Shown: positions 1 through 64,000 of the stretch, piece by piece
Numbering within the stretch: the stretch's first letter is position 1
Layout of the letters: every line of letters starts with the position of its first letter
Virus record (IMG/VR): IMGVR_UViG_3300037258_000514
Location: 64,001-128,000 of that record
Length of the DNA: 64,000 bases
DNA from: a virus
Strand: one strand, 5' to 3'
Made by a program: the position numbers and the translations under genes
The notes under the pieces: model-generated
What the model was told of the DNA's origin: nothing
The model's input: only the letters and a program-made list of their open reading frames with translations
Database searches by the model: none

Positions 1-1005
1 CTTTAGTTTCGGATGGGTTTCGCAAAAACCTATAGGATCGTAAAGAAAGGGTACAAGTCGCTCATCCCAAAATGCTTTCGGTGCACCTTCAACGTAGAAA
101 TAACTTACAAGAACGTTTTTTATTCCGAGGGCAGCAATTAGCGGTAGATTAAAATAGTAAGCAGAAGGACTAAGAACAAAGTAAACCTTACATGGTCCAT
201 CCCGTTCAGTTCCGCCATCAGGAGAACGTTTATTTACTACAAGTGAAACTGGTTTCTTAAATCGTGTTACTGTTCTCGTTTTCTCCTGCAATTTAAGCAA
301 ATCGCTTGCTACAAGATAACTACGAATCATTGCAGTTTCACTTGGCGTAGCCGCAACATTCATTGCAATTGTTGGATCAAGTCCCAGCGATCGAAACTCC
401 TCTTCCCAAGACTGACGTTTTGGACCTGTATCGGATGAAGCAATGTAACTTGTATCACGCATCTTTGATGAACGAAATTGAATAGATTTGCCTTGAAGCT
501 TTATTCGAGCAGCACGTCCAGCTTGGATCATCCACGTTGCTGAGTCAGCAGAGTAGAAAGGATAATTTAGAAGACTGTAAGGACTTGTATCGCCGAATGC
601 GTGAAAGTTAGCTATAGGTCGTCCTTTACTATCTGTGCAGTAATGCCAACAAATATCGTAGAAATATCTACCTTCAACAGGTGATACAAGTGACGTTGCA
701 GACAGTCCCACATAAGGGACAGCATCTAACATCTTTTCTAGCCAACTTAGTTTTTCTCTAGCATGGAATACAGGCATAGTAACTACACCTGCATCTCTCA
801 TTTTAAGAAAATTTGTCCAGCCTGCTGCTGCTGCTACATCCGGTCCCTCAGGATTGATAACGTCAAGATTAACGCTATGTGTGATATACTTCTCGTTTTT
901 TAGCAAGAAAGCAATATAAGCGTCTAGATCCACAGCTTTACCTTGTGTCCATGCGCTATAAGCGCCGCTATCAACTACGAGTTCGATTGCGAGTTTTTCA
1001 GGCAT
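1..1005 (-). CDS. dpdA: DpdA-like DNA 7-deazaguanine transglycosylase (TGT fold); 3' end runs off the window
   Basis: Manual translation from ATG at 1005: MPEKLAIELVVDSGAYSAWTQGK...NLDVI...MPVFH...FHAFG...PFYSADSATW; these are TGT/DpdA motifs, and folE and queC lie nearby. Not in the ORF track because there is no stop in the window. Confidence 0.75.
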   Translation of the reverse strand, partial: MPEKLAIELVVDSGAYSAWTQGKAVDLDAYIAFLLKNEKYITHSVNLDVINPEGPDVAAAAGWTNFLKMRDAGVVTMPVFHAREKLSWLEKMLDAVPYVGLSATSLVSPVEGRYFYDICWHYCTDSKGRPIANFHAFGDTSPYSLLNYPFYSADSATWMIQAGRAARIKLQGKSIQFRSSKMRDTSYIASSDTGPKRQSWEEEFRSLGLDPTIAMNVAATPSETAMIRSYLVASDLLKLQEKTRTVTRFKKPVSLVVNKRSPDGGTERDGPCKVYFVLSPSAYYFNLPLIAALGIKNVLVSYFYVEGAPKAFWDERLVPFLYDPIGFCETHPKLK

Positions 1006-1030
1006 GATGGGCAGAGTTTTTCCTTGCTTC

Positions 1031-1648
1031 CTACATCTCTACTAAACTGTCTTGGGCAACGCGCACAAGAAACGATCTGAACAACATTGCTGCAAGATTT
1101 GTTTGTGTAATGGGGCCAGTAAAATCAAGCCATGCAACATCGTAAAACGGACACAAAGAATTGTTAATGTATTTTTCAACAGATGTAGCAATGAATTTAT
1201 TGATTAAAGCAGTACTTACTGATCTGTTGTCGATGATTTTGATACCCTGCGCATCAGTAGGGATTCTGTCAAAAGCTCCTCTAAAAATTGCTTCATCCCT
1301 TTCGACGCAGTCAATAATAGTATCCGCTTTATCGGGAAGTTTCCCTTTAAACGATGAGCTATCGAGTAATCCTCTTTCCTGGAGAATAGTCTTTTCAAAG
1401 TACCATCCCATCCCCGGCATTGTTAACATACGAAGTTCTCCGGGCCATTTGCGCGATGTATATAAATTACTTAATCTCTTTCTACAAGATTCTTTTCTGG
1501 GTCGATGTTTACCAATCGTCTTTCTGGCATAGGCAATCCCAGGACCTTTACGTTTCTTCATAAAAACATCTGCAGCTATTTCTTCGATTGAAGCTGATGC
1601 TGGAGTATGATAAGTGTACCCGCGATTGGTTTTAATAATGAGTGTCAT
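1031..1648 (-). CDS. hypothetical protein, possibly SAM-methyltransferase-like
   Basis: 205-aa ORF; weak MTase-like segments (LTMPGMGW, IDCVERD, YDVAWLDFTG). Confidence 0.35.
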   Translation of the reverse strand: MTLIIKTNRGYTYHTPASASIEEIAADVFMKKRKGPGIAYARKTIGKHRPRKESCRKRLSNLYTSRKWPGELRMLTMPGMGWYFEKTILQERGLLDSSSFKGKLPDKADTIIDCVERDEAIFRGAFDRIPTDAQGIKIIDNRSVSTALINKFIATSVEKYINNSLCPFYDVAWLDFTGPITQTNLAAMLFRSFLVRVAQDSLVEM

Positions 1649-1822
1649 GTCAGTTTAGTAAAAGAAGTGTAATTGTTACTAAGATAAAGATTGCAGTGAC
1701 ATCAAGGAAATAATTAGAACTTCGTTTTATTTCGCCTCGCTCTACAAGTACCAATCCAATAAGGAGAGAAAGACAGTATAACCCAAACGTGCAAGAAGTT
1801 GAATAGATTATACTGTCTGTTG

Positions 1823-2119
1823 TCATTTGTATGTTACTCCAAATACTGACACAATTGAAGCAATTGACCCTGAATGATCGACGATTGGCAGAATAACTTG
1901 CATTGCTTTTACGAACTTGTTATGCTGCTTGGGAGGGTTTGGAATTGTTACGTATTTTAACTTCTCCAGAATCTGCTTGTTCTGTTCAATAATTATCTGA
2001 TTTTGTGAGATGATAACAGCACTCATTTGCTGTTGAGTTAATTCCGGTTGTGCTGATTGTATCTGTTGTTGTCCGGGAAAGCTTAAACATAACAGCAATG
2101 CTACAGTAGCTAAAGTCAT
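1823..2119 (-). CDS. hypothetical secreted/membrane protein
   Basis: N-terminal hydrophobic signal-like segment; overlaps the upstream gene's stop. Confidence 0.5.
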   Translation of the reverse strand: MTLATVALLLCLSFPGQQQIQSAQPELTQQQMSAVIISQNQIIIEQNKQILEKLKYVTIPNPPKQHNKFVKAMQVILPIVDHSGSIASIVSVFGVTYK

Positions 2120-2643
2120 TTGTAATACTCGCCGGCTGCGTTTAGCTTAAAGGGACTCACAATTACTCGAGGTTCAACATACACAGGCTTGAGATCCGTT
2201 TTTGTTCCGCAGATTACCCATGTTCCTTCTGCTGTTGAAGGCATAAATAAAGCATTCGGTTCCGGCTGATCTTGCATTGATGAACTACTAAAGTTAGGAT
2301 GTAAGGGTCTGTGTGGATTTGTAAATTGAACTCCGTAGGGAAGACCGTAGCCAATAGAATCACATAGATGCCAAAGTCTACCATTTAGATCAGGAATATA
2401 TGTAAATGTTGCAATCTCCTGATCCCGGAGTTCGTAAAGTTTTCTTACAATCTTTCTCTCTGTAAAGTTTGTAATACCAGGCATACCAACTTGACGCTGC
2501 GCCTCGTTTGCTAAGGTTTCTTGCATATCATCTTGTTTTTTATCAGCATTAGTTCTTGTATCGCCGGAGCAATCGTCATCTGCCATAAATACAAGAGCGA
2601 TGAAGATTGTTGCCAATACAAGCGTAACTTTTCTAACGTTCAT
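2116..2643 (-). CDS. hypothetical membrane-anchored phage protein
   Basis: N-terminal TM; CDSIGYGLPYGVQFTNP and QPEPNALF motifs; coupled to 2640..3020. Confidence 0.6.
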   Translation of the reverse strand: MNVRKVTLVLATIFIALVFMADDDCSGDTRTNADKKQDDMQETLANEAQRQVGMPGITNFTERKIVRKLYELRDQEIATFTYIPDLNGRLWHLCDSIGYGLPYGVQFTNPHRPLHPNFSSSSMQDQPEPNALFMPSTAEGTWVICGTKTDLKPVYVEPRVIVSPFKLNAAGEYYK

Positions 2644-3020
2644 AGTTGTGATCCTTTTAGGGACTGAACAAACATCTGAAGATCGGGAGGAAACTTTGAG
2701 TTATCGACAGTTGAAGCTTCGTCGATAATTAACTGTTTTAAAGCAGTTTTCTGTGGACCTTCTTCGGCAGTAGTGTATTGTGCTCTGAGTCGTGAAATGT
2801 ATGTAATCTTACCTTCTACGTAGCTTTGCGTGTTTTCAAAAACTTGACGCTTTGCATTCTCTTGCTTTGGCGCCCAGAACTTGTAAATAGCTAAGTCGCC
2901 TCCTGTCATCAGGAACCCGAGAACGTACATCAAAAACAAAAACGCAACTACAGCCAAGAAAATCTTTGGCATACTCCACCACGTGTTTCGTTGGACTTCA
3001 TTAAAGTTATCACGATACAT
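2640..3020 (-). CDS. hypothetical membrane protein
   Basis: TM segment, RQVFENTQSYVEG motif, AGGAG RBS. Confidence 0.6.
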   Translation of the reverse strand: MYRDNFNEVQRNTWWSMPKIFLAVVAFLFLMYVLGFLMTGGDLAIYKFWAPKQENAKRQVFENTQSYVEGKITYISRLRAQYTTAEEGPQKTALKQLIIDEASTVDNSKFPPDLQMFVQSLKGSQL

Positions 3021-3055
3021 CGTTATGCTCCTTTTACTTGTTTCAGAATTTTTGG

Positions 3056-3562
3056 TTAGGCGTTTCCAGGACTTTTCTTTGCAGCGTCGCGAAGTTTTTG
3101 AACTATAGTTTTCTTCTTTACACTTTTTGTTACTGATACATCAAGGGGAGGCCAGCCTTCTGGATTACTAGGAACATACATCTCCTGAGCAATAATACAA
3201 CTTTCCTTATCTTGCTTTCCAATATATGTTACGTTCCTGTAGTAAACACGTCTAATGTCAGCTAACTTTCTGACTTGTTCGTAATCATCGTAGACATGAA
3301 AACCTGTCATATATTTTGTTCCATCAGATGCTGATATTTCTATTTCTTCTGCTTTAAGCCAAACATTAAAAGAAACCCCGCTCGATCCTGTTAGAGAGGA
3401 GCTTCTAAATTTTAAGTTGGTTTCACTACCATAAAACAGTTTCCATCCATCCATAACCAGAGTTGTCGGAGTCACTTTTCTTGCAGTTGCGAGACACATT
3501 ACTTTCTCCTTAGAAAGGCCACCTGTTAGCTTTGAGTAAGAAGTTTGCTTCATCTGTTTCAA
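3056..3562 (-). CDS. hypothetical protein
   Basis: ORF in operon; true start is probably internal (MCLAT, after AAGGAG). Confidence 0.55.
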   Translation of the reverse strand: MKQMKQTSYSKLTGGLSKEKVMCLATARKVTPTTLVMDGWKLFYGSETNLKFRSSSLTGSSGVSFNVWLKAEEIEISASDGTKYMTGFHVYDDYEQVRKLADIRRVYYRNVTYIGKQDKESCIIAQEMYVPSNPEGWPPLDVSVTKSVKKKTIVQKLRDAAKKSPGNA

Positions 3563-4121
3563 GCATTAACTTCTGTGCAAGCATGTTGTCAGCTTCAGGA
3601 ACGGCAATAGTTGGGTGGATACAGTAGTAGCATTCTGTCTTTCCGTCTTTTGCTATTTTCTCAATATTTTTGCTCCAGCCTTTCTTAATACGATAATTTG
3701 CTGTGTCTGTATTAATCTCAATGTACCCAACCTTTAAATATTGTTCACGTTGAGCATCAGATAGACACATTAGAAGAAGTTCTTCCGCTTTTACTTCAGC
3801 AGCAGCAGCACGTTTTGTAGCAAGCGCGGCTTCCTGTACTTCACGTACAGCTTTTTCCTCAGGCGTCTCGTTTGCAGCGGCTGTAACAACGTATGCCCAC
3901 GATCCATTAATCGTATTTGGATTGTAATTGTAGTAAATGTTTGCAGCTGTTGTACTTGATCCGTAAATATCAGTATCTACACCCCAGTTTGAGATTGGAT
4001 TCATGTACATAGGAGTTACACTACTTGGATACGTAATCTGCGTTGTAGTAGCTGCATTTGAATATGCGTACGATTGATTTCCATATTGGTAGTACTGATC
4101 TCCGCAGGGCATAGAGGGCAT
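3510..4121 (-). CDS. hypothetical protein
   Basis: 203-aa ORF, tightly packed. Confidence 0.6.
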   Translation of the reverse strand: MPSMPCGDQYYQYGNQSYAYSNAATTTQITYPSSVTPMYMNPISNWGVDTDIYGSSTTAANIYYNYNPNTINGSWAYVVTAAANETPEEKAVREVQEAALATKRAAAAEVKAEELLLMCLSDAQREQYLKVGYIEINTDTANYRIKKGWSKNIEKIAKDGKTECYYCIHPTIAVPEADNMLAQKLMLETDEANFLLKANRWPF

Positions 4122-4122
4122 A

Positions 4123-4377
4123 CTAACCTCCTACCATTTGAGGTTGCATGATGATTCGCTCTGCTGAAGCATCAAACTTATCAATTACAGATCCGCGTTG
4201 ACCTTTGCCGTCTGTTTTATAGGCTAGATAACCCCTTGCTTTAAACTCAGCAAAGACTTTTGCTGCTTCTGTAACTTCAGTATCGTCGTTTGAATTCCAC
4301 ATAATTCGCTTGTCACCTTCTTCGTTCAGGCAGCAAAGCATTCCACCACTTTTACTTACTTCAAGTGTGCTCTCCAT
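4123..4377 (-). CDS. hypothetical protein
   Basis: ORF in operon. Confidence 0.6.
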   Translation of the reverse strand: MESTLEVSKSGGMLCCLNEEGDKRIMWNSNDDTEVTEAAKVFAEFKARGYLAYKTDGKGQRGSVIDKFDASAERIIMQPQMVGG

Positions 4378-4595
4378 TACTTTATCTCCTCGCGAATGAT
4401 TTCTACTTCGAGTTTAAATACGTCAGCGTTTGCTTCAAATTCATTCGGAACAGGCGCGTCTGTCCTAACAAAAACTTTTTCACCTATGCTTGAAGTTGTT
4501 GATACACGATCCCAATACTCCTGTCCAGCAGTTGTAAAGAGTTCGCCCGGTTTAAGATCTTTACCTTTACACGTTGTAACTTTATACTTGAGCAT
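4377..4595 (-). CDS. hypothetical protein
   Basis: ORF in operon. Confidence 0.55.
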   Translation of the reverse strand: MLKYKVTTCKGKDLKPGELFTTAGQEYWDRVSTTSSIGEKVFVRTDAPVPNEFEANADVFKLEVEIIREEIK

Positions 4596-4792
4596 CTAAA
4601 CCTTGTTTAAATCCTTGTTGGAAGGCATCGTTTAGTTGCTCTGCCAGTTCTTCTGCAGCGACTAATCCTTCTTCCCCTTCGTATAAAACACTTAATGCTA
4701 TTCCATTAAGCCCCACGATTGCCCAAGTTTGTCCTTCACTACACTTTGAACATGCAGGACGTTCTTCTTCAACATGATAAGGATCTTCCATT

Positions 4793-5425
4793 CTATCTCC
4801 CGACAAGTCGTAAAAATTCGTCTCTAACTTCAGGCTTTGTTAACATCTCACCGCGCAGTGCAGATGTGGTAGCTTCCGTTTCTGATTGATTAACACCGCG
4901 ACTCATCATGCAAGAATGGCGCGCTTTTACCACTACGCCAATACCAATAGGGTGACAGTACTCTTGAATAAAATCGGCAATGTTATTCGTTAAGCGTTCT
5001 TGAACTTGAAGTTTTTTACTAAACATATTTACAACACGAACAAGTTTAGAAAGACCCAAGATTTTGCGTTCAGGAATGTAAGCAATACTTACATTTCCCG
5101 AGAACTCGGCAAGGTGATGTTCGCAATGACTAGTAAACCTAATCTTTTGTACCGCAATCATCTGGTTATAGTTCTCAGCACCGTCATCAAACTGTCCATT
5201 GATAATGGATTGCATTTGCTCAGCTACGTATGTTGTACTGTATCCAGCCCCCCATTCTTTGCGCCAAGCGTTTAAAACACGCTCAGGTGTTTTTATCAAC
5301 CCCGGACGATCAGGATCATCACCAATGTAGCGAATAAGCGTGCGAATTGCCGCGATAACTTCCTGATGACTAGGCGGAGGGGCCGGCCACGATTGGTTCT
5401 CCGGTTTTTTCATACCAGAATCCAA
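4793..5425 (-). CDS. folE: GTP cyclohydrolase I
   Basis: TPERV, SHCEHHL, GLSKLVR, LQVQERLT, HSCMMSRGV motifs. Confidence 0.95.
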   Translation of the reverse strand: MDSGMKKPENQSWPAPPPSHQEVIAAIRTLIRYIGDDPDRPGLIKTPERVLNAWRKEWGAGYSTTYVAEQMQSIINGQFDDGAENYNQMIAVQKIRFTSHCEHHLAEFSGNVSIAYIPERKILGLSKLVRVVNMFSKKLQVQERLTNNIADFIQEYCHPIGIGVVVKARHSCMMSRGVNQSETEATTSALRGEMLTKPEVRDEFLRLVGR

Positions 5426-6026
5426 GCTCCTTTACTACGGCAATAGTACGCCTGATATCACCAGCATTAACAGCAACAATATCTAGCTTTGTATCGGGAA
5501 AACCATTCTCAACCAAACTTTGATGAATTTGTTTTGTAGTCCAATCGGGGTGAAGAATAACAGCTTTCCTGATTGCATTGAGAATACCACTGTTCTTACT
5601 TCTTTTTTCTGCCGTACCTTTTAACTCGCCTATCTGTTCTACTTTTTTAACCGGCGGAAGTGCCGTGTCTGTTTTAGTTTTTGGTGTGTTTGCTTGGTTT
5701 GGTTTCGATGATTGAATTCTGCCTGACGCGCTCGAATTAACTGTAAGGCCAGCAGTAGCCACATCAGCAGCATCACTAGGTGCATTTCCATGTATACTCA
5801 CAAAGCCTTCAGGTAAAGGCAGTAGTTGTGATCCGTTAATTGAACGAACACATAGATTATACCAATCACTAGCGGCTGTAGAAAGAGCTTTCCATTGCTC
5901 AAGTGGGCACTTAGATATACACGTAGCCAGTGATAGAATATAAGCTTGATCTCCCTGAAATGGCGTTTGATCTGTACCACCATTTCCATTCTTAGTAGTA
6001 GCTAAAATTTCTTCGAATACTGTCAT
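5370..6026 (-). CDS. hypothetical protein
   Basis: 218-aa ORF between queC and folE. Confidence 0.55.
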   Translation of the reverse strand: MTVFEEILATTKNGNGGTDQTPFQGDQAYILSLATCISKCPLEQWKALSTAASDWYNLCVRSINGSQLLPLPEGFVSIHGNAPSDAADVATAGLTVNSSASGRIQSSKPNQANTPKTKTDTALPPVKKVEQIGELKGTAEKRSKNSGILNAIRKAVILHPDWTTKQIHQSLVENGFPDTKLDIVAVNAGDIRRTIAVVKELGFWYEKTGEPIVAGPSA

Positions 6027-6736
6027 TTTGTTACCGTTTCCCCTTTCTTATAAAGCTTTCTTGAATCGTAGGAAAGAGGATCAGCTGCGTTGTTTTGATT
6101 AAAGGCCCACAATCGTTCTTGACATGAGCCACACACACCACAAGCTATATCTCCTCCTTTGTAACAAGTCCATGTTTTTTCGTAAGGAACATTCATCTTC
6201 AAGCCACGTTTAAGAATTTCAGCCTTGTCGATGTTAATAAAAGGGGCAACCACAGCGTGAGGCAACTCTCCGTGAGTTCCAAATCTAAAAGCATCGGATA
6301 GCGCTTCAACGAACTCTATTCTACAATCTTCATAGATAAAGTGATCGCCTGCGTGCGCTCCATAGTAAACAAAGTCAGCTTGATCTGCAATTGCTGCTGC
6401 CCATGCAATTGAAAGCATCATTGCATTGCGATTAGGTACAACGGTTAATCGCATGTTTTCCTCTGCATAGAAACCTTCAGGCATTGCAACGTTATCTGTA
6501 TCTGTTAATGATGAACCCTTTAATAGGGGAGCAACACTCTTTAAATCAATTACATCATGTTGTCCTCCAACAAGGCGCGCAATCTCAGCAGCACAAATAA
6601 GTTCACGAACGTGTTTTTGTCCGTAGTTAAAACTTATAAAGTGTTGCGTAACTCCTTCCTTATAGTCAGAGGATTGGATTGCATAAGCAAGAGTCGCTGA
6701 GTCCATGCCACCGCTTAAAATTGTCACTGCGCGCAA
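6023..6736 (-). CDS. queC: 7-cyano-7-deazaguanine synthase
   Basis: SGGMDS PP-loop, YGQKH, VPNRN, TWTCY...CGVCGSC. Confidence 0.95.
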   Translation of the reverse strand: MRAVTILSGGMDSATLAYAIQSSDYKEGVTQHFISFNYGQKHVRELICAAEIARLVGGQHDVIDLKSVAPLLKGSSLTDTDNVAMPEGFYAEENMRLTVVPNRNAMMLSIAWAAAIADQADFVYYGAHAGDHFIYEDCRIEFVEALSDAFRFGTHGELPHAVVAPFINIDKAEILKRGLKMNVPYEKTWTCYKGGDIACGVCGSCQERLWAFNQNNAADPLSYDSRKLYKKGETVTK

Positions 6737-6779
6737 TGTACACGCTCCTTTAGAGCTTTTCTTTCAGCCCATATTCTTA

Positions 6780-7367
6780 TCATATTTTCAGACCTCTTCT
6801 TTCGCCACTCGAATAAAATTTTATTTGTTCTACGGGGATCTTGCGAAGTTCTTCGACAAGAGAATCCAAACTAACTGGTTTGTAATTTGTGTTTTCAACT
6901 CCTACGTATTTTGATCTTCCAAAACCTTGATACTTGTTGTGGACATGTCCGAAAAGATGGATGCTCCCCTTGGTAGCATCGTACCATGTTCTCAGTTGAT
7001 AGTGCATCAGCACAACAAGATGTTTGTTGTAGATAATTTCACGATACATTGCTGTTGATGCGAAAGGAAGACTTGCGACTCTTTCTTTTAACCCTCCACC
7101 AGCTTTTACATCGTGATTACCAGGAATGAAATGAATCGTTCCGTTTAGTCTATCAAAAATACTTCTGATGTACTCCGGCGTAGCTTTATCTCCGCAGGAA
7201 AAATCGCCTAAGTGGTAAACTATATCTTCTTTCTTAACAGTTTCGTTCCAATTCTTTACAATTAGCTCATCAACTTCTTCAGAAGTTTTCAAAGCATAAC
7301 AATCTCGAAAACCTCTGTCGATCAATGTCTGATGAGCAAAATGCGTGTCGCTAGTTATGTATATCAT
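6780..7367 (-). CDS. calcineurin-like metallophosphoesterase
   Basis: SDTHF, HLGDF, GNHD, GHVH motifs. Confidence 0.9.
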   Translation of the reverse strand: MIYITSDTHFAHQTLIDRGFRDCYALKTSEEVDELIVKNWNETVKKEDIVYHLGDFSCGDKATPEYIRSIFDRLNGTIHFIPGNHDVKAGGGLKERVASLPFASTAMYREIIYNKHLVVLMHYQLRTWYDATKGSIHLFGHVHNKYQGFGRSKYVGVENTNYKPVSLDSLVEELRKIPVEQIKFYSSGERRGLKI

Positions 7368-7539
7368 TCTAAATCTTTCTTCATAAACTCATCTAAAGTT
7401 GCATTCTCTTCATCTGATAATCCTGCACTTCTTGCGTGGCCCATCGCATTTCTATAGAAGGCTTTTATTAGAAGTTGTAACAGCTCTTCTATGTTTCTTA
7501 CGCGAATGAGAATCTCTGACTCTTGATCAAGCATAAGAT

Positions 7540-7659
7540 TGGTTGGCACGGTAGGAATCGAACCTACATCATCCCACTAGAAGTATTGGTGGGCGCGCTT
7601 GCCATCCAAGCAAGATCTCCTCCGGAAAGAGCAGAGGCCTCTGGTTGAGTTACGCGTCC
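7540..7659 (-). ncRNA. composite RNA of two overlapping tRNA-like domains
   Basis: 7659-7587 folds as a cloverleaf ending ACCA (degenerate T loop, CTT in the loop); 7604-7540 folds as a D-armless tRNA with GTAGG-TTCGATT-CCTAC and ACCA. Confidence 0.6.
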
Positions 7660-7714
7660 TCTATTTTGTGCACGTGTGTCATTATATTATACCGGTAATT
7701 TTATCTTACCAGTC

Positions 7715-8074
7715 TCATCGAATCGGCATAAGAGTCTTTGCAGGTGGAAGTGGAATAGAAATATGTTTCGGTCTCCACATGTGCAAACAAAATTGATGAA
7801 AGTTTATCCACTGAGACTTTGGAGGATGAAGTTGCATAACAGTTTCCTCTTCACTCCAAAACAATCCTTTAACGTAACACATCTCTTCCCAGTTAGGACA
7901 ACGATTCTGTAGTGAAACTGAAACGTGCTCCCAATCAATTTCATCATCACCATTACTAGCTATGATTCTAAGATCACGTCCACACGGTCCCGGAATAAGA
8001 AACATTCCAAAATCATCGCCACGATGCGAACTCATCGGACCGTTTATAATACGAAATTGCTCAGGAAATTTCAT
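7715..8074 (-). CDS. conserved phage hypothetical protein
   Basis: WEHVSVS..RCPNWEEMC.VK.LFW...QLHP....IN.H..CLH.W motif pattern. Confidence 0.7.
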   Translation of the reverse strand: MKFPEQFRIINGPMSSHRGDDFGMFLIPGPCGRDLRIIASNGDDEIDWEHVSVSLQNRCPNWEEMCYVKGLFWSEEETVMQLHPPKSQWINFHQFCLHMWRPKHISIPLPPAKTLMPIR

Positions 8075-9012
8075 TTTCTCACCAGAGAGTACATCGGAGT
8101 AGACATTAGAGGGGAGAATTTTAACTTGTTGATCTTTACTTTTCCTGTTCCTCCGCTGTCGTTAATATACTTAATACCTTTCCGCCACATCTCACCCATT
8201 AAGTAAGTAAAAGCAAAGTCTCCCATTCCTTTGTAATTGATATTCGCTTTACATGTTACATCTATGCCCCAAGCCGGATCTTTTGAAGATCTACATCCAA
8301 AACTACACGCTACGGGTTTGTCTTCGACGTAATGAATAAATCCCATTGTATTTGTATAGTCGAGTCGATCGTACTTTACATACTCTTCGATTAGTCGTAT
8401 ATCACGTCCAACAGTAACACGGAAATATTTCTTTCCCTGATTCTCTTTCCAGTCTTCAAAAACTTTAATTGCGTCTTCGTAATTAATTTTACGAAGAGGA
8501 ACGTTACAGGGACGCATGTCTTCTCTAACATGTTTAAGTGTATTTCTTAGACTAGAGAAGTTTCGCCCTTTTAGTTCAGACAATGCTTGCGCATCTTGAA
8601 TAATGTCATCACTAGTCTTTACCTTCTTCCAACCGCTCACGACGTTAAGAAAATTGTCTGCATACGTTATATCTACGTCGATGATTTCGACAGGAATAGA
8701 AGATATAGGATCAAGGACACGAAGCATCTCCCATATATCATCCAACTCACAGTGCGGCGTAAAAAGATTATATTGAGGCTTTGCTTCGAACTGCTGGACA
8801 ACAGGGATAATTTTGTCTTCCCTGAAGTCTTTGTTGAGATACAATTTCATGCGTCCTTTGTTTAGATAACTAAACGGAAAGATACGGGAATGATTATACA
8901 GGATATTGTCTTGTAATGAGAACAGATGATCGAAAATCTTTACAAAGTCGGGAGTATGTTCAACGCGAACATAATCTTTAAGCCCCGGTGGATGTGTTTT
9001 AAAAAGACTCAT
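8071..9012 (-). CDS. DUF2156 / lysyl-phosphatidylglycerol-synthase C-terminal-like (aminoacyl-tRNA-dependent GNAT) protein
   Basis: LSELKGRNFSSLRNTLKH, KANINYKG, YINDSGG...KLKFSP resemble DUF2156 motifs. Confidence 0.6.
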   Translation of the reverse strand: MSLFKTHPPGLKDYVRVEHTPDFVKIFDHLFSLQDNILYNHSRIFPFSYLNKGRMKLYLNKDFREDKIIPVVQQFEAKPQYNLFTPHCELDDIWEMLRVLDPISSIPVEIIDVDITYADNFLNVVSGWKKVKTSDDIIQDAQALSELKGRNFSSLRNTLKHVREDMRPCNVPLRKINYEDAIKVFEDWKENQGKKYFRVTVGRDIRLIEEYVKYDRLDYTNTMGFIHYVEDKPVACSFGCRSSKDPAWGIDVTCKANINYKGMGDFAFTYLMGEMWRKGIKYINDSGGTGKVKINKLKFSPLMSTPMYSLVRK

Positions 9013-9399
9013 ATTAGTTTTCTGGGTAGTTTAAACTTGTACTCTTCACCTAAGCGTTCTGCAAGAATCTCGCACGCTTTATTTGCTACATCGCGCGCAC
9101 TCCACAAACCGTTTACAGGACATTTCATCTTACGTGCTTCTACTTCGATCCAGTTGCGGATATTAATACTAACAGCAGTCTTGTGTTCTTTCTTATACTG
9201 TCTTGCCATAAATTCAAATTCGTCAGCAAGCTGTTTGGCAAGTTCGTAACTCATAACATTTCTCTTAGTTTTTGTAAAATAGTTAGTGGTTCAGTACATT
9301 TTAATAAATGTACTTTATAAAAATCCACCGATCTTGTATCGTACATTACCGGGAACTCGTGCCAGAATTCAGTTCCTACTGGTCTAAGCTGATCTACGT

Positions 9400-10008
9400 T
9401 CATGATAGTAAGTCTGTAAGCTCCCTCTGTAAGCTAACTGATCTTTCGGGACTAATCCCTGCGTAAGCCAATACACGGTTCCAAAACTGCTTAGGAGAAT
9501 AACTCGACGCTTCTTTTCTTAGTGTTTCCATAATCTCGTTAGGAGCATTTAGAAAAATATCTATAACTTGCTTTAGTTCAGAAGAACCTTCGTTCAGAAG
9601 TACTGTAAGGTTGGCATCTGAAACAATCGGTTGATCTAACATTCTAGGATTTCTCGTCAGCTCCTCTGAAGCTGCATATTCGGAAATAGCGCGCTGTTCT
9701 CCGGGAGAAGTGAACAAGATTTTTCTGTTGTTAGAATCTTTTACAGATAACGTATGAATCCAACACTTAAAATACTGCTGAAATAAAAACATGAAGTGTG
9801 CAGGAGAGTTAATTGTTGCTCCGTAACGAATACGAATTTCAACATAACATAGGGCAGCTTCACTCATAGCGTCATCTAACCCACCAACAACGTTAGAGAC
9901 TCTCCACAAGTTTCTCACGCAGTACGACTCCGCCCACCTCGCCCAAGGACCCGGCCACGGTTCCAGGATCTCTAATCGTTTCACGTCGCTCAAGTGTAAC
10001 TCCTTCAC
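9400..10008 (-). CDS. hypothetical protein
   Basis: 202-aa ORF. Confidence 0.55.
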   Translation of the reverse strand: MKELHLSDVKRLEILEPWPGPWARWAESYCVRNLWRVSNVVGGLDDAMSEAALCYVEIRIRYGATINSPAHFMFLFQQYFKCWIHTLSVKDSNNRKILFTSPGEQRAISEYAASEELTRNPRMLDQPIVSDANLTVLLNEGSSELKQVIDIFLNAPNEIMETLRKEASSYSPKQFWNRVLAYAGISPERSVSLQRELTDLLS

Positions 10009-10249
10009 TCATTCTTTCTACTTCGTCGAACCATAGTGCTGTTAACTGTGCTCTGTTGTTAATACCAAGTTTTTTGTAAATTAAGTGGGCAATATTCCGA
10101 AGAGGTTGTCTACCAGACATACCAAGTATCGGATATAGTTCAATGTAAGGCGCTGTTGATGTTGCAAGTATTTCAGCTACTTCTCTTTCGCGAGCTGTTA
10201 ATACAAGCTTGTTAAGCAAAATTTCGTTATTGCAATGCGGACAATTCAT
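9893..10249 (-). CDS. LuxR-type HTH protein
   Basis: LTAREREVAEIL...IYKKLGINNRAQL; likely start MNCPHC. Confidence 0.6.
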   Translation of the reverse strand: MNCPHCNNEILLNKLVLTAREREVAEILATSTAPYIELYPILGMSGRQPLRNIAHLIYKKLGINNRAQLTALWFDEVERMSEGVTLERRETIRDPGTVAGSLGEVGGVVLREKLVESL

Positions 10250-11132
10250 GATTCCCCAGTGTATTAAGAATTTTTCTAGTATCTGTTTCAGGTGTAGCAC
10301 AAAAATCTTTCTTATCTTCGTACATTGTAATCTGCTCGATATAAGTAGAAGGACAATAACTTTGTAATAGCTTTTTTTCGGCTCGTATTATAGAACGAGC
10401 AACTGTTGCATCAGGTCCAATATAAATAGAAGAATAATTAGCTTCACGAATGTATGCAAATAGTGCCGGTGAATAAGCTATCCTACATTTACCAATTACA
10501 TCGAACTGTGTTGTAACAGAAGCTGCTCTTATTCCATCAAGTCCTCCTTCAAGTATAATTAACGACGACGAACCCTGTTTATAAAGAAAAAATCCTCCTT
10601 CATTGGTCCAGGCTTTATAGCGCAGTTCCATGTGAGAACGCATCGCTCTTCCTGTCCAACCGATCGTTAACGGGATGATGAGTCGTCCAGCCCATTTCCC
10701 TTGCTTACTAACGCGCAGATCAAATTGCTTCGCGATTGCTGCTGGGTTGCTAAAGAGTCGCGATGACAAATACGTAAGTGCCTCTTCGCTATCTTCTGCA
10801 GGAGTAAAGTACTGCCACTCTGAGTAATCGCGTGTATCTTCTATGTATGCTTTTCCTGCATCTTCAAACGAAATATTGCCATACTCACTTGCCGGAATTT
10901 TTAGTACTCGTAGTAAGAAAGCTAAGATATTACCTGCATGGCGTGGATTGCGAAAGCAATAGTACTGTCCCGTTTCTTCGCGAATATTCATATGTTCTGA
11001 TTTATCGGAACTCCCACAATAAGGACATTGAATAACAATACTGCCTCTTGACACGTTTTTTCCCGAATCCCTAAAATCAATCTTATATTTTTTAAAGAGA
11101 GATCTTATGTCAAGAGCCATAAAATCCTTCAC
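10227..11132 (-). CDS. DNA primase-like protein (zinc finger + TOPRIM)
   Basis: CPYC...H...CF zinc finger; GWTGRAM; IILEGGLD TOPRIM motif. Confidence 0.75.
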   Translation of the reverse strand: MKDFMALDIRSLFKKYKIDFRDSGKNVSRGSIVIQCPYCGSSDKSEHMNIREETGQYYCFRNPRHAGNILAFLLRVLKIPASEYGNISFEDAGKAYIEDTRDYSEWQYFTPAEDSEEALTYLSSRLFSNPAAIAKQFDLRVSKQGKWAGRLIIPLTIGWTGRAMRSHMELRYKAWTNEGGFFLYKQGSSSLIILEGGLDGIRAASVTTQFDVIGKCRIAYSPALFAYIREANYSSIYIGPDATVARSIIRAEKKLLQSYCPSTYIEQITMYEDKKDFCATPETDTRKILNTLGNHELSALQ

Positions 11133-11775
11133 GCAACAAATTTCTAAATGTATTAGAACGTGATAAAGTTAATCTATACGCTGGAGTAGATCTGCGTAAG
11201 CAACCCTCCGACATTTTCTTCTTAACTTCTGTGCTCTTTGGTTTGTCATAATTTGGGGGCTTAATTCCTTTTGCACGCAGAGAAGCTGAGATTTTATGTC
11301 CCCATGTAATTTTTACATCTTTCATTCTAATAGCTATTGCAGCACGTTCTTCTGATGATTTGACTCGCCCTTTGTTTGCAATAGAAATTTTATGCTTTAC
11401 TTCTTCTGTGCGGGGAATACCTTTTCTCGGTCCTATGCAGCCTTTTTTCGACGCTGAAATCTTGTCTTTTGTTGCTTGTACGTGCTTTCCTCTAGCCCCA
11501 CCATCTTGAATATTATATCCAAATTTTTCATCTTGACTTTTAAGAGCAGCGATGAGAAGAATTTCTAGAAAATTTAACTGCTGTTGATTCTCAGCATGAA
11601 ATATTTCTTCAATAGAAAAATTACTAATACCATACTTACGCATAGCGGAGTATAGAGGGAAATTTGCGCTGTTTTTATCAGAAAGATGAGTTAACCACCT
11701 TTCGTTAATTGAAAGCGTAGATTGTCCAACATACACTTTACAATTAACTTTATTTATAATTTTATAAATTACCAT
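11110..11775 (-). CDS. GIY-YIG homing endonuclease with NUMOD3 repeats
   Basis: VIYKI...VYVGQS; GYN; TKDKIS and EEVKHKIS repeats. Confidence 0.85.
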   Translation of the reverse strand: MVIYKIINKVNCKVYVGQSTLSINERWLTHLSDKNSANFPLYSAMRKYGISNFSIEEIFHAENQQQLNFLEILLIAALKSQDEKFGYNIQDGGARGKHVQATKDKISASKKGCIGPRKGIPRTEEVKHKISIANKGRVKSSEERAAIAIRMKDVKITWGHKISASLRAKGIKPPNYDKPKSTEVKKKMSEGCLRRSTPAYRLTLSRSNTFRNLLREGFYGS

Positions 11776-11971
11776 GGCATCCTTCCAAACTGTGCGTAAA
11801 ATTGCTGTATAGACAATACTTCAACCTTTAAACATCTACCGCACACTCTAGCAGGCGTCGGAATCAATCTCACTTTTGCAGGTAAAAAATCTTTGTTCTT
11901 TCTAACAGCTGGACGCCATTGCTTATGAGGACATAAACTTTGAGATAGTAATGCAACAATTCGACTAAGCA

Positions 11972-12367
11972 TCAAACGTCCCTTTCTACTAAACTATTCT
12001 GCGTAGGCTGAATCAGATATAGTAACATTTTACTTTCAGCATAACCAGGAAAAGACCTGTCAGTTGCTTCATGTATAAGACTAACGCTATCGACTACTGT
12101 CTTTAGCGTGACAGGTAATCCTAATACACCCTTAATGTAGGAATTAAGGCACCGAAGCAACTGACTGGTAAGAGCAAGACGCTCATTTTTAGTTAACTGC
12201 CGCTTTACACCGGATGATATAAAGCCCGCCGTATCATCTGCTGCATCATGAAGACGTTCTTTTCCGATTCTCTTCTCAAGACGCTCATCGTTTTGGCCTC
12301 TCAACATCGGAATCAATTCCCGAAGACATTCTAAGAAGATAGGCGAGTTGAGCGTGTCCGATTCCAT
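11972..12367 (-). CDS. hypothetical protein
   Basis: 131-aa ORF just downstream of a promoter. Confidence 0.55.
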   Translation of the reverse strand: MESDTLNSPIFLECLRELIPMLRGQNDERLEKRIGKERLHDAADDTAGFISSGVKRQLTKNERLALTSQLLRCLNSYIKGVLGLPVTLKTVVDSVSLIHEATDRSFPGYAESKMLLYLIQPTQNSLVERDV

Positions 12368-12381
12368 AAATTAATAATGAT

Positions 12382-12411
12382 ATAATAATAAATTATCGCA
12401 TTATTTGTCAA
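12382..12411 (-). promoter_or_regulatory. sigma70-like promoter
   Basis: TTGACA-18 nt-TATTAT. Confidence 0.55.
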
Positions 12412-12669
12412 GCTTTTCTTTGAGACGCTCTTTGATGTTATCAGTTTGATATGCACGGAATTGTTGAATTATCGGAGAGAGATCTGTTGAGTTGTAAAGA
12501 AGTGTTGCAGCTGATCTTCTGTATGTAGCTTTGCGACTATTCTTTAGTTTTTTCCATGTAGCTTCATCGTATCCTGCAAGTACTCGAGCTGCTGCTTCGA
12601 GAAGTAACTGCTCTTCGTCTACTGAAGTGATAACATGAGAACGCCCTAAAACATTAAACGTACGTGTAA

Positions 12670-13104
12670 TCATTCATTTAACCTCCTTATAGCTTCATCT
12701 GCTTGTGCAGCTGTTAATCCTTCTACGAACTTCGTTTGAATTAGATAGGGCAGTAAATTACCCATATCCTTATCATCGTCAAGAATTATAAACTTTTCCA
12801 CATCAATATGTTCTTTAAGCCATTCTGTAATTTCCTGACCGCGAATCCACTGCCAGTTTACAATTGTCCTATCAACAACATCCGCATTTACTCCCCATAT
12901 CCCGAAGAGAGCGCGAAGTTCACTAACAGTTCGTCCTATACGCCAACAACTAGAAACTACAACTACTGCATGTGTTTGTTCGAGAATTTTATTAAGGTTT
13001 GCAACACATACAACATCAACGACTCCAAAACCAATTTTACAGGAAGCTCTATTGATTAGTACACCGTCTACATCAAGAAAGATTACTTTCATTTGGCATC
13101 TCAC
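12670..13104 (-). CDS. HAD phosphatase of the Swiss-Army-knife RNA-repair type
   Basis: IFLDVDGVL, VVSSCWR, RGQEI..WL, FIILDDD. Confidence 0.85.
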   Translation of the reverse strand: MRCQMKVIFLDVDGVLINRASCKIGFGVVDVVCVANLNKILEQTHAVVVVSSCWRIGRTVSELRALFGIWGVNADVVDRTIVNWQWIRGQEITEWLKEHIDVEKFIILDDDKDMGNLLPYLIQTKFVEGLTAAQADEAIRRLNE

Positions 13105-13199
13105 TTATTAAACACAGTTCGCCTGGTAAAAGCGAAATACGCTGTTGTTAGAGTTTCTAAATCCCAATTCTGCTTCAATATTTGTTAAATCTTTAATTT

Positions 13200-13538
13200 T
13201 CATAGCTTCCTTTGTTTTATTTCTGCGCCCCTCACCGTACCAAATCCAACATTAAACATAGCTTCATCACCGGATTTACAATCACAAGGTAGATCGTTGT
13301 TGCCTGTTTCAATTACACCTGTATCATTACACTTCGGACATGGTGTATAGATATGTTGCTGTTTGATATCCGCTTCAGCTTGCTGATAACCAGTCTTATA
13401 TCCTGTCCATCTTTCTTGAAGCCACGATTCAATATAGTGACCTTCAGGATTGGCTGGTCTACTACGCATCAATCTTACACGAGGCAATTCTTGTATAATT
13501 GCTTTCTCAAACTTCTGACGAATTATATCTAAGTTCAT
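13200..13538 (-). CDS. hypothetical protein
   Basis: ORF with CPKC..CDC; AAGGAG RBS. Confidence 0.5.
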   Translation of the reverse strand: MNLDIIRQKFEKAIIQELPRVRLMRSRPANPEGHYIESWLQERWTGYKTGYQQAEADIKQQHIYTPCPKCNDTGVIETGNNDLPCDCKSGDEAMFNVGFGTVRGAEIKQRKL

Positions 13539-13580
13539 TTTTACTCCTTTCGCGGATTTTTAATCCAATAGTTTCACTTT

Positions 13581-14093
13581 CTAGTTTATAATCCTCTTTC
13601 TAGGTTTTACGGTAGCATCACGCGCCTGCCATCCTTCCCACGCAGCCTGAAGTTTCTCTTGGATATAACGAATCGGGAATTCAGGATCACGTCTCATCCA
13701 CAAACTATCTTTAGATACATTCCAATTCAAACAAGCCCATTCTTCAAAGAATAACTGTGAATTCCATTCTTTTGAAACAGGTTTTGGTGGAGGAGTAGGT
13801 TGTTCGCTCCTAGCCTTGATTTTTGGAGGTTGTGGATTAGGATTGTTCTTTTCTACTTCTTTTAAGTTGATAGCAGCACTAGCCCAAGCCTCTTCAGGAG
13901 AATTACCATTCCCGGCAGCTTCCCGAGAATGAGGAGAAAGCATAACAACATACTTTCTAATCAATCCTGGACGCCAATTGGTTTCTAATGTTTCCGGGTT
14001 GCAGTGTGCAAGTGGGTATTTGGATACAACGTAGTTTACATCATCTTGATTTTTAAGAGGATCCATTTTAAATAACACCTCTGAAGTAGTCAA
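13581..14093 (-). CDS. hypothetical protein
   Basis: 170-aa ORF. Confidence 0.5.
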   Translation of the reverse strand: MTTSEVLFKMDPLKNQDDVNYVVSKYPLAHCNPETLETNWRPGLIRKYVVMLSPHSREAAGNGNSPEEAWASAAINLKEVEKNNPNPQPPKIKARSEQPTPPPKPVSKEWNSQLFFEEWACLNWNVSKDSLWMRRDPEFPIRYIQEKLQAAWEGWQARDATVKPRKRIIN

Positions 14094-14408
14094 TAACTCC
14101 GGCTACAGGAAGTAAAGCAATGCTTATCCATACAATAATCTCTAATACACTCATAACATACTTACCATTTTCTATCTTTGAAACACAAAAGTTTCTGTTA
14201 GACTTAGATTGCATAACTTGCTTCTTCATATAATTTACTATACCAGATTTTATAGCATTACTCAATTTTTCGCTTGACTTTTTACCGGTTGTAATATAGA
14301 TTAATAATGCAGGAAGCATACGCTCTATCCATATCAGAGCCCGCTCGCATCTGGTTTGCTCAGCACATTCCAAAAAGCAGCGGGCTTTGGTATGTGTCAA
14401 AAAACCGC

Positions 14409-14438
14409 TTGACAAGTCTACAATAAATCCTTTAGTAT
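14409..14438 (+). promoter_or_regulatory. sigma70-like promoter for the plus-strand endonuclease
   Basis: TTGACA-18 nt-TAGTAT. Confidence 0.5.
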
Positions 14439-14532
14439 AAACCCGGCTGAGCAAACTTAATCCTGTCAAAGTTAGCTCAACAGAACACTTAAAACTTTAG
14501 AAAGAAAAGCATTTTTGCTTCCTTAGCTCTGT

Positions 14533-15075
14533 ATGGAAAGGAAAAAAACGGGCGCAGAGTACAGAGAACTTTCATTACAATATGCTACTCACACAGTTAC
14601 ACCTCAACAACAATGCGTTAATAAATCTGCTAACGCATTGTTAAGAAAACCAAAGAAAAAGAAAAAGATAAAACAAAAAAGACCTACACAGTTAGGCGAT
14701 TATCGTTTAATGAATTTACAGATTCGTATTAAGCAATCTGAAAATCATTACATTGATAAACATGAATTTGCCAAAATGCTTTTCCGTAGAATGACAACGG
14801 AAGAAAAACTAATTTTACCTGAACTCACTGCTCTCGGGTTTGTTCCTCAACAAGTTGTCTTTGGTTTTATTCCTGATTTTTGGCTTCCGACAAAGAAAAT
14901 TATAGTTGAAATTGACGGAGGCTATCATACTGCACGAAAGCAACTTGTAGCCGATCGTGAGCGCGATGAAATATTTCGGCGTAACGAATATAAAGTATTA
15001 CGATTTACTAATGATGAAGTCTCTAACAATCTAAAGATGGTTGTAGAGCAAATTAAAAAGGTAGTTCTTGTATGA
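14533..15075 (+). CDS. DUF559/Vsr-like endonuclease
   Basis: FIPDFWLP..KIIVEIDGGYH...DRERD...YKVLRFTN; the only credible plus-strand gene. Confidence 0.85.
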   Translation: MERKKTGAEYRELSLQYATHTVTPQQQCVNKSANALLRKPKKKKKIKQKRPTQLGDYRLMNLQIRIKQSENHYIDKHEFAKMLFRRMTTEEKLILPELTALGFVPQQVVFGFIPDFWLPTKKIIVEIDGGYHTARKQLVADRERDEIFRRNEYKVLRFTNDEVSNNLKMVVEQIKKVVLV

Positions 15076-15533
15076 GAGTATTCCGAACCCCGGGTTTCCA
15101 GAAAGCTGGTTTAGTCCCACACTTCTCGTTATCACTTGATAATACCCGCAAATATTTTAACATGCCGGTAATACTTGGTTGTACTAGATTGAGCAACGGT
15201 GATGCGGTGTCCCGCTAACTGACTCAACTATCTTGTATTGAGATGGTGAATTACTAACAAGGAATACTTGCAAGGGCGAGCACTTTACCCGTACTGATCG
15301 CTTACAAACTGATCGGGATAACTACTGCTTTGAAATGAACGTTCACACAAACCCTACATGTTACGCTCTGCTACGCTCTACACAGAAGAAATACAAAAAG
15401 AAAGTCGGTTGCGACTTCTGCAACCGACGGAGCGAAGCGACATCGTAGTGGTTAATCGTAGTAGTTGGTTGTAAAGCAACACGCTGTACCCAACCCACAT
15501 CTCTATTCCGCAGCAAACACCTAGATAGTACTC

Positions 15534-16060
15534 TTATGCGAAAATTCTAAGCGAAGTTCCACACTCAGCACAAAACTTAGTGTTACTTTTATTTTGCCGC
15601 CCGCATGAAATGCATGTCTGTTTCGTTTCGACCGTTACAGGACGTGAGACGTGTTTGCCCTTTACCTGTCCCACTAAGTGGAATACAAGTACATGGCTTT
15701 GGGATTCGGTGGCGAAGTTTTCACCCCAGACGAATTGTTGATTGCTTTCGGCGCCCGGTACCGTTATTCCTACGTCTGAGACATCCTCAACACAACTCTT
15801 CATAAATTCGCCGGAGTTAAATGTGCACCCAGCGGATGATGAAGATACTGCATTTGTAAACGTAGTTGTGTGTACTGCTGTACTATCAAACTGATTGCCC
15901 TGATATTCCGGATGTGTGCGGTCCTGAAGAAGTTCTTGTACGTGTTGGATGTGATATCGTTCTTTGGTCGCTCTTCATCCATATAGGGCGCCACGGATCG
16001 GGATCAGTTCTTCTGCGTCTTCGATCAGGAATAGGAATATTAACCCCATCGTCTGATAGA
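15534..16060 (-). pseudogene. probable frameshifted remnant of a phage protein with C-terminal zinc ribbon
   Basis: C-terminal GITVPG...CISCG..N....FCAECGT; protein-like upstream sequence lies in a different frame. Confidence 0.35.
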
Positions 16061-16139
16061 TGTTATACGTTGATATTGTTGTCCTCTGCGTTCCTTTGTT
16101 TTGTAAAAATCTGTGTTTATTCTTACTACCTGACCAATC

Positions 16140-16583
16140 TTAAATTTGGGAACTTCTTTTTTCTTTGTTTTCGTCAATTTTCGCTCCTGTTGAGTGGCAG
16201 TGCGGACCTGAAAACTTTAAGAAACACGTAGGACAAACATCATGTTTTAATAATTCGGCTTCAAGTGTTTCAACTCTAAGTTTAGACTTCGCTAGATCAG
16301 CACGCAGTTGACTAAGATGAAGTCTCGTGGCAGCATCTATCCACGCCTCACTAGCACTCTTACCTTCTCCATCAATTCCTGACCAGTAGCTAGCACGTAT
16401 TACCATGTAAACAAGTCGTTCGCCTTGTCCAGGCCAGAATGCTTTAACGGGACCGCCAGAACACGTCGCTGTCGGCCAGATAGATAAAACATATTTTTTT
16501 GCTGATAAGGCTTTCTCTGAAAGCGTTGTTGTATCTGGTTCGGGTGCATCATTGTTTTTAATTACTTTTGTCTTCCAAAACAT
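16140..16583 (-). CDS. hypothetical protein
   Basis: 147-aa ORF; AGGAG RBS. Confidence 0.55.
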   Translation of the reverse strand: MFWKTKVIKNNDAPEPDTTTLSEKALSAKKYVLSIWPTATCSGGPVKAFWPGQGERLVYMVIRASYWSGIDGEGKSASEAWIDAATRLHLSQLRADLAKSKLRVETLEAELLKHDVCPTCFLKFSGPHCHSTGAKIDENKEKRSSQI

Positions 16584-16591
16584 CTGTGCTC

Positions 16592-16990
16592 CTATGCTAC
16601 TGAAATTCGAGGATCAATTACTGCGGGCCATGTATTGTTATCTGGAGGCTGAAGTTGTTTGTTAGGTTCTGTTAAGGGAACTGTTACATGTATCTCAGCT
16701 GTGCACGTACTCTCTTGCATATCTAGTGTTGAACTCAGACTATAGTAGTAAGTCTCCCCTGCTTTTACATCTTCATCCATGTACCAATGTTTTCCTGAAG
16801 CTGTATTTGCTAGAAAAGATTTTCTGCATGAATGATGTTCAACTGTGCTTCTATAGATAGTTGTATAACAGTGAGCGCAGAGATCTTGATGCCATTGTAT
16901 CAGTACGGCGTGTCTGTATTTAGATTGATACTGAGGAGTCGTGCCGCAACTGAATAGAGTGATAAGTAGGAGTGTAAGTGCATATTTCAT
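16592..16990 (-). CDS. putative lipoprotein with FN3-like segment
   Basis: lipobox LFSC; YMDEDVKAGETYYY. Confidence 0.5.
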   Translation of the reverse strand: MKYALTLLLITLFSCGTTPQYQSKYRHAVLIQWHQDLCAHCYTTIYRSTVEHHSCRKSFLANTASGKHWYMDEDVKAGETYYYSLSSTLDMQESTCTAEIHVTVPLTEPNKQLQPPDNNTWPAVIDPRISVA

Positions 16991-16993
16991 AAG

Positions 16994-17069
16994 TGGTGTC
17001 CCCGCTGGGATTCAAACCCAGATTTCCGGTTTCGTAGACCAGCGCCTTGTTCAATTGGACTACGGGGAC
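16994..17069 (-). tRNA. tRNA-Arg(ACG)
   Basis: cloverleaf, loop CT-ACG-AA, encoded CCA. Confidence 0.9.
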
Positions 17070-17480
17070 GTTTACTTTAATAAGTTTGGCATTGTCTCTT
17101 TGTAGTTATCAACTGTAACTAAATTACCATTCGATGCAACAAGTATTGGGAATCCCTTGTTAGTATCGCATTCAAAAGCTATACCGCATCCAGGACAATG
17201 TTTAATCCAAGGATAGGCGATGATCTGAAACGTTTTACAGTTTGAACACCGCATTCGTAGAGCTGTTACTTCAAAATGGGGTTCATTTATTATTTGTAAA
17301 TTTGCCGCGTGCGCCTACCTTCCAATCAATTGCCTGCTGGTGATCTAACGTTACGCAGTCTGCTACACTGTCGTAGACGGCGATTAATCCGCTTAGATCA
17401 GTCATGTTAAGCTCTTCTTTAACCTGGTCAAATGTAAGACGTTTTTCTGAGTCAAGAACAATGTATATTAGCATAAGTTT

Positions 17481-17556
17481 TGGTGCTAGCACTCGGATTC
17501 AAACCGAGATCTATTACTTAGGAGGTAATTGTCCTCTTCAATTGGACGATGCCAGC
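17481..17556 (-). tRNA. tRNA-Arg(CCT)
   Basis: cloverleaf, loop CT-CCT-AA, CCA. Confidence 0.9.
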
Positions 17557-17888
17557 TTTTCTTTATTTGCAGCCTGAAAACTTTTTTCGCGTTCTTCTTT
17601 ACAATGAGCGCATCCCGCGCATTCGATGTCGGCAATATCAAACTGTAAAAGTCTTTGTGGTTTGCCTTTAAATGTTTTGCAAAACTCTTGTACTACGGCT
17701 TGTGTTGAGTAATGCTGAGCTTCTTTCCAAGCTTCCCAGCGCTCCTCAAGATAGTTGTCAAGATAGCTGCCATGTTCCGTGCGCTGAAGTCCCTGTAACG
17801 GATGGACCCATCCGTTAAGAACCGCACGCTCTTCAAACTGTTCTCTCTGCGTCATTGTATTTTGTCTGCACAATCCACAAGATCGCAT
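17538..17888 (-). CDS. hypothetical protein
   Basis: ORF whose stop lies inside tRNA-Arg(CCT). Confidence 0.5.
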   Translation of the reverse strand: MRSCGLCRQNTMTQREQFEERAVLNGWVHPLQGLQRTEHGSYLDNYLEERWEAWKEAQHYSTQAVVQEFCKTFKGKPQRLLQFDIADIECAGCAHCKEEREKSFQAANKEKLASSN

Positions 17889-18259
17889 AGGATAGCTTTC
17901 ACAAAATCTTTGCCCATGCGTTCAGCATCAATTTCTACTTTGCCATCACTTCTTGTATGGAAAGTAATTTGTCCAAAACCGATTCCAGGTACGGACCAGT
18001 TAAGTTCAACCCACTGTCCACCATGGAATGTATGTTCCTTTCCTGCACTATCAATTCCGATTGTATCAGGACGATAGCCTACCGATCCAATTTTAACAAA
18101 TGAGGCGTGGACATTTCCTTTTTCTACTTCTTCGATCTTAACAGTTCCAATATTGTTTAGATCTGCTCCCTTTGGGAGTATAACAGATGCGGCTGTTGAT
18201 GCAAGTTTTTCTTTAATTTCTACTTCAGTTAAAGGAGCGGGTATGTGTTTTTTAATCAT
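17852..18259 (-). CDS. hypothetical protein
   Basis: 135-aa ORF. Confidence 0.55.
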   Translation of the reverse strand: MIKKHIPAPLTEVEIKEKLASTAASVILPKGADLNNIGTVKIEEVEKGNVHASFVKIGSVGYRPDTIGIDSAGKEHTFHGGQWVELNWSVPGIGFGQITFHTRSDGKVEIDAERMGKDFVKAILCDLVDCADKIQ

Positions 18260-18284
18260 TGGATTTTATCTAAACTCGGTAAAA

Positions 18285-18359
18285 TGGAGGAGCTAGCCGG
18301 ATTCGAACCGACGTTCACGGCTTAGAAGGCCATGTCCTGTCCTATTGGATGATAGCCCC
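18285..18359 (-). tRNA. tRNA-Arg(TCT)
   Basis: cloverleaf, loop CT-TCT-AA, CCA. Confidence 0.9.
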
Positions 18360-18383
18360 GATCTTATATAATTACCTGTAATT

Positions 18384-18458
18384 TGGTAGGGCCAGCGGGA
18401 GTTGAACCCGCATCCCGGGATTGAGAAACCCGTCGCCTAACCGTTAGCAGATGGCCCC
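18384..18458 (-). tRNA. tRNA-Glu(CTC)
   Basis: cloverleaf, loop TT-CTC-AA, CCA. Confidence 0.85.
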
Positions 18459-18826
18459 ACATAGCGTTTGTAAGCAGCATCCATTACAAAAGTTATATTC
18501 ATTTTGCCTACGGGATTCATTGAGTGAACTAAGTAGTTTTTCGGAAGTTGTCCTTGTTCAATTAACCACTTAGCACAATCGTATCCCGTTTTCTCCTGAA
18601 AAATTTCGTAAGGAATTTTAACTTCATTTAGTTTTTTATCAATCTCTGCATATGCAACAACATCGCAATAGTGTTGGTAGTGTTCGGTTCCAAGATCGTG
18701 GTCGAAACTGATTACGTCCGGTACGCCGTGAAGCTCGATGTAGGCAATAAATTCTTCGTATGATCGAACCACGTCCCAAGTAAAATCAGGTGGAAGTCTA
18801 CTATCATCTAAAAATAGCTTTCTCAT
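18437..18826 (-). CDS. cyclic-phosphate-processing receiver-domain protein
   Basis: LFLDD.R, ISFDHDLG, TGYDCAKWL, VHSMNPVG. Confidence 0.85.
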   Translation of the reverse strand: MRKLFLDDSRLPPDFTWDVVRSYEEFIAYIELHGVPDVISFDHDLGTEHYQHYCDVVAYAEIDKKLNEVKIPYEIFQEKTGYDCAKWLIEQGQLPKNYLVHSMNPVGKMNITFVMDAAYKRYVGPSANG

Positions 18827-19152
18827 TTCAACATCCTCTCATATTGTTGCGTTTGTTTATCATATTGTTGCGTTATTTTACGCAGTTGATGAATATGAAT
18901 TATTTCGAACGTTATTCTTACGATCATTAAAATTGCAATTAAAATAAGAAAGCGAAAGTGGTGATTAGACCTTTTCATTCAACACTCCCCAACTCGATCC
19001 TACGGCATAAGTGGGGAAACCGCATTCTTTTAAGTTAGAGCTTACCCATGCCGCGATTTCTTCATTTGTCTTTCCGTGCATATGTGCTGCTGCTTTAATT
19101 GCAAATTCGAAACACAGATCAACGAGTTTTTGTTTTTCGTTTATCATAAATT

Positions 19153-19230
19153 TGGTGGGGGCCGTGGGATTCGAACCCACTACCTTCCGCTTAAAAGGCG
19201 GTAGCTGCAATCCTTATGAGCTTCGCCCCC
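19153..19230 (-). tRNA. tRNA-Lys(TTT)
   Basis: cloverleaf, loop CT-TTT-AA, CCA. Confidence 0.85.
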
Positions 19231-19286
19231 ATCTAAGATGTGTTAAGTATTTCTACAGCTACAAAACGTTTCATTTATTCTCCTTT

Positions 19287-19826
19287 CTAAATATATACTG
19301 TCTTCATATATTGTTCAAATCGCATTGCACTCAATCTTATGGCGTAAGCATAAGCCTCGTCTTGCTCTTTTGTAATCGTAAGTTTTCCATTCTTATCACG
19401 CGGTAGATGTTGCATGTAAAACTTTATTCCACCTTCCATCGCATTCCTAACTCCTGGTTGGCGAACATAAACTTTATACTTCTTATCGCTCGGTTCAATT
19501 TCAACCACAGATTGATAGGAAGCATCAGGATCTGCACTTATACATCTGTTAATTAAAGCAAATAGATCGTCAGGATGTAACGAACCGCAAAAACTACACA
19601 CACGATTTCCATTTAATTTAAACTTATGCCATCTATCCAATCCTTTTGTGTGTTCCCAAGAACCGATTCCCTGCATTCTACGTCCGCACGTTATAGGCTC
19701 AGATAGCGTATCAACCAAGCTTAAGTACGTAGGTTCTTCTTCTATTATTCCACTACATCCAACAGTCTGACATTTTTCCCCGAGAACATCAGTTGAGCGT
19801 CCTATTAAGCATTTTTTGCAATACAT
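19287..19826 (-). CDS. hypothetical Cys-rich protein
   Basis: 179-aa ORF; AGGAG RBS. Confidence 0.55.
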   Translation of the reverse strand: MYCKKCLIGRSTDVLGEKCQTVGCSGIIEEEPTYLSLVDTLSEPITCGRRMQGIGSWEHTKGLDRWHKFKLNGNRVCSFCGSLHPDDLFALINRCISADPDASYQSVVEIEPSDKKYKVYVRQPGVRNAMEGGIKFYMQHLPRDKNGKLTITKEQDEAYAYAIRLSAMRFEQYMKTVYI

Positions 19827-19842
19827 ATGGCTCCTAAGAAGT

Positions 19843-19920
19843 TGGTGGACCGCCCGGGAATTGAACCCGGAACCTTCCGCTTAAGAGGCGGTTGCTCTCA
19901 GCCTATTGAGCTAGCGGTCC
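19843..19920 (-). tRNA. tRNA-Lys(CTT)
   Basis: cloverleaf, loop CT-CTT-AA, CCA. Confidence 0.9.
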
Positions 19921-20615
19921 CCTTTTTAAAATTAACTAAAATTCTTGTTGTTTTTGCATTAAAAGTGTTTTTCTATTACAACGTGCTATCCTCCCTTCCA
20001 TTTCAGATCAACACTTAGTGATAGGGCTGTTGAAGCCAACTCTGGCATCACTGTCGTACGCTGTTGAAAATCTAAGCCTTTTTAGGTTCAGGCTCTTCGA
20101 ATCTTTTTACTTCCGCTTTCGGATCCATTTTGTGAACTACAGGCTCCTTGAAAGCATAGACTTCGTGGAAGAATTTCTCCAAGAATTCTGCTGTTACTTC
20201 ACCTGCAGTTTCAAATTCAACAAGAATACGTTTCCTGTCGCCTACGATGTTTTCCGATTTGAGAATTTTAACATTACTTATACGTGCCATTTCTTCTCCT
20301 ATTGAGGTATATCTGAAAGTTGACCGATAGCGTTTTTAATTGTATTAAGTGCGTTCAAGTCATTACACGTTATACCAGAAATAGCTTTCATTGCTCGTTC
20401 CCTCATACTAACTGCGCCTCCAGTATAACCAGCCTGGAAGATTTGAAATTGTGTTGCGCTCTTGTTATCGTTTAATAGCTTGTTAAAAGCATCGTTCAGT
20501 TTATCAGCCATTGTTCTCCTTTGTTTTTCATTCTCTTGTCCCTGTTCCCAACTTGTAGCAGCGCGCATTCCTTCTTGTACACCTAGGTACAAGCCTTCAT
20601 TTGTACTCCTGAAAT

Positions 20616-20690
20616 TGGTAGGCGTAGAGAGAATCGAACTCCCGTAGGACGGTAATCGGCCCGTCTGCTCTGCCCCTGAGCTATACGCCT
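20616..20690 (-). tRNA. tRNA-Ile(GAT), atypical anticodon loop
   Basis: cloverleaf; 8-nt loop GCCGATTA lacking U33/R37. Confidence 0.75.
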
Positions 20691-20848
20691 AAAAAAACTT
20701 ACTTTGTGCAGAACTTCGCATGTTTGGTTCTTTGTTTTTTTGAACGAAATCTATTCCCGCAGAAGCCACAAAGTTGTTTCAGCATGTGACCAGTGCCTGA
20801 TGAGCCTTCACGTACTGCTGTTGGTTTTTTCATTTATTCTCCTAAAAT

Positions 20849-20924
20849 TGGTGCACCCGGAAGGACTCGAACCTCCGATAACTGTCTTGTAAGGGCAGCG
20901 TTTTAGCCGCTAAACTACGGGTGC
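20849..20924 (-). tRNA. tRNA-Val(TAC)
   Basis: cloverleaf, loop CT-TAC-AA, CCA. Confidence 0.9.
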
Positions 20925-21001
20925 ATCTAGGTGCTCACCGCACCTAGACTTTGAACTTAAACATCCCCCAAGGCTTTTATACCTTTATGTTTAAGCTAAA
21001 A

Positions 21002-21096
21002 TGGTAGTGGACCGGGGAATCGAACCCGCGCCGTCGCTCTAATCTGGAGCTCTCCGGTGAGTATAAGGCACCGCCGCACATCCAGTGCTGTCCACC
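21002..21096 (-). tRNA. atypical long-variable-arm tRNA with TAT anticodon (Ile-like)
   Basis: GGTGGAC/GTCCACT acceptor, short D arm, loop CT-TAT-AC, long V arm, ACCA. Confidence 0.7.
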
Positions 21097-21097
21097 A

Positions 21098-21457
21098 TTA
21101 ACTTTCAAAACTTTTCAAATTTGCGTAAACTTCTGCGTCATGCAAACCTTCTGTTGTAAAAGGAAATCTTGCAATCGGACTAAAATCTTTTTCCAAGAAG
21201 TGCGGATCAAGTTTAATTCTGTCTTTAATACGCTCTTTCGTAGAACGATAAACTAAAATCTTCCTGCCATCGTAAGGAGTACAGCCTAAATATCTTGCCT
21301 GTACCACACATATACAGGATAAGCTCTTGATCTCTTTAATGTTGATTATAGAAAAGAGTTCAGGATTAGGATTCGGTGGATCAGTTTTGCCTGCACTACT
21401 ACCAAGTAAATTTATTCCCATTTTAGATATTCTCAAAAATTGGTATTCGCAAATCAC
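21098..21457 (-). CDS. hypothetical protein
   Basis: PNPNP.LF...Y.GC..Y.G.KILVY...LDPHF...SPIARF motif pattern. Confidence 0.6.
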   Translation of the reverse strand: MICEYQFLRISKMGINLLGSSAGKTDPPNPNPELFSIINIKEIKSLSCICVVQARYLGCTPYDGRKILVYRSTKERIKDRIKLDPHFLEKDFSPIARFPFTTEGLHDAEVYANLKSFES

Positions 21458-21794
21458 ATTTAGGATTCATCGAGTACTTTGTTCGGTACCAGTAAACGTA
21501 TGAATGCCATTTCGGATTGTAGTAAGCTTCTTTCTCTTCTTTGTTAAGTAACTTCATAAGAAGCTCAACGTTATCTACTATAATCTCGTCAGGTTGATCT
21601 TGCCAATCAGCCCACAATTTTTGTAATCCATCTTCTATCTCTAGAATTAGATCAGGATATTTTTCCACTAAGTGGAGTTCGACTCCACGTAAGTCTAAAC
21701 GATGTCGCGTTGTTCTGCGCGTATTGTAGTAGTTCTCTTGCTCAGGCGTTAGTTTTGCAATTCCGCACACGTGGCACCCCGGTGATCCGCACAT
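21423..21794 (-). CDS. hypothetical protein
   Basis: 123-aa ORF. Confidence 0.5.
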   Translation of the reverse strand: MCGSPGCHVCGIAKLTPEQENYYNTRRTTRHRLDLRGVELHLVEKYPDLILEIEDGLQKLWADWQDQPDEIIVDNVELLMKLLNKEEKEAYYNPKWHSYVYWYRTKYSMNPKCDLRIPIFENI

Positions 21795-21801
21795 AAAGTT
21801 T

Positions 21802-21875
21802 TGGTGGCTCGTGACAGAATCGAACTGTCGTAGGTTGCTTATGAGACAACTGAACTACCACTGTTCTAACGAGCC
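21802..21875 (-). tRNA. tRNA-Met/Ile2(CAT)
   Basis: cloverleaf, loop CT-CAT-AA, CCA. Confidence 0.85.
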
Positions 21876-21884
21876 TCTAAATTT

Positions 21885-21962
21885 TGGCTGTGGGAGAGGG
21901 ATTCGAACCCCCGACCGTCACCTTAACAGGGTGCCGCTCTTACCGGACTGAGCTATCCCACA
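21885..21962 (-). tRNA. tRNA-Asn(GTT)
   Basis: cloverleaf, loop CT-GTT-AA, GCCA. Confidence 0.9.
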
Positions 21963-22579
21963 AAGTTTTTTGCTACTGCGATCCATTGTTGCGGATCGTT
22001 AAACATTTCTTTCCACTTAATACGCAAAACTTTCCAACCTTTGCTAATTAAGTAAGTATCTTTTCTCTGATCTCTTTCTTTAACTTCAATGTCTTCGTGT
22101 TGCTGGCCATCAATTTCAATTGCAAGCATTTTATTCTTCCAGGCGAAGTCAATTTTAAAAACTCCGGTCTGTAAGTTAAAATCATAATATTTATCTGTAA
22201 ATTCGTTTTCTATAACTTTCATGAAAAATTGTTCAGGATAAGATGGTTCGTTATTCCATTGACAAAATCCAATGTTATGTGCACGACCTTCGGCATGAGC
22301 CACTTTCATTTTTTCTGATAGTAGTTGTTTAGTTTCTTTTGTTTGAACTCTTCCTTGCCTGCCGCGTAATTTATTACTGCAACGTGCCGCGCTTAATGCT
22401 ACTCGAGGATCTTGTTTCGTTAATCCTTTATTCCAAGGAATGTTTCCTTTTGCTGATCCTGCTTTAAATGTTATTCCTGCCCCGTGCATTCTCCAGACGT
22501 GTGAAGCAAGTCCTCTTTCAGGTAATTCTTTTTCGCAATGATTGCATATTACTCGTGTTTTTGAAAGCGTATTATACAT
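21953..22579 (-). CDS. DUF559/Vsr-like homing endonuclease with C2H2 and NUMOD3-like segments
   Basis: CNHC...HVWRMH; PWNKGLTK; KIDFAW...AIEIDGQQH...GWKVLRI; stop lies inside tRNA-Asn. Confidence 0.8.
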   Translation of the reverse strand: MYNTLSKTRVICNHCEKELPERGLASHVWRMHGAGITFKAGSAKGNIPWNKGLTKQDPRVALSAARCSNKLRGRQGRVQTKETKQLLSEKMKVAHAEGRAHNIGFCQWNNEPSYPEQFFMKVIENEFTDKYYDFNLQTGVFKIDFAWKNKMLAIEIDGQQHEDIEVKERDQRKDTYLISKGWKVLRIKWKEMFNDPQQWIAVAKNFVG

Positions 22580-22585
22580 AAAAAC

Positions 22586-22698
22586 TTCTGCAACAGTTAT
22601 CCGCCTTTTACTAGCCACTAGTAGAACTATTGTATTGGAAGTCCGCGGTGCTCCCCTCATTCCTACTAGTGATAGCGAGCTATGAATCTGTTGCAGAA
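22586..22698 (-). ncRNA. putative structured spacer RNA
   Basis: terminal stem TTCTGCAACAG/CTGTTGCAGAA, inner CACTAGTAG/CTACTAGTG, AGCACCGCGGA loop. Confidence 0.55.
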
Positions 22699-22703
22699 AG
22701 TTG

Positions 22704-22946
22704 TTATTCGACTAAGCTAAAGTCGACGTAAAAGCGTTTCTTAGCGTGTAATGCATCCACAAAAATCTTAAATGCATCCGGATTTGTAATCATCATTTGT
22801 ATTGAGCCTGAAGGTGTCCATTTCGACCAATCTGTGTTGTCACCTTCTTTATCATTTCCGGCAGTTAGTTTAACGTTGCCTGAACCTTCCGGAGATTCAT
22901 ATAACTCAACGCCTGTTACTCTAAACTTCGCTCTTACTTGTGCCAT
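22704..22946 (-). CDS. conserved phage hypothetical protein
   Basis: VRAKF...WSKWTPSG.I.M.ITNP...FYVDF. Confidence 0.7.
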   Translation of the reverse strand: MAQVRAKFRVTGVELYESPEGSGNVKLTAGNDKEGDNTDWSKWTPSGSIQMMITNPDAFKIFVDALHAKKRFYVDFSLVE

Positions 22947-23013
22947 TTTATTTCTCGAAGCCGTATAGCTTTATCGGCTAAGAATTTTCTACGGTACTAC
23001 TCTCCGTAAGAAC

Positions 23014-23088
23014 TGGTTGCGGGGGTTGGATTTGCACCAACGTCTGCAGGTTATGAGCCTACCGTATGACCTACGCTACCACCCCGCG
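23014..23088 (-). tRNA. initiator-like tRNA-Met(CAT)
   Basis: C1:A72 mismatch, loop CT-CAT-AA, atypical T loop TGCAAAT. Confidence 0.8.
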
Positions 23089-23557
23089 TCAAACTAATCT
23101 TGTTCCCGCGTTTCCATCCAAGTTCGTAAAACGAATTAAGTTCTGTTAGCCGAACTAACATTGTCTTCTTTTCGCTAACGTTGTAAATCCATCTTTTCCC
23201 GAAGTTTGGGTTTTGTTCTCCTAGTCTCCCATGTAACTGACGAGCTTTTTCTAATCCATGTTTTTCAACAGTTGCTTGCCATAAATTTTTTGTGACTGCT
23301 CCACAAGCAATTGCATCTTGCCTGTTCTCTGATGGTGTTCCCCAATACAAATGAAACGGATTATTGCATTTCTCATTGTGACAGGCATGACAAGCTTGTA
23401 TCCTATGACCTTTTGGAACAGTTGTATTAAGTATGTGTGCAAGCAATCCTCTGCATTGCTCGGAATTACATCCACGTTCAACGCAGAACTCATTTAGTTT
23501 GAGATGAGATTGTCGCTCACTTTTTGTAAGCAAAATATAGTCTTCAATCTTAATCAT
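23051..23557 (-). CDS. His-Me-finger (HNH-type) homing endonuclease, MIxIExYIL family
   Basis: ACHACHNEKCNNPFHLYWGTPSEN; stop lies in the tRNA-Met anticodon loop. Confidence 0.8.
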   Translation of the reverse strand: MIKIEDYILLTKSERQSHLKLNEFCVERGCNSEQCRGLLAHILNTTVPKGHRIQACHACHNEKCNNPFHLYWGTPSENRQDAIACGAVTKNLWQATVEKHGLEKARQLHGRLGEQNPNFGKRWIYNVSEKKTMLVRLTELNSFYELGWKRGNKISLTRGGSVGHTVGS

Positions 23558-24057
23558 GCTCCATCCCTGCGTGATACAACTAAACTTTTGTTTTTCTTTG
23601 CTTCGTTTTTCTTAAACTGTTCTCTTATTGCATTTGCAATATGAGGCAGCGCTGAAAGATCACGTCGACATTCTTCCAAAGAATAGCCAGCTTTCGCTGC
23701 TGCTGCGTCTGCTGTAAAACCTTGTATGTAACAAGTAACAAAATGATGCTCTTTCTTGTTCAACTTCTTCTCTTTTATTTTTCGTTGTTTACCTATTGCT
23801 AAGCAATCATCTACAAATTTGTTAAACTCTCCTTCACGAATTCCGTTGATAAGAGCATCGTATTTCTTGTTCGCTTCTTCATTCATCGCAGCTTGACTAT
23901 CTAAGAAAAGTCTCTGAAGATGAGGGGCCAAAGAAAGATGAAGATCTCTAACAGTTATTTTTAAATTTTGTATTTCAGTAAGTACTTGATCGAGCTTTAC
24001 TTTTTTTGGCTTTGCTTTTGTCTTTTTCTTCATATGGTAAGCATTTATATATACCAA
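23554..24057 (-). CDS. hypothetical protein with terminase-small-subunit-like HTH at the C terminus
   Basis: LNKKEHHFVTCY......AAAKAGYS. Confidence 0.45.
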   Translation of the reverse strand: MVYINAYHMKKKTKAKPKKVKLDQVLTEIQNLKITVRDLHLSLAPHLQRLFLDSQAAMNEEANKKYDALINGIREGEFNKFVDDCLAIGKQRKIKEKKLNKKEHHFVTCYIQGFTADAAAAKAGYSLEECRRDLSALPHIANAIREQFKKNEAKKNKSLVVSRRDGA

Positions 24058-24063
24058 TTACTT

Positions 24064-24372
24064 GTGCCACGTATTCTGTTGACAGGGACGTGGCCTAACC
24101 CCGCTACTTAGCGAACTAAGCAGCAGCAGCTTGCGACATCCATGCGCCCTGAGGGATCATGAAAGGAGCAATCTGAGCAGTTTTGTCTGCATTTACAATT
24201 AGCTTCTCGTTACGGTGAGCAGCTATTTCCGGCGTCGCAAACAATCTACCTTACCTCCGTCGAATCTAATTCATCCCCGTAATTAGCGTCGAGAATGTTT
24301 AGTTGGTGGAGATGGCGGGGTACTGCCCCCCGCGTCCGTCGGTATAGCACATTGTTTGATATACGGCGCACT
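24064..24372 (-). ncRNA. ssrA: two-piece (circularly permuted) tmRNA
   Basis: acceptor piece ...GACGCGGGGGGCAGTACCCCGCCATCTCCACCA (ends 24304) precedes coding piece GGGGATGAATTAGATTCGAC (starts 24278); G3:U70; tag frame 24190-24116 ADKTAQIAPFMIPQGAWMSQAAAA*. Confidence 0.9.
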
Positions 24373-24375
24373 GTC

Positions 24376-24981
24376 TTAAAACTTTAATTTCCTACCTAAT
24401 TGCCAACCCTGTGTAAGATATAGTGCGGTTTCTTCTTTTGCAACAGCTTTTGACTTTTTCTCTTTTGTATTAAAGATCCAGTTTGTTCCAAATCTGTTAT
24501 TTTTGCTTCCCTGTTTTAACATACTCATTAATTCACACGAGCTTTGTTTATGTTTACTCCCCGTCCATTTTCTCTGACCGCGCAAGCTTGCACTCAATGC
24601 AAGTTGTCTGCGAACGTCTGTATTACTATCTAACCAGATACGTAATTTTACGTAAGCTCTTTTCCCTCCAAGAAGTCTATTAAATTTGTTTTGTTTCTCT
24701 ACCCACTCCCATCCGCCCATACCTCCGTTGTTAAGATTATAACATAACGGATTTTCTTTTTCTGCTTCAACAAGTCGAGCCTCGAGCGCAAACATATCTT
24801 CTGCATTGTCGAAATCTGCAAGCACTTCTTTACTAAAATTTACTATGCCATGCTTCTTTATTGCGTACCAGAAAAGTACTCCTGATCCTAAGTAACTATC
24901 ATCAGGCTTTTCTGTTTTATGCGCTCCGATGTAAAACTTGTTATTCACTTTACATGTCGTTTTATAAACTGTATAGTGCAT
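24376..24981 (-). CDS. GIY-YIG (Seg-like) homing endonuclease
   Basis: TVYKTT...FYIGAH...YLGSG...YNL..GG; directly upstream of tmRNA. Confidence 0.85.
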   Translation of the reverse strand: MHYTVYKTTCKVNNKFYIGAHKTEKPDDSYLGSGVLFWYAIKKHGIVNFSKEVLADFDNAEDMFALEARLVEAEKENPLCYNLNNGGMGGWEWVEKQNKFNRLLGGKRAYVKLRIWLDSNTDVRRQLALSASLRGQRKWTGSKHKQSSCELMSMLKQGSKNNRFGTNWIFNTKEKKSKAVAKEETALYLTQGWQLGRKLKF

Positions 24982-25001
24982 AGCAACAAACTTGTTTTAA
25001 A

Positions 25002-25121
25002 TACAGGTAGTCCCACGAACAAGTACTTCGCAAGATTTTAATCCGTTAGTACTCTCGCCTTACTACCTGCATTAGGGCGACCAATAAACCAGCCGCCTCC
25101 ACCATCCAGTCGGACCCTAAT
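25002..25121 (-). ncRNA. putative structured RNA (two long hairpins)
   Basis: ATTAGGG..CGAC/GTCG..CCCTAAT and GCAGGTAGT/ACTACCTGT stems. Confidence 0.45.
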
Positions 25122-25126
25122 ATACG

Positions 25127-25141
25127 CTAGGCCACTCCCCG
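25127..25141 (-). pseudogene. 5' fragment of a tRNA-Pro-like gene
   Basis: CGGGGAG-TGGCCTAG resembles a tRNA-Pro 5' end; no matching 3' half; Pro is the only amino acid missing from the array. Confidence 0.35.
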
Positions 25142-25543
25142 AAACTTTAATCTCCTGTTACTTCCTCTTCTTTTTTTTCGGGCTCTTTAAACTCTGGAGT
25201 AAACTGTGTTTCGTTGTGTTTTAGGTCTGCAATAATTGCAGGCGTTGCATCTGAGTGTTTTACGGGAAGCATTTTACCACACCGTATGCAAGGCGATCCG
25301 GGTTGTTGATCCGGGGCATCATGAGAGCAAGTATCAAGATCAGCCATAGTAATTCTCCTAGTTAAAACTACCACCAGTCCAGTTTTTAATGTAAAAAAGA
25401 ATTGACCTAAAAACTTTTGAAAGAAGAAAGTAATAAAGTAAATACATTACTACGCCATCGTAGAAATAAGCTGAGAGCAGTGCTGCTGTTATATCTGATG
25501 TTGTTCGTTCTAAGAACGTTAATTTTTCCATAGTAGTAAAAAA

Positions 25544-25619
25544 TGGTGGACACTCCCGGAATCGAACCGGATTTTCTAGCTCTTCAGGCAAGCACATTGA
25601 CCTTCAATGTTAAGTGTCC
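25544..25619 (-). tRNA. tRNA-Phe(GAA)
   Basis: cloverleaf, loop CT-GAA-GA, CCA. Confidence 0.85.
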
Positions 25620-25864
25620 ATTTAACTCGCTATAACTTCTTTGACTACATGTCCTATGTGAGCAATACCTTTCGGTACACCACATTCGTTGCACATCCCG
25701 TATTTCTCGGGAAGCGGCTTGTTTGGATTGCAACAGTCGTGTCCACAGCGTTTACAAAATGGACGTTGAAGTCCGTTGTATGTTCGACACTTACAACATC
25801 CCCATCCCGGTAATAGATCTCTTACGTCGAGTAGTAACTGACATTGTTCTGTGTTCATAAAATT

Positions 25865-25943
25865 TGGTGCCCTAGGTGGGATTCGAACCCACAAAATCTT
25901 CTGGGTCTAAGCCAGACGCCTTTTCCGATTTGACCACTAGGGC
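25865..25943 (-). tRNA. tRNA-Leu(TAG), short variable region
   Basis: cloverleaf, loop CT-TAG-AC, CCA. Confidence 0.85.
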
Positions 25944-26399
25944 CTCTTTACTATAAACTCCTTGTTTATGTAGGAGTTTAATAGAATCTGATATTTTTAG
26001 ACACTGTTCTTCAGGTTTTGGCTTTCCTTTATTACCACAACCATTCGTGTTTCCTCTGTGAGCTTGTCTTATTCGTGAAGCTTCTTCGCCATACTTTGCA
26101 ACTGTGTACTGCCAAACTGTTTTGTTATTTCGTCCGCTAGATATAGCATCCATTCTGTTTTCTCTAGGCGTACCCCAGTACACGTGAAATGGATTGCTAC
26201 ATTCTCCATTATGGCAAGCGTGACAAAGTTGAATTTTGTTTCCTCTTGGAATTGATGTATCCAAAATATAAGCTAGTAAGCCTTTTGAATAAACAGAAAC
26301 CCATCCCTCACCGCCACGATAAACACAAGGTTCATTAAGTTTTAAATGACGTTGTCTCTCGGCTTGGGATAGTAGAATATATTCTTCTATTCTAATCAT
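25872..26399 (-). CDS. His-Me-finger homing endonuclease, MIxIExYIL family
   Basis: LCHACHNGECSNPFHVYWGTPREN; frame reads through most of tRNA-Leu(TAG). Confidence 0.8.
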   Translation of the reverse strand: MIRIEEYILLSQAERQRHLKLNEPCVYRGGEGWVSVYSKGLLAYILDTSIPRGNKIQLCHACHNGECSNPFHVYWGTPRENRMDAISSGRNNKTVWQYTVAKYGEEASRIRQAHRGNTNGCGNKGKPKPEEQCLKISDSIKLLHKQGVYSKEALVVKSEKASGLDPEDFVGSNPT

Positions 26400-26405
26400 G
26401 CAGGC

Positions 26406-26434
26406 ATTATAAATTAATTTAACGTGTCTACCAA
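26406..26434 (-). promoter_or_regulatory. sigma70-like promoter giving a leaderless endonuclease mRNA
   Basis: TTGGTA-17 nt-TATAAT, ATG 6 nt downstream. Confidence 0.55.
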
Positions 26435-26442
26435 GCATAAAT

Positions 26443-26520
26443 TGGTGCGCAGAGGGAGATTTGAACTCCCAAACAACTGATTCTCAACCAGTTAGGTATG
26501 CCTGTTCCCTTCATCTGCGC
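26443..26520 (-). tRNA. tRNA-Leu(GAG), short variable region
   Basis: cloverleaf, loop TT-GAG-AA, CCA. Confidence 0.85.
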
Positions 26521-26526
26521 AAATTT

Positions 26527-26617
26527 GTTCGGTAAGGTGATTCATGCGCAACAAACCCTCTCTCAAAAGAAGAAAAGCGTGTGCAGGATCTCCCTGTACA
26601 ACACAGCCTTACCGAAT
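26527..26617 (-). ncRNA. putative structured spacer RNA
   Basis: terminal stem TTCGGTAAGG/CCTTACCGAA filling the Tyr-Leu spacer; inner hairpins. Confidence 0.5.
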
Positions 26618-26618
26618 A

Positions 26619-26705
26619 TGGTGCATTGGGTTGGACTCGAACCAACGTAGCCACTATGGGCAACTGGGTTACAGCCAGTCTGTTTTGCCGCTCACACACC
26701 AATGC
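26619..26705 (-). tRNA. tRNA-Tyr(GTA)
   Basis: cloverleaf with V arm, loop CT-GTA-AC, CCA. Confidence 0.9.
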
Positions 26706-26709
26706 GAAA

Positions 26710-26925
26710 CTACTTAAAAAGTTCTTCGTAAGCTTGTATCATCGTAGTATACTTATTCAGAGGATGTTCATCTGTCCACTCAACTTCACAAACTTCCGTT
26801 TTCATTACTTTCGGCATAATACAACGGTTTGGGTAGTGAGTGTTTTCTATTACGCTTTCTATTTCTTCTGGCGAAAGCTTATCATGATTAACAATGAGTA
26901 TTTCTACTTTGTATACTGTAGTCAT
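26710..26925 (-). CDS. hypothetical protein
   Basis: 71-aa ORF, ..VEWTDEHPLN motif. Confidence 0.55.
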   Translation of the reverse strand: MTTVYKVEILIVNHDKLSPEEIESVIENTHYPNRCIMPKVMKTEVCEVEWTDEHPLNKYTTMIQAYEELFK

Positions 26926-26929
26926 AATC

Positions 26930-27021
26930 TGGAAGAGGGTAACGGAATTGAACCGTCTGTCTGCAATAGCAGCGCAGGTCCTGGGTTCGAGCCAAGTTGC
27001 CCACCATGAGCACTACCCTCT
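26930..27021 (-). tRNA. atypical tRNA-Ser(CGA)
   Basis: AGAGGGT/ACCCTCT acceptor, compact D arm, loop CT-CGA-AC, long V arm, TCCA. Confidence 0.75.
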
Positions 27022-27109
27022 GGCGGTGAGAGCGAGAGTCGAACTCGCGCGTCCCTTGCGGGTACTCCTGCTTTCCAGACAGGTGCTTTTACCATTCAGC
27101 CATCTCACC
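27021..27109 (-). tRNA. tRNA-Ser(GGA)
   Basis: cloverleaf with V arm, loop CT-GGA-AA, GCCA. Confidence 0.9.
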
Positions 27110-27110
27110 T

Positions 27111-27659
27111 CTAAACTTGAGTATTTCTATCGCGTTTGTATTTTCCTTGCGCGTGTAATTCTTTAACAGCTGATGAGATCAACGCGTTCGTGCAACTAGC
27201 CCTTCCGCGCTGCCAATCAGGATAGTTGTTAATTTCTTCTTTTAAAATAAGTTTTTCACTTATTCCATTTGTAATCCAAATCTTTCCAAAAATAACTTGA
27301 CTTGCTTTTTGAATGTTTATCAAAGCATTTTGTCTTGCTAACGTTCGTGCTTTTTCTTCTCCATGTTTCGCTATTGATTTTTCCCAAATATTATGCTGGC
27401 TCCCGGCTTGTTTTGCGTCGTAAAAATTTTCGGTAGGCGTGCCCCAGTATAAGTGAAAAGGATTACTACATTTGTCATTATTACAAGCATGGCAAAGATA
27501 AATTGTATGTTTACTGGGAACTGTTGTATCAAGAATGTATGCGAGTAATCCTTTACACTCCGTTGAGTTACATCCTCTTTCTTCACACAGACTAGAAAGT
27601 TCAAGATGTGCCTGACGATCTACTTTTGTCTTTAAGATATACTCTTCTATTTTAATCAT
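27111..27659 (-). CDS. His-Me-finger homing endonuclease, MIxIExYIL family
   Basis: LCHACNNDKCSNPFHLYWGTPTEN; WITNG...WQRGR C-terminal module; ends 1 nt before tRNA-Ser(GGA). Confidence 0.8.
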   Translation of the reverse strand: MIKIEEYILKTKVDRQAHLELSSLCEERGCNSTECKGLLAYILDTTVPSKHTIYLCHACNNDKCSNPFHLYWGTPTENFYDAKQAGSQHNIWEKSIAKHGEEKARTLARQNALINIQKASQVIFGKIWITNGISEKLILKEEINNYPDWQRGRASCTNALISSAVKELHAQGKYKRDRNTQV

Positions 27660-27666
27660 AAGAAAT

Positions 27667-27761
27667 TGGAGGAGGGCCGGAGAGTTGAACTCCGTTATGC
27701 CAGGTGCTCTGACATTCGCCAGTTTTCAAAACTGGTGGCTGGACCGTGCGCCACGCCCTCC
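27667..27761 (-). tRNA. atypical tRNA-Ser(TGA)
   Basis: GGAGGGC/GCCCTCC, loop TT-TGA-AA, long V arm, unusual D arm, TCCA. Confidence 0.75.
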
Positions 27762-27938
27762 TAATATCGTGTACTAAACGTTAACTTTTTAATTTGTGCG
27801 CGTCTCATAATGTAGTTCTTTAAGAATGCAGCCTGACGAATTTTTCCTTCTTCAACGGCACGAATAGAAAAGTTGATCATTAGCTCAAAGAAACGTTCTT
27901 GCTGCTTGCGTAGTTCATTCAAACTAGGCATAAGATTA

Positions 27939-28029
27939 TGGCGGAGGGTACAGGATTTGAACCTGTGGAACGTTTATAGTTCACTTCTTTAGCAAAGAAG
28001 CGCGATAAGCCGGACTCTGCCAACCCTCC
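27939..28029 (-). tRNA. tRNA-Ser(GCT)
   Basis: cloverleaf with V arm, loop TT-GCT-AA, GCCA. Confidence 0.9.
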
Positions 28030-28196
28030 GAAAACTATAACGCACAGGCTGGACTGTGCCCGCCTGTGCGCTTCTTCCTTTTAGTTTACATTTTGCATTT
28101 CCTCTGTTTATCTTTAACATTTCTAAACAGTGTCAATAGTTTCATCTATATCATATATGATAAGATTTTTGTTGTTATACTCCCTGCATCTGCAAA

Positions 28197-28307
28197 TGCA
28201 ATGGTACTGGAATATAACTCTCATCCTAGGTGCTTGAGTCGGAATACTGAATAAAAACAGGTCCTATCTTATCGTTCGCCGTCCTAGGTGCTCCGGCGCG
28301 TACTGCA
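28197..28307 (-). ncRNA. putative structured RNA with two AGCACCTAGGA hairpins
   Basis: hairpins at 28220-28238 and 28277-28298 enclosed by TGCAGTAC/GTAC..TGCA. Confidence 0.5.
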
Positions 28308-28398
28308 ATCTTGATTGTATTTTTAAGTTTTATCTGTTATTCTGTAGATGTTTTTTCAAGTTTTCATTATTTTGGTCCCCCTACCTCATTTATACCAA

Positions 28399-28672
28399 TT
28401 ACCTGTTTACCTTCCAAATGTTTCTAGCTACTTCTGCTTTGTGCCAAGCTTTAAATGTCGGTGTTTCGATTAGCTTTAAGAAAGCCTCTTTGCGATTAAA
28501 GATGTTGGTCACGACCATCGCGGTGCTCGGCTCGTGCTCCAGAAGCTAGATGAATCAATCTAACTCCATTTTGTTTAGCGTTCCTGCGTTGTCCGCCCTT
28601 ACCACCTGTGCAGAACGTTTGAATTTCAAAATCGTTCTTTGTTACACTAAACAACAACACTTTATTTTCCAT
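28399..28672 (-). CDS. GGQ peptidyl-tRNA hydrolase / release-factor-like protein (ArfB/RF-1 domain) split by a +1 frameshift
   Basis: AAGGAG RBS; MENKVLLFSVTKNDFEIQTFCTGGKGGQRRNAKQNGVRLIHLASGARAEHRDGRDQHL, then CTT-TAA; the +1 frame continues NRKEAFLKL... Confidence 0.75.
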
Positions 28673-28689
28673 GTTGTTCTCCTTGAAAC

Positions 28690-28767
28690 TGGTAGGCGCG
28701 GAGGGATTCGAACCCCCAATTGATGCTGCTTTTGAGGCAACCGCTTTGCCAAGTTAGCTACGTGCGG
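28690..28767 (-). tRNA. tRNA-Leu(CAA) with mismatched acceptor stem (possible pseudo-tRNA)
   Basis: loop CT-CAA-AA; T arm and ACCA intact; 5' CCGCACG vs 3' CGCGCCT gives three mismatches. Confidence 0.7.
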
Positions 28768-29345
28768 ACAAAAAGTTTAGTAGTTCTTCCTTTTTCCCAT
28801 CCTTCTGATATGAAAAGAAGTATTTTGTTTTGTTTAATTTTAATCTCTTTTCCTTCTTTTCGTATCCAGCAAGTTCCAAACTGCGAGTTCCTCTCTGCAA
28901 TTTTCCTTGCATCAGTTAATGCTTCTTTAGCACGTACTTTGTTTTGCTCTTCTTTGTTATTTAATCTTTGTTGATTAATACTAGAAATGTTTTTTCTACC
29001 ACTAGAAGCTTGTATTTCCTTTGCTTTTTCTAAACCGTGTTTTTCGACCATCTTTTGCCATAAAGATTTATAATTACTACTGCAAATGTAATCAGCAGTA
29101 TTTTCTTTTCTTGTTCCCCAATACAAATGAAAAGGATTACTACACTTTCCATTGTTACATGCATGACATGCTTCTACGTTAATCTTATACGGAAGAGAAG
29201 TGTTTAGTATATAAGATAACGTTCCTCGCATTGCATATGAAACTAATGCAGAATTCCCTCCACGTTCTACGCATTGTTCATCTAATCTTAAATGCTTTTT
29301 CCGTTGTTCTAACGGAAGCAAGATATAGTCCTCAATTCGAATCAT
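28758..29345 (-). CDS. His-Me-finger homing endonuclease, MIxIExYIL family
   Basis: ACHACNNGKCSNPFHLYWGTRKEN; NSQFGTCWI...GWEKGR; stop lies inside tRNA-Leu(CAA). Confidence 0.8.
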   Translation of the reverse strand: MIRIEDYILLPLEQRKKHLRLDEQCVERGGNSALVSYAMRGTLSYILNTSLPYKINVEACHACNNGKCSNPFHLYWGTRKENTADYICSSNYKSLWQKMVEKHGLEKAKEIQASSGRKNISSINQQRLNNKEEQNKVRAKEALTDARKIAERNSQFGTCWIRKEGKEIKIKQNKILLFISEGWEKGRTTKLFVRT

Positions 29346-29352
29346 ATGGCAA

Positions 29353-29382
29353 ATTATAATTTGTAGTTGATTCAAAAATCAA
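29353..29382 (-). promoter_or_regulatory. sigma70-like promoter, leaderless endonuclease mRNA
   Basis: TTGATT-18 nt-TATAAT, ATG 7 nt downstream. Confidence 0.5.
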
Positions 29383-29393
29383 GCAATGAAAAT

Positions 29394-29479
29394 TGGTAGG
29401 CCCTATCGGAGTTGAACCGATACTCCCGAAGGAAACGAGGCTTAAACTCGTTGCGTCTGCCGGATTCCGCCAAAGGCCC
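29394..29479 (-). tRNA. tRNA-Leu(TAA)
   Basis: cloverleaf with V arm, loop TT-TAA-GC, CCA. Confidence 0.9.
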
Positions 29480-29489
29480 GTAAAAGAAT

Positions 29490-29677
29490 TCAGAGAAGAA
29501 GGCTGTCATTAGTGACAGTAAAGAAGATTATCATCAATCTGTTTCTCTACTTAACCTAAGCGCGAAGCGCATCTATCACCTTGATCGGCCTCTCCACGAT
29601 CCTTCGGACTCAGCAATAGAGAACTTGCTACACCTAAATGCAATCCGCGGTGCTTTGCTAGTGTACATCTTCTCTGA
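29490..29677 (-). ncRNA. putative ~190-nt multibranch RNA
   Basis: terminal stem TCAGAGAAGA/TCTTCTCTGA; several inner hairpins including an AGCACCGCGGA loop. Confidence 0.55.
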
Positions 29678-29688
29678 TACTTAAAAAT

Positions 29689-29763
29689 TGGTGGAGGGTA
29701 GGAGAGTCGAACTCCTGATACTTGGTTGCAGGCCAAGTGTGTTCCCGCTAGCACTAACCCCCC
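29689..29763 (-). tRNA. tRNA-Ala(TGC)
   Basis: G3:U70, TGC anticodon, CCA. Confidence 0.9.
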
Positions 29764-29765
29764 AG

Positions 29766-29843
29766 ATACCGCTCGCGTCCGAAACGTTTTGCCTAGGAGA
29801 GTTCCAAACAACAGGCGGTATTCATCCACGGAGCGACCGTGAA
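29766..29843 (-). ncRNA. putative structured spacer RNA
   Basis: ATACCGC/GCGGTAT and TGTTTGGAAC/GTTTCGGACG stems, CCTAGG in the loop. Confidence 0.4.
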
Positions 29844-29848
29844 ACTTA

Positions 29849-30610
29849 CTAATTAATTTTATGGGGCGGCAGATGGGAGTCAGACCCACTAAAAGATGCT
29901 CCACAGGCATCTGCCGCATCGTTTGGCTTCTGCCGCCGTAGCTTGATTTCTCTTCTTTCTAATAATCCGTTAAGAGATCCAAAGTTTGGTGTTAAAGAAT
30001 GACAACTCGGACAAAGTATTTTTACATTACTTCGTCTATTATTTGTTCTATCACCATCTACATGGTGAAACTCTGTTGGGATATTTCCCGTAGTAGGATG
30101 AATTCGCATCCAGCCACATTCTTCACAACTATTTCCGCGAAGTTCTATTAAAGCTCTCTGAGCGAAGTATTCAGTTAGATTATTTTCTCCTGCAAACCAT
30201 CTTTCCTTATCTAACTGCCATTTATGCGCTATCCTACATTTTCCGCTGCAATACTCATTTAAGCCTGTTTTACCACAGAACGTACAAAGCCTTCTTGGAA
30301 TTTTTATTCTTCCGATGTTATTAACTATCCCGGCGCAAGTTTTACTACAATATAATAATCCGTTTGGGCCAACAAAGTTAAAACATTCTGCGCGTTGGCA
30401 CTTTACTCTTTGTTTATTCTTTGTTCTAAGTAAAGCATTTTCTTTGTTAACTTGAACCGCTTTCTCTCGCCCTTTGTTCCAGCGTTCTTTTGCTTCTAAC
30501 GAAAGAACTTCGTGATAGGGTTTGCCTCCGACTTGTATACAGTAAGTTTTGTGCCTATTTAATCCACGAATGTCTTTGCATTCCTTACCACATATACAAT
30601 GAACAATCAT
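29849..30610 (-). CDS. HNH homing endonuclease with zinc-ribbon repeats
   Basis: CEECG...EFHHVDGDRTNNRRSNVKILCPSCHS; YCS..C repeats; frame spans the whole tRNA-His. Confidence 0.85.
   Translation of the reverse strand: MIVHCICGKECKDIRGLNRHKTYCIQVGGKPYHEVLSLEAKERWNKGREKAVQVNKENALLRTKNKQRVKCQRAECFNFVGPNGLLYCSKTCAGIVNNIGRIKIPRRLCTFCGKTGLNEYCSGKCRIAHKWQLDKERWFAGENNLTEYFAQRALIELRGNSCEECGWMRIHPTTGNIPTEFHHVDGDRTNNRRSNVKILCPSCHSLTPNFGSLNGLLERREIKLRRQKPNDAADACGASFSGSDSHLPPHKIN
29862..29937 (-). tRNA. tRNA-His(GTG), atypical D and T loops
   Basis: G-1:C73, loop CT-GTG-GA, T loop TCTGACT, CCA. Confidence 0.8.
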
Positions 30611-30621
30611 ACACTGTTATA

Positions 30622-30653
30622 CCAAGCGCCTAAACCATTCGGCCAACGTCACC
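30622..30653 (-). pseudogene. 5' half of a canonical tRNA-His-like gene, truncated at the anticodon loop
   Basis: G-GTGACGT-TG-GCCGAATGGTTTAGGC-G-CTTGG, then sequence switches to TATAAC and the HNH start. Confidence 0.65.
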
Positions 30654-30867
30654 ATAAAACTTAAACTAATCTTCTCCGCGAATTTTTACGAGAGTCCTTT
30701 TTCTTAATTCAGGTAATGAATCTATCTTCTGAGCAAGGGCAAGAAGTTGGGATTCAATTCTACATGCTTCCCTATAAACTTCTTTCTCTTCAGGATTGTC
30801 TTGATTTGCTGCAAAAACTATCTTTGCAACTTCACGCGATATTGCCTCTGCTAAATTAATCATAACT

Positions 30868-30943
30868 TGGAGCCACCGGTGGGACTCGAACCCACGATTG
30901 ACAGTTTACAAAACTGTTGCTGTCGCCACTGAGCCACGGTGAC
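30868..30943 (-). tRNA. tRNA-Thr(TGT)
   Basis: cloverleaf, loop TT-TGT-AA. Confidence 0.9.
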
Positions 30944-30950
30944 TTAAAAT

Positions 30951-31024
30951 TGGAGCCGCCATCGGGAATCGAACCCGAGTAGATTGCTTACCAAGCAATT
31001 GAACTGCCACTGTTCTATAGCGAC
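30951..31024 (-). tRNA. tRNA-Thr(GGT)
   Basis: cloverleaf, loop TT-GGT-AA. Confidence 0.9.
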
Positions 31025-31064
31025 TTACTTACCACATTACCTTCTCAGCCGTCCTTTAGGAAAA

Positions 31065-31138
31065 TGGAGCCGGCAACAGGAATCGAACCTGTGTAGGTAG
31101 TTTACGAAACTACTGAACTGCCACTGTTCTATACCGAC
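31065..31138 (-). tRNA. tRNA-Thr(CGT)
   Basis: cloverleaf, loop TT-CGT-AA. Confidence 0.9.
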
Positions 31139-31342
31139 GTTTATGTATTACTAGGTCTTACTATCCTGGCGTTGATTCTATCCCTACTAAATCTTTCCAG
31201 GATATCCCAAAATACAGCATCAGGAACTTTCCTGTATTCTGATGTAACCATACCAAGGAAGAAGACCATTTCCGCTTCAGTCCACTCAACCAAACTAGCT
31301 GTTAGTATATGGCAGTCGTAAGTTGTTCTTGGCATAAACTTA

Positions 31343-31533
31343 ATCGCGTCCTACTACTGTCATCGCTCGGCTACGTAGTAAGTAAAGAGGACAAAGCGAT
31401 AAAAGACCCTCACCGCGAAATCTTTACAAGGTTTCTACTCCGTTACAGGTAGCCTACCTCCACGACAGTTGCTATGAGCAAGGTTGAGTTCTCTGTAACT
31501 TAGGCTCAACGGGCGGCTCGGATTTGAACCGAG
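31343..31533 (-). ncRNA. structured non-coding stretch beginning with an orphan T arm
   Basis: CTCGG-TTCAAAT-CCGAG-CCGCCCG at 31533-31510, followed by several hairpins. Confidence 0.4.
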
Positions 31534-31543
31534 AAGTGTAATT

Positions 31544-31620
31544 TGGAGCACGGAACCGGAATCGAACCGGTGTATTGGCAGCTTTGCAGGCTGTCGCCTT
31601 ACCGTCTTGGCTATCCGTGC
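31544..31620 (-). tRNA. tRNA-Cys(GCA)
   Basis: cloverleaf, loop CT-GCA-AA, TCCA. Confidence 0.9.
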
Positions 31621-31726
31621 AAATTGTGCGGCAGAAGTAAACTAAATTACTTCTTCAACACTTTTACCAGTAGTTAATCCGACTGCGGGCGCTTAATAAT
31701 AACCCAATCATTGAGCCGCAAACTTC

Positions 31727-31778
31727 CGGGGTCTATCCTACTGCTGTCCTAGGTTCTCAGCGATTCGGTAAGACCCCG
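31727..31778 (-). ncRNA. small structured RNA with AGAACCTAGGA loop
   Basis: CGGGGTCT/AGACCCCG terminal stem, GCTG/CAGC inner stem. Confidence 0.5.
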
Positions 31779-31795
31779 TTTTTGTGTAATATCTA

Positions 31796-31895
31796 TTGTC
31801 GGGAACAAGCGCTAACAGTTAGCGGTATCGAAACCGCAATTGGCTTACGAGGCCAATTTTTATCCAAGAAGTAGCTGTTAACTACGCCACGACAA
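31796..31895 (-). ncRNA. Yrl-like Y RNA copy 1 (inside the tRNA array)
   Basis: TTGTC-GTGGCG...CTACTTC...CGCTTGTTCCC-GACAA scaffold. Confidence 0.75.
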
Positions 31896-31901
31896 AGAAA
31901 A

Positions 31902-31976
31902 TGGAGCGGGTAAAGGAACTCGAATCCTTGTGTCTTGGGTGGAAACCAAGCATACTAGCCGCTGTATGATACCCGC
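31902..31976 (-). tRNA. tRNA-Gly(TCC)
   Basis: cloverleaf, loop TT-TCC-AC, TCCA. Confidence 0.9.
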
Positions 31977-32033
31977 TTAAAATTTTATTTTCCTTCCCAT
32001 CAACCATCCTATTAACCAACCCCGCCTTAAAAC

Positions 32034-32255
32034 TTATCGCAAGAAGCTTGTAGGACTCATTGCTGCATACTTTAGCAAGAATGAAAGCAATCCTACCCAA
32101 AACATGTGCAAGCCAATTACATTGCATTTCATGTTAAGATCTGATGGTGGAGGTGTTGTTGGTCTGGCTGTGATTAAAAACATTACCAAACCAAGTAAAC
32201 ACACTAAAAGTGAAAGATAAATTTGCATTGTTGATCTCCTTTTATATTCGTCCAA
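32034..32255 (-). CDS. small membrane protein
   Basis: two hydrophobic helices; likely start MQIYL after AAGGAG. Confidence 0.55.
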   Translation of the reverse strand: MDEYKRRSTMQIYLSLLVCLLGLVMFLITARPTTPPPSDLNMKCNVIGLHMFWVGLLSFLLKYAAMSPTSFLR

Positions 32256-32394
32256 GCAAGAATAAGATCAGAACAATAATAAAAATTGTTCCTAATAGTC
32301 CTGATGGAGCGTAACCCCAGTTTTGACTGTGAGGCCATGATGGGAAAGCGCCAACGAGCAGTAAGATTAAAACGATTAGCAAGATTAAGCCCAT
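32242..32394 (-). CDS. DUF3309-family small membrane protein
   Basis: MGLILLIVLILLLVGAFPSWPHSQNWGYAPSGLLG...LLGRI (50 aa, below the ORF-track cutoff). Confidence 0.85.
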   Translation of the reverse strand: MGLILLIVLILLLVGAFPSWPHSQNWGYAPSGLLGTIFIIVLILFLLGRI

Positions 32395-32507
32395 AGTTGT
32401 CACCTCGCTTGATCGTAATATAAACCTAAGCCAGAAATCTGTTCAGTTTTATACACTTCGTACTCTTTGATGCTGTTTGGGAGAAAAACGTTTGATACAA
32501 AATTAAA

Positions 32508-32582
32508 TGGCAGGGGATCCGAGACTCGAACTCGGGTAAACGGTTTTGGAGACCGACGTAATGGCCGCTATACGAATCCCCT
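32508..32582 (-). tRNA. tRNA-Trp(CCA)
   Basis: cloverleaf, loop CT-CCA-AA, GCCA. Confidence 0.9.
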
Positions 32583-32587
32583 AAATT

Positions 32588-32719
32588 TATTCTGAGAGGC
32601 GCCAAAGCCTTGTCCGTTGTAGAATGCTCGTAACGACTAGGGGTTGCGCAGTCCCGTTCCGATAGTTTATACTGACACATTCTTGGTCAACCACTCGCCA
32701 CCTACCACCTCTCAGAATA
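32588..32719 (-). ncRNA. putative rod-like structured RNA
   Basis: TATTCTGAGAGG/CCTCTCAGAATA terminal stem; AGAATG/CATTCT inner stem; fills the Asp-Trp spacer. Confidence 0.55.
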
Positions 32720-32720
32720 T

Positions 32721-32797
32721 TGGCGGGCCGTACGGGATTCGAACCCGTGAATGTACGGTAGACAGCCGTATAGCTTAGACCGCTTGCCTAACGACCC
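32721..32797 (-). tRNA. tRNA-Asp(GTC)
   Basis: cloverleaf, loop CT-GTC-TA, GCCA. Confidence 0.85.
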
Positions 32798-32826
32798 CAA
32801 TATTACTCTATTCAGTTGTCAAAGAA

Positions 32827-33486
32827 TTACAACACCGCCGCCTGAACGGCTTGATGAGAATGCGTCTCTTTCTCATCGTTGAACTTTCGGCACTTACTAC
32901 ACCAAATTAGTTTATACCCAAATTTATAAAGACGATTTCCTACTGCAACGGCACTAACGCCCAACTTTTCTCCTACATATGTGTAGGAAGAATTCTTAAC
33001 CATTGTTACAAGCTCGTTAATCTCAGGCCATTCAATCTTCGTTCTTAACCGTAAACGAGCATGAATCTTATTATAAACGCCTTCAGTATGAAGCCTTTTA
33101 GTACGTAACGAAGCCTCTTGACGCGCTTTAACACTAGTAATTCTACACTTTCTCAACTGCATTGCTTTTTCTTCGCCATATTTAGCTATTGTATATAACC
33201 AAATATTTTTCTTTCCATTTGCTATAGCATCTGCAGTATTTTCTGCTGCAGTACCCCAATACAGATGATAAGGATTACTGCACTTCTCATTGTGACAGGC
33301 ATGACAGCAATGAATTTTTACTTCAAAAGGGATTGTAGTATCAACTATATATGCTAGTAGACCTCTACATTCACCTGAACTGCCTTCCTTTGGATTTCCT
33401 CCTCTTTCTACGCAAGGTGAGTCAAGTTTTAAATGAGATTGCCTTTCTTTCTTTGGACGTAGAATATATTCTTCTATATTAATCAT
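32827..33486 (-). CDS. His-Me-finger homing endonuclease, MIxIExYIL family, HTH-like C terminus
   Basis: CCHACHNEKCSNPYHLYWGTAAEN; KIEWP...SY..VG.KLGVS..AV. Confidence 0.8.
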   Translation of the reverse strand: MINIEEYILRPKKERQSHLKLDSPCVERGGNPKEGSSGECRGLLAYIVDTTIPFEVKIHCCHACHNEKCSNPYHLYWGTAAENTADAIANGKKNIWLYTIAKYGEEKAMQLRKCRITSVKARQEASLRTKRLHTEGVYNKIHARLRLRTKIEWPEINELVTMVKNSSYTYVGEKLGVSAVAVGNRLYKFGYKLIWCSKCRKFNDEKETHSHQAVQAAVL

Positions 33487-33520
33487 AAATACTTCAAGCC
33501 CCTGAGGGCGTCACAAACTT

Positions 33521-33597
33521 TGGCTGGCCACCCAGGATTCGAACCTGGAATCTTCGCGTTCAGAGCGCGCTGCGTTCGCCGGTTGCGCCAGTGGCCA
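33521..33597 (-). tRNA. tRNA-Gln(CTG)
   Basis: cloverleaf, loop CT-CTG-AA, GCCA. Confidence 0.9.
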
Positions 33598-33811
33598 ATT
33601 TACTAAACAAAATCTACTACGTTGTTATTTATACCGCCCTGCGGCGGTGCTGGATTCGTCTGTTCAACATTTGTATTCACAGGATTATCAACTCCCGGTA
33701 CAGGAAGTCCGTAAGGATTAATGTACGAAGTTCCTGTGTTTTGGTAGTACCATCCGAAGTTATTAAATCCCGGTGATGACATTAACGTCTCCTAAATGGC
33801 AGTTCTAATTT

Positions 33812-33887
33812 TGGTAGCCCGAGCAGGACTCGAACCTGCGCTATTCTGCTCCAAAGGCAGACGTCTTGGCCGCTAAACGATCGGGCT
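33812..33887 (-). tRNA. tRNA-Gln(TTG)
   Basis: cloverleaf, loop CT-TTG-GA, ACCA. Confidence 0.85.
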
Positions 33888-34505
33888 ATTAACTTTCTCT
33901 AACTTCTTTCCGGCATACATTCGTTGAATTTTTCCCAACTTCCAACCCTGTATTGTTGCTAGTGCTATAAGATTCTTTTCGATTCTAATATTCTTGTCTT
34001 CTTTGTTCATCCAAACTGTATCCGTAGCTTGGTTTCTACTTCCAACGCAAAGCTTACGTCCATTTGAAATCTTTGCTTTTAGTTCAGATGAAACTATGAA
34101 ACTAGGATGAAAACCTTCACGTCCTTCTTTCCAACCAAGAGTAACAAAAAGTTCTTTGTCATAAAGACAAATTAATCGTGTTAAGCCGTTGTAAGACATC
34201 CAAACTTTATCGGCTGTATTGCGTTTATCTCCGAAATTATTTGTGTATCCGTTTTCTACAGCATCAACACGATTATCTGTCGGTGTTCCCCAGTATAGAT
34301 GAACTTTGTTACTACATTTTTCATTGTGACACGCGTGACATAAGTAAATTTTATATCCCTTTGGGATAGAAGTGTTTAAGTAGTCAGCTAACATGCCTTT
34401 AAACTCAACTGAAAATCCCCCGCGTTCAATGCAGGGATCGTGCAATTTTAAATGAGAGCGTCTTTGCTCTCTTGACAACAAAATGTACTCTTCTATTTTT
34501 ATCAT
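33873..34505 (-). CDS. His-Me-finger homing endonuclease, MIxIExYIL family
   Basis: LCHACHNEKCSNKVHLYWGTPTDN; two W...GWK.G modules; stop lies inside tRNA-Gln(TTG). Confidence 0.8.
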   Translation of the reverse strand: MIKIEEYILLSREQRRSHLKLHDPCIERGGFSVEFKGMLADYLNTSIPKGYKIYLCHACHNEKCSNKVHLYWGTPTDNRVDAVENGYTNNFGDKRNTADKVWMSYNGLTRLICLYDKELFVTLGWKEGREGFHPSFIVSSELKAKISNGRKLCVGSRNQATDTVWMNKEDKNIRIEKNLIALATIQGWKLGKIQRMYAGKKLEKVNSPIV

Positions 34506-34694
34506 ACTTCCAATGCTATAGCTTGTCCGCAGCGCATACATAAAACAAAACTTGAATCTACATCAAATCCAGCATTTTGTCTTGCCACACGCGCCTCATT
34601 CCTAAGAATGATATGATCATCACCGCTTCTTGTGCAAACTCGCTCTGTTGTTATCTCTGCTTTGTGTCCAAGTACATTAATTGTCGGCATAAAC

Positions 34695-34769
34695 TGGTGG
34701 GGCTAACGGGAATCGAACCCGTATTTAAGCTGTGAAAGAGCTTTTACCTGACCGTTAGTAGATAGCCCC
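34695..34769 (-). tRNA. tRNA-Glu(TTC)
   Basis: cloverleaf, loop CT-TTC-AC, CCA. Confidence 0.9.
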
Positions 34770-34970
34770 TAAAAATCTTTACAACTTGAAATTGTGTTTT
34801 GAGTAGTTCTACAGCTCTTTTGTTTTTTGGCTTGTAAGCCACGCCGTCTGTGTATGAGCGTTATTCCCGTCAATCACCTGACAGCTCGGAGACGATGGGG
34901 TTGGTCTAAAACCGCGTTCACGTAAATATCGCGATATGACCATAACGGTCTCCCTTTGATTAGCTATTAA

Positions 34971-35000
34971 AGCCTATAATAATAGGCTAATTAATGTCAA
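34971..35000 (-). promoter_or_regulatory. sigma70-like promoter at the head of the tRNA array
   Basis: AAAGAAATGC-TTGACA-18 nt-TAGGCT; same upstream context as the promoter at 61927. Confidence 0.55.
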
Positions 35001-35019
35001 GCATTTCTTTTAAAAAATT

Positions 35020-35180
35020 TTATGTGTAGGCTTCAAACGTATCCGGTCCTAGGTGCTCCGAATAGTTTCCTTCTGATGAGAACTTCTTCGTATTACTTTA
35101 TTGGTAACACGGGCCACAGCTAACTCCCGTCTCATCCTCCCGTGGACAGACATCCCGTCTCTCGATGCCACTACACATAA
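35020..35180 (-). ncRNA. putative ~160-nt multibranch RNA with AGCACCTAGGA loop
   Basis: TTATGTGTAG/CTACACATAA terminal stem; TATTCGG/CCGGATA hairpin. Confidence 0.55.
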
Positions 35181-35182
35181 CT

Positions 35183-35845
35183 TTATGTCCACATTAACTT
35201 CATCTTGCCAACAGTCTCAGAAAAGGCTCCTGCCTTCTGTGTTAAGTCTAACTGCATTTGTACGATTACTTGATTATAATCGGTCCAGTTGGATTTAACT
35301 GCTGGTACATTCTGTAAACTAACAGGTACAAGATAAAGATCAGCATCTATTGCTACTGCCGTTGTAGAACTAATCTTCTTAACAAAATCAAATGTATGAA
35401 AAATTTGGATTTTGTGGGCGATATTCGGCATTAGCTTGCTTGCGATAGAAGCGAAGTTTACCCAACTTCCATCAGCTTTAGCAATCTGTAGAGTTAACGC
35501 AGCGGCGTTAATCTGAAAGCTTCGATTATACTTATATGCAGAACCGTCAGTTTCTTTTGCGCCTGTGAGAATTAAATCACTCTCTTCAGCCTGCGCGTCC
35601 GTTAAACTCGACGCACTTAATTCCATTTCGAAGCTGTGGCAAACTGCATGACTACCAGTAGGAATTGGCCGAGCCAGATACCACTCTGCTCCAGCATATT
35701 TCCCGGGCGTAACGCTACCAGATACGCTGAACACTGCGTAATCTAGTACAGGTTCCATTGCATATTCTTGCGGTACTCCATCACTTACGGAACCGCCAGC
35801 TTGTGCTTTCCATGCAGGGTAAAGAGGAACCCAATCTATTATCAT
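35183..35845 (-). CDS. hypothetical beta-rich protein
   Basis: likely start MIIDWVP after GGAGG; the ORF-track extension lies in a structured RNA. Confidence 0.6.
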   Translation of the reverse strand: MIIDWVPLYPAWKAQAGGSVSDGVPQEYAMEPVLDYAVFSVSGSVTPGKYAGAEWYLARPIPTGSHAVCHSFEMELSASSLTDAQAEESDLILTGAKETDGSAYKYNRSFQINAAALTLQIAKADGSWVNFASIASKLMPNIAHKIQIFHTFDFVKKISSTTAVAIDADLYLVPVSLQNVPAVKSNWTDYNQVIVQMQLDLTQKAGAFSETVGKMKLMWT

Positions 35846-35866
35846 ATATTCCCCTCCATAAAAATA

Positions 35867-35990
35867 CTCAGGTGTGAGTCGATCAATTTCTTGATCGGCT
35901 TGGGCGGGTATTGTGGGAGAATGCAACCGTTCCTCCCACAATTTTTATGGCTTCCCAGCTAGCCTTGCATTTAGCTATCTCACACCCGAA
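35867..35990 (-). ncRNA. putative multibranch RNA immediately downstream of Ro60
   Basis: TTCGGGTGTGAG/CTCACACCTGAG terminal stem; TTGTGGGAG/CTCCCACAA and CGATCAA/TTGATCG inner stems. Confidence 0.55.
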
Positions 35991-35994
35991 CTTG

Positions 35995-37332
35995 TTATTG
36001 AATCTTCTCTAGTTCACGAATGAAATTGATGCAAGCTTCACTCCATCCGTCAATGTGTGTCCACTCTCTGTAACCAAGGCCGTTCTTGTTAGAAGCAACG
36101 TTAATTACATACCCTTTACCTTTGGGTGAAGCAATCCCATCGTGGGCTTGTTCATCAGTGAACACAATGATACGATCATAGCCTTCTCTTGAATTAATGT
36201 GCTGTAAAGCTCGTTCAAGATAAGTTGAACCGTGGGGCAAGCTGTTTACGATCGCATCACGTAGAGCAAATCCTCTACGAGCAGGTACTAGCACGCATTG
36301 AGAGCTGAATGTGTAGACAACACAATCAGAACAAATTTCACGCGCTAGCATTGCCACTCCACAGGCAGCATCCATTCTAGTGATCTCAGACTTTCCTGAG
36401 ATTTGCGCTTCCATTGAACCGGATACGTCTATTAATAGAATAGTCTTACCTGTAAGCTTTTCCTGCTCCTTGAGACACTTCATCATACCTGCTTCAAGTT
36501 CTTGCTCAAGTTTCGGAGCATAACGAGCAGCGGCGATGAAGCGGAACGGAAGTACGCGTTCGGTCTTGATGTTTAGCAACGCCTTACGAATATTGGAAAT
36601 GTCGACTCCTGCTTCTTGCATGTTACGCAAGTTGCGAAGGAGAGCCAAAGCGCCCAGCTGATTTTCTGCGAGCTTTGATTCCCATACTGCTTTCTTCTGT
36701 TCCTCTGTCTTCTTTTCCTCTCCTGCCGACAAGGCTACTTCCCAAGTCGAAGCAGGCGGGAGAGTTCCATTAACTAACTGTTTCCAAACTGCTTCTTGCT
36801 CTTCGTCTTTCGGCTTTGCGTGCGACAGGAACAAAACATCACGAAGCTTTACTGCATTGTCTTGGTTGTACTTCGCCAAGTCATAGGCAGAAAACTTATT
36901 GAAAGCCTTTGCAAGACCTTTTTTCACTTGAGCAGAAAGTGTTTTCTTTCCCGGTTGATCTGCCCAGTAGAGTGCAAGGAACTCTGCAAGTTCATCAGCA
37001 CGTTGAATTACACGTGCAAGTGTGTCAGCAACGAGACTACCATCAACATCTTTTCTCTTTGCCAACGAACGGACAAGGAAAAGAGGCATGTGACGAAGCT
37101 TCTGTTGTTCGCGACATTCGATTGCCAACTGTGCAACTTTGTTGGAATCAACATGCTTTGCCGCTTCGAGAACTTGCTCAGAGATCGTCTTACCATCAAC
37201 ATAAAACTGATCTTCAAATAACATCGTTGCAAGAGTTAAACGACGAAGCTGAAGTTCAGGCGAAATCTGAACCGCCTTTGCTCCTTCGTGTGTAAAAATT
37301 GGGTTGGATAGTACGGCTGTGTTTGTACGCAT
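35995..37332 (-). CDS. rsr: Ro60 / TROVE + vWA Y-RNA-binding protein
   Basis: THEGAKA, LFEDQFY, IQRADEL, LAKYN...VKLRDVLFLSHAKP, TWEVALS, ALLRNLRN, LPFRF, DVSGSM MIDAS, FTDEQ. Confidence 0.95.
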   Translation of the reverse strand: MRTNTAVLSNPIFTHEGAKAVQISPELQLRRLTLATMLFEDQFYVDGKTISEQVLEAAKHVDSNKVAQLAIECREQQKLRHMPLFLVRSLAKRKDVDGSLVADTLARVIQRADELAEFLALYWADQPGKKTLSAQVKKGLAKAFNKFSAYDLAKYNQDNAVKLRDVLFLSHAKPKDEEQEAVWKQLVNGTLPPASTWEVALSAGEEKKTEEQKKAVWESKLAENQLGALALLRNLRNMQEAGVDISNIRKALLNIKTERVLPFRFIAAARYAPKLEQELEAGMMKCLKEQEKLTGKTILLIDVSGSMEAQISGKSEITRMDAACGVAMLAREICSDCVVYTFSSQCVLVPARRGFALRDAIVNSLPHGSTYLERALQHINSREGYDRIIVFTDEQAHDGIASPKGKGYVINVASNKNGLGYREWTHIDGWSEACINFIRELEKIQ

Positions 37333-37373
37333 TTGTTGCCTCCGCCAGAGTCTAGTTGACTCGGAAATTTAAT

Positions 37374-37474
37374 CTACCGGGAACACTCGAGCAACGTAGC
37401 GTTTTAAAGTCCGCAACGACCCACATGGTATGAGGTTATTAGCCTCGAAGTAATGCTACTCTACGCCACGGCAG
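37374..37474 (-). ncRNA. Yrl-like Y RNA copy 2
   Basis: CTGCC-GTGGCG...TTACTTC...CGAGTGTTCCC-GGTAG. Confidence 0.8.
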
Positions 37475-37478
37475 TTAG

Positions 37479-37814
37479 TTACTCGTAAATACCTAAAACC
37501 TCTTCTTCACGCATCATTAATAGCTTTTCGCCATCGACTTCAATATCTACACCTGAATACGGTCCGAAAAGAACTGTCTCACCGACCTGAATATCAAGTG
37601 GAAACAATTCTCCATGTTCGTTCTTCTTTCCTCGTCCTACAGCTAATACTGTTCCCTTTAGTGGCTTATCTTGAGCTGCATCAGGAATAAACAACCCACT
37701 ATCTGTCTTTGTTTTGGCTTCATGTCGTCGAACGGTAAGACGATCGTGTAGCGGTTTAAACTTTTTTACTGCAAAAGCTGCTTTCTTTTCTTCCTGCATT
37801 GCTGTACTAGGCAT
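37479..37814 (-). CDS. groES: co-chaperonin GroES
   Basis: KPLHDR, SGLFIPD, GTVLAVG.G, GETVLF..YSG, MREEEVLG. Confidence 0.95.
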   Translation of the reverse strand: MPSTAMQEEKKAAFAVKKFKPLHDRLTVRRHEAKTKTDSGLFIPDAAQDKPLKGTVLAVGRGKKNEHGELFPLDIQVGETVLFGPYSGVDIEVDGEKLLMMREEEVLGIYE

Positions 37815-37841
37815 TCTATCCCTCTCAGGAGTTTTAAAAAA

Positions 37842-37993
37842 TTAGCTTCGGGAACAAGCGATTCAAGTGTTTTTAGCGTGCTACCATTACACCACCGGCC
37901 AAGTCTATTCGTTATTGGTTGGCCAGCAAGGACTCGAACCTTGACCTCTTCCTCTCAAGGGAAGTAACTCAAATCATAACGCCACGAAGCTAA
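37842..37993 (-). ncRNA. YrlA-type Y RNA copy 3 with permuted tRNA domain
   Basis: scaffold plus anticodon-like arm, T arm GGTTCGAGTCC, acceptor stem and D arm, in permuted order. Confidence 0.9.
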
Positions 37994-37999
37994 ATTCTA

Positions 38000-38094
38000 T
38001 CCGCGGGGAATATGCGACTTAGGATAGCCCATACCAATAGGGCAGTTCCCCGATTACACGGTGAAGAAGTAACCCAAATCTATCGCCACGCAGA
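38000..38094 (-). ncRNA. Yrl-like Y RNA copy 4
   Basis: TCTGC-GTGGCG...GTTACTTC...CGCATATTCCCC-GCGGA. Confidence 0.8.
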
Positions 38095-38109
38095 CTTAAA
38101 CTTTAAATC

Positions 38110-38315
38110 GTTCCAGGGAATAGTCGAATCTGGTCGATGTTACCTTTAGGGCTTACTTCATTCGGGTTTCAGTTATTTACTCCCCTACGTGTTTTAGCCT
38201 TATATCTCACATCTAACGGATTTGAAAAGGACGCTTAGCCTTTGTTCAGAAACGCTGTTTTGTTTCTGCTACAGCTGCTAGGTATGAAGTAGCCAGCTTC
38301 TGTCGCCACTGAAAC
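38110..38315 (-). ncRNA. Yrl-like Y RNA copy 5 with ~150-nt insert
   Basis: GTTTCA-GTGGCG...CTACTTC...CGACTATTCCC-TGGAAC. Confidence 0.75.
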
Positions 38316-38319
38316 AAAC

Positions 38320-39138
38320 TTAATCCAAAAACATTGAAACAGTTCCAAAAATTGCGCCTTCTTTGTTTAGCAAAACCTTGTGCCAACCATTAAGGAAGAT
38401 CGTTTTGTGATCTGCGTGCTTTACGCTTCCTCTTGCGTATACAGTTGCATTACGCTTCATCTGGTTAAAACCGCGCTGCTGATGCGGTTCAAGTCTTTCG
38501 TATTCAGCAGGCGAAATAACTGCCTCACCGCGAACGTAAACTGTGTCACCACCAAATCTGTAAAGCTGTTCGCACATGTGCGGTTTGCTTCCACGCCCGC
38601 GACTGATCGGTTCGTTTTTCAAGATTGGATTCTTCCAATCACTTTTAGCAAGAACAAAATTTGGATCAGGAATGAAAAACCATTCACCCTGGCGAAGCCT
38701 CGCAGCATTGCGACGACGATCACGATGACGTGCGCTTAATCCTTGTTCTGCTTCACGTACATCTGTTGGTTTCATTGACTGCTTAGCATCACGAACAGTT
38801 GTTGCATTTCCATCAATTCCGGAAATGAACCAATGCCGTTCATCATGTCCAAGCAACATTCGCGTTACGGATTCACCAAGTTTTTGTCCTACACGATTGA
38901 ACGTAGGAGTTGCTGCCATCAAAACCATGTGACGTTCTTTTGGAACAAGATTTAAGACGTTGAATCTTACATCTGCTCCCTTTTCAACAGCCAACTCAAA
39001 ATGTTCACCTTTCCTATCGTTTACAATGTTGATAAGAAAAGGTGTTGTCCTTCTGTTCCATGGATTGGTACGTAACTCAGACAGCTTGAGTCGCGCTCCC
39101 ATCTTCTCAAATGACCGTTCTAGTGTTTGTAGTTCCAT
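38320..39138 (-). CDS. hypothetical protein embedded in the Y-RNA cluster
   Basis: LGHDERHWF, RQGEWFFIP, GRGSKPH, VYARG.V.H.DH motifs. Confidence 0.7.
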   Translation of the reverse strand: MELQTLERSFEKMGARLKLSELRTNPWNRRTTPFLINIVNDRKGEHFELAVEKGADVRFNVLNLVPKERHMVLMAATPTFNRVGQKLGESVTRMLLGHDERHWFISGIDGNATTVRDAKQSMKPTDVREAEQGLSARHRDRRRNAARLRQGEWFFIPDPNFVLAKSDWKNPILKNEPISRGRGSKPHMCEQLYRFGGDTVYVRGEAVISPAEYERLEPHQQRGFNQMKRNATVYARGSVKHADHKTIFLNGWHKVLLNKEGAIFGTVSMFLD

Positions 39139-39152
39139 TTTTGTATAATCTC

Positions 39153-39219
39153 CCGGGGAACAAACGACTAAAGGTATATTTTCTCCAATTGAGAAGTAAC
39201 CCTTAGTCTACGCCACCGG
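39153..39219 (-). ncRNA. Yrl-like Y RNA copy 6 (minimal)
   Basis: CCG-GTGGCG-TAGACTAAGG-GTTACTTC...CCTTTAGT-CGTTTGTTCCC-CGG. Confidence 0.8.
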
Positions 39220-39511
39220 TAAATTATCGAGCAGTCTGGTCTCGTTGTGCCTATAAATATACCAAAACTTAGCTCTTACCAGTTTGCGCATATCGTTGGT
39301 TAGTGATAAGTACGTTGAGTGGTGGTGCAGTATTACTGAAGGGATTGTGTCCTCCTGTGTGATCTTTATCACGCAGGCAAGGACGCTTCGAGAAATCCCA
39401 GCACTTATACATAACGCCACACGTTTCTCTAACTGTAAGTTCTTCGTTCTGTGCGTTAATAACGGCTAGCATTTTACGTCCTCCTTTTAAATTACCAGTG
39501 ACACTACTGGT

Positions 39512-39540
39512 AACGTAATATATTACCGAAGGCATGTCAA
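39512..39540 (-). promoter_or_regulatory. sigma70-like promoter upstream of the Y RNA/Ro60 operon
   Basis: GC-TTGACA-17 nt-TACGTT with an AT-rich UP region. Confidence 0.6.
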
Positions 39541-39796
39541 GCAAATTCTTATTATTTTATTAAATTACTATAAATTTATGCCCACTATACTTAAATCATT
39601 GTAGATATTATGATCTTTTAGCAGGGCATAGAATTCACTAATCTTACCTGTTGAGAGTAATTCAGCGCCGGTAATTGCGATTTTCCATTGCTTAGTCGTC
39701 AGCAAAACATTTAGCATTCCTTTTTCGACTTTCGCTACACACCAGGTGAAGCTATAAGTGTCTTTGTCAAATCTGCTAAACACAAGAAACTTACCG

Positions 39797-40333
39797 TTAC
39801 GCCTTGCTAGCATTAACAACCTCGTTAATTTCAAAGAAAACAAACTCAGCTTGATCCATTAGTGTGAGAGAAAGAAAACGTGAACGTCCTTGATCTTCGT
39901 ATCCATATAACTCGTCCCATTTATCTCGGCGAGCTTTCCATTCACGATCAGAAATGTACTCCGGACGATCAGAAGAATTTTGGTAGTGATAATCTTCGAT
40001 TCGACTATCTTTTCCAACAAAATCAAGCGCGCGTTTAACTTTTTGACCTACTATTGTTACTAATCCATCGCCTTCAAACACTTGAACGTAAATGCGTCCT
40101 TTACTAAATCTAAACGTAATCGAACCATTAAAATCGAATTTACTTCTGAGCATTGTCTTCGACTGTATAAGGTATTTTTCTTTAAGTTCTTTTATGCCGC
40201 CGTCTAGACGCGAAGCGGCTTGCCTCATGCGGTAGTAAACATTTTGTGTGCCTTGTTTATGCCAGTTCTGGATTAGATGTTTGAGTTTAACGCCTCTCCT
40301 TACGCGATAAGCATTATAGATTTTTGTACTCAT
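39797..40333 (-). CDS. hypothetical protein
   Basis: MSTKIYNAY...DYHYQNSSDRP...W..R...WD motif pattern. Confidence 0.6.
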   Translation of the reverse strand: MSTKIYNAYRVRRGVKLKHLIQNWHKQGTQNVYYRMRQAASRLDGGIKELKEKYLIQSKTMLRSKFDFNGSITFRFSKGRIYVQVFEGDGLVTIVGQKVKRALDFVGKDSRIEDYHYQNSSDRPEYISDREWKARRDKWDELYGYEDQGRSRFLSLTLMDQAEFVFFEINEVVNASKA

Positions 40334-40616
40334 TTTACCTCTCTCTTTCTTCGTTCTTCATATCTTGTTCCCCCACATTCTTTACAAATACCCTCTCCTG
40401 CAGTAATTCCTCTACAACAATGTTTGCAATCCAGCCGTATAAGCGAATACAAATTCCTAGTGTGCCATTCAGAATAAGCGGCTATAAGTATAGCCAATTT
40501 GTTTGCTGTATCATCTGCACCTTTCCTCTTTGGATTTTCACGGTAAGTAGCTTGTAGATATCCCTTTGCTTCGGCAAGGGCATAAAACAATTTGTTAGGA
40601 AGATCAAGATTATCAA

Positions 40617-41009
40617 TCATCTTATCGTTACTGTCCTTAAATTGCCATCCACGATCTTAAACTTGTTGTTTTCAAAAACAAGCAAAATTTCCTGTTCTGC
40701 TGCTTTATCGGGAAATTTATGAACATTGGCGATAACTTTTGCTACTTCTTCTTTGGCCTTGGCGTCGTCTTGTGTAGCTTCATACCAAAAGGACGAAGCT
40801 GGATGCCACCATAATACTTTATGTGTTTGCCAACATGGATTCGCAAACTCTTCTTTTTGTAATCCACGTAGTTCAAACTCGGTTCTTTTTTCGCTTTCAA
40901 GTATTAGATCAGCAAGTAAAGCAAGGCGAATAGCTTTTCCGTCGTTTCTCTTAACGAAACATAGCCAGTGCGTTTTAGAAATTTCACTTAATGTTTTTGT
41001 CTGACGCAT
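40617..41009 (-). CDS. hypothetical protein
   Basis: ORF in operon. Confidence 0.5.
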   Translation of the reverse strand: MRQTKTLSEISKTHWLCFVKRNDGKAIRLALLADLILESEKRTEFELRGLQKEEFANPCWQTHKVLWWHPASSFWYEATQDDAKAKEEVAKVIANVHKFPDKAAEQEILLVFENNKFKIVDGNLRTVTIR

Positions 41010-41291
41010 TCCTATTTACTCCATCTACAATGCGAAGTGTATTCTGTTCTTTTATTCCTATCTTGTAACCTAAAGCTATTCCAAACATCATAGCTGTTTG
41101 ATATTTCCGCAATCTCTCTATCTTTTCTATTCTTATGTTGGACATTGCTATCCATGAAGATGCGTTTCATACACTTCGCCATTGGAGATGAGTTCAGCAC
41201 GTAATTCCGTACCATTAAAATTAAGTCACCGTCGTCTAGAGAAAACTCATCTGATAGGACAAAACCATCAAGCTCTTCATTTGTAAGCATC

Positions 41292-41915
41292 TCAGTTTTT
41301 CCTTACTCTAAAGTTCGCATCTACAACAGAGAACTGAGCTTTCTTTTCAGTTACAGAAGCTAAGCCGAGTTTACCAAGTGCATATTGATATTGAGCCTCT
41401 GCTTCTGGTGTTCCTGTACCGAGATTTGCGAAGTGAAACTTCGCCTCTTTCTTACCTTTGTTGTCGCGCATATCCCCTTCAAACGTACAGGCGATAAGAT
41501 CTCCTTTGTTAAAAGTAACCTCCAATCCATCAGTTCCATAAACAGAAGCAGGCATGTTAATCTCTAACTTAGCAGGAAGGGCTACATCATTAACAAAGTC
41601 TTTAAACTTTGTCATTAAGACTTTCTGCCCCATCCTAGCCGTAATAATCCAATTTCCTGTTGCATGATCTGGCGTCAATGTTGCTCCCTCCCTTATTTTC
41701 ATCTTATCGAGAAATACCGCGCCCTTGCCTGCTGACGTGAATCCTTCTGTTTCATCTATGATTTGTTTAAGTCGTGGTAGTATTTTATCCAATTCTGCTC
41801 TTTCCTTCTTAACCGATTTAAGTTGACGCTTAATACTCCTAAGCTGTTGTTTTTTAGCTTGAAGATGAAATTGAATAGCACGACGTTCACTTCTTTTCAT
41901 TTCTATTAACTCCAT
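41292..41915 (-). CDS. hypothetical protein with N-terminal coiled coil
   Basis: 207-aa ORF. Confidence 0.55.
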   Translation of the reverse strand: MELIEMKRSERRAIQFHLQAKKQQLRSIKRQLKSVKKERAELDKILPRLKQIIDETEGFTSAGKGAVFLDKMKIREGATLTPDHATGNWIITARMGQKVLMTKFKDFVNDVALPAKLEINMPASVYGTDGLEVTFNKGDLIACTFEGDMRDNKGKKEAKFHFANLGTGTPEAEAQYQYALGKLGLASVTEKKAQFSVVDANFRVRKN

Positions 41916-42720
41916 CTACACGAGTTAGTTCAATTCTATCCGGAAGATATTTACTCCCTTCAAGTAAATCGGCCAGGTTGTCAGCAGATATTGGTAGCTT
42001 TAATTTCTTCTCAAGAACGGAACAATCAGGTGTTACAACAATACTAACCTTTGTGCAGTTTTTTGTTTTGATTATAAGAGGATTTAGATTCTTCATCTCC
42101 CTTACGTTTGCTGCATCAATAACAATAAATAGCGTATCAGCTACAGGGAAAGTAAGCATCAGGAAGTCCTCTGAACACCATCCACAACATTGTAGAATGA
42201 AAGCGCATCCACAGGAACATTGTTGAGATGGCAAAGTACTATCAAAGCGGGAAAGATAAGAGGAGTGAATAAATCTAAAACACATTCGCCTTCTTCTTTT
42301 GTTAACATGCAAGCCTGGAAACGTTTTAACTCAACGAGTGGCCCCCCTAAGGGCGAGTTCATATTTACTGTGCCTTTTGGAGTAAGTTTAATCTTCAGTG
42401 CAAACCCTCCCGCACTAAATATAGCTTTTCTTTCCTCGAAGTAGTGCATTTGAATTGCACTATCGGATAGCCCAAGCCCATCGTTCACACCCTACCCACG
42501 GAATTATGCCGTACTCGGATGAGTTAGAAGCTTCAGGTGCTTTAAACTCTATCCATGTGTATCTGTTCTTTGGGCGAACATCGGGAAAATCATCCCAGTT
42601 CCAGTTTTCTCTGCTACACTTAACAAAGAAGAGCTCACTTGCGTACGTACCATCAATTTTTTCGTCTACGTGTTTTAGCAAAATACTACCCATAGGGTCA
42701 TCGTATAGAATAGATACATT

Positions 42721-43686
42721 TTACCTTCCTGCTACAAAGAGTTTTACTCCAGGGTCTTTTAAGGGTTTTCCCTCTGGTCCTTTGATGTACGATTCAACAA
42801 AGACAGGTCTGTGTCCTCCAGTTGAAGGTAAGTATTGATTTCGCCAATGTCCCCGAACAGACCACTGCCACTGCCAATCAGGCGCAGTTCCGGAGGAATC
42901 TTTCTTGCGCGCTTCCTCCAGCCTACGAAGTGTAATTACGCGAATGAAAGGCGTAACAGGCATTTTCTTAAATGCGTTTCTCCTTAGAACTTGCCTATGC
43001 GTGTTGTGTGTAACATTAGCTGCAAGACGTTGAGCCATTAAGTAAAATGCAGAGTAAATCCAACGTATTTCATGCTTTGTTTCAGACTCACGTCCTTGCT
43101 TGTATTGTCCTCCAACTTCAATAGATATACCTTCGAACTCTTTAATTCTATCAATTAACTTCTCCCCAGGTTGGAGCATAAAGTATGACCACGGGGAGAA
43201 TTTTAGCGTGGAGTGGATATGACTAAGATCAAGGAAGCAAAGGAACTGTGTGGCACCATTCTCCGCGATCTTACCCGGAACATTTCCTACCATTCCTTTT
43301 GCAGTTTGCTCACCCGCAGTGACAGGTCGCCACCCAATAGCTGAGATTTTTGGTTTAAAGTTCAATCCTGAATGGGCGTTTTCAATCTCAACTTGCTCAA
43401 CATGAGGAACTTCAAACGGATCTTCGATCCACAGAAACCCTTGCTTTGATTGCATCCATTCAGGATCAAAGGCAAGATCATCAGGAACAGTCTCCCTTGC
43501 ATGTTCAACAAGGGAACAGAATTTACTGTTCATAAAGAATGTATCACCGGATTCAAGCACATTAATATATAGTGGAATCGCGGCAGTTGAACCTCCTGCA
43601 GAGGCCCCTTTGTATAATCCACCCTCACGCGCCCATCTAAGCCAACTTGCTCTTGTTTCCAGAGCTTTGATGTAGTTTGTTTCCAT
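42721..43686 (-). CDS. conserved phage hypothetical protein
   Basis: WSVRGHWRNQY......V.V..YIKGP C-terminal motif; GGAGG RBS. Confidence 0.7.
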   Translation of the reverse strand: METNYIKALETRASWLRWAREGGLYKGASAGGSTAAIPLYINVLESGDTFFMNSKFCSLVEHARETVPDDLAFDPEWMQSKQGFLWIEDPFEVPHVEQVEIENAHSGLNFKPKISAIGWRPVTAGEQTAKGMVGNVPGKIAENGATQFLCFLDLSHIHSTLKFSPWSYFMLQPGEKLIDRIKEFEGISIEVGGQYKQGRESETKHEIRWIYSAFYLMAQRLAANVTHNTHRQVLRRNAFKKMPVTPFIRVITLRRLEEARKKDSSGTAPDWQWQWSVRGHWRNQYLPSTGGHRPVFVESYIKGPEGKPLKDPGVKLFVAGR

Positions 43687-44796
43687 GTGATTTACCTCCT
43701 TTTTGTAATGCTTTCACAATACGATTAAGCGCTGATTTTCTAAGTTCGAGTGGTATTGGAATTTCAGAAAATGCGTTCCTTATAGCATAACGTAAACGAC
43801 GCTGTTTATTTATTTCTTCTTTCATTTTCTTCGAAAGTTTAAGTTGTCTAAGCTTTCGTTTCATCTTTGATTTCCACTGCTTAACACGTTTACTTTCCTT
43901 CTTCATCAAAATTCCCTATCTGAAGTATATCACAAAGATCATTATCAGAAAACGGTCCCCGCCATTCTGTGCAAGGTCTCCAATGAATAAAATACGTTGC
44001 CTGCCAGATTAATTTCTGATCTGAGTTTAGATTCGGATTTCCAACAAATCTACCTTCATCCTGAAGTTCAACAGCTCTACTCACAGGGACTGATATTGTC
44101 TCCGCTTGTCTGAACACTTTCCCTCCGCCTGAATTCGTTGTTAACTATCTTTAATCTTTCTCTGTCGAAATGATTAAGATCTGCACGTTGAGAAAGAATT
44201 TCAAGTACTCCACGAAGTAGTTCAACTTCTGAAAACTTCGATAAGTCCTCAGGGATAAGCTCTGATAGTTTAATTATGGGTACTGGCATGCTTCCTCCAT
44301 TGCTATCTATCAAGCAAACGCTAAGCATTCGCGTAGACTAAGCATTGAAATCGAACTTTTCAATGCTATATCCAATTCCGGGTAATGCTTTGATTTGATA
44401 CCCAATTAGATTGTCTTCGCAATAGTCAATAATATACTGAAGGGTCGACGCATTGCCTGAATGGTGCGCCTTACCTGTTAGCATAAAATTCTCAACTATA
44501 CGACGTACTTGCGCGTTAGTTAAGTTTCTATGCTTTCTAGGGAGAAGTTGCGGCGCTTTCTTTCTTCCATCGAGTTTAGTTTTGTCCATCGTTAGACCCT
44601 TGTACTTCTTTAACGACATTGCGAATTTGCTCGTTTAAAGCAGCAAGTTGCGCTGAAATTTCAAACATACATTGCATCTGATAAGTTTGAACCTTTGCCA
44701 TTGCAGCTTGAATTTGAAGGACATTTGCGGGGCCATCACAAGCCTTTACATCATTAAATGCTTTACTAGCTTCATTTCTAATCTGTTCTGCTGTTA

Positions 44797-45675
44797 TCAC
44801 AATTTTCTCCTGCTTGTTTTTTTGAGTGATGTTAACTTATCTTCGACTAACTTCTCAGTCGGGAACACGCAAAGGTTAGGTCTCTTTGGAGAATACGTAA
44901 ATGAATCTGTACAATACACTTTGGTAAAGTCTTCGAGAAGCAGATCAACTCCTTTCGAGAATATACCATGTGTAACGTACAGGTAAAGTTCAGGATGATC
45001 TTTCTGTTGTTCTCGAATCTTCTGAGCAATCCCCTTAAATGTTCCTCCACCATCACAGATATCGTCTACAATTAATACACGTTTTGTGTTGATGATTGGA
45101 ACAGTAAATTCTAATAAAGCTCCCGTTGTTACATCACGTTTTTTCTGACAATGCAGAACAGGGATGCCAAGTTTTTGAGCAAACAGAAGATTATAGCGAT
45201 CAACCGATCCTTCATCCGGGAGCAGGATAGTTACATCGTCTAGCTGCGCAACCACCGATGCAATTATTGGTTCTACTCCAATATTAACGAAGTTGGCAAT
45301 ACAACTTTTTGCTGCGTGAGAGTGAACATCCAAAGCCAATACGCGATCACAACCCGTCATGTTTATCATATCCCCGAACACTTTGAGTCCAAAGCAATCA
45401 GCAGGTGTAAACCTTCTATCAGCTCTTGCATACGGCAAGTATGGGAAAACAAGGGAAACCGGAATTCTCCGGCCTCCAATTACTTCTCGAACGCAATCAA
45501 CAAGCATCGCCGTTTTAATGAATGATGAACGCGAAATGATTTCTACTTCATCACTGCGATCAATTAGTTTCGCTTGCTCACTGTTCATTCTAACCTGTAC
45601 TTCACCTGCTGGATATGTAAATAGACTATACAGAATACTATTGTCTTCTGGAATGCGGATTTTGTGTATTTTCAT
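44797..45675 (-). CDS. PRPP-synthetase-like protein (NARP1 Adps-type)
   Basis: YPAGE, PYLPYARADR, DVHS, PDEGS, IVDDICDGGGTF, VTHGIFSKG. Confidence 0.9.
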   Translation of the reverse strand: MKIHKIRIPEDNSILYSLFTYPAGEVQVRMNSEQAKLIDRSDEVEIISRSSFIKTAMLVDCVREVIGGRRIPVSLVFPYLPYARADRRFTPADCFGLKVFGDMINMTGCDRVLALDVHSHAAKSCIANFVNIGVEPIIASVVAQLDDVTILLPDEGSVDRYNLLFAQKLGIPVLHCQKKRDVTTGALLEFTVPIINTKRVLIVDDICDGGGTFKGIAQKIREQQKDHPELYLYVTHGIFSKGVDLLLEDFTKVYCTDSFTYSPKRPNLCVFPTEKLVEDKLTSLKKTSRRKL

Positions 45676-47165
45676 GCTCTTACTCTCGCCCTAATTTCAT
45701 CAAACGTCTGCTCAACCAAAAGATTACCATTACTGAACACCTTTCTAAAAGCGCACGCGTCAAGTGCTGCTGGGTTAGCTCCTTGCTCAACGTAATAACC
45801 GGGGTTAGCATCATCGGGTCTCGTTCTATATACAGCAGGAATTCCTTTGTGTGATTTCTTAAAATCGTGATCTGTGATTGGGTTTTTGAAAATAGCTTGT
45901 ACGCCTTTCTCTGTTCGTACTGCTGTTGCTTTCATTGCCCAGTTGTAAGTGTCTCTGGTGACGTATTCGTAAGTATACGAACCGATACCAAATACCAAGT
46001 TGTACGGCGATAGTTTTAAGTCGTTTACTGTTCGATCAAGGATCGCAGAAGCACGTTCAACAGAAATTCCGTCTCCGTAGATTACACCAGCCTTGTTGAT
46101 GAGAGGAAGTCCTTTTCTGTTTGAATCTGTGCCGAGTACCATTGCAAGCAATTGAAGTGCTCCATAGTGGGCAGGATGATGCGCCAAATACAACGGGTAG
46201 TCTGTATTTGGAATGTCAATATCCTTATCACCACAAACAATCTTAACAGGATCGCCTGAATCCGGACGGATAACAAGTTTGCCATCTCTTGCCAAGATCT
46301 CTGGTTTTAATCTTTTAACATAATCAGTGATTACTCTCCAGAGATCCCAAGTGTCAGATACAATCGACACAATTCCTGTTGGATATACATCCATGATTAG
46401 GCGACGAAATGTTTCGAATTCTTCATCCTTACCACCAGCGCACATTACTGAGTGTTCAGTTGCAGGAACAGAGCCTCCGCAGCTAAGATTTGCACCATAA
46501 AATTCTTTCGCTGCTAAGATTGCAGGAATGGTATCCGTCCCATTAAAACTTAACAGGTGACCCATACCTGATAGGATTGCATCTTCATAACCCGACATAC
46601 CTCTATAGCTAAAGTCATGTCCCATCCAGTCAACAAAACCAAGATCAGTTTCGCCAGCCTTAGTAGCATACTCAACAAATAACTTTCTGAAACGCTGTGC
46701 CGTTGTTGCAGAAGTTGAAGGCTTCCACAACACGTTAGACATACACGTTTCAAGGAAGTTAGGCAACCAGAAACAGTTCTGATCCGTGTTTGTAATAACA
46801 AGTGCAGGACAACCAAGCGGGACTCTTGCTCCTTCAGGTAAAGCGTAGATATCAATTGGCAAGTATCCTAAATCGTGCAGATATTCAATGTGATCTACTT
46901 TTGGATTGGCTATGCCAAGTGTTGCTTTGATTAACTCTCTGTATTCAGAAAGTACCTCAGCTTTAGGTCGTTTAAAAAATCCTTCGTTCCAACCTTTCTG
47001 TAACCTGTTCTTGATAAAGTATTGCAGGCCAAAGAACACCGTATATTTCTGGTCAAGAATACGGCTTGAACGTGGCGTCCAGTTAGACCAGATTTGCTTT
47101 GTGCCTTCAGGATATTGACTAACGTGTCCTACTTTGTAAAAATCAATTTCAAACAGTGGATTCAT
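45672..47165 (-). CDS. nicotinamide phosphoribosyltransferase-like protein (NARP1 Namat-type)
   Basis: DFYKVGH..QYP, FFGLQ, HDFSYRG, SVPATEHSVM, SIVSDTWD, VIRPDSGDP, IYGDGI. Confidence 0.9.
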   Translation of the reverse strand: MNPLFEIDFYKVGHVSQYPEGTKQIWSNWTPRSSRILDQKYTVFFGLQYFIKNRLQKGWNEGFFKRPKAEVLSEYRELIKATLGIANPKVDHIEYLHDLGYLPIDIYALPEGARVPLGCPALVITNTDQNCFWLPNFLETCMSNVLWKPSTSATTAQRFRKLFVEYATKAGETDLGFVDWMGHDFSYRGMSGYEDAILSGMGHLLSFNGTDTIPAILAAKEFYGANLSCGGSVPATEHSVMCAGGKDEEFETFRRLIMDVYPTGIVSIVSDTWDLWRVITDYVKRLKPEILARDGKLVIRPDSGDPVKIVCGDKDIDIPNTDYPLYLAHHPAHYGALQLLAMVLGTDSNRKGLPLINKAGVIYGDGISVERASAILDRTVNDLKLSPYNLVFGIGSYTYEYVTRDTYNWAMKATAVRTEKGVQAIFKNPITDHDFKKSHKGIPAVYRTRPDDANPGYYVEQGANPAALDACAFRKVFSNGNLLVEQTFDEIRARVRA

Positions 47166-47793
47166 ATTTTCCTTTTACCACGAATTGTAAAAACGAATTA
47201 GCTTGATATCTTTCGGAAGTTTCGAAAGGTTTACTTCGTAGCCTTTACCGTTATCGTTATGCCATTCTTCTAAAGCGCCTACTTTTGCGAGATAGGCTGA
47301 GTTGAGGATGACGCCTCCCTCTTCAGGAGGTTCGTACTCGAAAAATTTCAATACATCAGTCGGTTTCTCAACTCCTGCTGCAGTACATGCATCCCATACT
47401 GCCTTCATCTTCTTCCATTTCTCGTCTGCAGGACGAAAAGCTACAACTGTAGTAGACATACCCATCTTGTTTTTAAAACCCTCCAAACTACCCTCTCGAT
47501 AATTTGAGAGGGCAGGCGTGCAAGGTTTTATGCCATTCGACGCAGCTTGGCCCAACGAGCTTTCTGAGCCATACTGATGCGTTTACGTCCAGCAGCAGAG
47601 AGCACACGTTTAATTTTCTTAAACGGAATAACACGTCCTGCTGGTGGATGTACTGTTACATGCATGTTAACACTGTTTTTGGTAGCTTCGTCAAAATCAA
47701 GTTCAACTCGGACTTTTGAATTTTTCTTGCTACCATGTTCAAACGACTCGAAGAACGAAGCGATTTCGTTCATGTAGCCTTCCACGATGATTT

Positions 47794-48927
47794 TCATTCT
47801 TTGCTACTAACAGGCGTTGGAAACGATACAGTTTTACAACGTGCTCCTGTTAATGTTCCTACTGCTGCGATGTAGCTATCCATCGTAGTAGCATCAATGT
47901 CGTGTTTCTTTTCAAGAAGAGCAACTACCTTGTAAGTCTTCTTAAGTTGTTTTGCTACTTGACCGATCGTTAATCCGGCAGCTTTTCGCATAGATTCAAG
48001 CGCGCGGTTGTCTGTTACTTCAGGTCCAACACTCACAAGTTCGTAGCGTTGAACGAGAGTTTTCAAACGAGCATAAGAAGATTTGATAAGTGTTTTTGTG
48101 CTCATCTTCTTCTTACGGATATCACGCTTTACTGTCGGATGAGCAAGGAGCATCTTAATCATGTCCTTGCGATCCTTCTTAACCTCGACCACAAGTTTTT
48201 TCTCAAGTTCAGAATAACCTTCATGCTTGAAGATATGCGTGTCTTTGTCGCCTAGTTCCATCAGTACTTCGTATCGAAGTACTCTAATCTTTCCTGATTG
48301 CGCTGAAAGTACATCACGCGGATTTGCTTTTACAGCCATCGTTTTCTCTCCATAAACTCCATACTGTTTTGAACAGATATGGAATCCAGAAGAGCACTGT
48401 GTATACCAATGGGGATCACCCTCTTTACGAGGCATCATGATGATCTGTCCTGGGCTGTTGTCAACTGTCTGCGAATGCGTATCCATGTTGTTACGTTTTA
48501 CTGACTTGTATGCAAGAAAGTGTCCATCATCTGTGATTGGTAAGTCGTTGTTAACAAGCCAATCATAGAATTCTTTAATTGCATGTGGTTCAGGATTCTG
48601 ATACAAGTTATTCATGAAGCGAATAAGATGACTTACGTTCTTTCGCCCCTCAATCATATCCAAAATTCGTTTACTAAGCGAATTGTGAATCTCTTTGTCT
48701 TTGTAAAAGACTGCGTCTTTCTTCACAGTCACAAGTCCATGAGATTCGACTGAGATATTTTCTGCAAGCGTAACTAAGCCCGGAATTTTTTTCCATTCCT
48801 TAGCTTTGATTGCAGCTTTCATCTTCTTAAAAGTTGGATGAGACTCTTGCAATGCGAAAGGCTTACCTCCAACAATTACTTGGATAAAGTTATCTTTCAA
48901 AACAAAGGGAATAGTTTTAGTTGGCAT
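47794..48927 (-). CDS. rIIB-like protein
   Basis: FMNNLYQNP...ITDDGHFLAYK.V...MPR...CSSGFH...NPRDV; adjacent to rIIA-like gene. Confidence 0.8.
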   Translation of the reverse strand: MPTKTIPFVLKDNFIQVIVGGKPFALQESHPTFKKMKAAIKAKEWKKIPGLVTLAENISVESHGLVTVKKDAVFYKDKEIHNSLSKRILDMIEGRKNVSHLIRFMNNLYQNPEPHAIKEFYDWLVNNDLPITDDGHFLAYKSVKRNNMDTHSQTVDNSPGQIIMMPRKEGDPHWYTQCSSGFHICSKQYGVYGEKTMAVKANPRDVLSAQSGKIRVLRYEVLMELGDKDTHIFKHEGYSELEKKLVVEVKKDRKDMIKMLLAHPTVKRDIRKKKMSTKTLIKSSYARLKTLVQRYELVSVGPEVTDNRALESMRKAAGLTIGQVAKQLKKTYKVVALLEKKHDIDATTMDSYIAAVGTLTGARCKTVSFPTPVSSKE

Positions 48928-51283
48928 AGATATTCTTCTTCTCCTCAGGAGTTACTGTTGTTTCTTCTGCGTTGTTGTTCGCAATAGCAAAGGCTAACGT
49001 TACAATTTCTTCGTTAGCTTTGCGATCAGCATCTTCATCTTTCAGACGAATGTATTCAATTACAGGTTCTGCAGCGAAAGAGTACAAGTACGATTCCTCT
49101 ATTATTTGTAGTAATGGATATTGTTTTAATATTTTCCTCCACTCCTCCTTAAAGTTAAACGCGTGTTTAATCTCAAATTTCTTTAAACGTGTTGCATTTG
49201 CGATTACGATTGCAAGCCCTTTAGGCGCTTTTCCAACTGTAATGACCAGTGAACAAAACGCTTGCATGGGACTATCTTTTGGTAGCATTTGATTGCTGCC
49301 TATCGTTTTAAGAATTGGTAAGAGCTTAGTTTTGAATGGATAGACATCAAAACTGAGTGATAGTTCGATCTCACGAGTGATAACAGAAGTAGTTTTGTCC
49401 AAAACCAGATTAATTACGTTAATCCAATTCGGATCTTTTACAAGTTGGCTGCTCTCATTAAAACCGTAAATCTTTGTCGTGTCATCAATCCCGAACAGTT
49501 TTGATGTCTTTGCTGCTTCGATAAACGTATTAAAATCTTCTGCGAACTCAAAACTTCCATCACTCGGTTTTAAACTTTTTAGAGGAATGTAATAGTTCTT
49601 TCCCTCTATTGGTTTAGTAGCTATGTCGATCGGTTCCCAAGCATTTAACCATCCTGCGCGTTCGTATCCATCGTTAAATTTCGCGATGTCATTTTGTTTG
49701 TTGAAGTATAAAATATCTCTATTTACTGTCTCGCCTTGAGGGATTACAGGATCCATTAGCGGTTTGTATTTCGCTTTAAGCGCGCTTAGCAAAACATACG
49801 GTGGATTACCTAATCCCGCAATTATTGTTTTAGCATCTCTTAGCACGCGCTCGATAGGCACATCTTTTCGTGTACGTACGATATGATAAATAGTTTCAAT
49901 TTTACCACCGTACGCAGATCTTTCGAGATATTGCGTGTTGTCCGCTGCGTTTTGAAGTAAGTAGTGTATGTAACGTTCACCGCCGCGCAACGTATCATCA
50001 ATAACAAACAATACGTCGCTTCCAACTTCGATTTGTCTATCGTAATAAGTTTTCTTGCGATAGTTTAAATCTAAATCTTTCTGCGCACTAACTCTACCTT
50101 CGGATGCTAACTCAAAAACTTTTTCCTTCTTAGCATCTGATCTACTTCTACTGCTTTTTGTAAAAACATTTATTTTAACTTCGGAATAATCCAACTCATT
50201 TACTGAGACTTTTCCGTGAGTTAAAGTAAAGTTTGGATATTGACCATCGAACACCCCGCTGTCAATTGCACTTTCATACAATGCAGCTATATTAGGCGTA
50301 TTCGTCATTGTGAATAAAAGAATCATGGCCTTCCAACTACAATCACACGCCGCAATTTGCTTCTTAGCGTTATCTATTAGCTCAGCGTTGATCTTGTCAT
50401 AAGCTTTCAAGATATTTGCGATCGTTCTATCATCATTGCTTAGTGTTTCTCGCGAAGCTGCAACAGACAACTCACCAATTGGAAAGAAGATATCAATAGG
50501 CAAATTGTGAATTGTTGCTTGCATGAGAGACATTTTGCTAGAGTCAATACTTCCAACTTTGTACTTAACCATGCCTTGAATTGCACGAATACCTGTAACT
50601 CCGAGATATGAGTTACTTCTTAATCCCCAGGATTCATTTTTCTGTAAATATTCCGTTTTTTTGATATGGATCTCACGGTTAATTGTTGGAGTAGGATTAA
50701 AAAACTCTAATACACTTTCAGTGTTGTTTTGAAATTCTCTAATATCACCCTGCTTAACAGGAAATGAAACCTCCAGTCCGTTTTGTGCATCAGGAGTATC
50801 TTCTTCAGTTTGAAGAAGTATTTCAGGCGTACCCTGCGATCCTAAGAATGCAGAGTAAACGCGAGTCTTCCCCTCAAAGCGACTAATAACTGTAAACCCT
50901 TCTGTGTAGCAGAAAGGACTCTTACTACCTAATCCTAGTGCTCCAACAAAAGCGTTTGAATTAGATTTGTTAGTTCCGAAGTAAGTTGTATATAGATCAA
51001 GAATGTCTTGATGCGATAAACCTACTCCGAAATCCTTTACTGAGAAGAAAGGTTCAAACGTTGTGGGTAAGTGCAGTTCAAAAGGAACTTCCTTCCTTTC
51101 TGCTGCAACATGGGCGTCGTAAGCATTACAACTCAGCTCACGAATAATTGCTTGAATCTTGTTGTTATATAGTCCTGATGAAAGAATCGAGAACGCTTCT
51201 TTCGAAGCGGCGATTTGAAATGCTTTCGGTTGTTCGATTGCATCTCCAAGTTCAACAGAACTACTTGTTGTTTGCATTTTCAT
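48917..51283 (-). CDS. rIIA-like GHKL ATPase
   Basis: AFSILSSGLY, IRELSCNAYDAH, DFGVGLS, GALGLGSKSPFCY, SRETLS. Confidence 0.9.
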   Translation of the reverse strand: MKMQTTSSSVELGDAIEQPKAFQIAASKEAFSILSSGLYNNKIQAIIRELSCNAYDAHVAAERKEVPFELHLPTTFEPFFSVKDFGVGLSHQDILDLYTTYFGTNKSNSNAFVGALGLGSKSPFCYTEGFTVISRFEGKTRVYSAFLGSQGTPEILLQTEEDTPDAQNGLEVSFPVKQGDIREFQNNTESVLEFFNPTPTINREIHIKKTEYLQKNESWGLRSNSYLGVTGIRAIQGMVKYKVGSIDSSKMSLMQATIHNLPIDIFFPIGELSVAASRETLSNDDRTIANILKAYDKINAELIDNAKKQIAACDCSWKAMILLFTMTNTPNIAALYESAIDSGVFDGQYPNFTLTHGKVSVNELDYSEVKINVFTKSSRSRSDAKKEKVFELASEGRVSAQKDLDLNYRKKTYYDRQIEVGSDVLFVIDDTLRGGERYIHYLLQNAADNTQYLERSAYGGKIETIYHIVRTRKDVPIERVLRDAKTIIAGLGNPPYVLLSALKAKYKPLMDPVIPQGETVNRDILYFNKQNDIAKFNDGYERAGWLNAWEPIDIATKPIEGKNYYIPLKSLKPSDGSFEFAEDFNTFIEAAKTSKLFGIDDTTKIYGFNESSQLVKDPNWINVINLVLDKTTSVITREIELSLSFDVYPFKTKLLPILKTIGSNQMLPKDSPMQAFCSLVITVGKAPKGLAIVIANATRLKKFEIKHAFNFKEEWRKILKQYPLLQIIEESYLYSFAAEPVIEYIRLKDEDADRKANEEIVTLAFAIANNNAEETTVTPEEKKNIYAN

Positions 51284-52411
51284 TCTTTTTCTCCTCTTCT
51301 ATTTCTATAACAGAAACTTTTGTTTCTGCATCAACAACACTTTTCATTAAATCGTGCAGTTGGTGTTTTTGAGCAGTAAGCAATTCTTTGTTAAGCTGCC
51401 ATGCATCTACTCTATCAGCAACGCTGACAGCTAGTGTTCCTTGTTTCGCTAGATTAACTAATCCACGAAGCAATACTTTGTATTGCTTGTCTGACAATGT
51501 TACTGTGTAGGTTAATTTACTCGTTACATTTGGCATAGTTGTTATTCCGTAGTAAGGCACGTATTTTTAACACGCCCTCTTTTACTTCTACAGCATTCTT
51601 TGTTGAAAGTTCTTCTAACTTCTTTACTATGAAGTTATACGCACCATGTGTGCTTAGTGCTTCTGCAATCAACTTCATAAACTCTTCTTGACATGCTCCA
51701 TCATAAATGATAGGAATGTGTTGATACTTACCTTCACGAAAGTAAAGCCCTTTTCCCCGTGCTTCAATTGTATGTTTCATATCTCATTTACTGTTATTGA
51801 AGCTCCCTCTGCATGTCCAGCAGCCTTTAATATCTTATCTGCTAAACCTGTTGCAAGAAATGTTTCGTACCAGTAGTTAGGATAATGCCCGTTGTGAGCT
51901 TCCTTAACTTTGGCACAGTTAGCGTTCCATTCTCGTGGAGTCTTGCTTGACGACATGAGTGCTACTACATCTTCTTTTGTCATTTAATAAATTCCCGAAT
52001 GTCCTGATGCACGTGCTCGTTGCTTTCTAACCACTCCATAACAATGGTCACACAAGGGAACAAGTCTACTCGAACCTAATGGATAGTGATGTTTCCTTGT
52101 TTTCTTTGGTTTGTGGCAGCGCGCACAGTTTGGTTTACTTGCTATAGTGGGTTTGGTTTGCGTGTTATCTAGTTGCTGCTTTTGAAGGTTCATCTACTGT
52201 CTCCTTTCTTATAACTCCTTCCAGTTTATTGTGTTAACTGCGCTGTGCATTTTAGCTTTCATTGCTTCAGCAACTCTTGTACACTCTGCTTTAGCGAAGA
52301 TTGTAAATTGATCTGCCATCTGCTCGTTAATAACCCAACCACGACTATTTAGTTCTTTAACAAACTCTAAAGCGCGATCATGTACTGTCTTCATTTTCTC
52401 TCCTTTCTATC

Positions 52412-53254
52412 CTAAAGCTTGATTCCTTCTAACATTGAAAGTTCTTTTTCTGTTACTACTACAAAAGTAGAGTTGTTTTCCTCCGCCCATTTTATAGCAG
52501 CGGCAAACTTCGCAACATTTTCTGTTGTTTCTAAAAGATTAAAAGGTTTAATCTCAACTAGTTTCCTATCTCCGTTAGTGTAAGTAACTAAGAAATCTAC
52601 AATGTAAATTCTAACTTCATTGTTAAGTATGTATTGAAGTCGAATTTTATCCTTTTCAAATAAAAGAACGTCTTTTCTTTTATCTAAAAATCTTGTAAAC
52701 GTTCTTTCCCAATTACTCTGACAGAAAATATTACCGCCTTTTACTGTTATTTCTACTGATGATTTTGCTTTGAAACGATGTTTTTGCGGGTTTGTTTTTC
52801 CTTGACTTATGTTTTCAAGACAAGAATTACTAAGCTGCTTCCTTAAACTCTCAGGCCATGGATGCATAATCTTTCCCGGTTTTTTGGCTATAGCAGCCCT
52901 TATGCTAGCCGAAAGAAGATTTTTTATTGCAGAAGCTTTTTCTTTACCATATTGTTCCTCAAAACTTCTGCCTTTCTTGTTATTTGGAGGATGCCATGCT
53001 CCAGAAGCAATTAAATTCTTCTTTGATTTACTCATATTCTTCTTATTTTCTTCTGTTGGCTTCCAACCTTTGTTTCCATGTCCTCCTCTATTTTTATCGC
53101 CAATTTTAATTCTAGCTTCGATAGAGACTTTATGGCCAAGAAGTCCTTCGCTTATATGAGTACGATGAGCTTCAGAACACTTCTTTCCTTTTCGAGAAAG
53201 GCTCATTCTCTCTTTCCAAAGAGCGTAAGCTTCGGGATTTTTCGGGGCAGGCAT
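52412..53254 (-). CDS. homing endonuclease: NUMOD3 repeats + TnsA-like PD-(D/E)xK domain
   Basis: SEAHRTHIS and TEENKKNMS repeats; QSNWE...YIVDFLV...LVEIKP...KF.AA. Confidence 0.8.
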   Translation of the reverse strand: MPAPKNPEAYALWKERMSLSRKGKKCSEAHRTHISEGLLGHKVSIEARIKIGDKNRGGHGNKGWKPTEENKKNMSKSKKNLIASGAWHPPNNKKGRSFEEQYGKEKASAIKNLLSASIRAAIAKKPGKIMHPWPESLRKQLSNSCLENISQGKTNPQKHRFKAKSSVEITVKGGNIFCQSNWERTFTRFLDKRKDVLLFEKDKIRLQYILNNEVRIYIVDFLVTYTNGDRKLVEIKPFNLLETTENVAKFAAAIKWAEENNSTFVVVTEKELSMLEGIKL

Positions 53255-53258
53255 TTTT

Positions 53259-54902
53259 CTAACCTAAAGCCTGATCTATCATATCTTGCTTTTCGATGAT
53301 TCGTTTCGCCATGTTCGCGTCTAAACTTTGATCGAACACAATATGAAGAACGTTAACAACGTCCTTCTGTCCAATTCTGTGTAATCTATCCTCAGCTTGT
53401 GTAACCATTGCAGGTCTCCAGTCAAGTTCACAAAGAATAACGTGACTTGCAGCAGTTAACGTCCAACCAACACCCATTGTACCAATGGAACCAATAATCA
53501 TTTTACACTTAGGATCTTTCTGAAAGCGATCTACAGCCTGTTGTCTTTGTTGAATGCTATATCCTTGGTGCATAACGCTGGCAACGTTTTGAAAGTGTTG
53601 ATAAATTCCGTTAACAACGTCTCCATGATGGGCAAACACAACAATCTTGTCAACTTGTTCAAGTGTGTTGGTTAAGTAATCAACGATAAAAGGAATTTTT
53701 GCTACAGCAGTATCATGTCTGAGTTTACTAATCTCCTCAAACATTATCTGATGAAGTCCTTTTAAATCTTTCGCTGCTTCATCGTAACTTTCTTTATCAC
53801 CTTCTGATTGAGCAATCTCAGCTTTCGCGATTGCTTCAAGCACTGCCGATTCGTTATTGGCGTAAAAATTTATTTCCTTCTGAACTTTACCTCTTACTTC
53901 AGGAGGAGCGGGAATGGCGATGATCTGTCTACGCTTTGGAGGAAGTTCTGTTAAAACGTCTTTCTTTAAGCGGCGAATCATTATACTAGCACGAAGGCGT
54001 TCTTGAAGAACGTCTAAGTTAGTGGCACCATCAAACGTTCTATAACCACTATCTCCATCCGCTCCACAGAATTTTTTCGCATACAACCAAAAATTTCTTC
54101 CAAGTCCCTCAGCATCTGCAACGCGGAGCATAGGCCATAGTTCAACAGGGCGATTTAGAATCGGCGTACCTGTTAACCAGAGTTTCTTTTTAGCCTCAAG
54201 TACACGACAGTTTTTAATATCACGTGTGTCTTCATGACCAAGAACCGCCATTGTTCGTTTAGCATCGGGATTCTTCATTAAGTGCGACTCATCGTATATG
54301 TGTAAGTCCCATTCTCTATCGAGAATTTTCGATTTTAACTTCGAGATGATTTCATAATTCGCTAACACGATATTCGAGTTAGGTAAGATCGTAGATGAAG
54401 CAAAGTCGCCTGATAAATTTCTTGTCATCCACTTCATGAATTCTCTGCCCCAGTTAAGCAACAGACTTGCAGGGCATACAAGTAGGATGTTTTTAATTTG
54501 AGGTAAAGCATTACATACACCAATCGCCTGAATTGTTTTTCCTAAGCCCATTTCATCAGCGATTAATGTATTTATTCTTGGTAGTGCATATTCGATTCCT
54601 GCTTTTTGGAAAGGAAGATAAGCAAAAGGTTTTCCAGTATCAGGATCAATTCCGTCAGGTACAGGAATTGTTAAATCTGAAGATAGTGCTTTTGATAAAG
54701 CTATCTGCTGATCGTGAAAATTTAATTGAGCTTTTGCCGATGTATCTGCAATATCTTCAAAGAGTTTTGCTACATGGGTCATGCCCGTCCACCAGACCTT
54801 ACTTCTAAAGTCAAAGTGAAAGCCTACATCTTTAAACTGACCCTTAAATGCAGGATAACCAGTTATTTCATACCTAGCGCCCGTCCATGTAAGTTTAGGC
54901 AT
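53259..54902 (-). CDS. SNF2-family (SMARCAL1-like) helicase
   Basis: ADEMGLGKT, DESH, LTGTPILNRP.EL, RRLKKDV..ELPPK, QAEDRLHRIGQ. Confidence 0.95.
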   Translation of the reverse strand: MPKLTWTGARYEITGYPAFKGQFKDVGFHFDFRSKVWWTGMTHVAKLFEDIADTSAKAQLNFHDQQIALSKALSSDLTIPVPDGIDPDTGKPFAYLPFQKAGIEYALPRINTLIADEMGLGKTIQAIGVCNALPQIKNILLVCPASLLLNWGREFMKWMTRNLSGDFASSTILPNSNIVLANYEIISKLKSKILDREWDLHIYDESHLMKNPDAKRTMAVLGHEDTRDIKNCRVLEAKKKLWLTGTPILNRPVELWPMLRVADAEGLGRNFWLYAKKFCGADGDSGYRTFDGATNLDVLQERLRASIMIRRLKKDVLTELPPKRRQIIAIPAPPEVRGKVQKEINFYANNESAVLEAIAKAEIAQSEGDKESYDEAAKDLKGLHQIMFEEISKLRHDTAVAKIPFIVDYLTNTLEQVDKIVVFAHHGDVVNGIYQHFQNVASVMHQGYSIQQRQQAVDRFQKDPKCKMIIGSIGTMGVGWTLTAASHVILCELDWRPAMVTQAEDRLHRIGQKDVVNVLHIVFDQSLDANMAKRIIEKQDMIDQALG

Positions 54903-55234
54903 TCTCCGCTTTCTAGAGCAGGTTGATTATGTTTTTGCCAGTATAATTTTGCAAGACCAGCAATACCACCACATCGTAGTTTCTTCATGATGTGTGCCCT
55001 ATGCGTATCTACAGTTTTTTGCGACAAGCCGAGCTTTGTAGCGATTTCTCCATTATTCAAACAATCACGGCAAAGTAATTCTACTATTTCTTCCTCTCTC
55101 TGCGTTAGTCTCTTCGGCGGATTTTGAAGTTCAATGGCAGTTCTGTTGAAGTGCACGGATTCGTCTCCTTTTTCTTTGCTCCTGCAAAGTAATAACTTGT
55201 TGTTCAGGTATAATGCCTTTCTCAACAAGTTCAA
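54863..55234 (-). CDS. LuxR-type HTH regulator
   Basis: LTQREEEIV...EIATKLGLSQKTVDTHRAHIMKKL; true start probably internal. Confidence 0.75.
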   Translation of the reverse strand: MNLLRKALYLNNKLLLCRSKEKGDESVHFNRTAIELQNPPKRLTQREEEIVELLCRDCLNNGEIATKLGLSQKTVDTHRAHIMKKLRCGGIAGLAKLYWQKHNQPALESGECLNLHGRALGMK

Positions 55235-56346
55235 ATTCTACGATTTCAAGCTGAGGAACTTCTGTTACGTTGTCAGGAAGTTTACTATAGAATTGTATGT
55301 CATAAACAGGTGTAAGCAGACGATCTGCATTCCAATTAGATCGTCTTTCAATTTCACGTTTGATTCTGCGCTCCATATTTTTCTTTAATACTGTAGCAGA
55401 CGCTTTGTGCGTATTAAGTGCGGGCGTATCATTTCCCATTAACACTTTATTTCTACTAGAGCGGGGTATAAACTTTCCTGAAGCAGTATATCTTACAACG
55501 AAGCATTTCATAGTTAGTGTCGCCCATACTTAAGGTTAAGTTTTTCGTCAACTTCTTCTACAAATTCCTTTACCATTTCTGCAAGTAATTGCATTCGCTC
55601 GCCTCTATCTGCGCGTTTTGCTTCGCCTCTAATACGCTTATCTAAACTTGACCAGATGTCTACCATAAATCCAACCGCATTAAGATTGGGACGATTTTCT
55701 TTACTCATTAGTTTATGCCTCCTGTTAAGAATAGGATTCCTTTTTCAAACAGTGAATCTTCGCAAACACATACAAAATGTTCGTGAATGTACTGTGTATC
55801 ATCACCTTTTTCGGCACAGATAGCACAGGCTATCGTACCCATAGTTGTAGCAGTAGCGCATTCAATTAGACTAACGTCTTCAAGTTTTTTTACGTGATCG
55901 CACATAATATACCCCGGTCCAACTTTATCATGGCCTGCACAGTAGATGTTAGGGTATGAAAGTGTTTTTTGTTCAGACATTTTACTGCTTCCTTTCTCTG
56001 CTATTACCTTTCTTGAAGTTTTATGTCGTCAGGGATAAACCCTTCTCTCAACCACTGATCGACGATAATGCTTCCCTTTTTGTTGTCTTTTGTTACTATA
56101 CGAAAGCTTTTGTTTACAGCTTTTAACTGCTCTGCTAAAGACTTTGCCATTGCTGGAGTGCAAGGGGCACTGTAAAGAATGAATCCACATTTACAAGCTA
56201 GCCCGGTATCTTTATCTATCTGATAATTTTCACATAAAACTGTATGAAGATCAGATCGTTTTTTGATTACTTCGCTCACGATGTTTACACAACAGTTACA
56301 CTTTCGGCAATGAATTCCTTTGCAACAAGAAGCGCACTCCCAATCA

Positions 56347-56625
56347 CTAGTCATCTAACCTTATTTCACGCTCTTCGTTAACGTTTAGTTTTGGTCTAAG
56401 TTTTGCTTGGTGCACTCTCTCTTCTACTTCTGCGCGTTCTTTAGCAAGTTGCGCTTTAACCTGCTTCTCAATTTTTTCTTTCTTTTGTTTTTCTAATCGT
56501 AGATTACTTTCTCGCGCCCAGCGCGCCGTCGCTGTTCTACAATCTGAGCAGTAGCCCTCTTTGGATAGAAAGACAAGTGATTTAACTGTCTTCGCGCAAG
56601 AACCGCATCTAAGTGCTACTTTCAC
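56347..56625 (-). CDS. hypothetical Zn-binding protein, C terminus REIRLDD
   Basis: CGSC..CSDC; shared C-terminal motif. Confidence 0.6.
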   Translation of the reverse strand: MKVALRCGSCAKTVKSLVFLSKEGYCSDCRTATARWARESNLRLEKQKKEKIEKQVKAQLAKERAEVEERVHQAKLRPKLNVNEEREIRLDD

Positions 56626-56717
56626 TAGTCCTCCAATCTGACTTCGCGTACGTCTAATATTTCTTTCTTCTTCTTTGGTTTTTCGTTCAGAAATTCTTTT
56701 CCTGTAAGCTTAGTCAT
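56625..56717 (-). CDS. 30-aa peptide ending REVRLED
   Basis: MTKLTGKEFLNEKPKKKKEILDVREVRLED*; overlaps the start/stop of both neighbours. Confidence 0.6.
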   Translation of the reverse strand: MTKLTGKEFLNEKPKKKKEILDVREVRLED

Positions 56718-56991
56718 CAAAACGCACCTCACGCTCTGGTTTCTGCTCTTTCGAAACGTTTAGTTGCTCAAGTGTGCGGACTCTTGCCCTTAATCGTTCA
56801 ATATCTTTTTCTGTCTTTTTTACTTGCCATTGGGCTGTATCAAGTGCTCGTGCTAGTTTAACTACATTTGCTAGCAGGTTGTCATATTTTGATTTTACAT
56901 TCCTGTGTACTTTGTTATTACTATACGCCTGCAAGATTATTATTACTGTTAATCCCGCTAGCCAACCTCCGTAAGCAATATTGAAAGTCAT
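56710..56991 (-). CDS. membrane-anchored coiled-coil protein, C terminus REVRFDD
   Basis: N-terminal TM, coiled coil, shared motif. Confidence 0.6.
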   Translation of the reverse strand: MTFNIAYGGWLAGLTVIIILQAYSNNKVHRNVKSKYDNLLANVVKLARALDTAQWQVKKTEKDIERLRARVRTLEQLNVSKEQKPEREVRFDD

Positions 56992-57272
56992 TAATCTTCC
57001 AATCTTACAACACGCATTTCCTCGTCGGCAAGTTGCTTCTCATGCTTATCAACAGCGAACGAATATCCTTGTCCTGTTAATTGCAGTTGTTTTTGCAAGA
57101 TATGCTGACAGGCTTTCCTCTTTTCAAATTCTAACTTTTGGAATTTCCATGCAGGGCAAGTGCATCCAAACACTCCATCTTCGCGTTGACTTACTTTATA
57201 TTTCTTCCCTGAAGTACCAATTACATCCCAGTGTTTTACCCAACCATTCGTGTCTTGAGTCTTATTTTTCAA
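56991..57272 (-). CDS. SWIM zinc-finger protein, C terminus RVVRLED
   Basis: Y.V......CTCPAW...CQHI. Confidence 0.75.
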   Translation of the reverse strand: MKNKTQDTNGWVKHWDVIGTSGKKYKVSQREDGVFGCTCPAWKFQKLEFEKRKACQHILQKQLQLTGQGYSFAVDKHEKQLADEEMRVVRLED

Positions 57273-57484
57273 TTCATCACCTTGAAGAACAAATCCTGCA
57301 TTAAGACAGCGTTTTTTCGTACCGAGCGAGTTAAAGTGCGCGCTCCCTCTATATATCTGTAGATGTTATAGTCTTGAAACCCTTTTTCCTGGCATCTTCG
57401 CTTGCTTCTTCAGAAGGACGCGTTGCTTGGTAAGGCGCATCTGATTGCTTAGTAAGCATCATAATTTGATTAGAAGTAGACAAT

Positions 57485-57532
57485 TTAAGTCTTCTGTTCC
57501 GCTCACTTCGGTGAACGGAACGCAGGACTTAA
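57485..57532. terminator. strong hairpin (terminator or processing signal)
   Basis: TTAAGTCTT..GTTCCG.TCAC-TTCG-GTGA.CGGAAC..AGGACTTAA just after the stop of 57545..58492. Confidence 0.45.
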
Positions 57533-57544
57533 CCTGCGTTTACC

Positions 57545-58492
57545 TTAGTCTTCGAATCTTACAGCGCGCATCGGAGCGTCAACCAAAGCCTTGTCCAATT
57601 CAGCTTTGATTTGTTCAAAGCCTGCTTGTACGCCTGCTCTCATTGACTCGTTAGTCCTTAACATATCAGGAGTAACGTCGTTGATAAGAGCCTTTGCTTG
57701 ATCAGCAAGTTTGTCTAAGTTCTCATTGCCTGTTAGATTTCTAACTTTGAGAACTTTCAGGAAGTCAGTCAGATTATCGAGCATCGAATCTCTGAAAACT
57801 TTCTTCTTTCCTTCTTCTGCTGGAGACAACCTTTCAACAAGATGTCCAACAAGTTCGTTCATTCCCGAGTAGAGGACTTGCTCTGCTACGTTACCCGCCT
57901 CTACCCATTTCTGAACCATCTTGTCAGCTTCTCTTGCAGCTACTTCTGCGCTGATCTCTTTTAGTTTCGCATCAACTGAGAACTGAACATATTGCCAACT
58001 AAAGTAAAAGCTAGCTCTATATGCTTCCTTTGTAAGGTAGTCATTGGGATCAAAAAGATCGCCTAGGGAGGCTTTTGCTTCTTCAAGATCGTGTTCGTAA
58101 GCATTAAAACAATTCTCAATCAATGGTAAACGTCCGGCTTGGTGTTGTGTAAGTTCGTTTTCTGTTTCGTTAAACAGGTCGATGGGCAACATATACATCG
58201 CTCTCTTTAACGGGAAGGGAATACAACGTCGAGAAAGGAACTCATCAATCTTAGCATCAAAGTTAAACAACTTCTTCAGTGCTTGTGAATTGAAGAGATC
58301 CTTTGAAACGTGAATGCGTTTCTTGTTCGCGTTCACTTGTATCTCAGAAGAGCTAACTGTCTTCGATAGGCTAGGCCACCTACGGCTAACCGTAAGGATA
58401 ACAGCTGAATCCATAATGTTGTTCTTGGGCTTAACTGTTGGGTTAACTTCGTTGTGTTGCGTTGAGGGCATTTCAATTACTTCTGCTGTCAT
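57545..58492 (-). CDS. DUF3150-like protein, C terminus RAVRFED
   Basis: SKDLF, LGDLFDPNDY, KKVFRDS...L..F; typical neighbour of DUF2997/DUF1257/AAA genes. Confidence 0.65.
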   Translation of the reverse strand: MTAEVIEMPSTQHNEVNPTVKPKNNIMDSAVILTVSRRWPSLSKTVSSSEIQVNANKKRIHVSKDLFNSQALKKLFNFDAKIDEFLSRRCIPFPLKRAMYMLPIDLFNETENELTQHQAGRLPLIENCFNAYEHDLEEAKASLGDLFDPNDYLTKEAYRASFYFSWQYVQFSVDAKLKEISAEVAAREADKMVQKWVEAGNVAEQVLYSGMNELVGHLVERLSPAEEGKKKVFRDSMLDNLTDFLKVLKVRNLTGNENLDKLADQAKALINDVTPDMLRTNESMRAGVQAGFEQIKAELDKALVDAPMRAVRFED

Positions 58493-59008
58493 TGTTGATT
58501 ACCTTCCTTTTCACAATTTAGTGATGAGTAATCCGCTGAACCTGTAAGAAACTCTATAAAATCGTACACGAGTTCAGGACCAGATTGAGGCTGGCTTTCA
58601 GCTTTTGATATTTCAAGTAAATAAGCGGCCATATTTTTCGAGCAGAAATGCTCAAGTATAAATTGTTGTTGTATTTGTTTCATTCTTCCCCTTTTAGATT
58701 AAGTAAGGACTACTCCCTACGGCGGAAGCCGTATTCTTTTTGTACAAGACTAACAAGTACAGCTCTTACTTTGTTTTCCTTCTCTTATTCCAAGTAAATA
58801 AGCTAAAGCGAGCATTCGATCTAATTCTAGAAGCTGATGCTCCTGATACGGATCCACATGAAGCGCAAGCGTTGTAATAAAATCAGTTGCTGCTACACTA
58901 TTTACTTCATTTGCCATTCCGCCTTCAATGAGAAGCGCTACTATTTCTGTTCTATTTACATGTAGACGCTTTTCGCATTCTGCTGCTAATTTAGCAGCCC
59001 AGGTTAAT

Positions 59009-59413
59009 TCAAACATATTTCACCACGATGTATCGTTTGTTCTTCTTTTCTGTTTTCACTTCTGCTCCAGCCTCTCTAGCCCAAGCAACAGGGTCACCTG
59101 GATACTCAGGACAAAGTTCTGCGCATTGGTCGTAAGTAACGATATTCTTGTTAGCTTTAGCCAATGAAAAGAAAGCAAAGGCTATTACATCACCCTTGCT
59201 TCCTGGTTTTAGTTTGCTTTGACTTTTCTTATTTTCTTCTTTAGCTGCTGTTGTTACAGTTTTGTTATACGCTCTAGCTAACGCGTGTCCTGTAACCTCA
59301 TCAAGCCACTTATCTAAGCCAATTTCACGAATCCGTAGACGATCTTCTTTGTTCAATCCACTGTAGTCAATGTAACAACGTCCACCAGTTTGTAATGGTA
59401 AGGGGTTTGACAT
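59009..59413 (-). CDS. hypothetical protein
   Basis: ORF in operon. Confidence 0.55.
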   Translation of the reverse strand: MSNPLPLQTGGRCYIDYSGLNKEDRLRIREIGLDKWLDEVTGHALARAYNKTVTTAAKEENKKSQSKLKPGSKGDVIAFAFFSLAKANKNIVTYDQCAELCPEYPGDPVAWAREAGAEVKTEKKNKRYIVVKYV

Positions 59414-59414
59414 C

Positions 59415-60101
59415 TTATCCCTCTACGGTAATCAAGCGTTCAGGATTAAAATCTACAGCACGCATTTCAGCATGTTGCTGAAGTTTGTTCCTTTCTTCAG
59501 CAAGTTGTTGTTTAGCCTCGGCAAGATGTTTTTCTTTCTCTGCCTTTAAACGGTCCTCGTTTTGCTTCTCGTAAATAGCCTTATTTGCTGCGTATTCGGC
59601 TTCCCACTCCGCAGATTGTTTCGCTCGTTTATCCGCCTTTCTTTGTAGACGCGCAGCAGTTAATACTTCCTGATGAGCCTGCCTTTGCTTCCAAACTTCA
59701 GGGTCGTCTGAAGTTGTAAACGCTGTGTAATACGAATCAAAAGGAATGTGTATATGAAACCACTTTCCATCGGATGTTATTTTATAATCTCCCTGATTAA
59801 ATCCGGCAGTTTTTAGTGTTGTAATTGCAGTTGCAGCACGTTGAATATTAATATTCACGCCACCTGATTCGTAATTCATCAGCCAGATTACGTCTCTGTA
59901 TTGATATTTATGTCCACTCATGTCTGCATTGGCATTGCCGAACGGTTTGCCGATTGCTTCAAGCAGGATTCTTATTGCTTTTCCTGCTTCATCGAACGTT
60001 AATGTTCGGCAGCTCCCAGAGCGCAATGCTTCTTCCCACGACCTAATTTCTAGTTCAGGATCAAGCTCTTGCAGTTGTGTTATGTAATCTTTTACTTTCA
60101 T
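59415..60101 (-). CDS. hypothetical protein
   Basis: 228 aa; ends EMRAVDFNPERLITVEG. Confidence 0.6.
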   Translation of the reverse strand: MKVKDYITQLQELDPELEIRSWEEALRSGSCRTLTFDEAGKAIRILLEAIGKPFGNANADMSGHKYQYRDVIWLMNYESGGVNINIQRAATAITTLKTAGFNQGDYKITSDGKWFHIHIPFDSYYTAFTTSDDPEVWKQRQAHQEVLTAARLQRKADKRAKQSAEWEAEYAANKAIYEKQNEDRLKAEKEKHLAEAKQQLAEERNKLQQHAEMRAVDFNPERLITVEG

Positions 60102-60376
60102 TGACCATCCTTTCTTGTTTAGCGCATGTTGAAATAGATTGTTTTTGCAAGTGACATTACTTCCTCTCTCCTAACAGGTCTTGAACTTTGTCACACGGAA
60201 CTGTTGCTATACTCGTTACATACGACCATCCGTAAGTATAGGAGTTAATAGCGGCAAAACAAATACCAGTTCTTTGATCTTTGAAGTAGCTAATCGTTTG
60301 GCTTGGTTCTATCTTGTCAGGTTTATCGTTGGATTGACACGAAGTTAGAAATAGTGCAGCAGTAAGAACCAGTGTT

Positions 60377-60709
60377 TTAAGCAGGCGACTCTGTGTTTTC
60401 ATACTCTCCTTTAGAGAAAAGAACCCTCTCAATATATGAAACCTCTTCAGCTAAAGCATCAGCACGAAGCTTATGCTTTCCTAGCTTCGTACCATCTATC
60501 ATTGTTGCTTGCCACATGCCGTCTTCTGTTGGTTCGACATTACTAACACGACAAACGCTGGCTTGCCCCTCACGGAGCAAGTCAGCTAATCTGTCGTCGT
60601 ATATGAAGGCTATACGGCCTTCTTTACTGATTGAGAGTTTGAGTTTCTGGTCTGGCATACATCTCCATTGTTGGTTCGTCGCTTGATACTTTGCCGAGTG
60701 CTTCTTCAA
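60377..60709 (-). CDS. conserved hypothetical protein (RxSxVEP...W...LG...R..AL..E)
   Basis: motif pattern; likely start MPDQKL. Confidence 0.6.
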   Translation of the reverse strand: MKKHSAKYQATNQQWRCMPDQKLKLSISKEGRIAFIYDDRLADLLREGQASVCRVSNVEPTEDGMWQATMIDGTKLGKHKLRADALAEEVSYIERVLFSKGEYENTESPA

Positions 60710-60806
60710 GATTGCGCGTTAACTCTTTGCAACTACTTCCTGAAACACCATTAACAAAGATGGAAACTTTACCATCTTTTGGAATTAACACTTTGATTGT
60801 TTGCAT
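60624..60806 (-). CDS. DUF2997-family protein
   Basis: I..DGKV...V.GV.G.SC..LT..LEEALG.V......E.Y. Confidence 0.8.
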   Translation of the reverse strand: MQTIKVLIPKDGKVSIFVNGVSGSSCKELTRNLEEALGKVSSDEPTMEMYARPETQTLNQ

Positions 60807-60808
60807 AG

Positions 60809-61249
60809 TTAGTTCTTTACCGCCTCAAGCTCAATCGTTCCATCCTTGAGCGTAGTTGTTCGGATTTCGAATCCAAACGGAATGTTCTTCTTCGCAACTT
60901 CCAACTGATAGTTTTGGATCAGGTTAGAAGCATTGGAACCTACCTTTGCTTCCAAACCATATCCTCCACCGAAGAAGTCGTAAAGTAGAGTGTAGCCAGA
61001 CTTTGCAGTGCGGCTCTTTACAACACCAACTTCGTAAGCGTTTTTGTTTCCAGGCACACGAAGAGCATGATCACACTTACCAAGATCCTTCTCGCTAAAG
61101 CCGGCAGGGACCGGATAATCTCCTACGCTATGTCCCCACCACTTATATGAATGTTGATCACGAACAAATTCTAATCCAATATTCTTAGCTGCTTTTTCAA
61201 GACAACCTAAATCCTTAATTTCACAATCTATCGTTACAACGTGTGACAT
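60809..61249 (-). CDS. DUF1257-family protein
   Basis: MSHVVTI..EIKD...L, YEVGV, Y.L.YD, L.Q.Y, DG.I.L. Confidence 0.75.
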   Translation of the reverse strand: MSHVVTIDCEIKDLGCLEKAAKNIGLEFVRDQHSYKWWGHSVGDYPVPAGFSEKDLGKCDHALRVPGNKNAYEVGVVKSRTAKSGYTLLYDFFGGGYGLEAKVGSNASNLIQNYQLEVAKKNIPFGFEIRTTTLKDGTIELEAVKN

Positions 61250-61889
61250 TTGTTATATCCTCCATTAGTTTATTTATACCGTTGTTCTTGAACTTACCTG
61301 TTAAATCTGTGACTATAATAAATTCGGCGTTATTTTCTGCGCACCATCCCTCTGCTGCCGCAAATTTTCTTGGATTATCATAACAATCCAAGAAACACTT
61401 TGGTTTTACCTCAACAAGAAATTTCTTTGTCCTTATGCTGTAAAGCATAAAATCAGGTACGTATTTCTTCTTGTATCCTGATTCAGATATGTAGGCTATT
61501 CTAATTGGTTCATATTCAAATCTTTCTACAAAAGGATTTTCTTCCAAGAATCTAATGTAGTAACGCTCAAAGCTGCTTCTACAATAGAAATTTCCTCCTT
61601 TTTCAGTTTGAATATAGCCTCCACAAAACTTACCGCGCTTTGATATAAGATTCTCTTTTCCTATAGATCTAAGAATCTTCTTTACGGAATGTAAATTAAT
61701 TCCTGATATACTCCGTAGTTCAGAAGCGTTAAGTAATGAATGCTGTTCGAGTAATGATACAACTACTCGACGCTTTCCCGCAAAATCCAGTTGTTCTTTG
61801 TGCTTCACGTATTTTTGTATTTGCTCATCTGGCGAAGTGCGCCATCGAATTTTCATTTCTTCCTGACGATCTTTTAAAGATTGAATCAT
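61221..61889 (-). CDS. TnsA-like endonuclease
   Basis: RSSFE...FEYEP..I.Y...YVPDF...LVEVKP...KF.AA. Confidence 0.8.
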   Translation of the reverse strand: MIQSLKDRQEEMKIRWRTSPDEQIQKYVKHKEQLDFAGKRRVVVSLLEQHSLLNASELRSISGINLHSVKKILRSIGKENLISKRGKFCGGYIQTEKGGNFYCRSSFERYYIRFLEENPFVERFEYEPIRIAYISESGYKKKYVPDFMLYSIRTKKFLVEVKPKCFLDCYDNPRKFAAAEGWCAENNAEFIIVTDLTGKFKNNGINKLMEDITNVTRCNDRL

Positions 61890-61898
61890 TAAGTAATA

Positions 61899-61927
61899 AT
61901 GGTATCAAAAATCGTAAAAATCGTCAA
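61899..61927 (-). promoter_or_regulatory. sigma70-like promoter for the endonuclease
   Basis: TTGACG-17 nt-TACCAT, ATG 9 nt downstream. Confidence 0.6.
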
Positions 61928-62379
61928 GCATTTCTTTAAGTTACAGTTTTTTCTTCGCCCCTTTCTTCTTTGTTTTCTTGGTAATATCCTTCACATACAC
62001 CTTTACAAGTGGGGATGCAAAAGGTCTGTTTCTGTATCCACATTGCGACTTCAATGTAAATTCATGAAACCACATCTTTACCTTCCCACCCCACTTAATC
62101 TTCATGCCGCAGTTATTGCAGCGATGCAAAATCTTATACGTTTTGAGAATTTTCAACTTTCACTCCTACTGAATGCTTTGTGGTTTGTGCAGTTTAAGGT
62201 CTATTCTTTCTCCGTCTATTATCCATAGCGCTTGTTTAATAATTTCTTCTGCATCCCAATATTTCTTACGCAGCGTGCCTTCTCTGTTTTTGTAATTAGC
62301 TAGAAGATACGACCAAGCATTAATCAGCTTAGTCTTTCCTGGTTCTTCTCTTTCAGCTAAAGGCGTAGCCCGACTGTAA

Positions 62380-62850
62380 TTAATTTTCAACTATTACTCC
62401 TGTTTCCTGTAAGATGTAATAGTCAATTACGTTTGCTACAACTTGCGCGCGCTCTTTTAGAAGAATTGCATTTTCAAATCTTACCTGATCTTCTTCGCGC
62501 CAATCGCCCACGTAGAATAGCCAATCGTCTTGATGACGATCGCTAATCCTGAGAAGTGCCCGCGCTACTCTAGCATCGCTTCCTTCAAACTTAGCTCTTT
62601 CTTCTTCAGGAGAGAGCAATACGCTCCATCCTGCTATACATCCTGCAGTTCCACACGATGGTAGATTAAAAGCAAATCCACAATCCATAATTGGTTCACC
62701 CGCAAATCCTCTTCTAACATATCCACCCATTATCAAGCGAGCGGGCTCTTCAAGAATGTGCTTCTTTACCTCAAGTAGTAGCTCGATGTTGAGGTTTGGG
62801 TTGGGATAATTAGTTGTACCAACGGCGTTTTCCATCTTTCGGTTCCTCAT
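62380..62850 (-). CDS. hypothetical protein
   Basis: CGTAGCIAGW motif. Confidence 0.6.
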   Translation of the reverse strand: MRNRKMENAVGTTNYPNPNLNIELLLEVKKHILEEPARLIMGGYVRRGFAGEPIMDCGFAFNLPSCGTAGCIAGWSVLLSPEEERAKFEGSDARVARALLRISDRHQDDWLFYVGDWREEDQVRFENAILLKERAQVVANVIDYYILQETGVIVEN

Positions 62851-63441
62851 TCCTAAATTCTTCTATAGTCGCATCATCTTCTTCAATAATCGAATTACAA
62901 TCAATGCAACGACGAGGCCCAGTTACATCTGTTTCCTCTTCAACCCATGTTTTATCGCATTGTATACATGTTAGTCTAACGTATATTGTTTCATATGACA
63001 TAACTCCTCCAGAAGATGCTCTTTTACTAAGAGCATCTACATGCAAAAGTTACTTCCTCACAATATAACCAATGGCTTCGAGCCAAGCGATAAAGCCCGC
63101 AATAGACATAAGTGAGAACAAGAACTTTAGCACTATGTTGAATATATCAGTTGTTTTCCAAATTACAGCCAGAAACAAAAACACTACGGCTGCGCTAAAC
63201 ATATAAAGTTGGTATAGATGTGTCAATTTTTTCTCTCCTTTCCGCATTCCTCAAAGAAATGCATCGCACTTATCTGTATTTCACTCATTGCTCACCTTCT
63301 CATCGTAAGCAGCCTCAAAAAGCTTCTTAGCTACGTCATAGTGAATATGACGCAGTGATTGATAGATCAAGTTACAAATCGAACAGGCTTGATTTGCATG
63401 ATCGTAGACAGGCGCTTCTTCACAGAATCGACACATCATGC

Positions 63442-64000
63442 TCATGCTTCACCTACTTTCGTATCAAGATTTACAATTCGTCCTTGATCAGAATCTTGCG
63501 TTTGTTTTACGTTACTGAATGTGTAAACACCGCTCTTGCTAGCGGATAGATACTTTCGATCTGCCATTCTGCGCAGTTCTTCAATCCTCTTTGGATCAGC
63601 CCTTATGACTGGAACGATGTAACATGCTGCTTCCTCAAGCGTAATGCGTAATTGCCATGCCAACATGCAGCAATCGTGGATATTTCTTGGGGTCCATCCA
63701 TCCTCGTTAGACGGTAGTGGGTGGTCCAACTTATATTTAGTTTTCCATACGTCCCACACTGCCATTCTTTCTTCCCTTGTCGGCAAATCAAAGAAGAACG
63801 TTCCGAGATTAAATCTGTCCTTTAATTCTGACGACAAGGCACTCTCATCATTGCAAGTAGCAATCACAAGTGGCTTGCCTGACGCAACAATTGCAGCAAG
63901 AGCGTTCTTCAACTGCTGAGTTGACTGTCCAACAAACTGTCCCTTCAACTCAGAAATGTTATTGATAATAAGTGGAATCTTATACTCTCCAGCCAGCGCC
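63442..64000 (-). CDS. AAA+ ATPase (Ycf46-like), 5' part outside the window
   Basis: KGQFVGQS, VIATCN...L..EL..RF...FFFDLPTREER..VW, I..LR..A..KYLSAS. Confidence 0.85.
   Translation of the reverse strand, partial: ALAGEYKIPLIINNISELKGQFVGQSTQQLKNALAAIVASGKPLVIATCNDESALSSELKDRFNLGTFFFDLPTREERMAVWDVWKTKYKLDHPLPSNEDGWTPRNIHDCCMLAWQLRITLEEAACYIVPVIRADPKRIEELRRMADRKYLSASKSGVYTFSNVKQTQDSDQGRIVNLDTKVGEA

Follow-up and report, generated by a model that had tools for sequence, protein, structure and literature searches.

Why should a set of short hairpins that share nothing but their loop recur in the spacers of a viral tRNA array, all in one orientation? The array lies in the window analysed here, a stretch of 64,000 nucleotides from the 175,952-bp genome of an uncultured soil phage, and its 30+ tRNAs are accompanied by a Ro60 gene, a permuted tmRNA, a CyVA-1 RNA and Y-RNA-like scaffolds. 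A first-pass annotation had read the loops either as two orthogonal classes of self-complementary kissing loops or as mimics of the sarcin–ricin loop. Scanning positions 16000–37000 against Rfam 15 (cmscan, E up to 1) recovered tRNAs, the tmRNA (alpha-type) and CyVA-1 only, with no family overlapping any of the hairpins. Among the sequencing runs holding the stretch, the source soil metagenome is the only one listed, with no RNA run.

A pattern scan for AGMACCKMGGA found six matches in the window, all of them on the minus strand, and no match on the opposite strand; the tRNAs are encoded on the same strand as all six copies. Shuffled windows contained 0.18 matches on average and never more than 1. 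The copies, at the coordinates originally annotated, read AGCACCGCGGA at 22642–22652 and 29644–29654 (GC class), AGCACCTAGGA at 28224–28234, 28282–28292 and 35047–35057, and AGAACCTAGGA at 31747–31757. As RNA, the loop consensus is AGMA-CCUAGG-A in four copies and AGCA-CCGCGG-A in two, and each of the six 11-nt loops thus contains a 6-nt palindrome (CCUAGG or CCGCGG). Nine of the 11 loop positions, AGMA and the final A included, are invariant, the third base being C everywhere except in one copy, which has A. As had been claimed, the central TA-to-GC exchange keeps the palindrome, and it amounts to one double change, from UA to GC. When the whole genome was scanned for AGNACCNNGGA, it yielded the six hairpin sites plus one AGCACCAAGGA and no others; this seventh, looser copy has no flanking stem and is antisense to a 156-aa open frame. 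Beyond its six copies, AGMACC(TA/GC)GGA is absent from the 176-kb genome, and CCTAGG and CCGCGG elsewhere in it lack the motif flanks.

Five of the six copies are directly flanked by 4–7 contiguous base pairs: GGGG/CUUC at site 1, CUCA/UGAG at site 2, GCAA/UUGC at site 4, GCUG/CAGC at site 5 and UAUUCGG/CCGGAUA at site 6. In the remaining copy, site 3, a single bulged G interrupts the 5-bp stem (CGCCG/CGGCG). At least 4 bp surround an 11-nt segment at 2.1% of window positions, which gives P = 2.6e-8 for five or more of six copies. The apical stem is near-constant in length, at 4 bp, and no conservation was found outside the loop among the six sites. All copies fall between tRNA genes or ORFs, in five different non-coding spacers, which upholds the description of a loop capping stems of different sequence in non-coding DNA, with a caveat for site 1, where the upstream extension of a nuclease ORF overlaps. 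A constant loop on unrelated yet always-paired stems points to selection on a displayed single-stranded RNA sequence.

Site 1 (GC class, 22638..22656, minus strand; stem with two G-U pairs) forms the tip of an irregular hairpin of about 105 nt (22590..22694, minus strand), with a minimum free energy (MFE) of −32.7 kcal/mol and z of −2.85. This hairpin directly follows the stop of an 80-aa ORF, and 3' of it come a U-run and then, at 22579, an in-frame ATG of a gene for a DUF559/Vsr-like nuclease. The extension of that gene's ORF is the sole overlap with site 1, and because the zinc finger of the nuclease begins past the ATG at 22579, the site is probably part of the leader RNA of the nuclease gene. 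Two UA-class sites with identical loops (AGCACCUAGGA) share one spacer on the minus strand, site 3 at 28277..28298 (loop 28282–28292) and site 2 at 28220..28238 (loop 28224–28234); site 2 begins 58 nt past site 3, so the loops could pair within a single RNA. Site 4 (GC class, 29640..29658, minus strand; loop AGCACCGCGGA) is the tip of a longer hairpin at 29612–29681 in the 209-nt spacer from tRNA-Ala to tRNA-Leu.

The variant of the UA class, site 5, is a 52-nt hairpin (GGGGUCU...AGACCCC; 31727..31778, minus strand) with loop AGAACCUAGGA at 31747–31757. It lies directly 3' of a Y-RNA-like scaffold (31796–31900) in the spacer from tRNA-Gly to tRNA-Cys, the whole of which scores z −4.29. Site 6 (UA class, 35028..35071, minus strand) presents AGCACCUAGGA at 35047–35057 on its 7-bp stem, past the ORF that follows Ro60, with a promoter-like TTGACA box some 45 nt downstream, at 35000. 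Such boxes occur 45–90 nt downstream of sites 6 and 2 only, with none adjoining the other four sites, and the tips of long arms carry sites 1, 4 and 5.

The energetics fit loops that pair with their own kind. Duplex energies computed with ViennaRNA are −8.0 kcal/mol for CCUAGG with itself and −10.7 kcal/mol for CCGCGG with itself, against −1.6 kcal/mol across the classes. The hexamer is predicted to be unpaired with a probability of 0.64–0.96, compared with a regional background of 0.41 ± 0.22. Computed alone, the minimal hairpins are barely stable (+1.7 to −2.1 kcal/mol), as would be expected if a partner stabilises them, and both classes have even copy numbers. Since the two neighbouring bases cannot pair with each other within one chain, the UA-to-GC double change suggests two copies in symmetric contact. 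It is, however, one event, and the chance that such a change would by itself preserve the palindrome is roughly 0.2–0.33. On the strength of sequence and modelling, we tentatively favour, at somewhat below even odds, the reading that the six hairpins may act as symmetric kissing loops in two orthogonal classes (four CCUAGG and two CCGCGG), and it is the best account available, ahead of its main rival, a site for a loop-specific protein. The kissing-loop half of the first-pass annotation agrees with everything computed; its covariation comes down to that single change, and no homologous loops were found. The AGMA on the 5' side of the hexamer exceeds what a kissing loop needs, which suggests an additional or different reader, for example a protein.

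Searches for relatives covered several collections. Comparison of the region with 50,697 phage records (Megablast and blastn) gave tRNA-gene matches or nothing, and a model of the hairpins run against seven Ro60-based IMG/VR loci (L001–L007) and five whole viral records found none better than E 0.1. For the neighbouring ORFs, either nothing turned up or the single relative lay in an unrelated setting. The motif had no match in metagenome contigs L011–L019, chosen by Ro60 homologues with 72–73% identity to the protein of the window. One of these, L015, is syntenic with the window and identical in tRNA order; the motif is absent from its Ala–Leu, Gly–Cys and Ro60–Glu spacers, which by eye did not seem alignable to those of the window. 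In viral contigs, an exact-pattern scan returned 20 matches to GGAGCACCTAGGAC and 112 to GGAGCACCGCGGAC; those inspected were all single copies, and the ones with a flanking stem, which include each of the five UA-pattern matches inspected except L020, all lay within a long open frame. A twin pattern gave 39 matches in metagenome contigs, all tandem or coding repeats, and no homologue. Because no copy turned up in any relative or collection scanned, the motif is, as far as sequence searches reach, lineage-specific, without comparative support and known from one metagenomic genome. The view that it is undescribed holds within Rfam 15 and the scanned collections.

Precedents for such loops exist. 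The dimerisation (DIS) loop of HIV-1, AA-GCGCGC-A or AA-GUGCAC-A, is a 6-nt palindrome flanked by unpaired purines, and its two natural palindrome variants do not cross-pair. The present loops resemble it in setting a palindrome between unpaired purines and in duplex energies, but the HIV-1 loop has 9 nt rather than 11, occurs once per genome and serves genome packaging, and its sequence and biology are unrelated. Closer in setting are the large structured RNAs GOLLD and ROOL, which, like the present hairpins, are encoded beside phage tRNA genes, and whose loops (GOLLD L21a and L21b, ROOL L18), together with OLE L9.3, are likewise apical, with a self-complementary core and variants that switch palindromes (Kretsch et al. 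2025, PMC12286853). For GOLLD L21a and OLE L9.3, palindrome-preserving variation was read as a symmetric contact and structurally confirmed (PMC12286853). These RNAs differ in being large (400–800 nt), widely conserved and held by many other contacts (PMC12286853), whereas ours are six tiny hairpins in five spacers of one genome, known from sequence alone and with no larger shared architecture.

Two families of small structured RNAs share some features with the hairpins but do not match them. PeSLs are short repeated stem-loops beside early promoters in variable regions of T4-like genomes (PMC2839356, PMC4122927), defined by a conserved stem and early promoter but not loop (PMC4122927). The present set is also one of repeated stem-loops, two of which precede TTGACA boxes by 45–90 nt, but it conserves the loop only, its stems are unrelated and four sites are without an adjoining promoter box. 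Y RNAs such as YrlA (Chen et al. 2014, PMC4201824) are alike in setting, in that a Ro60 gene and small structured RNAs lie among phage tRNA genes. The hairpins, however, have no Ro-binding motif and no tRNA-like T and D arms, and exact GNCGAAN0-1G was not found in the contexts of sites 4–6 inspected. The phage's own Y-like scaffold pattern (UGGCG...UACUUC...UUCCC) occurs at six places, all outside the motif hairpins, and the scaffolds, unlike the hairpins, are conserved in the syntenic relative.

The main rival to kissing loops holds that each hairpin is the site of a loop-specific phage or host protein, perhaps one that governs processing, stability, antitermination or translation of the tRNA-array transcripts; the palindrome would then be incidental, or would reflect the bridging of two loops by a dimeric protein. 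We regard this as unlikely, though as the strongest of the alternatives. It would account for the invariance of the non-palindromic AGMA and final A on stems that are free to vary, and the near-constant apical stem suggests a fixed geometry. Lineage specificity would also suit it, as seen in nut/boxB-type sites, which evolve together with the protein of their own phage, and so would the position of two sites at the ends of transcription units before promoter-like boxes and of site 1 in the probable nuclease leader. Against it, no candidate RNA-binding protein was recognised beside the sites, 6-nt palindromes occur in only about 9% of random 11-mers, and the sole variable position pair keeps the palindrome. 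A role at the DNA level is improbable, whether as CCNNGG targets of a dimeric DNA-binding protein or nuclease or as scars or ends of small mobile cassettes brought in with the array's many homing endonuclease genes. The palindromic core does suit two-fold protein symmetry, and the array's nuclease genes (His-Me, HNH, GIY-YIG-like and Vsr-like) are, like the motif, missing from the syntenic relative; however, those genes do not correspond one-to-one with the copies, all six copies share one orientation and have asymmetric flanks, the centre of the palindrome is 1.5 nt off the stem dyad, 4-bp stems would be meaningless in duplex DNA, and other genomic CCTAGG and CCGCGG sequences lack the flanks.

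Slightly less probable again is a CsrA/RsmA-type sponge, in which multiple (A)NGGA hairpins would titrate a global regulator that reads GGA. GGA does end all six loops (AGGA in four, as UAGGA, and GCGGA in two), and two of the several copies are 58 nt apart, within reach of a CsrA dimer, which can bridge sites at such spacing in CsrB/RsmZ. Yet this GGA lies at the 3' margin of an unusually large 11-nt loop instead of the centre of a small one, the two GC-class loops lack the preferred A, and the conserved AGCACC is left unexplained; the alpha-type tmRNA, moreover, hints at hosts among which CsrA is uncommon. Least credible is the other proposal of the first-pass annotation, that the hairpins mimic the sarcin–ricin loop of 23S rRNA as decoys for ribotoxins or elongation factors. 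AGCACCUAGGA loosely resembles AGUACGAGAGGA, and the copy at 35047 does run on as CCGGA, like the rRNA, but these bases are the 3' strand of its own stem. In addition, the conserved U of the AGUA/GA bulged-G module, which forms its triple, is replaced by C (five copies) or A (one), and CCUAG or CCGCG stands where the GAGA tetraloop and its C-G closing pair would be. The loop is also a base too short, a UA/GC exchange would make no sense in such a mimic and the Rfam scan gave no rRNA model match, so that the sequence does not support the proposal.

Other identities were dropped on inspection or by computation. As a tRNA D arm, tRNA-derived fragment or hidden tRNA, the loop superficially fits the A, G...GG, A pattern of a D arm (A14, R15, G18, G19 and A21) but has no position 20; neither ARAGORN nor the Rfam tRNA model makes a call at any of the sites, and the D loops of the phage differ. 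The 16S 530-loop sequence AGCAGCCGCGGUAA resembles only the GC class, and the UA class does not retain its intraloop pairs. T-loops, tetraloop receptors and K-turns were each dismissed by inspection, RegB-type GGAG sites are absent and a one-to-one link between homing endonuclease genes and sites was not upheld. As for partners, the CCGCGG at 38001–38006 is a basal stem strand of a Y-like RNA and not a loop that could serve the GC class, local pseudoknot matches are no longer than 4 nt, and no other palindrome class within AGNA...A flanks has a stem beyond chance.

If the kissing-loop reading is right, transcripts of the tRNA array would carry hairpins that each expose a self-complementary hexamer at the tip. 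Each loop would form six base pairs with a same-class partner, which could be on another RNA molecule or, where sites 3 and 2 are concerned, in the same spacer RNA, and the two central bases would set mutually exclusive pairing classes. The contact would lend stability to stems that are short and weak and to the conserved unpaired purines on either side of the hexamer. Once tRNA processing has freed them, the spacer RNAs, one of them joined to a Y-RNA-like module, would probably in this way be held in defined dimers or small assemblies, a miniature of the RNA–RNA quaternary contacts in GOLLD, ROOL and similar RNAs of phage tRNA islands. From the motif, its hairpin setting, its bias in strand and position, the palindromes and their computed energies, which are established, we infer that such RNAs occur, that their loops kiss and to what effect. 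A bolder extension, which we consider doubtful, is that two orthogonal loop sets wire the spacer RNAs into defined RNA-only assemblies to which the Y-RNA-like fusion could bring Ro60; this would make them a minimal, modular counterpart of the contacts in GOLLD and ROOL nanocages and the first case of addressable kissing loops organising by-products of tRNA processing.

Phage tRNA islands are proving rich in structured RNAs of unassigned role, some of which self-assemble through kissing loops. Two exclusive pairing classes, if real, would extend programmable loop–loop contacts to very small spacer RNAs. They would also offer a simple, synthesisable system of 19–50 nt in which these contacts, and how they relate to Ro60 and Y RNAs, could be studied. 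Should the loops instead be protein sites, the hairpins would mark a new regulator of tRNA-array expression.

A search of the window for AGMACCKMGGA gave six matches against 0.18 expected, all on the minus strand and exactly those reported in the first-pass annotation. Four carry the palindrome CCUAGG (UA class: sites 2, 3, 5 and 6 at 28224-28234, 28282-28292, 31747-31757 and 35047-35057, site 5 being a variant) and two carry CCGCGG (GC class: sites 1 and 4 at 22642-22652 and 29644-29654). A genome-wide regular-expression scan added a sole further copy, AGCACCAAGGA, which lacks structure and lies antisense to an ORF. Anchored alignment of the six copies showed no conservation beyond the 11 bases, and the flanking 4-7 bases on each side are complementary in every copy (one with a bulged G) over a background of 2.1% per position (P = 2.6e-8), which bears out the description of a shared loop on unrelated stems. 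The non-coding location also held: six of six sites are intergenic, and the only overlap is between site 1 and the upstream-extended part of a nuclease ORF. Sites 3 and 2 share one spacer, 58 nt apart. Long irregular hairpins carry sites 1, 4 and 5 at their tips (105, 70 and 52 nt, respectively); the 281-nt Gly-Cys spacer containing site 5 has a folding z of -4.3. TTGACA boxes lie 45 and 90 nt downstream of sites 6 and 2. Taken together, the bias to one strand, the asymmetry of the flanks and the stems of 4 bp point to a motif acting as RNA rather than duplex DNA, and a DNA-level site ranks among the minor or rejected explanations.

The window belongs to one 175,952-bp viral contig from a soil metagenome assembly, and the stretch is present in that sequencing run only. 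By gene content the phage is T4-like, since rIIA and rIIB are present; the best rIIA match is to a Phaeobacter phage (31% identity). At about 17-35 kb of the window, the minus strand carries 30 or more tRNA genes that include the CCA end, and many homing-endonuclease genes (His-Me, HNH, GIY-YIG-like and DUF559/Vsr-like) occupy the same stretch. Inside the array, Rfam identified a permuted (two-piece) alpha-type tmRNA (24065-24420, minus, 77.8 bits) and a CyVA-1 RNA (31343-31419, minus, 53.1 bits), both above the gathering score. Directly upstream of the array lies a Ro60 gene (TROVE + vWA; 35995-37332, minus), and a pattern search found six UGGCG...UACUUC...UUCCC scaffolds, candidate Y RNAs, at 37447-39215 and 31868-31889 (minus). 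Two minus-strand matches to the Rfam tRNA model (28693-28767 and 23021-23085; 39.3 and 37 bits) have no ARAGORN call, and at 20616-20690 ARAGORN calls a tRNA whose anticodon loop (cgat) has 8 nt. A perfect 8-bp hairpin at 20926-20954 (minus), CUAGGUGC-GGUGA-GCACCUAG, stops 2 nt short of tRNA-Val; the loop motif recurs in truncated form (AGCACCUAG) as its 3' arm, which the 5' arm complements exactly. A 58-codon ORF (28399-28672, minus) with a GGKGGQ release-factor/ArfB-type motif terminates in CAU CUU UAA, and the domain's following helix (NRKEAFLKL...) runs on in the +1 frame, resembling the RF2 CUU-UGA programmed frameshift.

A covariance model built from the six sites (25 positions) scored them at 24-30 bits and nothing else in the window above 15 bits. 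The first-pass annotation had proposed such a model for finding homologous hairpins; none were found, with no match above 15 bits in seven IMG/VR loci and five whole viral records with Ro60 at 44-56% identity, or in nine metagenome loci with Ro60 at 72-73% identity. Among the latter, a 10,233-bp Logan contig (L015) is syntenic with the window over 5471-10233 with identical tRNA order: downstream of Ro60 come Glu, Glu, Gln, Gln, Asp, Trp, Gly, Gly, Cys, three Thr, Ala and Leu. Its array is compact, without nearly all of the window's homing-endonuclease genes, and its spacers lack the motif and, judged by eye, are not alignable with the window's. The Y-like GUGGCG scaffold word recurs five times in L015 and four times in L016, another of these contigs. 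Upstream of the tRNA array of an IMG/VR locus (L007, 2200-5200, plus), runs of 15-nt-spaced repeats form small hairpins and include TGGTGCCAACCTG and GTGCTGATTTA, three times each. Examined matches from exact 14-mer scans of IMG/VR were coding or repeat coincidences only, and everything that matched a two-copy pattern among 241 million metagenome records likewise proved coincidental, lying in coding sequence or tandem repeats. Since model searches and pattern scans yield no other copy, the motif is, on these searches, known from this genome alone. The hairpin family is genuine and statistically solid, with a single uncultured phage as its only source to date.

Rfam cmscan of 16-37 kb of the window (E up to 1) found no family at any site and we found no description of the motif, in agreement with its first reading as undescribed. 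Comparison with ARAGORN, the Rfam tRNA model and the phage's own tRNAs showed that the loop is not a tRNA D loop. The proposed sarcin-ricin mimicry fails, as C or A stands where the bulged-G module has its U and the GAGA tetraloop is absent; the CCGGA continuation of one copy is present but belongs to its own stem rather than reflecting rRNA likeness. Mimicry of the 16S 530 loop was rejected: the GC class alone resembles it, and the four UA-class copies do not. In PeSL cassettes of T4-type phages, stems and promoters are conserved (PMC4122927), whereas the motif hairpins show the reverse pattern. They are best filed, outside any named family, nearest to self-complementary loop-loop contacts in phage tRNA-island RNAs.

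The sole variable adjacent pair of the loop switches from UA to GC with the 6-nt palindrome kept, as the annotation had noted. Because neighbouring bases cannot pair within one chain, the simplest reading of this switch is a symmetric interaction between a pair of copies. Palindrome-keeping changes were used in the same way for OLE and GOLLD RNAs and then confirmed structurally, and GOLLD and ROOL are encoded beside phage tRNA islands (PMC12286853), a location the present elements share. Same-class loops would pair symmetrically, loop to loop, through the self-complementary hexamer, giving two mutually exclusive classes, UA and GC. Computed self-duplex energies are -8.0 (CCUAGG) and -10.7 (CCGCGG) kcal/mol versus -1.6 across classes, and the hexamers are predicted to be unpaired at 0.64-0.96 (background 0.41). 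The isolated hairpins are marginally stable (computed +1.7 to -2.1 kcal/mol), so a stabilising partner is plausible. Each class has an even copy number, and one pair is adjacent. At 20574-20593 (minus), the 6-nt loop of another hairpin, CUUGUAC-CUAGGU-GUACAAG, complements ACCUAG in the UA-class loops; counting the flanks, the match extends to 8 nt (CCUAGGUG against CACCUAGG), and with a chance level of about 0.15 it is a possible partner.

Such a kissing-loop mechanism is plausible as a model, but the covariation is a single event (chance about 0.2-0.33) and the four conserved 5' bases go beyond the needs of a kissing loop. For these reasons recognition of the hairpin by a loop-specific protein, although somewhat less likely, is a serious rival. 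Lineage specificity, together with sites at the ends of operons and in the leader of a nuclease gene, would suit such a regulator, but no candidate protein was recognised next to the sites. In that leader, the DUF559/Vsr-like nuclease ORF (minus) is listed from an ATG at 22658-22660, within the site-1 hairpin, and a second in-frame ATG lies at 22577-22579 (minus), just past the structure and a U-run. Because the nuclease zinc finger begins after this second ATG, the site-1 structure may control translation of the nuclease gene. A CsrA-type sponge, like the sarcin-ricin mimic, is minor or rejected. Dimerisation in two exclusive classes, if true, would sharply raise the significance of the hairpins.

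Follow-up and report, generated by a model that had tools for sequence, protein, structure and literature searches.

Six paralogous nuclease genes occupy the tRNA array of a soil phage, and a different tRNA gene begins at the end of each. They are probably free-standing homing endonucleases with an exchangeable C-terminal DNA-binding part, and the family to which they belong would be a parasite of tRNA genes.

All six genes lie on the minus strand of the analysed window, a stretch of 64,000 nucleotides; on the whole 175,952-bp contig, the six-copy profile matches only these open reading frames (ORFs). Copy 1 (ORF1, 23051..23557, 168 aa) overlaps with its start the stop of the upstream ORF 23554-24057. 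It is followed by copy 2 (ORF2, 25872..26399, 175 aa counted from the aligned ATG, open to 26438), copy 3 (ORF3, 27111..27659, 182 aa), copy 4 (ORF4, 28758..29345, 195 aa, open to 29375), copy 5 (ORF5, 32827..33486, 219 aa) and copy 6 (ORF6, 33873..34505, 210 aa, open to 34541). In the alignment of the six, copies 2-6 share 46-52% identity with copy 1, and 32 columns are invariant, including C25, C56-H57-A58-C59, N61, C64, N66, H69, Y71-W72-G73-T74 and N78. A first, sequence-only reading of the window had recognised a common N-terminal domain in these ORFs; the domain stands, although with a length of about 115 aa instead of the 90 aa proposed.

The nuclease domain

The N-terminal domain is predicted to be a His-Me (beta-beta-alpha-metal) nuclease of the I-PpoI/I-HmuI-like type, with all catalytic and zinc residues intact in the six copies. 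H57 and N78 show no variation across 54 sequences, and a weak profile match (E 0.08) places them opposite H98 and N119 of I-PpoI. By this alignment, H57 would act as the general base, N78 as the metal ligand, and C25, C59, C64 and H69 as the zinc site. HNH/endonuclease families of PHROG match the copies at E 3e-9 to 1e-6. Two Pfam models remain below the gathering threshold, namely zf-His_Me_endon (PF05551, best score 25.7 bits with a cut-off of 27) and HNH_3 (PF13392, best score 19.1 with a cut-off of 24.8), and copy 6 was matched by neither in the Pfam search. The AlphaFold2 model of copy 3 (pLDDT about 95 for the N-domain) showed two strands (54-57 and 70-73) and then a helix (75-85), a putative beta-beta-alpha core. 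The best solved fold among 48,161 chains was I-PpoI (Z 4.2 over 62 aa, below the safe Z); the match of the same model to I-HmuI was weak (Z 3.2), and all Foldseek hits had E >0.5. I-PpoI has a second zinc site. As no conserved cysteine is present C-terminal of N78, either in the six copies or in the wider alignment, a second site of this type looks absent. Membership of the His-Cys box group (I-PpoI type) was rejected because the family has the first zinc site only and its genes are free-standing in a phage, whereas that group resides in nuclear rDNA group I introns.

tRNA genes at the ends of the six copies

The sequence-only reading placed each ORF directly 5′ of a different tRNA, and this is borne out: all six end at the start of a tRNA gene on the same strand, the stop codons being located from 72 nt inside to 29 nt before it. 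Copy 1 stops 38 nt into an initiator-like tRNA-Met(CAT) (23014..23088, minus strand like the following) that has a C1:A72 mismatch, scores 37 bits with Rfam and was called by ARAGORN at a relaxed threshold only. The frame of copy 2 runs 72 nt through tRNA-Leu(TAG) (25865..25943), while copy 3 starts 7 nt past tRNA-Ser(TGA) and stops 1 nt short of tRNA-Ser(GGA) (27021..27109). tRNA-Asp(GTC) (32721..32797) begins 29 nt downstream of copy 5, and copy 6 stops 15 nt into tRNA-Gln(TTG) (33812..33887). The stop of copy 4 lies 10 nt into a 75-nt tRNA-like gene with the anticodon CAA (28693..28767), which had been labelled Leu-CAA. This label needs correction, since a short variable arm, four of seven acceptor pairs (hand count) and the lack of an ARAGORN call are not those of a normal class II tRNA-Leu; the gene is possibly a pseudo or chimeric tRNA.

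The array comprises 30 tRNAs called by ARAGORN, two more found by Rfam, a phage tmRNA (24065-24420) and a GGQ protein. It also harbours three further endonuclease types on the minus strand: a GIY-YIG homing endonuclease (24376..24981; phrog_314, E 4e-38) ending at the start of the tmRNA gene, a protein with a DUF559 / REase_MTES_1575 domain (21953..22660) whose stop is 10 nt into tRNA-Asn, and a classical HNH endonuclease (29849..30610; phrog_1271) located 85 nt upstream of tRNA-Ala. With four endonuclease classes in one array, the six copies could be ordinary free-standing homing endonucleases that accumulate where insertions are tolerated; their targets in the window would then be spacers or ORFs, and the contact with tRNAs would reflect tight packing. 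The array is indeed very compact, as 9 of the 29 other ORFs in the window likewise end at an RNA gene. Set against 6/6 for the nuclease copies this remains an enrichment, yet adjacency within the window alone is unconvincing, and the association with tRNAs becomes convincing only with family-wide data. The same explanation fits the scarcity of broken tRNAs. The sole remnant found in the window is a 14-nt tRNA-Leu D-arm stump (GCTTGGTAGACACG, 26423..26436, minus) in the gap that separates tRNA-Leu(GAG) from the start of copy 2; no 3′ stump was found near copy 2 in the window, and no partial tRNAs flank copies 1, 3, 4, 5 and 6. A break-and-replace reading therefore draws on relatives, and the targets of these five copies are putative.

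Invasion of tRNA-Leu genes by the family

The family comprises 243 clusters at E<=1e-30, and linkage was examined in 64 dereplicated IMG/VR homologs. The sequence-only reading had staked itself on homologs sharing the tRNA association, and far from lacking it, 51 of the 64 relatives have a tRNA at the stop codon (same strand, starting -100 to +40 nt from the stop). In 45 of these 51 the linked tRNA is tRNA-Leu, against a background of 16.5% (p 4e-29). Among cultured phages, gp169 of Ralstonia phage RsoM2USA shares 36 nt with tRNA-Leu(TAA) and is preceded by a D-arm stump. Further, the clades follow the isoacceptor (Leu-TAA, support 98/96; Leu-TAG, support 89/93), with 2 changes of isoacceptor label on the tree compared with 14.8 in shuffles. 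Passive accumulation in a tolerant array would not be expected to yield such specificity throughout the family.

The claim that the nucleases colonise tRNA genes holds for the family in the literal sense, as in several relatives the cassette lies inside a broken tRNA-Leu. A 5′ stump is present at 21 of the 64 loci, where 1% would be expected (p 6e-26), and in L019, L027, L029, L064, L075 and L079 the acceptor strand of a 3′ stump pairs with that of the 5′ stump at 7/7 positions. L027 and L029 agree at every position between -60 and +620, counted from the ATG (100% identity), and their flanks are otherwise unrelated. The identical unit of ~680 bp consists of promoter, nuclease gene and tRNA-Leu, and is bounded in both by the 5′ and 3′ remnants of one resident tRNA-Leu, the acceptor strands of which pair; L019 and L027 have identical flanks and different cassettes. 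The position of the nuclease-tRNA unit between paired tRNA-Leu stumps indicates that members of the family break into tRNA genes and carry a substitute with them. Mobility, in the sense of the same element in unrelated contexts, was seen in L027 and L029, not in the window copies. Insertions of this kind are again unexpected from passive accumulation, which we consider an unlikely explanation for the six genes.

Occupancy of homologous loci by the family is sporadic and selfish-like. The family occupies 12 of 80 matching sites of one tRNA-Leu(TAG) subtype, and the difference between L161 and L099 is an indel of 485 nt, flanked by sequence of 91-96% identity, L099 being a decayed copy that retains the last 28 nt of the ORF. 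No close relative of the window phage was found in searches, and empty-site comparisons consequently come from family relatives, not from the window copies. The relatives that the window phage does have carry tRNA arrays without the His-Me family, with 1 partial match to it in 80 loci (648 kb).

These observations also bear on the idea that the nucleases are domesticated, so that breaks in the array drive tRNA amplification or exchange against tRNA-cutting host defences, with selfish spread being secondary. Amplification of tRNA-Tyr driven by SegB defeats the Septu defence, as shown for T6 SegB (PMC13096335), and both the richness of the array and the retention of every predicted catalytic residue in the six copies would suit such a role. 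However, the window showed neither repeats nor amplified segments, the relatives of the phage maintain tRNA arrays without the family, and sporadic occupancy together with the decay of L099 fits a selfish life cycle; domestication is thus quite improbable. A role at the RNA level, in which the proteins process, protect or repair the adjacent tRNA or its precursor and not DNA, and are encoded beside their substrate, is extremely improbable. Although it would account for the strict contact between gene and tRNA, the overlapping stops and co-transcription from one strand, both motif and fold match DNA homing endonucleases and the C-terminal modules recur in a GIY-YIG homing endonuclease. Moreover, a substrate-linked helper predicts neither presence/absence polymorphism nor an identical cassette in unrelated genomes.

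C-terminal modules and the choice of tRNA

Copies 1, 3 and 4 carry one W...GW..GR module each, located at aa 115-155 in copy 1, reading W...DW..GR in copy 3 and following a long linker in copy 4; copy 6 has two (W...GW..G(R/K)). The same module makes up the C-terminal 40 aa of the GIY-YIG endonuclease in the array and is shared with the His-Me copies at E 3e-7. The C-terminus of copy 2 displays a GNKGKPKPEE..KIS motif, as in most tRNA-Leu-linked relatives; in its general form, GK.K..E(E/H)K.KI-like, the motif occurs in copy 2 and 30 of 46 Leu-linked relatives. Copy 5 ends in a helix-turn-helix-like (HTH) segment with a weak match to HTH_50 (E 0.018). No Pfam model matched the W...GW..GR module, and none of the Pfam NUMOD models was reported in the C-terminal parts even at E 10. 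Among the module types named in the sequence-only reading, W...GW..GR is real, whereas the NUMOD3-like and HTH types hold at motif level only.

The proposed retargeting by module swapping gains comparative support. One clade (support 94/90) unites copies 1, 2, 3 and 5, which have three C-terminal architectures and four different tRNAs. Copy 4 groups with L036, a tRNA-Leu(CAA)-linked relative, and copy 6 with the tRNA-Arg-linked L037; an AU test does not discriminate between one expansion and three acquisitions for the window copies (p 0.43). GW or HTH modules are found in 0/46 Leu-linked versus 8/11 non-Leu-linked family members, which are not phylogenetically independent. A case independent of the window is L077, nested in the Leu-TAA clade yet located on tRNA-Gln. 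The GW module in common with the GIY-YIG enzyme lends further support. BLAST found no similarity between modules of different lineages that sit on the same tRNA type. The type of C-terminal module may set the target tRNA. A connection of this kind, between tRNA isotype and module type, is not known from earlier work.

Proposed mechanism

In phages other than that of the window, the abutting tRNA gene travels with the nuclease gene as a single unit. Inserted in a resident tRNA-Leu, this unit removes the anticodon and variable arms, leaves 5′ and 3′ stumps, and supplies a complete replacement tRNA. During mixed infection, the enzyme would cut the nuclease-free tRNA allele of the other phage, and repair of the break would copy the nuclease together with its linked tRNA, the tRNA-derived stumps or the neighbouring array serving as homology arms. 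Site-specific cleavage, the position of the target site and immunity of the linked tRNA are predictions from comparative data. An altered D arm was considered as the source of immunity and failed, the motif being present in 16/44 linked and 18/48 unlinked tRNA-Leu. In the window phage, the family would have expanded to six copies. The lineage of copies 1, 2, 3 and 5 would have left tRNA-Leu(UAG) for the tRNAs of Met, Ser and Asp, its C-terminal module changing too, with a module repertoire partly common to the GIY-YIG endonuclease of the same array.

In four of the six copies the stop codon lies inside the tRNA. RNase P cutting of the co-transcript could possibly leave stop-less nuclease messages, to be handled by the phage tmRNA; if so, this handling would cap the dose of a toxic enzyme.

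More tentatively, nuclease-plus-tRNA cassettes might represent a general, intron-free 'cut and replace' drive on RNA genes, one lineage of which would have been re-aimed at several tRNA species in the window phage by module exchange. We found no paper on splice-free cut-and-replace invasion of RNA genes by nuclease-tRNA cassettes. If true, such a drive would build and diversify phage tRNA arrays, and the window copies would offer a ready-made set for studying how such enzymes encode their choice of target.

Comparison with known systems

The closest known system is SegB of phages T4 and T6. According to two reports (PMC2330249, PMC13096335), SegB is a GIY-YIG free-standing homing endonuclease in the T4/T6 tRNA gene cluster that cuts inside tRNA genes of segB-less phages, with neighbouring tRNA genes being carried along, and its homologs are enriched near tRNAs. 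The likeness lies in a free-standing nuclease gene between phage tRNA genes; the catalytic folds differ, SegB being GIY-YIG and the window family His-Me. SegB recognises a T-loop motif common to tRNAs and has no isotype preference, whereas members of the window family keep to a single tRNA 5′ edge and to particular isoacceptors. For SegB, the consulted sections of the two reports describe no broken resident tRNA with a replacement copy; several relatives of the window copies have both.

In sequence and fold alike, the N-domain comes closest to I-PpoI (His-Cys box) and I-HmuI (HNH), although the similarity is weak (E 0.08; Z 4.2 and 3.2). The catalytic His and Asn of I-PpoI have aligned counterparts in the window family, as do the Cys/Cys/His ligands of its zinc site 1. 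I-HmuI-type enzymes combine a nuclease with modular DNA-binding repeats (PMC5714182), to which the nuclease plus modular DNA-binding part seen here is alike. Both I-PpoI and I-HmuI are intron-encoded, whereas the window genes lie outside introns. Module shuffling among homing endonucleases, involving NUMOD domains, was reportedly described by Sitbon and Pietrokovski in 2003. Similarly, in the genome of the window phage one DNA-binding module is joined to a His-Me as well as to a GIY-YIG catalytic domain, which are unrelated to each other; unlike the NUMOD domains, the module has no Pfam model.

Intronless homing by free-standing enzymes is known from the F-Tfl enzymes of the T5 tRNA region. 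It has also been described for the phage endonucleases SegE, SegF and SegG (summarised in PMC2330249) and MobE (PMC2790892). All share with the window family a nuclease beside a conserved target gene, sporadic occupancy and co-conversion of flanking DNA. They are intergenic, however, and leave the target intact, whereas in the relatives of the window family the nuclease lies inside its target, the function of which would be restored by the carried copy.

Six nucleases with one catalytic domain

The six minus-strand ORFs at 23051-23557, 25872-26399, 27111-27659, 28758-29345, 32827-33486 and 33873-34505 (copies 1 to 6) had been proposed, in the sequence-only reading, to share a catalytic domain of about 90 aa. 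Alignment confirms the six as real and the N-terminal region as common to all, although the latter extends to ~115 aa. Across this region, which holds 32 invariant positions, identity to copy 1 is 46-52%; beyond it, the copies are wholly divergent. None of them is obviously dead, because every invariant residue is kept in all six. A profile built from the copies found no others in the whole 175,952-bp IMG/VR phage contig from which the window (bases 64001-128000) was taken.

Several lines of evidence bear on the nature of the N-domain. PHROG profiles match it as HNH/endonuclease (E 3e-9 to 1e-6), while the Pfam matches, zf-His_Me_endon and HNH_3, are sub-threshold only. When a 54-sequence profile was compared with solved structures, the sole match was I-PpoI (E 0.08), with the stretch CH57AC..C64.N..H69.YWGT...N78 placed opposite the I-PpoI active site around H98 and N119. 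The AlphaFold2 model of copy 3 (N-domain pLDDT ~95) has a strand-strand-helix arrangement around the aligned active-site residues. A fold search of 48,161 solved chains returned I-PpoI at the top (Z 4.2, 62 residues, 23% identity) and I-HmuI at Z 3.2; Foldseek against the PDB gave no significant match. On the strength of the profile, model and fold matches, the N-domain is therefore read as a zinc-stabilised His-Me nuclease, nearest to the homing endonucleases I-PpoI and I-HmuI and formally a member of neither family. At 50% identity, the family proper (E<=1e-30) accounts for ~243 clusters among 1.84 billion representative proteins of the searched library.

Next to copy 1 lies a 167-aa ORF (23554-24057, minus strand) whose stop overlaps the start of the nuclease (ATGA). 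It carries a helix-turn-helix of the small-terminase type (Terminase_2, E 3e-6), and may be a DNA-binding partner of copy 1 or unrelated.

The RNA-gene array

The copies lie in an RNA-gene array at ~16.9-34.8 kb of the window, on the minus strand throughout, with 30 tRNAs called by ARAGORN, two further tRNA-like genes from Rfam, a permuted tmRNA and a CyVA-1 RNA. As had been noted, each nuclease sits at the 5' edge of a different tRNA. The stop codon of copy 1 falls 38 nt inside an initiator-like tRNA-Met, that of copy 2 72 nt inside tRNA-Leu(TAG), a full read-through, and that of copy 3 1 nt before tRNA-Ser(GGA). Copy 4 stops 10 nt inside a tRNA-like gene with a CAA anticodon and a defective acceptor stem, copy 5 29 nt before tRNA-Asp, and copy 6 15 nt inside tRNA-Gln(TTG). 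Nine of the 29 other ORFs likewise stop at an RNA gene, and DUF559-type and GIY-YIG endonuclease genes in the array also terminate in this manner. The array is thus so compact that nuclease-tRNA contact in the window alone is only suggestive.

The array and its surroundings hold further features, all on the minus strand. The tmRNA gene (24065-24420) is of the two-piece, alpha type (Rfam RF01849, 77.8 bits; RF04321, 76.4 bits), and its 5' edge is the end of the GIY-YIG ORF. The CyVA-1 RNA (31343-31419; RF02965, 53 bits, above threshold) lies amid tRNA genes. A 58-aa ORF with a GGQ motif (28496-28672; RF-1 (peptidyl-tRNA hydrolase) domain, E 3e-8, slightly below the Pfam cut-off) may be a minimal ribosome-rescue or release factor. 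A Ro60 orthologue with TROVE and Ro60 vWA domains adjoins the array (35995-37332); the Y-RNA-like (YrlA) match at 29809-29917 reaches 19 bits, far under threshold, and does not establish a Ro60 partner RNA. The tRNA at 20616-20690 has, according to ARAGORN, a four-base anticodon (cgat) in an 8-nt loop, and could be a frameshift suppressor or a decayed gene. The genes for tRNA-Ser(CGA) and tRNA-Ser(GGA) (26930-27109) adjoin with one base (27021) in common; for both Ser(CGA) and Ser(TGA), the Rfam score as tRNA-Sec-like (36-40 bits, below threshold) exceeds that as an ordinary tRNA. Finally, T-arm-like hairpins occur outside called tRNAs at ~20990-21040, where a 7-nt strand and ACCA follow, and at ~31500-31540. 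Neither adjoins any of the six nuclease genes; broken tRNA genes could have left them as stumps, or they could be mini-tRNAs.

Linkage to tRNA genes across the family

The relatives settle the association. An IMG/VR scan yielded 80 loci, 64 after dereplication, and in 51 of the 64 a same-strand tRNA starts within -100 to +40 nt of the nuclease stop, often at exactly -15 or -10. Among these linked tRNAs, 45 of 51 are tRNA-Leu, compared with 16.5% Leu among all tRNAs in the loci (p 4e-29). The maximum-likelihood N-domain tree places the members that precede tRNA-Leu(TAA) in one clade (support 98/96) and the members that precede tRNA-Leu(TAG) in another (89/93); isoacceptor labels change twice among 44 rows versus 14.8 times in shuffles. 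Two cultured phages carry a member. One is gp169 of the Ralstonia jumbo phage RsoM2USA, a protein annotated hypothetical whose gene shares 36 nt with tRNA-Leu(TAA) and is accompanied by a D-arm stump. The other, in a Citrobacter T4-like phage, lies at the edge of that phage's tRNA array.

Insertion into tRNA-Leu genes

Stumps, the leftover fragments of broken resident tRNA genes, recur in the family. At a distance of 26-65 nt before the nuclease start codon, 21 of the 64 loci contain a fragment identical to tRNA-Leu positions 1 to ~27 and ending in GGTAGACAC, where chance alone predicts one percent (p 6e-26). A T4-late-promoter-like ATAAATA usually comes after this fragment; such motifs precede the relatives' genes in 30 of 64 loci and none of the six window copies. 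In L003, L005, L012 (IMG/VR loci of relatives) and others, a hairpin lies 20-60 nt ahead of the nuclease start, formed by pairing of the stump end (GACAC...) with a GTGT(C/T) downstream of it. It stands immediately before a TATAAATA-like late promoter, and some loci show apparent compensatory changes. This hairpin could be an operator or processing signal.

Pairs of related loci reveal what surrounds the nuclease. Counted from the ATG, positions -60 to +620 (~680 bp) match at 100% identity between L027 and L029. This span takes in spacer, nuclease, tRNA-Leu(TAG) and ~90 nt further, and the two loci are unrelated beyond it; conversely, L019 and L027 hold different cassettes (promoter, nuclease and complete tRNA-Leu) within identical flanks. 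The cassettes of L027 and L029 both carry a T arm, the acceptor 3' strand and ACCA at their right end. In both genomes, the left fragment pairs with the right one through the acceptor strands (GCCCTGG/CTAGGGC in L027, GCCCAGA/TCTGGGC in L029), and perfect 7/7 pairing recurs in L019, L064, L075 and L079. As the paired strands show, the resident tRNA-Leu gene has been split, with loss of its anticodon and variable arms, and the complete tRNA travelling with the nuclease replaces it functionally. The earlier idea of nucleases colonising tRNA genes thus fits several relatives, in which the cassette is flanked by paired stumps of a resident tRNA-Leu; to judge by these comparisons, the family is mobile and enters tRNA genes. 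Changes in the D arm as a shield of the linked tRNA from cutting found no support.

In one tRNA-Leu(TAG) subtype, found on 80 contigs, a nuclease stands in front in only 12, always with a 15-nt overlap. Most nuclease-free sites of the subtype bear no nuclease relic, and its spread therefore cannot be by cassette only. L161 and L099, with flanks 91-96% identical, differ by a 485-nt indel, the nuclease gene. L099 was considered as a virgin site and rejected as a deletion derivative, since the last 28 nt of the nuclease ORF are still there; a pattern search specific to the flanks of L161, meant to find a never-invaded counterpart, returned only these two loci.

In the window, a 14-nt D-arm stump (26423-26436) lies between tRNA-Leu(GAG) and the start codon of copy 2. 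No recognisable stumps accompany copies 1, 3, 4, 5 and 6, and Rfam at permissive E-values across the window detected no partial tRNA stumps.

C-terminal modules and origin of the copies

Differing C-terminal modules, a further element of the sequence-only reading, were found in part. Copies 1, 3 and 4 each carry one W...(G/D)W..G(R/K) module of ~40 aa (GW) and copy 6 carries two; the GIY-YIG homing endonuclease encoded at 24376-24981 has this module as its C-terminus (BLASTP E 3e-7, 4e-5). Copy 2 ends in a GNKGKPK.EE..KI motif typical of Leu-linked relatives, and copy 5 in a weak helix-turn-helix (HTH_50, E 0.018). Apart from the latter, Pfam on the C-terminal parts alone gave no model, NUMOD included, and the suggested NUMOD3-like module is seen at the level of a motif.

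Whether module swapping accompanies retargeting is a related question. GW or HTH tails are present in 0 of 46 Leu-linked and 8 of 11 non-Leu-linked family members, a count that is not phylogenetically independent; one of the latter set, L077, is nested in the Leu-TAA clade yet sits on tRNA-Gln. Against this, when C-terminal parts were compared by BLAST between L077 and copy 6 and between L037 and copy 5, pairs whose tRNA types are alike or similar, similarity was confined to the N-domain. Given this non-independence and the dissimilar tails on like tRNAs, a link between module type and tRNA target is supported by the sequences, not proven.

In the N-domain tree, a single clade (94/90) unites copies 1, 2, 3 and 5, whereas copy 4 falls with a relative linked to tRNA-Leu(CAA) (94/80) and copy 6 with one linked to tRNA-Arg (97/89). 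The free tree thus has three groups, but a topology that unites all six is not rejected by the AU test (p 0.43). A Megablast search of 50,697 phage records returned no match to the region. Relatives of the window phage, located via the neighbouring Ro60-like gene, have protein identities of only 44-70% and are too distant for empty-site alignment of the copies. These relatives have tRNA arrays, with one partial match to the nuclease family in 648 kb. As their arrays almost never hold the family, the six-fold expansion is specific to the lineage of the window phage.

Significance and comparison with known systems

Known homing endonucleases reach conserved genes within introns or inteins, or sit beside such genes. 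Breaking a tRNA gene while supplying a functional replacement in the same cassette would be a third route, and would account for the spread of tRNA genes between unrelated phages. The six copies, with a common catalytic domain and differing DNA-binding tails and tRNA partners, offer a comparison set for the swapping of target specificity, which is relevant to nuclease engineering and to natural 'cleave and rescue' drives. As gp169 of the cultured RsoM2USA has a stump, the idea is testable at the bench.

The literature search found no paper on this His-Me nuclease family or on a tRNA gene invaded by a nuclease cassette that carries a replacement copy. Among published systems, SegB of T4/T6, a free-standing GIY-YIG endonuclease in a tRNA cluster, comes closest. 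SegB cuts tRNA genes via a common T-loop motif, carries adjacent tRNA genes with it and can amplify these as a counter to host defences (PMC2330249, PMC13096335). SegB homologs have no isotype preference, whereas 45 of 51 linked tRNAs in the His-Me family are tRNA-Leu. The window contributes six paralogs in one array, spread past tRNA-Leu, with the DNA-binding tail exchanged alongside.

Follow-up and report, generated by a model that had tools for sequence, protein, structure and literature searches.

A Putative HNH Homing Cassette in a Phage tRNA Array, with a Broken tRNA-His Gene at Its Start and a Divergent tRNA-His Within Its Reading Frame

Introduction

Group I introns equipped with homing endonucleases are found in the anticodon loops of tRNA genes, e.g., in cyanobacterial and plastid tRNA-Leu and tRNA-fMet. 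Other endonuclease genes stand free among the tRNA genes of phages. SegB of phage T4 cuts the tRNA genes of phages without segB, drives the preferential inheritance of its own tRNA region, and recognizes the T-loop motif GGTTCRANTCC (PMC2330249). The end of the segB reading frame is the processing site of the next tRNA, which was proposed to limit expression (PMC2330249). The HNH endonucleases F-TflI/II/IV of phage T5 are free-standing homing endonucleases in phage tRNA clusters as well (Akulenko 2004, as cited in PMC2330249).

A further arrangement was described for fungal mitochondria. In the mORFs of Allomyces (atp6) and Glomus (atp6, atp9, cox2, and nad3), an endonuclease ORF brings along a divergent copy of the gene part that it displaces, and the native part is left alongside as an unexpressed remnant (PMC3630166).

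Here we analyze a locus within a window of 64,000 nucleotides, which covers positions 64001-128000 of the viral record IMGVR_UViG_3300037258_000514. In this locus, the gene of an HNH endonuclease is preceded by the 5' half of a tRNA-His gene, referred to as the stub, and contains in its last codons a complete but non-canonical tRNA-His(GUG), referred to as His'. As in the case of SegB, the nuclease gene is located between tRNA genes of a T4-type phage. SegB, however, is a GIY-YIG enzyme of a different nuclease fold, its reading frame meets a tRNA processing site whereas the ORF in the window spans a whole tRNA, and neither a broken target half nor a dedicated recoded replacement tRNA is described for it (PMC2330249), while both have a counterpart in the window. 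The logic of cutting, replacing, and leaving a stub would be common to our locus and the mORFs. The latter, in contrast, belong to protein-coding genes of organelles, encode LAGLIDADG or GIY-YIG enzymes, and replace only the 3' end in frame, whereas the window combines an HNH enzyme with a phage tRNA gene, an entire new gene, and a 5' half as the remnant. With the group I introns of tRNA genes, the locus shares the insertion point in the anticodon loop and the association with a mobile endonuclease. There, function is restored by splicing; in the window, neither an intron core nor a 3' exon is present, and function would be restored by a second gene.

The HNH gene is thus situated outside any intron, between a tRNA-His stub and a tRNA-His gene, a placement as in free-standing homing endonucleases. 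Particular to the present case is the putative rescue tRNA, which deviates from the consensus, is invisible to standard tRNA finders, and lies wholly inside the nuclease ORF. A full-text search of the literature retrieved no paper joining 'homing endonuclease' with 'truncated tRNA'.

Results and Discussion

Genome Context and tRNA Array

The virus record has a length of 175,952 bp and a G+C content of 40.6%, and is estimated to be 86% complete. Among its genes is a homologue of rIIA, which shares 38-40% identity with rIIA of T4-type Erwinia and Proteus phages. On the nucleotide level, a megablast search with 20 kb revealed no close relative among deposited phages. The locus is part of a large tRNA array (Table 1). 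Two more tRNAs are located elsewhere in the genome, such that the tRNAs other than His' amount to 34. If His' is left out, this set is near-complete apart from His, and genome-wide searches with ARAGORN and Rfam yielded no other tRNA-His in the 175,952-bp genome. CCA is encoded by His' and, with a single exception, by the array tRNAs examined. A TTYRA T loop is present in 31 of the 33 array tRNAs examined, His' being one of the two without it. In addition, the array contains many other structured spacer RNAs.

Table 1. Features of the locus and its surroundings; positions are counted from the first nucleotide of the window.
Feature	Position	Strand	Remarks
tRNA array	16994-34769	-	30 tRNAs by ARAGORN, 2 more by Rfam only
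tRNA-Ala(UGC)	29689-29763	-	right-hand neighbor of the cassette; same in the window, L001, and L002
Spacer between His' and tRNA-Ala	29764-29861	-	98 nt; two stable hairpins, z = -2.4
Trailer after CCA	29849-29861	-	conserved in the window, L001, and L002; HNH stop codon TAG at 29851-29849
HNH endonuclease ORF	29849-30610	-	253 aa; ATG 11 nt after the stub
His', complete non-canonical tRNA-His(GUG)	29862-29937	-	wholly within the last 29 codons of the HNH ORF
Junction and leader, stub to ATG	30611-30621	-	UAUAACAGUGU; no Shine-Dalgarno sequence
Stub, dead 5' half of a canonical tRNA-His gene	30622-30653	-	32 nt; read directly

Further elements of the array deserve mention in their own right. 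The second array tRNA without TTYRA is a tRNA-Met(CAU) at 23014-23088 (minus strand) with the T loop UGCAAAU; ARAGORN calls it in relaxed mode only, and Rfam assigns 37 bits. A tRNA-Leu(CAA) at 28693-28767 (minus strand), scored with 39 bits by Rfam and missed by ARAGORN, is mismatched in its acceptor stem and does not encode CCA. Its first 10 nt are overlapped by the 3' end of a His-Me-finger endonuclease ORF (28758-29375). Between tRNA-Thr and tRNA-Cys, a full-length match to the Rfam CyVA-1 RNA motif was identified at 31343-31419 on the minus strand (53 bits, cut-off 41.4). Outside the window, a tRNA with a CUA anticodon is located on the plus strand (G000:C1:41272-41347), which ARAGORN designates 'Pyl' and which reaches 54.6 bits with the Rfam tRNA model. 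This tRNA may be an amber suppressor, in which case TAG could sometimes be read through in the phage.

Three Loci with the Same Trio

The trio of stub, HNH gene, and His' was found in two metagenomic relatives in ENA, termed L001 (HNH with 66% amino acid identity) and L002 (57%). Including the window, the trio has thus three known members, two of which reside on 1.6-kb contigs. All three continue on the right with tRNA-Ala(UGC), while the left neighbors differ, namely a 65-aa ORF in the window, another ORF in L001, and a tRNA in L002. Neither L001 nor L002 has the 98-nt spacer of the window; His' and tRNA-Ala are 10-20 nt apart there. No close HNH relatives were detected in the JGI metagenomes, and searches of the protein collections yielded only P0002, P0003, and P0005. 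Searches for His' itself beyond these loci gave 64 matches of a D-arm pattern in IMG/VR, all of them due to chance, and no match of a longer pattern in the JGI metagenomes.

The HNH Gene

Residues 1-224 of the HNH protein constitute the enzyme, and residues 225-253 are a translation of the tRNA and its trailer, i.e., the last 29 codons are made up of the 76-nt cloverleaf and a trailer of 13 nt. The enzyme is composed of an N-terminal CxC..H..C module, Cys-rich repeats, and an HNH core (C162/C165, H183, N195, C200/C203, H204) with the local motif HHVDGD..NN..N..LCPSCH. Among 24 aligned homologues, H183 and H204 are invariant and N195 nearly so; of the CxxC pairs, C162, C165, and C200 are invariant and C203 is nearly invariant. 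The protein matches PHROG 1271 'HNH endonuclease' over residues 6-246 (E 1.2e-17), and scores 17 bits against Pfam HNH_3, below the cut-off of 24.8 bits. A homologue of solved structure was not found by sequence search. Amino acid identity among the three trio proteins is retained at 57-66% with near-saturated silent sites, which points to purifying selection on the enzyme. Judged from its sequence, the gene is intact and its predicted catalytic residues are conserved.

Matches within the wider family stop at query residues 209-252, mostly at 214-230, and the tail is common only to P0002 and P0003. The initial annotation had asked whether homologous HNH proteins lack the embedded tRNA. It is present in L001 and L002, and the more distant homologues are without the tail. 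The reading frame runs through the whole tRNA because His' has A8-A9-G10 and not the U8-A9-G10 TAG where relatives stop. The location of the tRNA inside the ORF therefore looks like passive read-through rather than design.

The Stub of a tRNA-His Gene

The stub comprises G-1, the 5' strand of the acceptor stem, the D arm, G26, and the 5' strand of the anticodon stem. It can be followed through the start GGTG, U8, G9, a GCC/GGC D stem with the loop AAUGG, G26, and CUUGG; U32 at 30621 may be part of it, too. On its left, 12 nt separate the stub from the stop codon of the 65-aa ORF on the same strand.

Position A14 and the D stem are in register only with an 8-nt 5' acceptor strand (G-1 plus 7), and the geometry is thus that of tRNA-His. 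A pattern derived from the stub occurs at 59 places in IMG/VR, two of which are inside tRNA genes, in both cases tRNA-His(GTG). The tRNA-His of locus L089 is identical to the window stub in the first 15 nt, has the anticodon-stem start in common with it, and agrees at about 28 of 33 positions overall. The stub has the same type of D arm as the tRNA-His genes of L089, L075, and L076. The stub also resembles class II-like D arms of other isotypes (Cys, Ser, Pro), but these isotypes are rejected in view of the 8-nt acceptor geometry and by the pattern matches, which inside tRNA genes concern tRNA-His only. The assignment to His, on which the initial annotation depended, hence stands.

The tRNA-His genes in L089 (186-270, minus strand), L075, and L076 combine a class II-like D arm with a long variable arm (84-87 nt), which is unusual for tRNA-His.

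In L001 and L002, the stub also lies directly upstream of the HNH gene and starts with GGTG, as in the window. It runs via the 5' strand of the anticodon stem to U32-U33 and is followed by cassette sequence. Since these stubs reach U33, the break is located at position 33/34, at the anticodon. The window stub ends at 31/32; alternatively, it may have lost 8 nt. With the G-1 geometry, the match to L089, and the extent of the stubs in L001 and L002, the claim of a His 5' half that stops at the anticodon is borne out. Between the window and L002, the D stem shows a compensatory change (GCC/GGC versus GUG/CAC), which suggests that each stub descends from a once-functional gene. The D stem of the L001 stub is broken. 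In total, the stubs are identical at 13-15 of 20 nt among the relatives, compared to about 50% at silent sites, and are thus modestly better conserved.

The 3' half of the gene was already noted as absent, and indeed nothing complementary to the acceptor strand of the stub in a T-arm context was found in the whole 175,952-bp genome. A TATAAY-like hexamer is located 5 nt ahead of the ATG in the window, L001, and L002; a consensus scan of stub and leader identified no sigma-70-type promoter.

The Embedded tRNA-His

His' is built of G-1:C73, a 7-bp acceptor stem, a 3-bp D stem with a 9-nt D loop lacking GG, a 5-bp anticodon stem with the loop CUGUGGA, a 5-nt variable loop, a 5-bp T stem with the loop UCUGACU, and an encoded CCA. 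Its minimum-free-energy fold is a perfect cloverleaf (z = -2.7 versus shuffles), in which His' pairs with itself and not with the stub. Default ARAGORN does not call it, and the Rfam tRNA model RF00005 gives no match at E<=10 locally or E<=1 genome-wide. Default detectors miss His' because it has neither G18G19 nor the T-Psi-C loop motif. Only the relaxed and mitochondrial modes of ARAGORN call it, and relaxed calls taken alone are no evidence, with 5-18 extra calls in 25 kb, many of them false.

What settles the case for His' is the comparison of the three loci. In the alignment of the window, L001, and L002, 63 of 63 cells are paired, and 10 of the 21 base pairs are changed on both sides, with such changes in all four helices. 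None of 500 shuffles was as good, and sliding the partners destroys the signal. A cloverleaf arising by chance can thus be ruled out. Fixed in all three loci are G-1:C73, the anticodon loop CUGUGRA (U33 and a purine at position 37), and CCA, and the variable loop is invariant or nearly so. Four-fold degenerate sites are 71-100% identical in the overlap of tRNA and ORF, compared to 45-52% in the HNH body, and third-codon sites are likewise far more conserved in the overlap. Consequently, the constraint on the overlap acts on the nucleotide sequence and not on the protein. The initial annotation had proposed a complete, highly divergent tRNA-His with G-1:C73 in the last HNH codons, and fold and covariation uphold this. 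Taken at the level of sequence comparison, the His' cloverleaf is a real, selected RNA with a complete tRNA-His identity set.

The divergence concerns the universal tertiary motifs (U8, G18G19, T54-Psi55-C56), which His' does not have. Position 8 is A, the D loop AAACGAUGC is without G18G19, and of the T-loop motif only U54 and A58 are kept in UCUGACU or, in L002, UUUAAUU. A bacterial-type tRNA without G18G19 and Psi55C56 may function poorly. The T stem of His', in turn, resembles the T stems of tRNA-His in L076 and L077. This likeness to ordinary phage tRNA-His marks His' as a derived tRNA-His and not a look-alike.

The HNH Family at Other tRNA Genes

The HNH family has 7,977 members (representatives) at E<1e-3. 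Of 93 sampled IMG/VR family loci, 85 are housed in tRNA arrays. In 35 of the 93, the family ORF ends inside the next tRNA (16) or within 30 nt of it (19). The 16 former ORFs stop 7-39 nt into the tRNA, typically at the TAG of U8-A9-G10 or in the D loop. Bacterial members adjoin single tRNA genes, most often tRNA-Thr(UGU).

A search for partial copies of the adjacent tRNA revealed a group of loci in Pyrinomonadaceae. In L303 (1406-2014), L272, and L274, a 5' stub of tRNA-Ala, which stops at the anticodon arm or just ahead of it, precedes the HNH gene, and a complete tRNA-Ala(CGC) comes next. L264, also from Pyrinomonadaceae, shows the mirror form with a 3' stub after the HNH gene, and the anticodon of this remnant is UGC. 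The same layout arose independently at tRNA-Ala in Pyrinomonadaceae. These loci resemble the window in their enzyme, which is homologous (33-38% identity, HNH core), and in the order of their elements: a tRNA stub whose break lies at the anticodon arm or just ahead of it comes first, then the HNH gene, and last a complete tRNA with the isotype of the stub. They differ in three respects. Their new tRNA is canonical and matches the stub at 93-100% over the part common to both, whereas the new tRNA in the window is radically divergent. The ORF stops ahead of the new tRNA, which in the window lies inside the ORF. Finally, a sigma-70-like promoter lies ahead of the stub in Pyrinomonadaceae, such that the cassette is apparently driven from the promoter of the resident tRNA; in the window, the scan found no promoter.

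Among 173 loci surveyed, the only other overlap with a whole tRNA was found in an uncultured bacterium (L296:1561-2295), where the frame of an HNH homologue spans an entire tRNA-Thr(UGU) and stops right after it. In the phage loci L072, L073, and L069, tRNA 5' fragments abut the HNH start, their isotype being not assignable to the downstream tRNA. Blind surveys for stubs used a structural regular expression and BLAST of HNH-upstream regions against tRNA 5' halves; neither showed an enrichment relative to controls. We conclude that stubs are sporadic scars and not an obligatory part of the family.

In L069 (2840-2875; the contig is also that of L221), the ATG of the HNH homologue lies in the D loop of the tRNA 5' fragment, which consists of acceptor and D arm. 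No intact tRNA was found within 3 kb of it.

Origin of the Locus

On balance, and with some reserve, we favor the reading that a free-standing HNH homing-endonuclease cassette overwrote a tRNA-His gene in the array of a T4-like phage, which would explain the 5' remnant, the HNH gene, and the replacement His'. The layout looks like a natural cut-and-rescue gene drive, and the destroy-and-replace element proposed by the initial annotation is supported in part, namely with regard to its anatomy. Cleavage, homing, immunity of the new allele, charging of His', and the effect on transcript processing are steps that we infer. In a mixed infection, the enzyme would cut the canonical tRNA-His genes of cassette-free phages in or near the anticodon arm. 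Recombinational repair would copy the HNH gene together with His' into the break, homology being provided by the surviving 5' half on one side and by the DNA from His' through tRNA-Ala on the other. His' retains the features required by HisRS and for decoding (G-1:C73, the anticodon loop with GUG, and CCA). In nearly all of its stems and in the two universal loop motifs, it deviates from a canonical tRNA-His gene, and it would therefore restore function without presenting a target to the nuclease. As its anticodon loop is the same as in any tRNA-His, immunity would have to come from the stems together with the D and T loops. Extreme divergence such as that of His', in which the T-loop motif recognized by T4 SegB (PMC2330249) is lost as well, would be expected of an immune allele. 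Excision of His' from the array transcript would cut the HNH mRNA before its stop codon, removing the last 29 codons and the stop, and would result in low nuclease output.

Homing is the best-supported reading in that it fits the differing left neighbors, the conservation of the stub, the compensatory change in its D stem, and the recurrence at tRNA-Ala. A cassette-free allele was not found in IMG/VR, the JGI metagenomes, or the protein collections, and relatives with an intact tRNA-His and no HNH gene, proposed by the initial annotation as a check, did not come up in the first two. No presence/absence polymorphism, the hallmark of homing, emerged from these searches. Furthermore, the right neighbor is constant in all three loci, which leaves room for simple vertical descent of an old arrangement.

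This is the starting point of an alternative in which the locus is an old scar. Two tandem tRNA-His genes, one canonical and one odd, would have preceded the HNH gene, whose arrival in the canonical one removed the 3' half of the latter; vertical inheritance of the trio would have followed, and His' would be a resident tRNA unrelated to immunity or homing. Tandem tRNA-His pairs are known in phage arrays (L075), and tRNA-Ala(UGC) is the right neighbor in all three carriers. Neither an HNH-free nor a His'-only allele was found in IMG/VR and the JGI metagenomes, and the differing left flanks could be accounted for by the shuffling of array neighbors that takes place anyway. Nevertheless, we regard such a history as unlikely. 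The layout is found independently at tRNA-Ala in chromosomes of Pyrinomonadaceae, for which one would not expect tandem duplicates. In the array, just one tRNA besides His' is without the universal T-loop motif, and the loss of this motif from His' fits an escape from a nuclease directed at tRNA genes. The compensatory D-stem change between stubs, in turn, would follow from their origin in distinct functional tRNA-His genes.

We consider it quite improbable that the cloverleaf is a tRNA-like element and not a decoding tRNA, i.e., an RNase P/Z signal which ends the HNH message, or a decoy for tRNA-directed host nucleases. The exact His identity set is kept through heavy turnover of the stems (G-1:C73, GUG in a 7-nt loop with U33 and a purine at 37, CCA), U54 and A58 of the T loop are retained, and the otherwise near-complete tRNA set of the phage would be without His. 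These observations are to be set against the non-canonical D and T loops, the missing match to any standard tRNA model, the location inside an ORF, and the abundance of other structured spacer RNAs in the array. Finally, a tRNA-His split by an intron, with the stub as 5' exon, the HNH gene in the intron, and splicing to a 3' exon, would agree with the break in the anticodon loop, where tRNA introns are classically located, and with the frequent presence of homing endonucleases in group I introns, yet can be dismissed because no group I/II intron model of Rfam matched in 28000-32000 even at E<=10, no complement to the acceptor or anticodon stem of the stub occurs in a tRNA context downstream or genome-wide, the distance of about 10 nt from the ORF stop to tRNA-Ala in L002 is too short for an intron core, and His' pairs with itself instead of the stub.

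The homing reading can be extended, tentatively, to a full cut-and-rescue drive. In this version, the rescue tRNA would have been pushed off the universal consensus, losing U8 and the elbow contacts G18G19/Psi55C56, because a SegB-like nuclease reads universal tRNA-gene motifs, and would still be charged and used in the bacterial host. Maturation of the tRNA would destroy the nuclease message, making the nuclease dose inverse to tRNA output, and the non-stop mRNAs would perhaps be handled by a GGQ rescue factor of the phage. We deem this chain possible but, taken as a whole, doubtful.

If the homing reading is true, a homing endonuclease needs no intron to take over a tRNA gene and can do so by means of a spare, nuclease-proof tRNA, and part of the turnover and of the odd tRNAs in phage tRNA arrays would be explained. 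His' would represent a naturally evolved tRNA-His without the universal contacts of D and T loop and with its identity elements kept, and hence a test case for what consensus bacterial translation needs. As standard tRNA finders miss His', the tRNA repertoires of cassette-bearing phages are under-counted.

A 58-aa ORF with a GGQ motif is located at 28496-28672 on the minus strand of the window; it matches the Pfam RF-1 domain of peptidyl-tRNA hydrolase type with E 3e-8 and 33.9 bits (cut-off 35). An ArfB/ICT1-like rescue factor encoded by the phage would suit an array whose ORFs end inside tRNAs, where processing should yield non-stop mRNAs.

What the first reader, a model, noticed from the sequence alone, without database searches (positions are those of the whole stretch)
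31796..39219. Phage Ro60 with six Y RNAs sharing one scaffold but carrying different payloads
Seen: six loci (31796, 37374, 37842, 38000, 38110, 39153) fit stem1-GTGGCG-helix2-YTACTTC-[insert]-helix2'-CG(N3-4)TTCCC-stem1'. Stem sequences differ yet stay complementary (e.g. GTTAACAG/CTGTTAGC, GACTAAGG/CTTTAGTC, GATTTGGG/CCTAAGTC). Inserts range from one tiny hairpin to a whole permuted tRNA to about 150 nt. Five copies lie upstream of the TROVE gene behind one promoter, interleaved with groES and an unknown protein; one has moved into the tRNA array. Known: bacterial Ro60 binds Y/Yrl RNAs whose distal module tethers effectors such as PNPase, and some phages carry Ro60 with Yrl RNA. Inference: a modular RNP platform in which one protein chassis displays interchangeable RNA adaptors or decoys, plausibly for anti-defence. 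This is the best candidate for an undescribed system in the window.
Basis: partly seen in the sequence, partly recalled or inferred. Interest (0 to 1): 0.92.

Follow-up and report, generated by a model that had tools for sequence, protein, structure and literature searches.

The report
Phage Ro60 with six Y RNAs
An uncultivated large phage encodes the ring-shaped RNA-binding protein Ro60 and six small RNAs that share one conserved "handle" but carry different bodies. The same handle lies directly beside this Ro60 type in every complete hit locus checked in other phages and in some bacteria, so it is a real, largely undescribed extension of the known Ro60-Y RNA particle.

Summary
It finds nothing else at E<=1.

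All six lie on the minus strand and share this layout: terminal stem, bulged U, two G-C pairs, internal loop, helix 2, YUACUUC, cargo, helix 2', G-N4-UUCC, terminal stem. Both helices covary strongly.

In 80 viral loci pulled out by the 5' motif alone, 43 had model hits. Of these, 41 have a Ro60 gene directly adjacent on the same strand; the other two are stubs of 1.2-1.4 kb. None of the 37 loci without hits has Ro60. Arrays of 2-8 are common in phages, and one bacterial locus has 14.

The handle carries the two marks published for YrlA (a GNCGAA-like motif and YUAY). Only Yd has the permuted tRNA-like body, and Rfam's YrlA model misses all six. Yf instead carries a tRNA-Thr-like anticodon arm plus T arm.

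The gene between Ya and Yb belongs to an uncharacterised family that sits next to Ro60 in many Acidobacteriota.

Ro60 binding, discrete expression, the single promoter and an anti-defence role remain untested. This scan has noted similar arrays in other genomes.

The parts
39149..39223 (-). Ya: minimal Y-like RNA. It consists of the handle plus one 5-bp V hairpin and an A-rich tail (17-nt cargo). The terminal stem can extend to 39145-39227.
   Evidence: R1 65.9 bits; R2 55.8 bits, E 1.6e-13; the MFE fold gives the scaffold, z -3.4. The 3' strand of the terminal stem (39156-39145) covers the GGGAG ribosome-binding site (39154-39150) of the next ORF (read).
38320..39138 (-). orf272: a conserved protein of unknown function that sits between Ya and Yb.
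   Evidence: No Pfam, PHROG or NCBIfam hit. More than 1000 homologues in at least 585 species genomes. AF2 pLDDT 89 with no clear PDB match. Ro60 lies within 7 kb in 21 of 80 genome loci.
38105..38320 (-). Yb: handle with a 152-nt multi-hairpin cargo. YUACUUC can pair with a downstream GAAGUAAG.
   Evidence: Descriptor: terminal stem 11/12, helix 2 7/8. R2 35 bits, E 1.1e-7 at 38109-38316. R1 misses it. Long elements lie at the same position directly after orf272 homologues in bacterial loci.
37999..38095 (-). Yc: handle plus two hairpins (37-nt cargo). It starts 9 nt after Yb.
   Evidence: R1 30.6 bits; R2 37.1 bits, E 2.8e-8; the MFE fold gives the scaffold.
37843..37992 (-). Yd: YrlA-type element. 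It consists of the handle, a V hairpin, a T arm, a closed acceptor stem with encoded ACCA, and a D arm (a permuted tRNA-like body). It is followed by a U-run.
   Evidence: R2 55.7 bits, E 1.7e-13. Rfam tRNA 26.9 bits, below the cut-off, at 37919-37976. MFE fold. The cargo resembles phage tRNA-Gln(CTG): score 42, reached by 0 of 200 shuffles.
37479..37814 (-). groES (Cpn10), 111 aa, between Yd and Ye.
   Evidence: Pfam Cpn10 E 5e-29; NCBIfam GroES hits.
37372..37476 (-). Ye: handle plus three small hairpins (49-nt cargo). The first has a 7-nt loop, CUAAUAA. It ends 39 nt before the Ro60 start codon.
   Evidence: R1 26.4 bits; R2 37 bits, E 3.2e-8; fold.
35995..37332 (-). Ro60 (TROVE + vWA), 445 aa.
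   Evidence: Pfam TROVE 7e-11 and vWA_Ro60 2e-8. Full-length match to phiLo Ro60 9KOP/9L5Y, E 3.8e-26. 44-60% identical to Ro60 of phages and Acidobacteriota that carry the same RNA handle.
31794..31897 (-). Yf: handle plus a 7-bp hairpin with loop CUCGUAA and a T-arm-like hairpin. It lies inside the tRNA array, 5 nt after tRNA-Gly and 4.1 kb downstream of Ro60.
   Evidence: R1 44.9 bits; R2 59.5 bits, E 1.5e-14; fold z -2.35. The cargo is colinear with the anticodon arm and T arm of phage tRNA-Thr(GGT): score 29, reached by 1 of 200 shuffles.

Best explanation
The six elements are genes for Y-RNA-like noncoding RNAs that partner the phage's own Ro60. Each RNA closes its 5' and 3' ends into a terminal stem. 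That stem continues, past a conserved bulged U and two G-C pairs, into an internal loop (5' GGYG-WAG, 3' G-N4-UU) and a second helix ending in YUACUUC. This handle is the Ro60-binding module (inferred). The distal cargo differs between copies: almost nothing in Ya, hairpins in Yc and Ye, an anticodon-arm plus T-arm piece in Yf, a permuted T/acceptor/D tRNA mimic in Yd, and a 150-nt domain in Yb. Five elements are probably cut out of the transcript that also carries orf272, groES and Ro60, and Yf out of the tRNA transcript, by tRNA-type processing (inferred from spacers of under 10 nt). One Ro60 ring would then form several distinct particles. By analogy with Deinococcus and Salmonella Rsr-Y RNA-PNPase and with phiLo Ro60-Yrl-PNPase, the cargo gates the ring or couples it to host RNA enzymes, most likely in tRNA and RNA surveillance, repair or turnover during infection. 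Shown here: the family, its structure and its strict linkage to Ro60. Inferred: binding, processing and function.
For: Six hits and no others with a model trained on foreign sequences. Covariation in both helices: 87% of cells paired against 56% when shuffled and 34-49% when slid, with a covariation score of 0.77 against 0.20 (the same on A3). The two extra pairs covary without a mismatch: GC 120 and AU 7; GC 125, AU 1 and GU 1. Linkage to Ro60: 41 of 43 viral loci with hits have Ro60 adjacent on the same strand, and 0 of 37 loci without hits do. In bacterial loci, 14 of 15 with hits have Ro60 at 50% identity or more. Arrays lie in front of Ro60 in CcrColossus, Brevundimonas Gurke and Xanthomonas Sopo. 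The handle contains the GNCGAA-like motif and the YUAY that Chen et al. 2014 (PMC4201824) describe for Rsr-bound YrlA/YrlB. The nearest solved protein, phiLo Ro60, binds two upstream Yrl RNAs and host PNPase in vitro (PMC12135203). Cargo lengths fall into recurring classes: 10-19, 30-69 and 70-89 nt.
Against: There is no expression, processing or binding data for this phage or any close relative. Rfam YrlA (RF02553) does not score any of the six. The 5' motif is GGCG followed by UA, AC, AU or UU, not a strict GNCGAA. Ya overlaps a ribosome-binding site and Ye sits in the Ro60 leader, so some copies could act in cis. No promoter or terminator was found by consensus scan. Cargo sequences other than Yd and Yf match nothing. 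Evidence that Yb's cargo is conserved is weak.
Confidence: 0.72

Rival explanations
1. The six RNAs do bind Ro60, but the cargo differences have no separate functions. The array would be a set of duplicates that together set the dose of a Ro60 gate or sponge, and the inserts would be drift or leftovers of tRNA recombination.
For: Array size varies freely between relatives, from 1 to 14. Most cargo sequences have no detectable homologue. Minimal elements with almost no cargo are the commonest class and score best.
Against: Cargo lengths are trimodal, not continuous, and the tRNA-like class keeps T and D loops across distant phages. Each locus usually mixes classes rather than repeating one.
Confidence: 0.15
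2. The elements act mainly in cis, as leader, punctuation or stability structures of the polycistronic transcript. Examples would be Ro60 feedback on translation of orf272 through Ya, or processing signals between genes.
For: Ya's 3' stem strand covers the GGGAG site 11 nt before the orf272 start. Ye lies in the 5' leader of Ro60. The elements sit in every intergenic gap of the operon.
Against: Yf lies in a tRNA array with no ORF to regulate. In 41 other viral loci the arrays are tandem RNA-only blocks with spacers of a few bases. In bacterial loci the last element ends 60-80 nt before the orf272 homologue. Published YrlA/YrlB and Yrl1/2 are free RNAs.
Confidence: 0.08
3. The handle is recognised by a protein other than Ro60, either the orf272 protein or a host factor, and Ro60 is only a neighbour.
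For: orf272 homologues sit inside Y arrays in Acidobacteriota. No binding data exist.
Against: None of the 41 viral Ro60 loci with arrays has an orf272 homologue. In 58 of 80 orf272 loci I found neither Ro60 nor the handle. The handle carries the motif that Rsr protects in Yrn1 (PMC4201824).
Confidence: 0.05

Closest known systems
Bacterial Rsr (Ro60) with YrlA/YrlB (Salmonella rsr-yrlBA-rtcBA, M. smegmatis; Chen et al. 2014, PMC4201824; Rfam RF02553)
   Same: The RNAs are encoded beside Ro60 on the same strand and are probably processed from one precursor. The 5' and 3' ends pair. There is a GNCG-A/U-rich motif near the 5' end and YUAY at the start of the V loop. One RNA (Yd) has T arm, closed acceptor and D arm in the permuted order. 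A second type lacks the full tRNA mimic.
   Different: There are six RNAs rather than two, and at least four cargo types, including a non-permuted anticodon-arm plus T-arm piece and a 150-nt domain. RF02553 scores none of them. The Ro60 is far below the NCBIfam Rsr cut-off (35.8 against 900 bits). The operon holds orf272 and groES instead of rtcBA.
Thermus phage phiLo Ro60 with Yrl1 and Yrl2 (PMC12135203; PDB 9KOP, 9L5Y)
   Same: Both are phage-encoded Ro60 proteins, and phiLo Ro60 is the closest solved relative (E 3.8e-26 over the full length). In both, Y-like RNAs lie upstream of the gene. For phiLo, binding to the RNAs and to host PNPase was shown in vitro.
   Different: phiLo has two RNAs, defined by a CGAA motif and RNAfold. 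No shared covarying handle, array or cargo classes were described. I could not fetch the phiLo locus to test my model on it.
Deinococcus radiodurans Rsr-Yrn1-PNPase (RYPER), as summarised in PMC4201824
   Same: The working model is the same: a Y RNA whose stem binds Ro60 and whose distal part tethers an exoribonuclease and gates the ring.
   Different: Yrn1 differs in its arrangement of tRNA-like parts and appears to have evolved independently. No PNPase link has been tested here.
Metazoan Y RNA sets (human Y1, Y3, Y4, Y5)
   Same: Several paralogous RNAs share a bulged Ro60-binding stem formed by the two ends and differ in the distal loop.
   Different: There is no sequence relation. Those genes are dispersed or clustered Pol III genes, not a co-transcribed array. 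No tRNA-like cargo is known from my own knowledge.

Membership tests
Ro60 / TROVE protein | TROVE (HEAT-repeat ring) domain followed by a Ro60-type vWA domain | tested here: met
   Pfam TROVE 42.3 bits (cut-off 23) and vWA_Ro60 34.6 bits (cut-off 27.7). Full-length alignment to phiLo Ro60 9KOP, E 3.8e-26.
Ro60 / TROVE protein | NCBIfam equivalog RNA-bind_Rsr (NF041674) at its cut-off | tested here: not met
   35.8 bits against a cut-off of 900. It is a divergent clade, not an Rsr equivalog.
Y RNA in the broad sense (Ro60 partner RNA) | 5' and 3' ends pair into a long stem that holds a conserved bulged or looped protein-binding site | tested here: met
   Covariation in the terminal stem and helix 2. 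Bulged U plus two covarying pairs. MFE folds.
Y RNA in the broad sense (Ro60 partner RNA) | Physically bound by Ro60 | not testable with these tools
   Only genomic linkage is available: 41 of 43 viral loci and 14 of 15 bacterial loci with hits have Ro60 adjacent.
YrlA (Chen et al. 2014; Rfam RF02553) | Encoded within about 4 kb of Ro60 on the same strand | tested here: met
   Ya to Ye lie 40-1900 nt upstream. Yf lies 4.1 kb downstream on the same strand.
YrlA (Chen et al. 2014; Rfam RF02553) | GNCGAAN0-1G motif near the 5' end | tested here: inconclusive
   The six have GGCGUAG, GGCGACAG, GGCGAUAG or GGCGUUAUG. The wider family is mostly GGUGAAG or GGCGUAG. GNCG is kept, but AA is not strict.
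YrlA (Chen et al. 2014; Rfam RF02553) | YUAY at the start of the V loop | tested here: met
   YUAC occurs in all six and in nearly all relatives.
YrlA (Chen et al. 2014; Rfam RF02553) | tRNA-like domain: T arm, closed acceptor stem, D arm | tested here: not met
   It is met by Yd only. Ya, Yb, Yc and Ye lack it. Yf has an anticodon-arm plus T-arm piece in normal tRNA order.
YrlA (Chen et al. 2014; Rfam RF02553) | Score at or above the Rfam gathering threshold (69 bits) | tested here: not met
   There is no hit on any of the six, even at E<=10.

The most novel reading that the evidence does not exclude
The array is a programmable display set. One phage Ro60 chassis would present different RNA baits, each engaging a different host enzyme or decoying a different tRNA-directed defence nuclease: a tRNA acceptor/T/D half in Yd, an anticodon-arm/T-arm half in Yf, and unknown folds in Yb, Yc and Ye. 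The conserved orf272 protein, which is rich in invariant His, Asp, Glu and Cys, would be a new enzymatic partner of the particle.
Probability: 0.15. Interest if true: 0.85.

Novelty: new variant of a known kind. Interest (0 to 1): 0.62.

Why it matters
Ro60-Y RNA particles are known from animals, some bacteria and a few phages, always with one to four RNAs, and their function in microbes is still poorly understood. Here one covarying handle serves six RNAs in a phage, up to eight in known Caulobacter phages and fourteen in an acidobacterial locus, with recurring cargo classes. That gives a natural series for testing the idea that Y RNAs are modular tethers: the handle stays the same while the cargo is swapped. 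It also defines an RNA family that Rfam's YrlA model misses, and it points to an uncharacterised protein family as a frequent Ro60 neighbour. A preprint reports that the Ro60-like gp130 of phage Bas63 counters a defence system (PMC11482910). The particle's role in infection is therefore testable, but it is not established here.

Tried and rejected
- **Rfam.** No Y RNA or YrlA hit at the gathering threshold or at E<=10.
- **First alignment.** MAFFT on the six full-length elements misaligned the 5' half, so I seeded the model from short elements instead.
- **R1 and Yb.** R1 could not span Yb even with filters off. R2 could.
- **Mobile element with terminal inverted repeats.** Rejected. Stem sequences differ between copies while pairing is kept.
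- **CRISPR-like repeat-spacer array.** Rejected. The 'repeat' is split into two pairing halves.
- **Cargo as a copy of, or antisense to, other phage sequence.** blastn-short found nothing beyond T-arm matches.
- **Anticodon-loop mimicry as a general rule.** 7-nt loops of the form YU...R are enriched (11 of 24 against 14% in shuffles). Most of these are V loops sharing a UUGR motif, and in relatives the hairpin before the T arm usually has a tetraloop. I therefore keep this as a lead for Yf and Ye only.
- **orf272 fold.** Foldseek against PDB gave no match at E<=0.001. VIA-align wide gave a best Z of 3.6. The atlas returned only its own unnamed family. A PDB profile search gave nothing below E 0.2.
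- **orf272 as an obligate Ro60 partner.** Rejected. Only 21 of 80 genome loci have Ro60 within 7 kb. My first sample, 5 of 6, was biased towards close relatives.
- **The bacterial 107-aa neighbour as GroES.** No similarity.
- **Papers not held.** Sim et al. 2020 (Annu Rev Microbiol) and Burroughs and Aravind 2016 could not be read. I cannot exclude that they mention larger arrays or the orf272 family.
- **phiLo locus.** It was not among the listed phage hits, so it was not tested.


Full report
**What is in the window.** The window is bases 64001-128000 of a 175,952-bp IMG/VR virus record, 86% complete by CheckV. Around the finding every gene is on the minus strand. The region holds about 30 tRNA genes, a two-piece tmRNA and a CyVA-1 RNA. 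The ORF at 37332-35995 is a Ro60: Pfam TROVE and vWA_Ro60 both score above their cut-offs. Its best solved relative is Ro60 of Thermus phage phiLo, E 3.8e-26 over the full length. It is far from the bacterial Rsr equivalog model. Upstream lie groES (37814-37479) and a 272-aa ORF (39138-38320) with no family assignment.

**Checking the observation.**
It occurs nowhere else in the genome.
- A stricter descriptor that also demands the 3' motif and both helices recovers the same six, against one hit in 20 shuffled windows.
- I built covariance model R1 from 11 short elements. It scored five of the six at E<=1e-4 and found nothing else in the window or the whole genome.
- I then built R2 from 127 elements found in other IMG/VR contigs, with no sequence from this window. 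R2 finds exactly the six loci, including the long Yb, at E 1.5e-14 to 1.1e-7, and nothing else at E<=1 on either strand.
- Unconstrained folds give the scaffold for five of the six. For Yb they give the terminal stem plus an alternative pairing of YUACUUC.

**Anatomy of the handle.** The order is: terminal stem; a conserved bulged U; two pairs, G2-C4' and G3-C3'; an internal loop (5' Y-G-W-A-G, 3' G-N4-U-U); helix 2 of 8-10 bp; then YUACUUC.
- On 127 foreign elements, 87% of cells in the 17 modelled pairs are paired. The figure is 56% after shuffling and 34-49% when partners are slid by 1-3 columns. All 17 pairs show changes on both sides (the same picture on A3). These alignments were fitted to the model, so the slid control is the fairer comparison.
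- The two extra pairs, which were not in the model, covary without a single mismatch: GC 120 and AU 7; GC 125, AU 1 and GU 1.
- In most elements the UUC of YUACUUC opens a 'V' hairpin with a downstream GAA.

**Linkage to Ro60.** The phage collection shows arrays of this handle directly in front of Ro60 in three phages: Caulobacter phage CcrColossus (8 copies), Brevundimonas phage Gurke (6-7) and Xanthomonas phage Sopo (5-6). There are also copies near Ro60 in Ralstonia, Microcystis, Rhizobium and crAss-like phages.

A blind test gave a clean split. The 5' motif alone pulled more than 120 IMG/VR contigs.
- Of the 80 loci returned, 43 had R1 hits, 127 elements in all.
- Of those 43, 41 carry a Ro60 homologue immediately adjacent on the same strand. 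The other two are stubs of 1.2-1.4 kb.
- None of the 37 loci without hits has Ro60.

**Relation to published Y RNAs.** Chen et al. 2014 (PMC4201824) describe YrlA/YrlB as encoded beside rsr. These RNAs have a GNCGAAN0-1G motif near the 5' end that overlaps the Rsr-protected bases, and a YUAY that starts the V loop. YrlA also has a T arm, a closed acceptor stem and a D arm. The paper lists 22 phages, among them CcrColossus, and expects more RNAs to be found. The phiLo paper (PMC12135203) shows that a phage Ro60 binds two upstream Yrl RNAs and host PNPase.

The handle here has a GGCG-W-N motif and YUAC, so it is the same kind of module. Only Yd has the YrlA body. Rfam's YrlA model scores none of the six. 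I found no paper in the held library that describes arrays of more than two, a minimal class, or the handle as a covarying unit. Two relevant reviews were not available. Notes from this scan report similar arrays in other genomes and likewise found no published description. Those notes are leads, not evidence.

**The cargos.**
- **Ya** (17 nt): a V hairpin plus an A-rich tail. This minimal class is the commonest and best conserved.
- **Yc:** two hairpins.
- **Ye:** three small hairpins, the first with loop CUAAUAA.
- **Yd:** V hairpin, T arm, an 8-bp acceptor-like stem whose 3' strand is followed by ACCA, then a D arm. Its T/acceptor part resembles the phage's tRNA-Gln(CTG) (score 42, reached by 0 of 200 shuffles).
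- **Yf:** a 7-bp hairpin with loop CUCGUAA followed by a T-like hairpin. It is colinear with the anticodon arm and T arm of phage tRNA-Thr(GGT) (score 29, reached by 1 of 200 shuffles). It is therefore a tRNA piece in normal, not permuted, order.
- **Yb** (152 nt): several hairpins that match nothing.

Over 147 descriptor hits, cargo length is trimodal: 10-19, 30-69 and 70-89 nt, with a few longer. Classes therefore recur, although individual sequences do not.

**Operon context.** Spacers between Yb, Yc and Yd are 9 and 6 nt. Yf starts 5 nt after tRNA-Gly. This fits co-transcription followed by processing, but no promoter or terminator was found by consensus scan. By eye there is only a GATAAT 7 nt before Ya, and a U-run after Yd. 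Ya's 3' stem strand covers the GGGAG site of orf272, so a cis effect on that gene is possible.

**The orf272 family.**
- It has more than 1000 homologues in at least 585 species, mainly Acidobacteriota, Planctomycetota and Verrucomicrobiota.
- It has many invariant His, Asp, Glu and Cys residues, for example GHDERHWF.
- The AF2 model is confident (pLDDT 89), with no clear PDB match.
- Among 80 genome loci, 21 have Ro60 within 7 kb. Fifteen have R2 hits, and 14 of those have Ro60 at 50% identity or more.
- One MAG locus (L159) has 14 elements and a Ro60 60% identical to the phage's.
- In several of these loci a long element directly follows the orf272 homologue, as Yb does here.

The phage module therefore looks like a relative of an acidobacterial Y-array/orf265/Ro60 operon. 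orf272 is a frequent neighbour of Ro60, not an obligate one.

**Verdict.** The elements are real, and they are best read as Ro60 partner RNAs with a shared handle and diverse cargo. This is a new variant of the known Ro60-Y RNA system and is widespread rather than unique to this phage. Binding, expression and any role in anti-defence remain to be tested.

Noticed in passing
window 38320-39138 (-): orf272 belongs to a large uncharacterised family of about 265 aa, found in at least 585 species. It has invariant His/Asp/Glu/Cys motifs (GHDERHWF, RQGEWFF). The AF2 model is confident and has no clear PDB match. The family is often, but not always, encoded next to Ro60 and Y arrays.
   Followed up: partly
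L159:233-3509 (Candidatus Angelobacter MAG, DATDNH010000196.1): There are fourteen handle elements in one bacterial locus: thirteen in tandem upstream of the orf272 homologue and one after it. A Ro60 60% identical to the phage's lies at 5005-6300.
   Followed up: partly
G000:C1:63508-63786 (-), about 215-490 nt before the window start: The phage encodes a homologue (about 35% identity, E 1e-8) of the 107-110-aa protein that lies between the orf272 homologue and Ro60 in acidobacterial loci. Here it sits about 36 kb away from Ro60.
   Followed up: no
window 39145-39156 and 39150-39154 (-): The 3' strand of Ya's terminal stem contains the GGGAG ribosome-binding site of orf272 (ATG at 39138). Folding or Ro60 binding of Ya could therefore occlude translation. 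Bacterial relatives do not show this overlap.
   Followed up: partly
window 31633-31657 (-) and 31727-31778 (-): Two further structures lie between Yf and tRNA-Cys. One is a hairpin in which a UUUACUUCU (the YUACUUC motif) pairs with GAAGAAGUAA. The other is a long-range stem, CGGGGUCU...AGACCCCG. Neither has the rest of the handle.
   Followed up: no
window 24065-24420 (-): A two-piece (permuted) tmRNA gene: Rfam alpha_tmRNA 77.8 bits and tmRNA_permuted 76.4 bits. ARAGORN did not report it.
   Followed up: no
window 31343-31419 (-): A CyVA-1 RNA (Rfam RF02965, 53.1 bits, above the cut-off) lies inside the tRNA array, about 375 nt downstream of Yf.
   Followed up: no
window 20616-20690 (-): ARAGORN calls a tRNA with a four-base anticodon (cgat) and no assigned amino acid. 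Rfam's tRNA model does not list it.
   Followed up: no
window 32827-33486 (-) and 33873-34541 (-): Two HNH-endonuclease-like ORFs (PHROG hits at E 1e-8 and 4e-6) are interspersed among the tRNA genes.
   Followed up: no
L014:4700-5920 (Caulobacter phage CcrColossus, JX100810.1): The 'tRNA-Gln' annotated upstream of the TROVE gene lies inside one of eight handle elements. The similar 'tRNA-Ser' in Brevundimonas phage Gurke also lies inside an element. These are probably Y RNA bodies, not tRNAs.
   Followed up: partly
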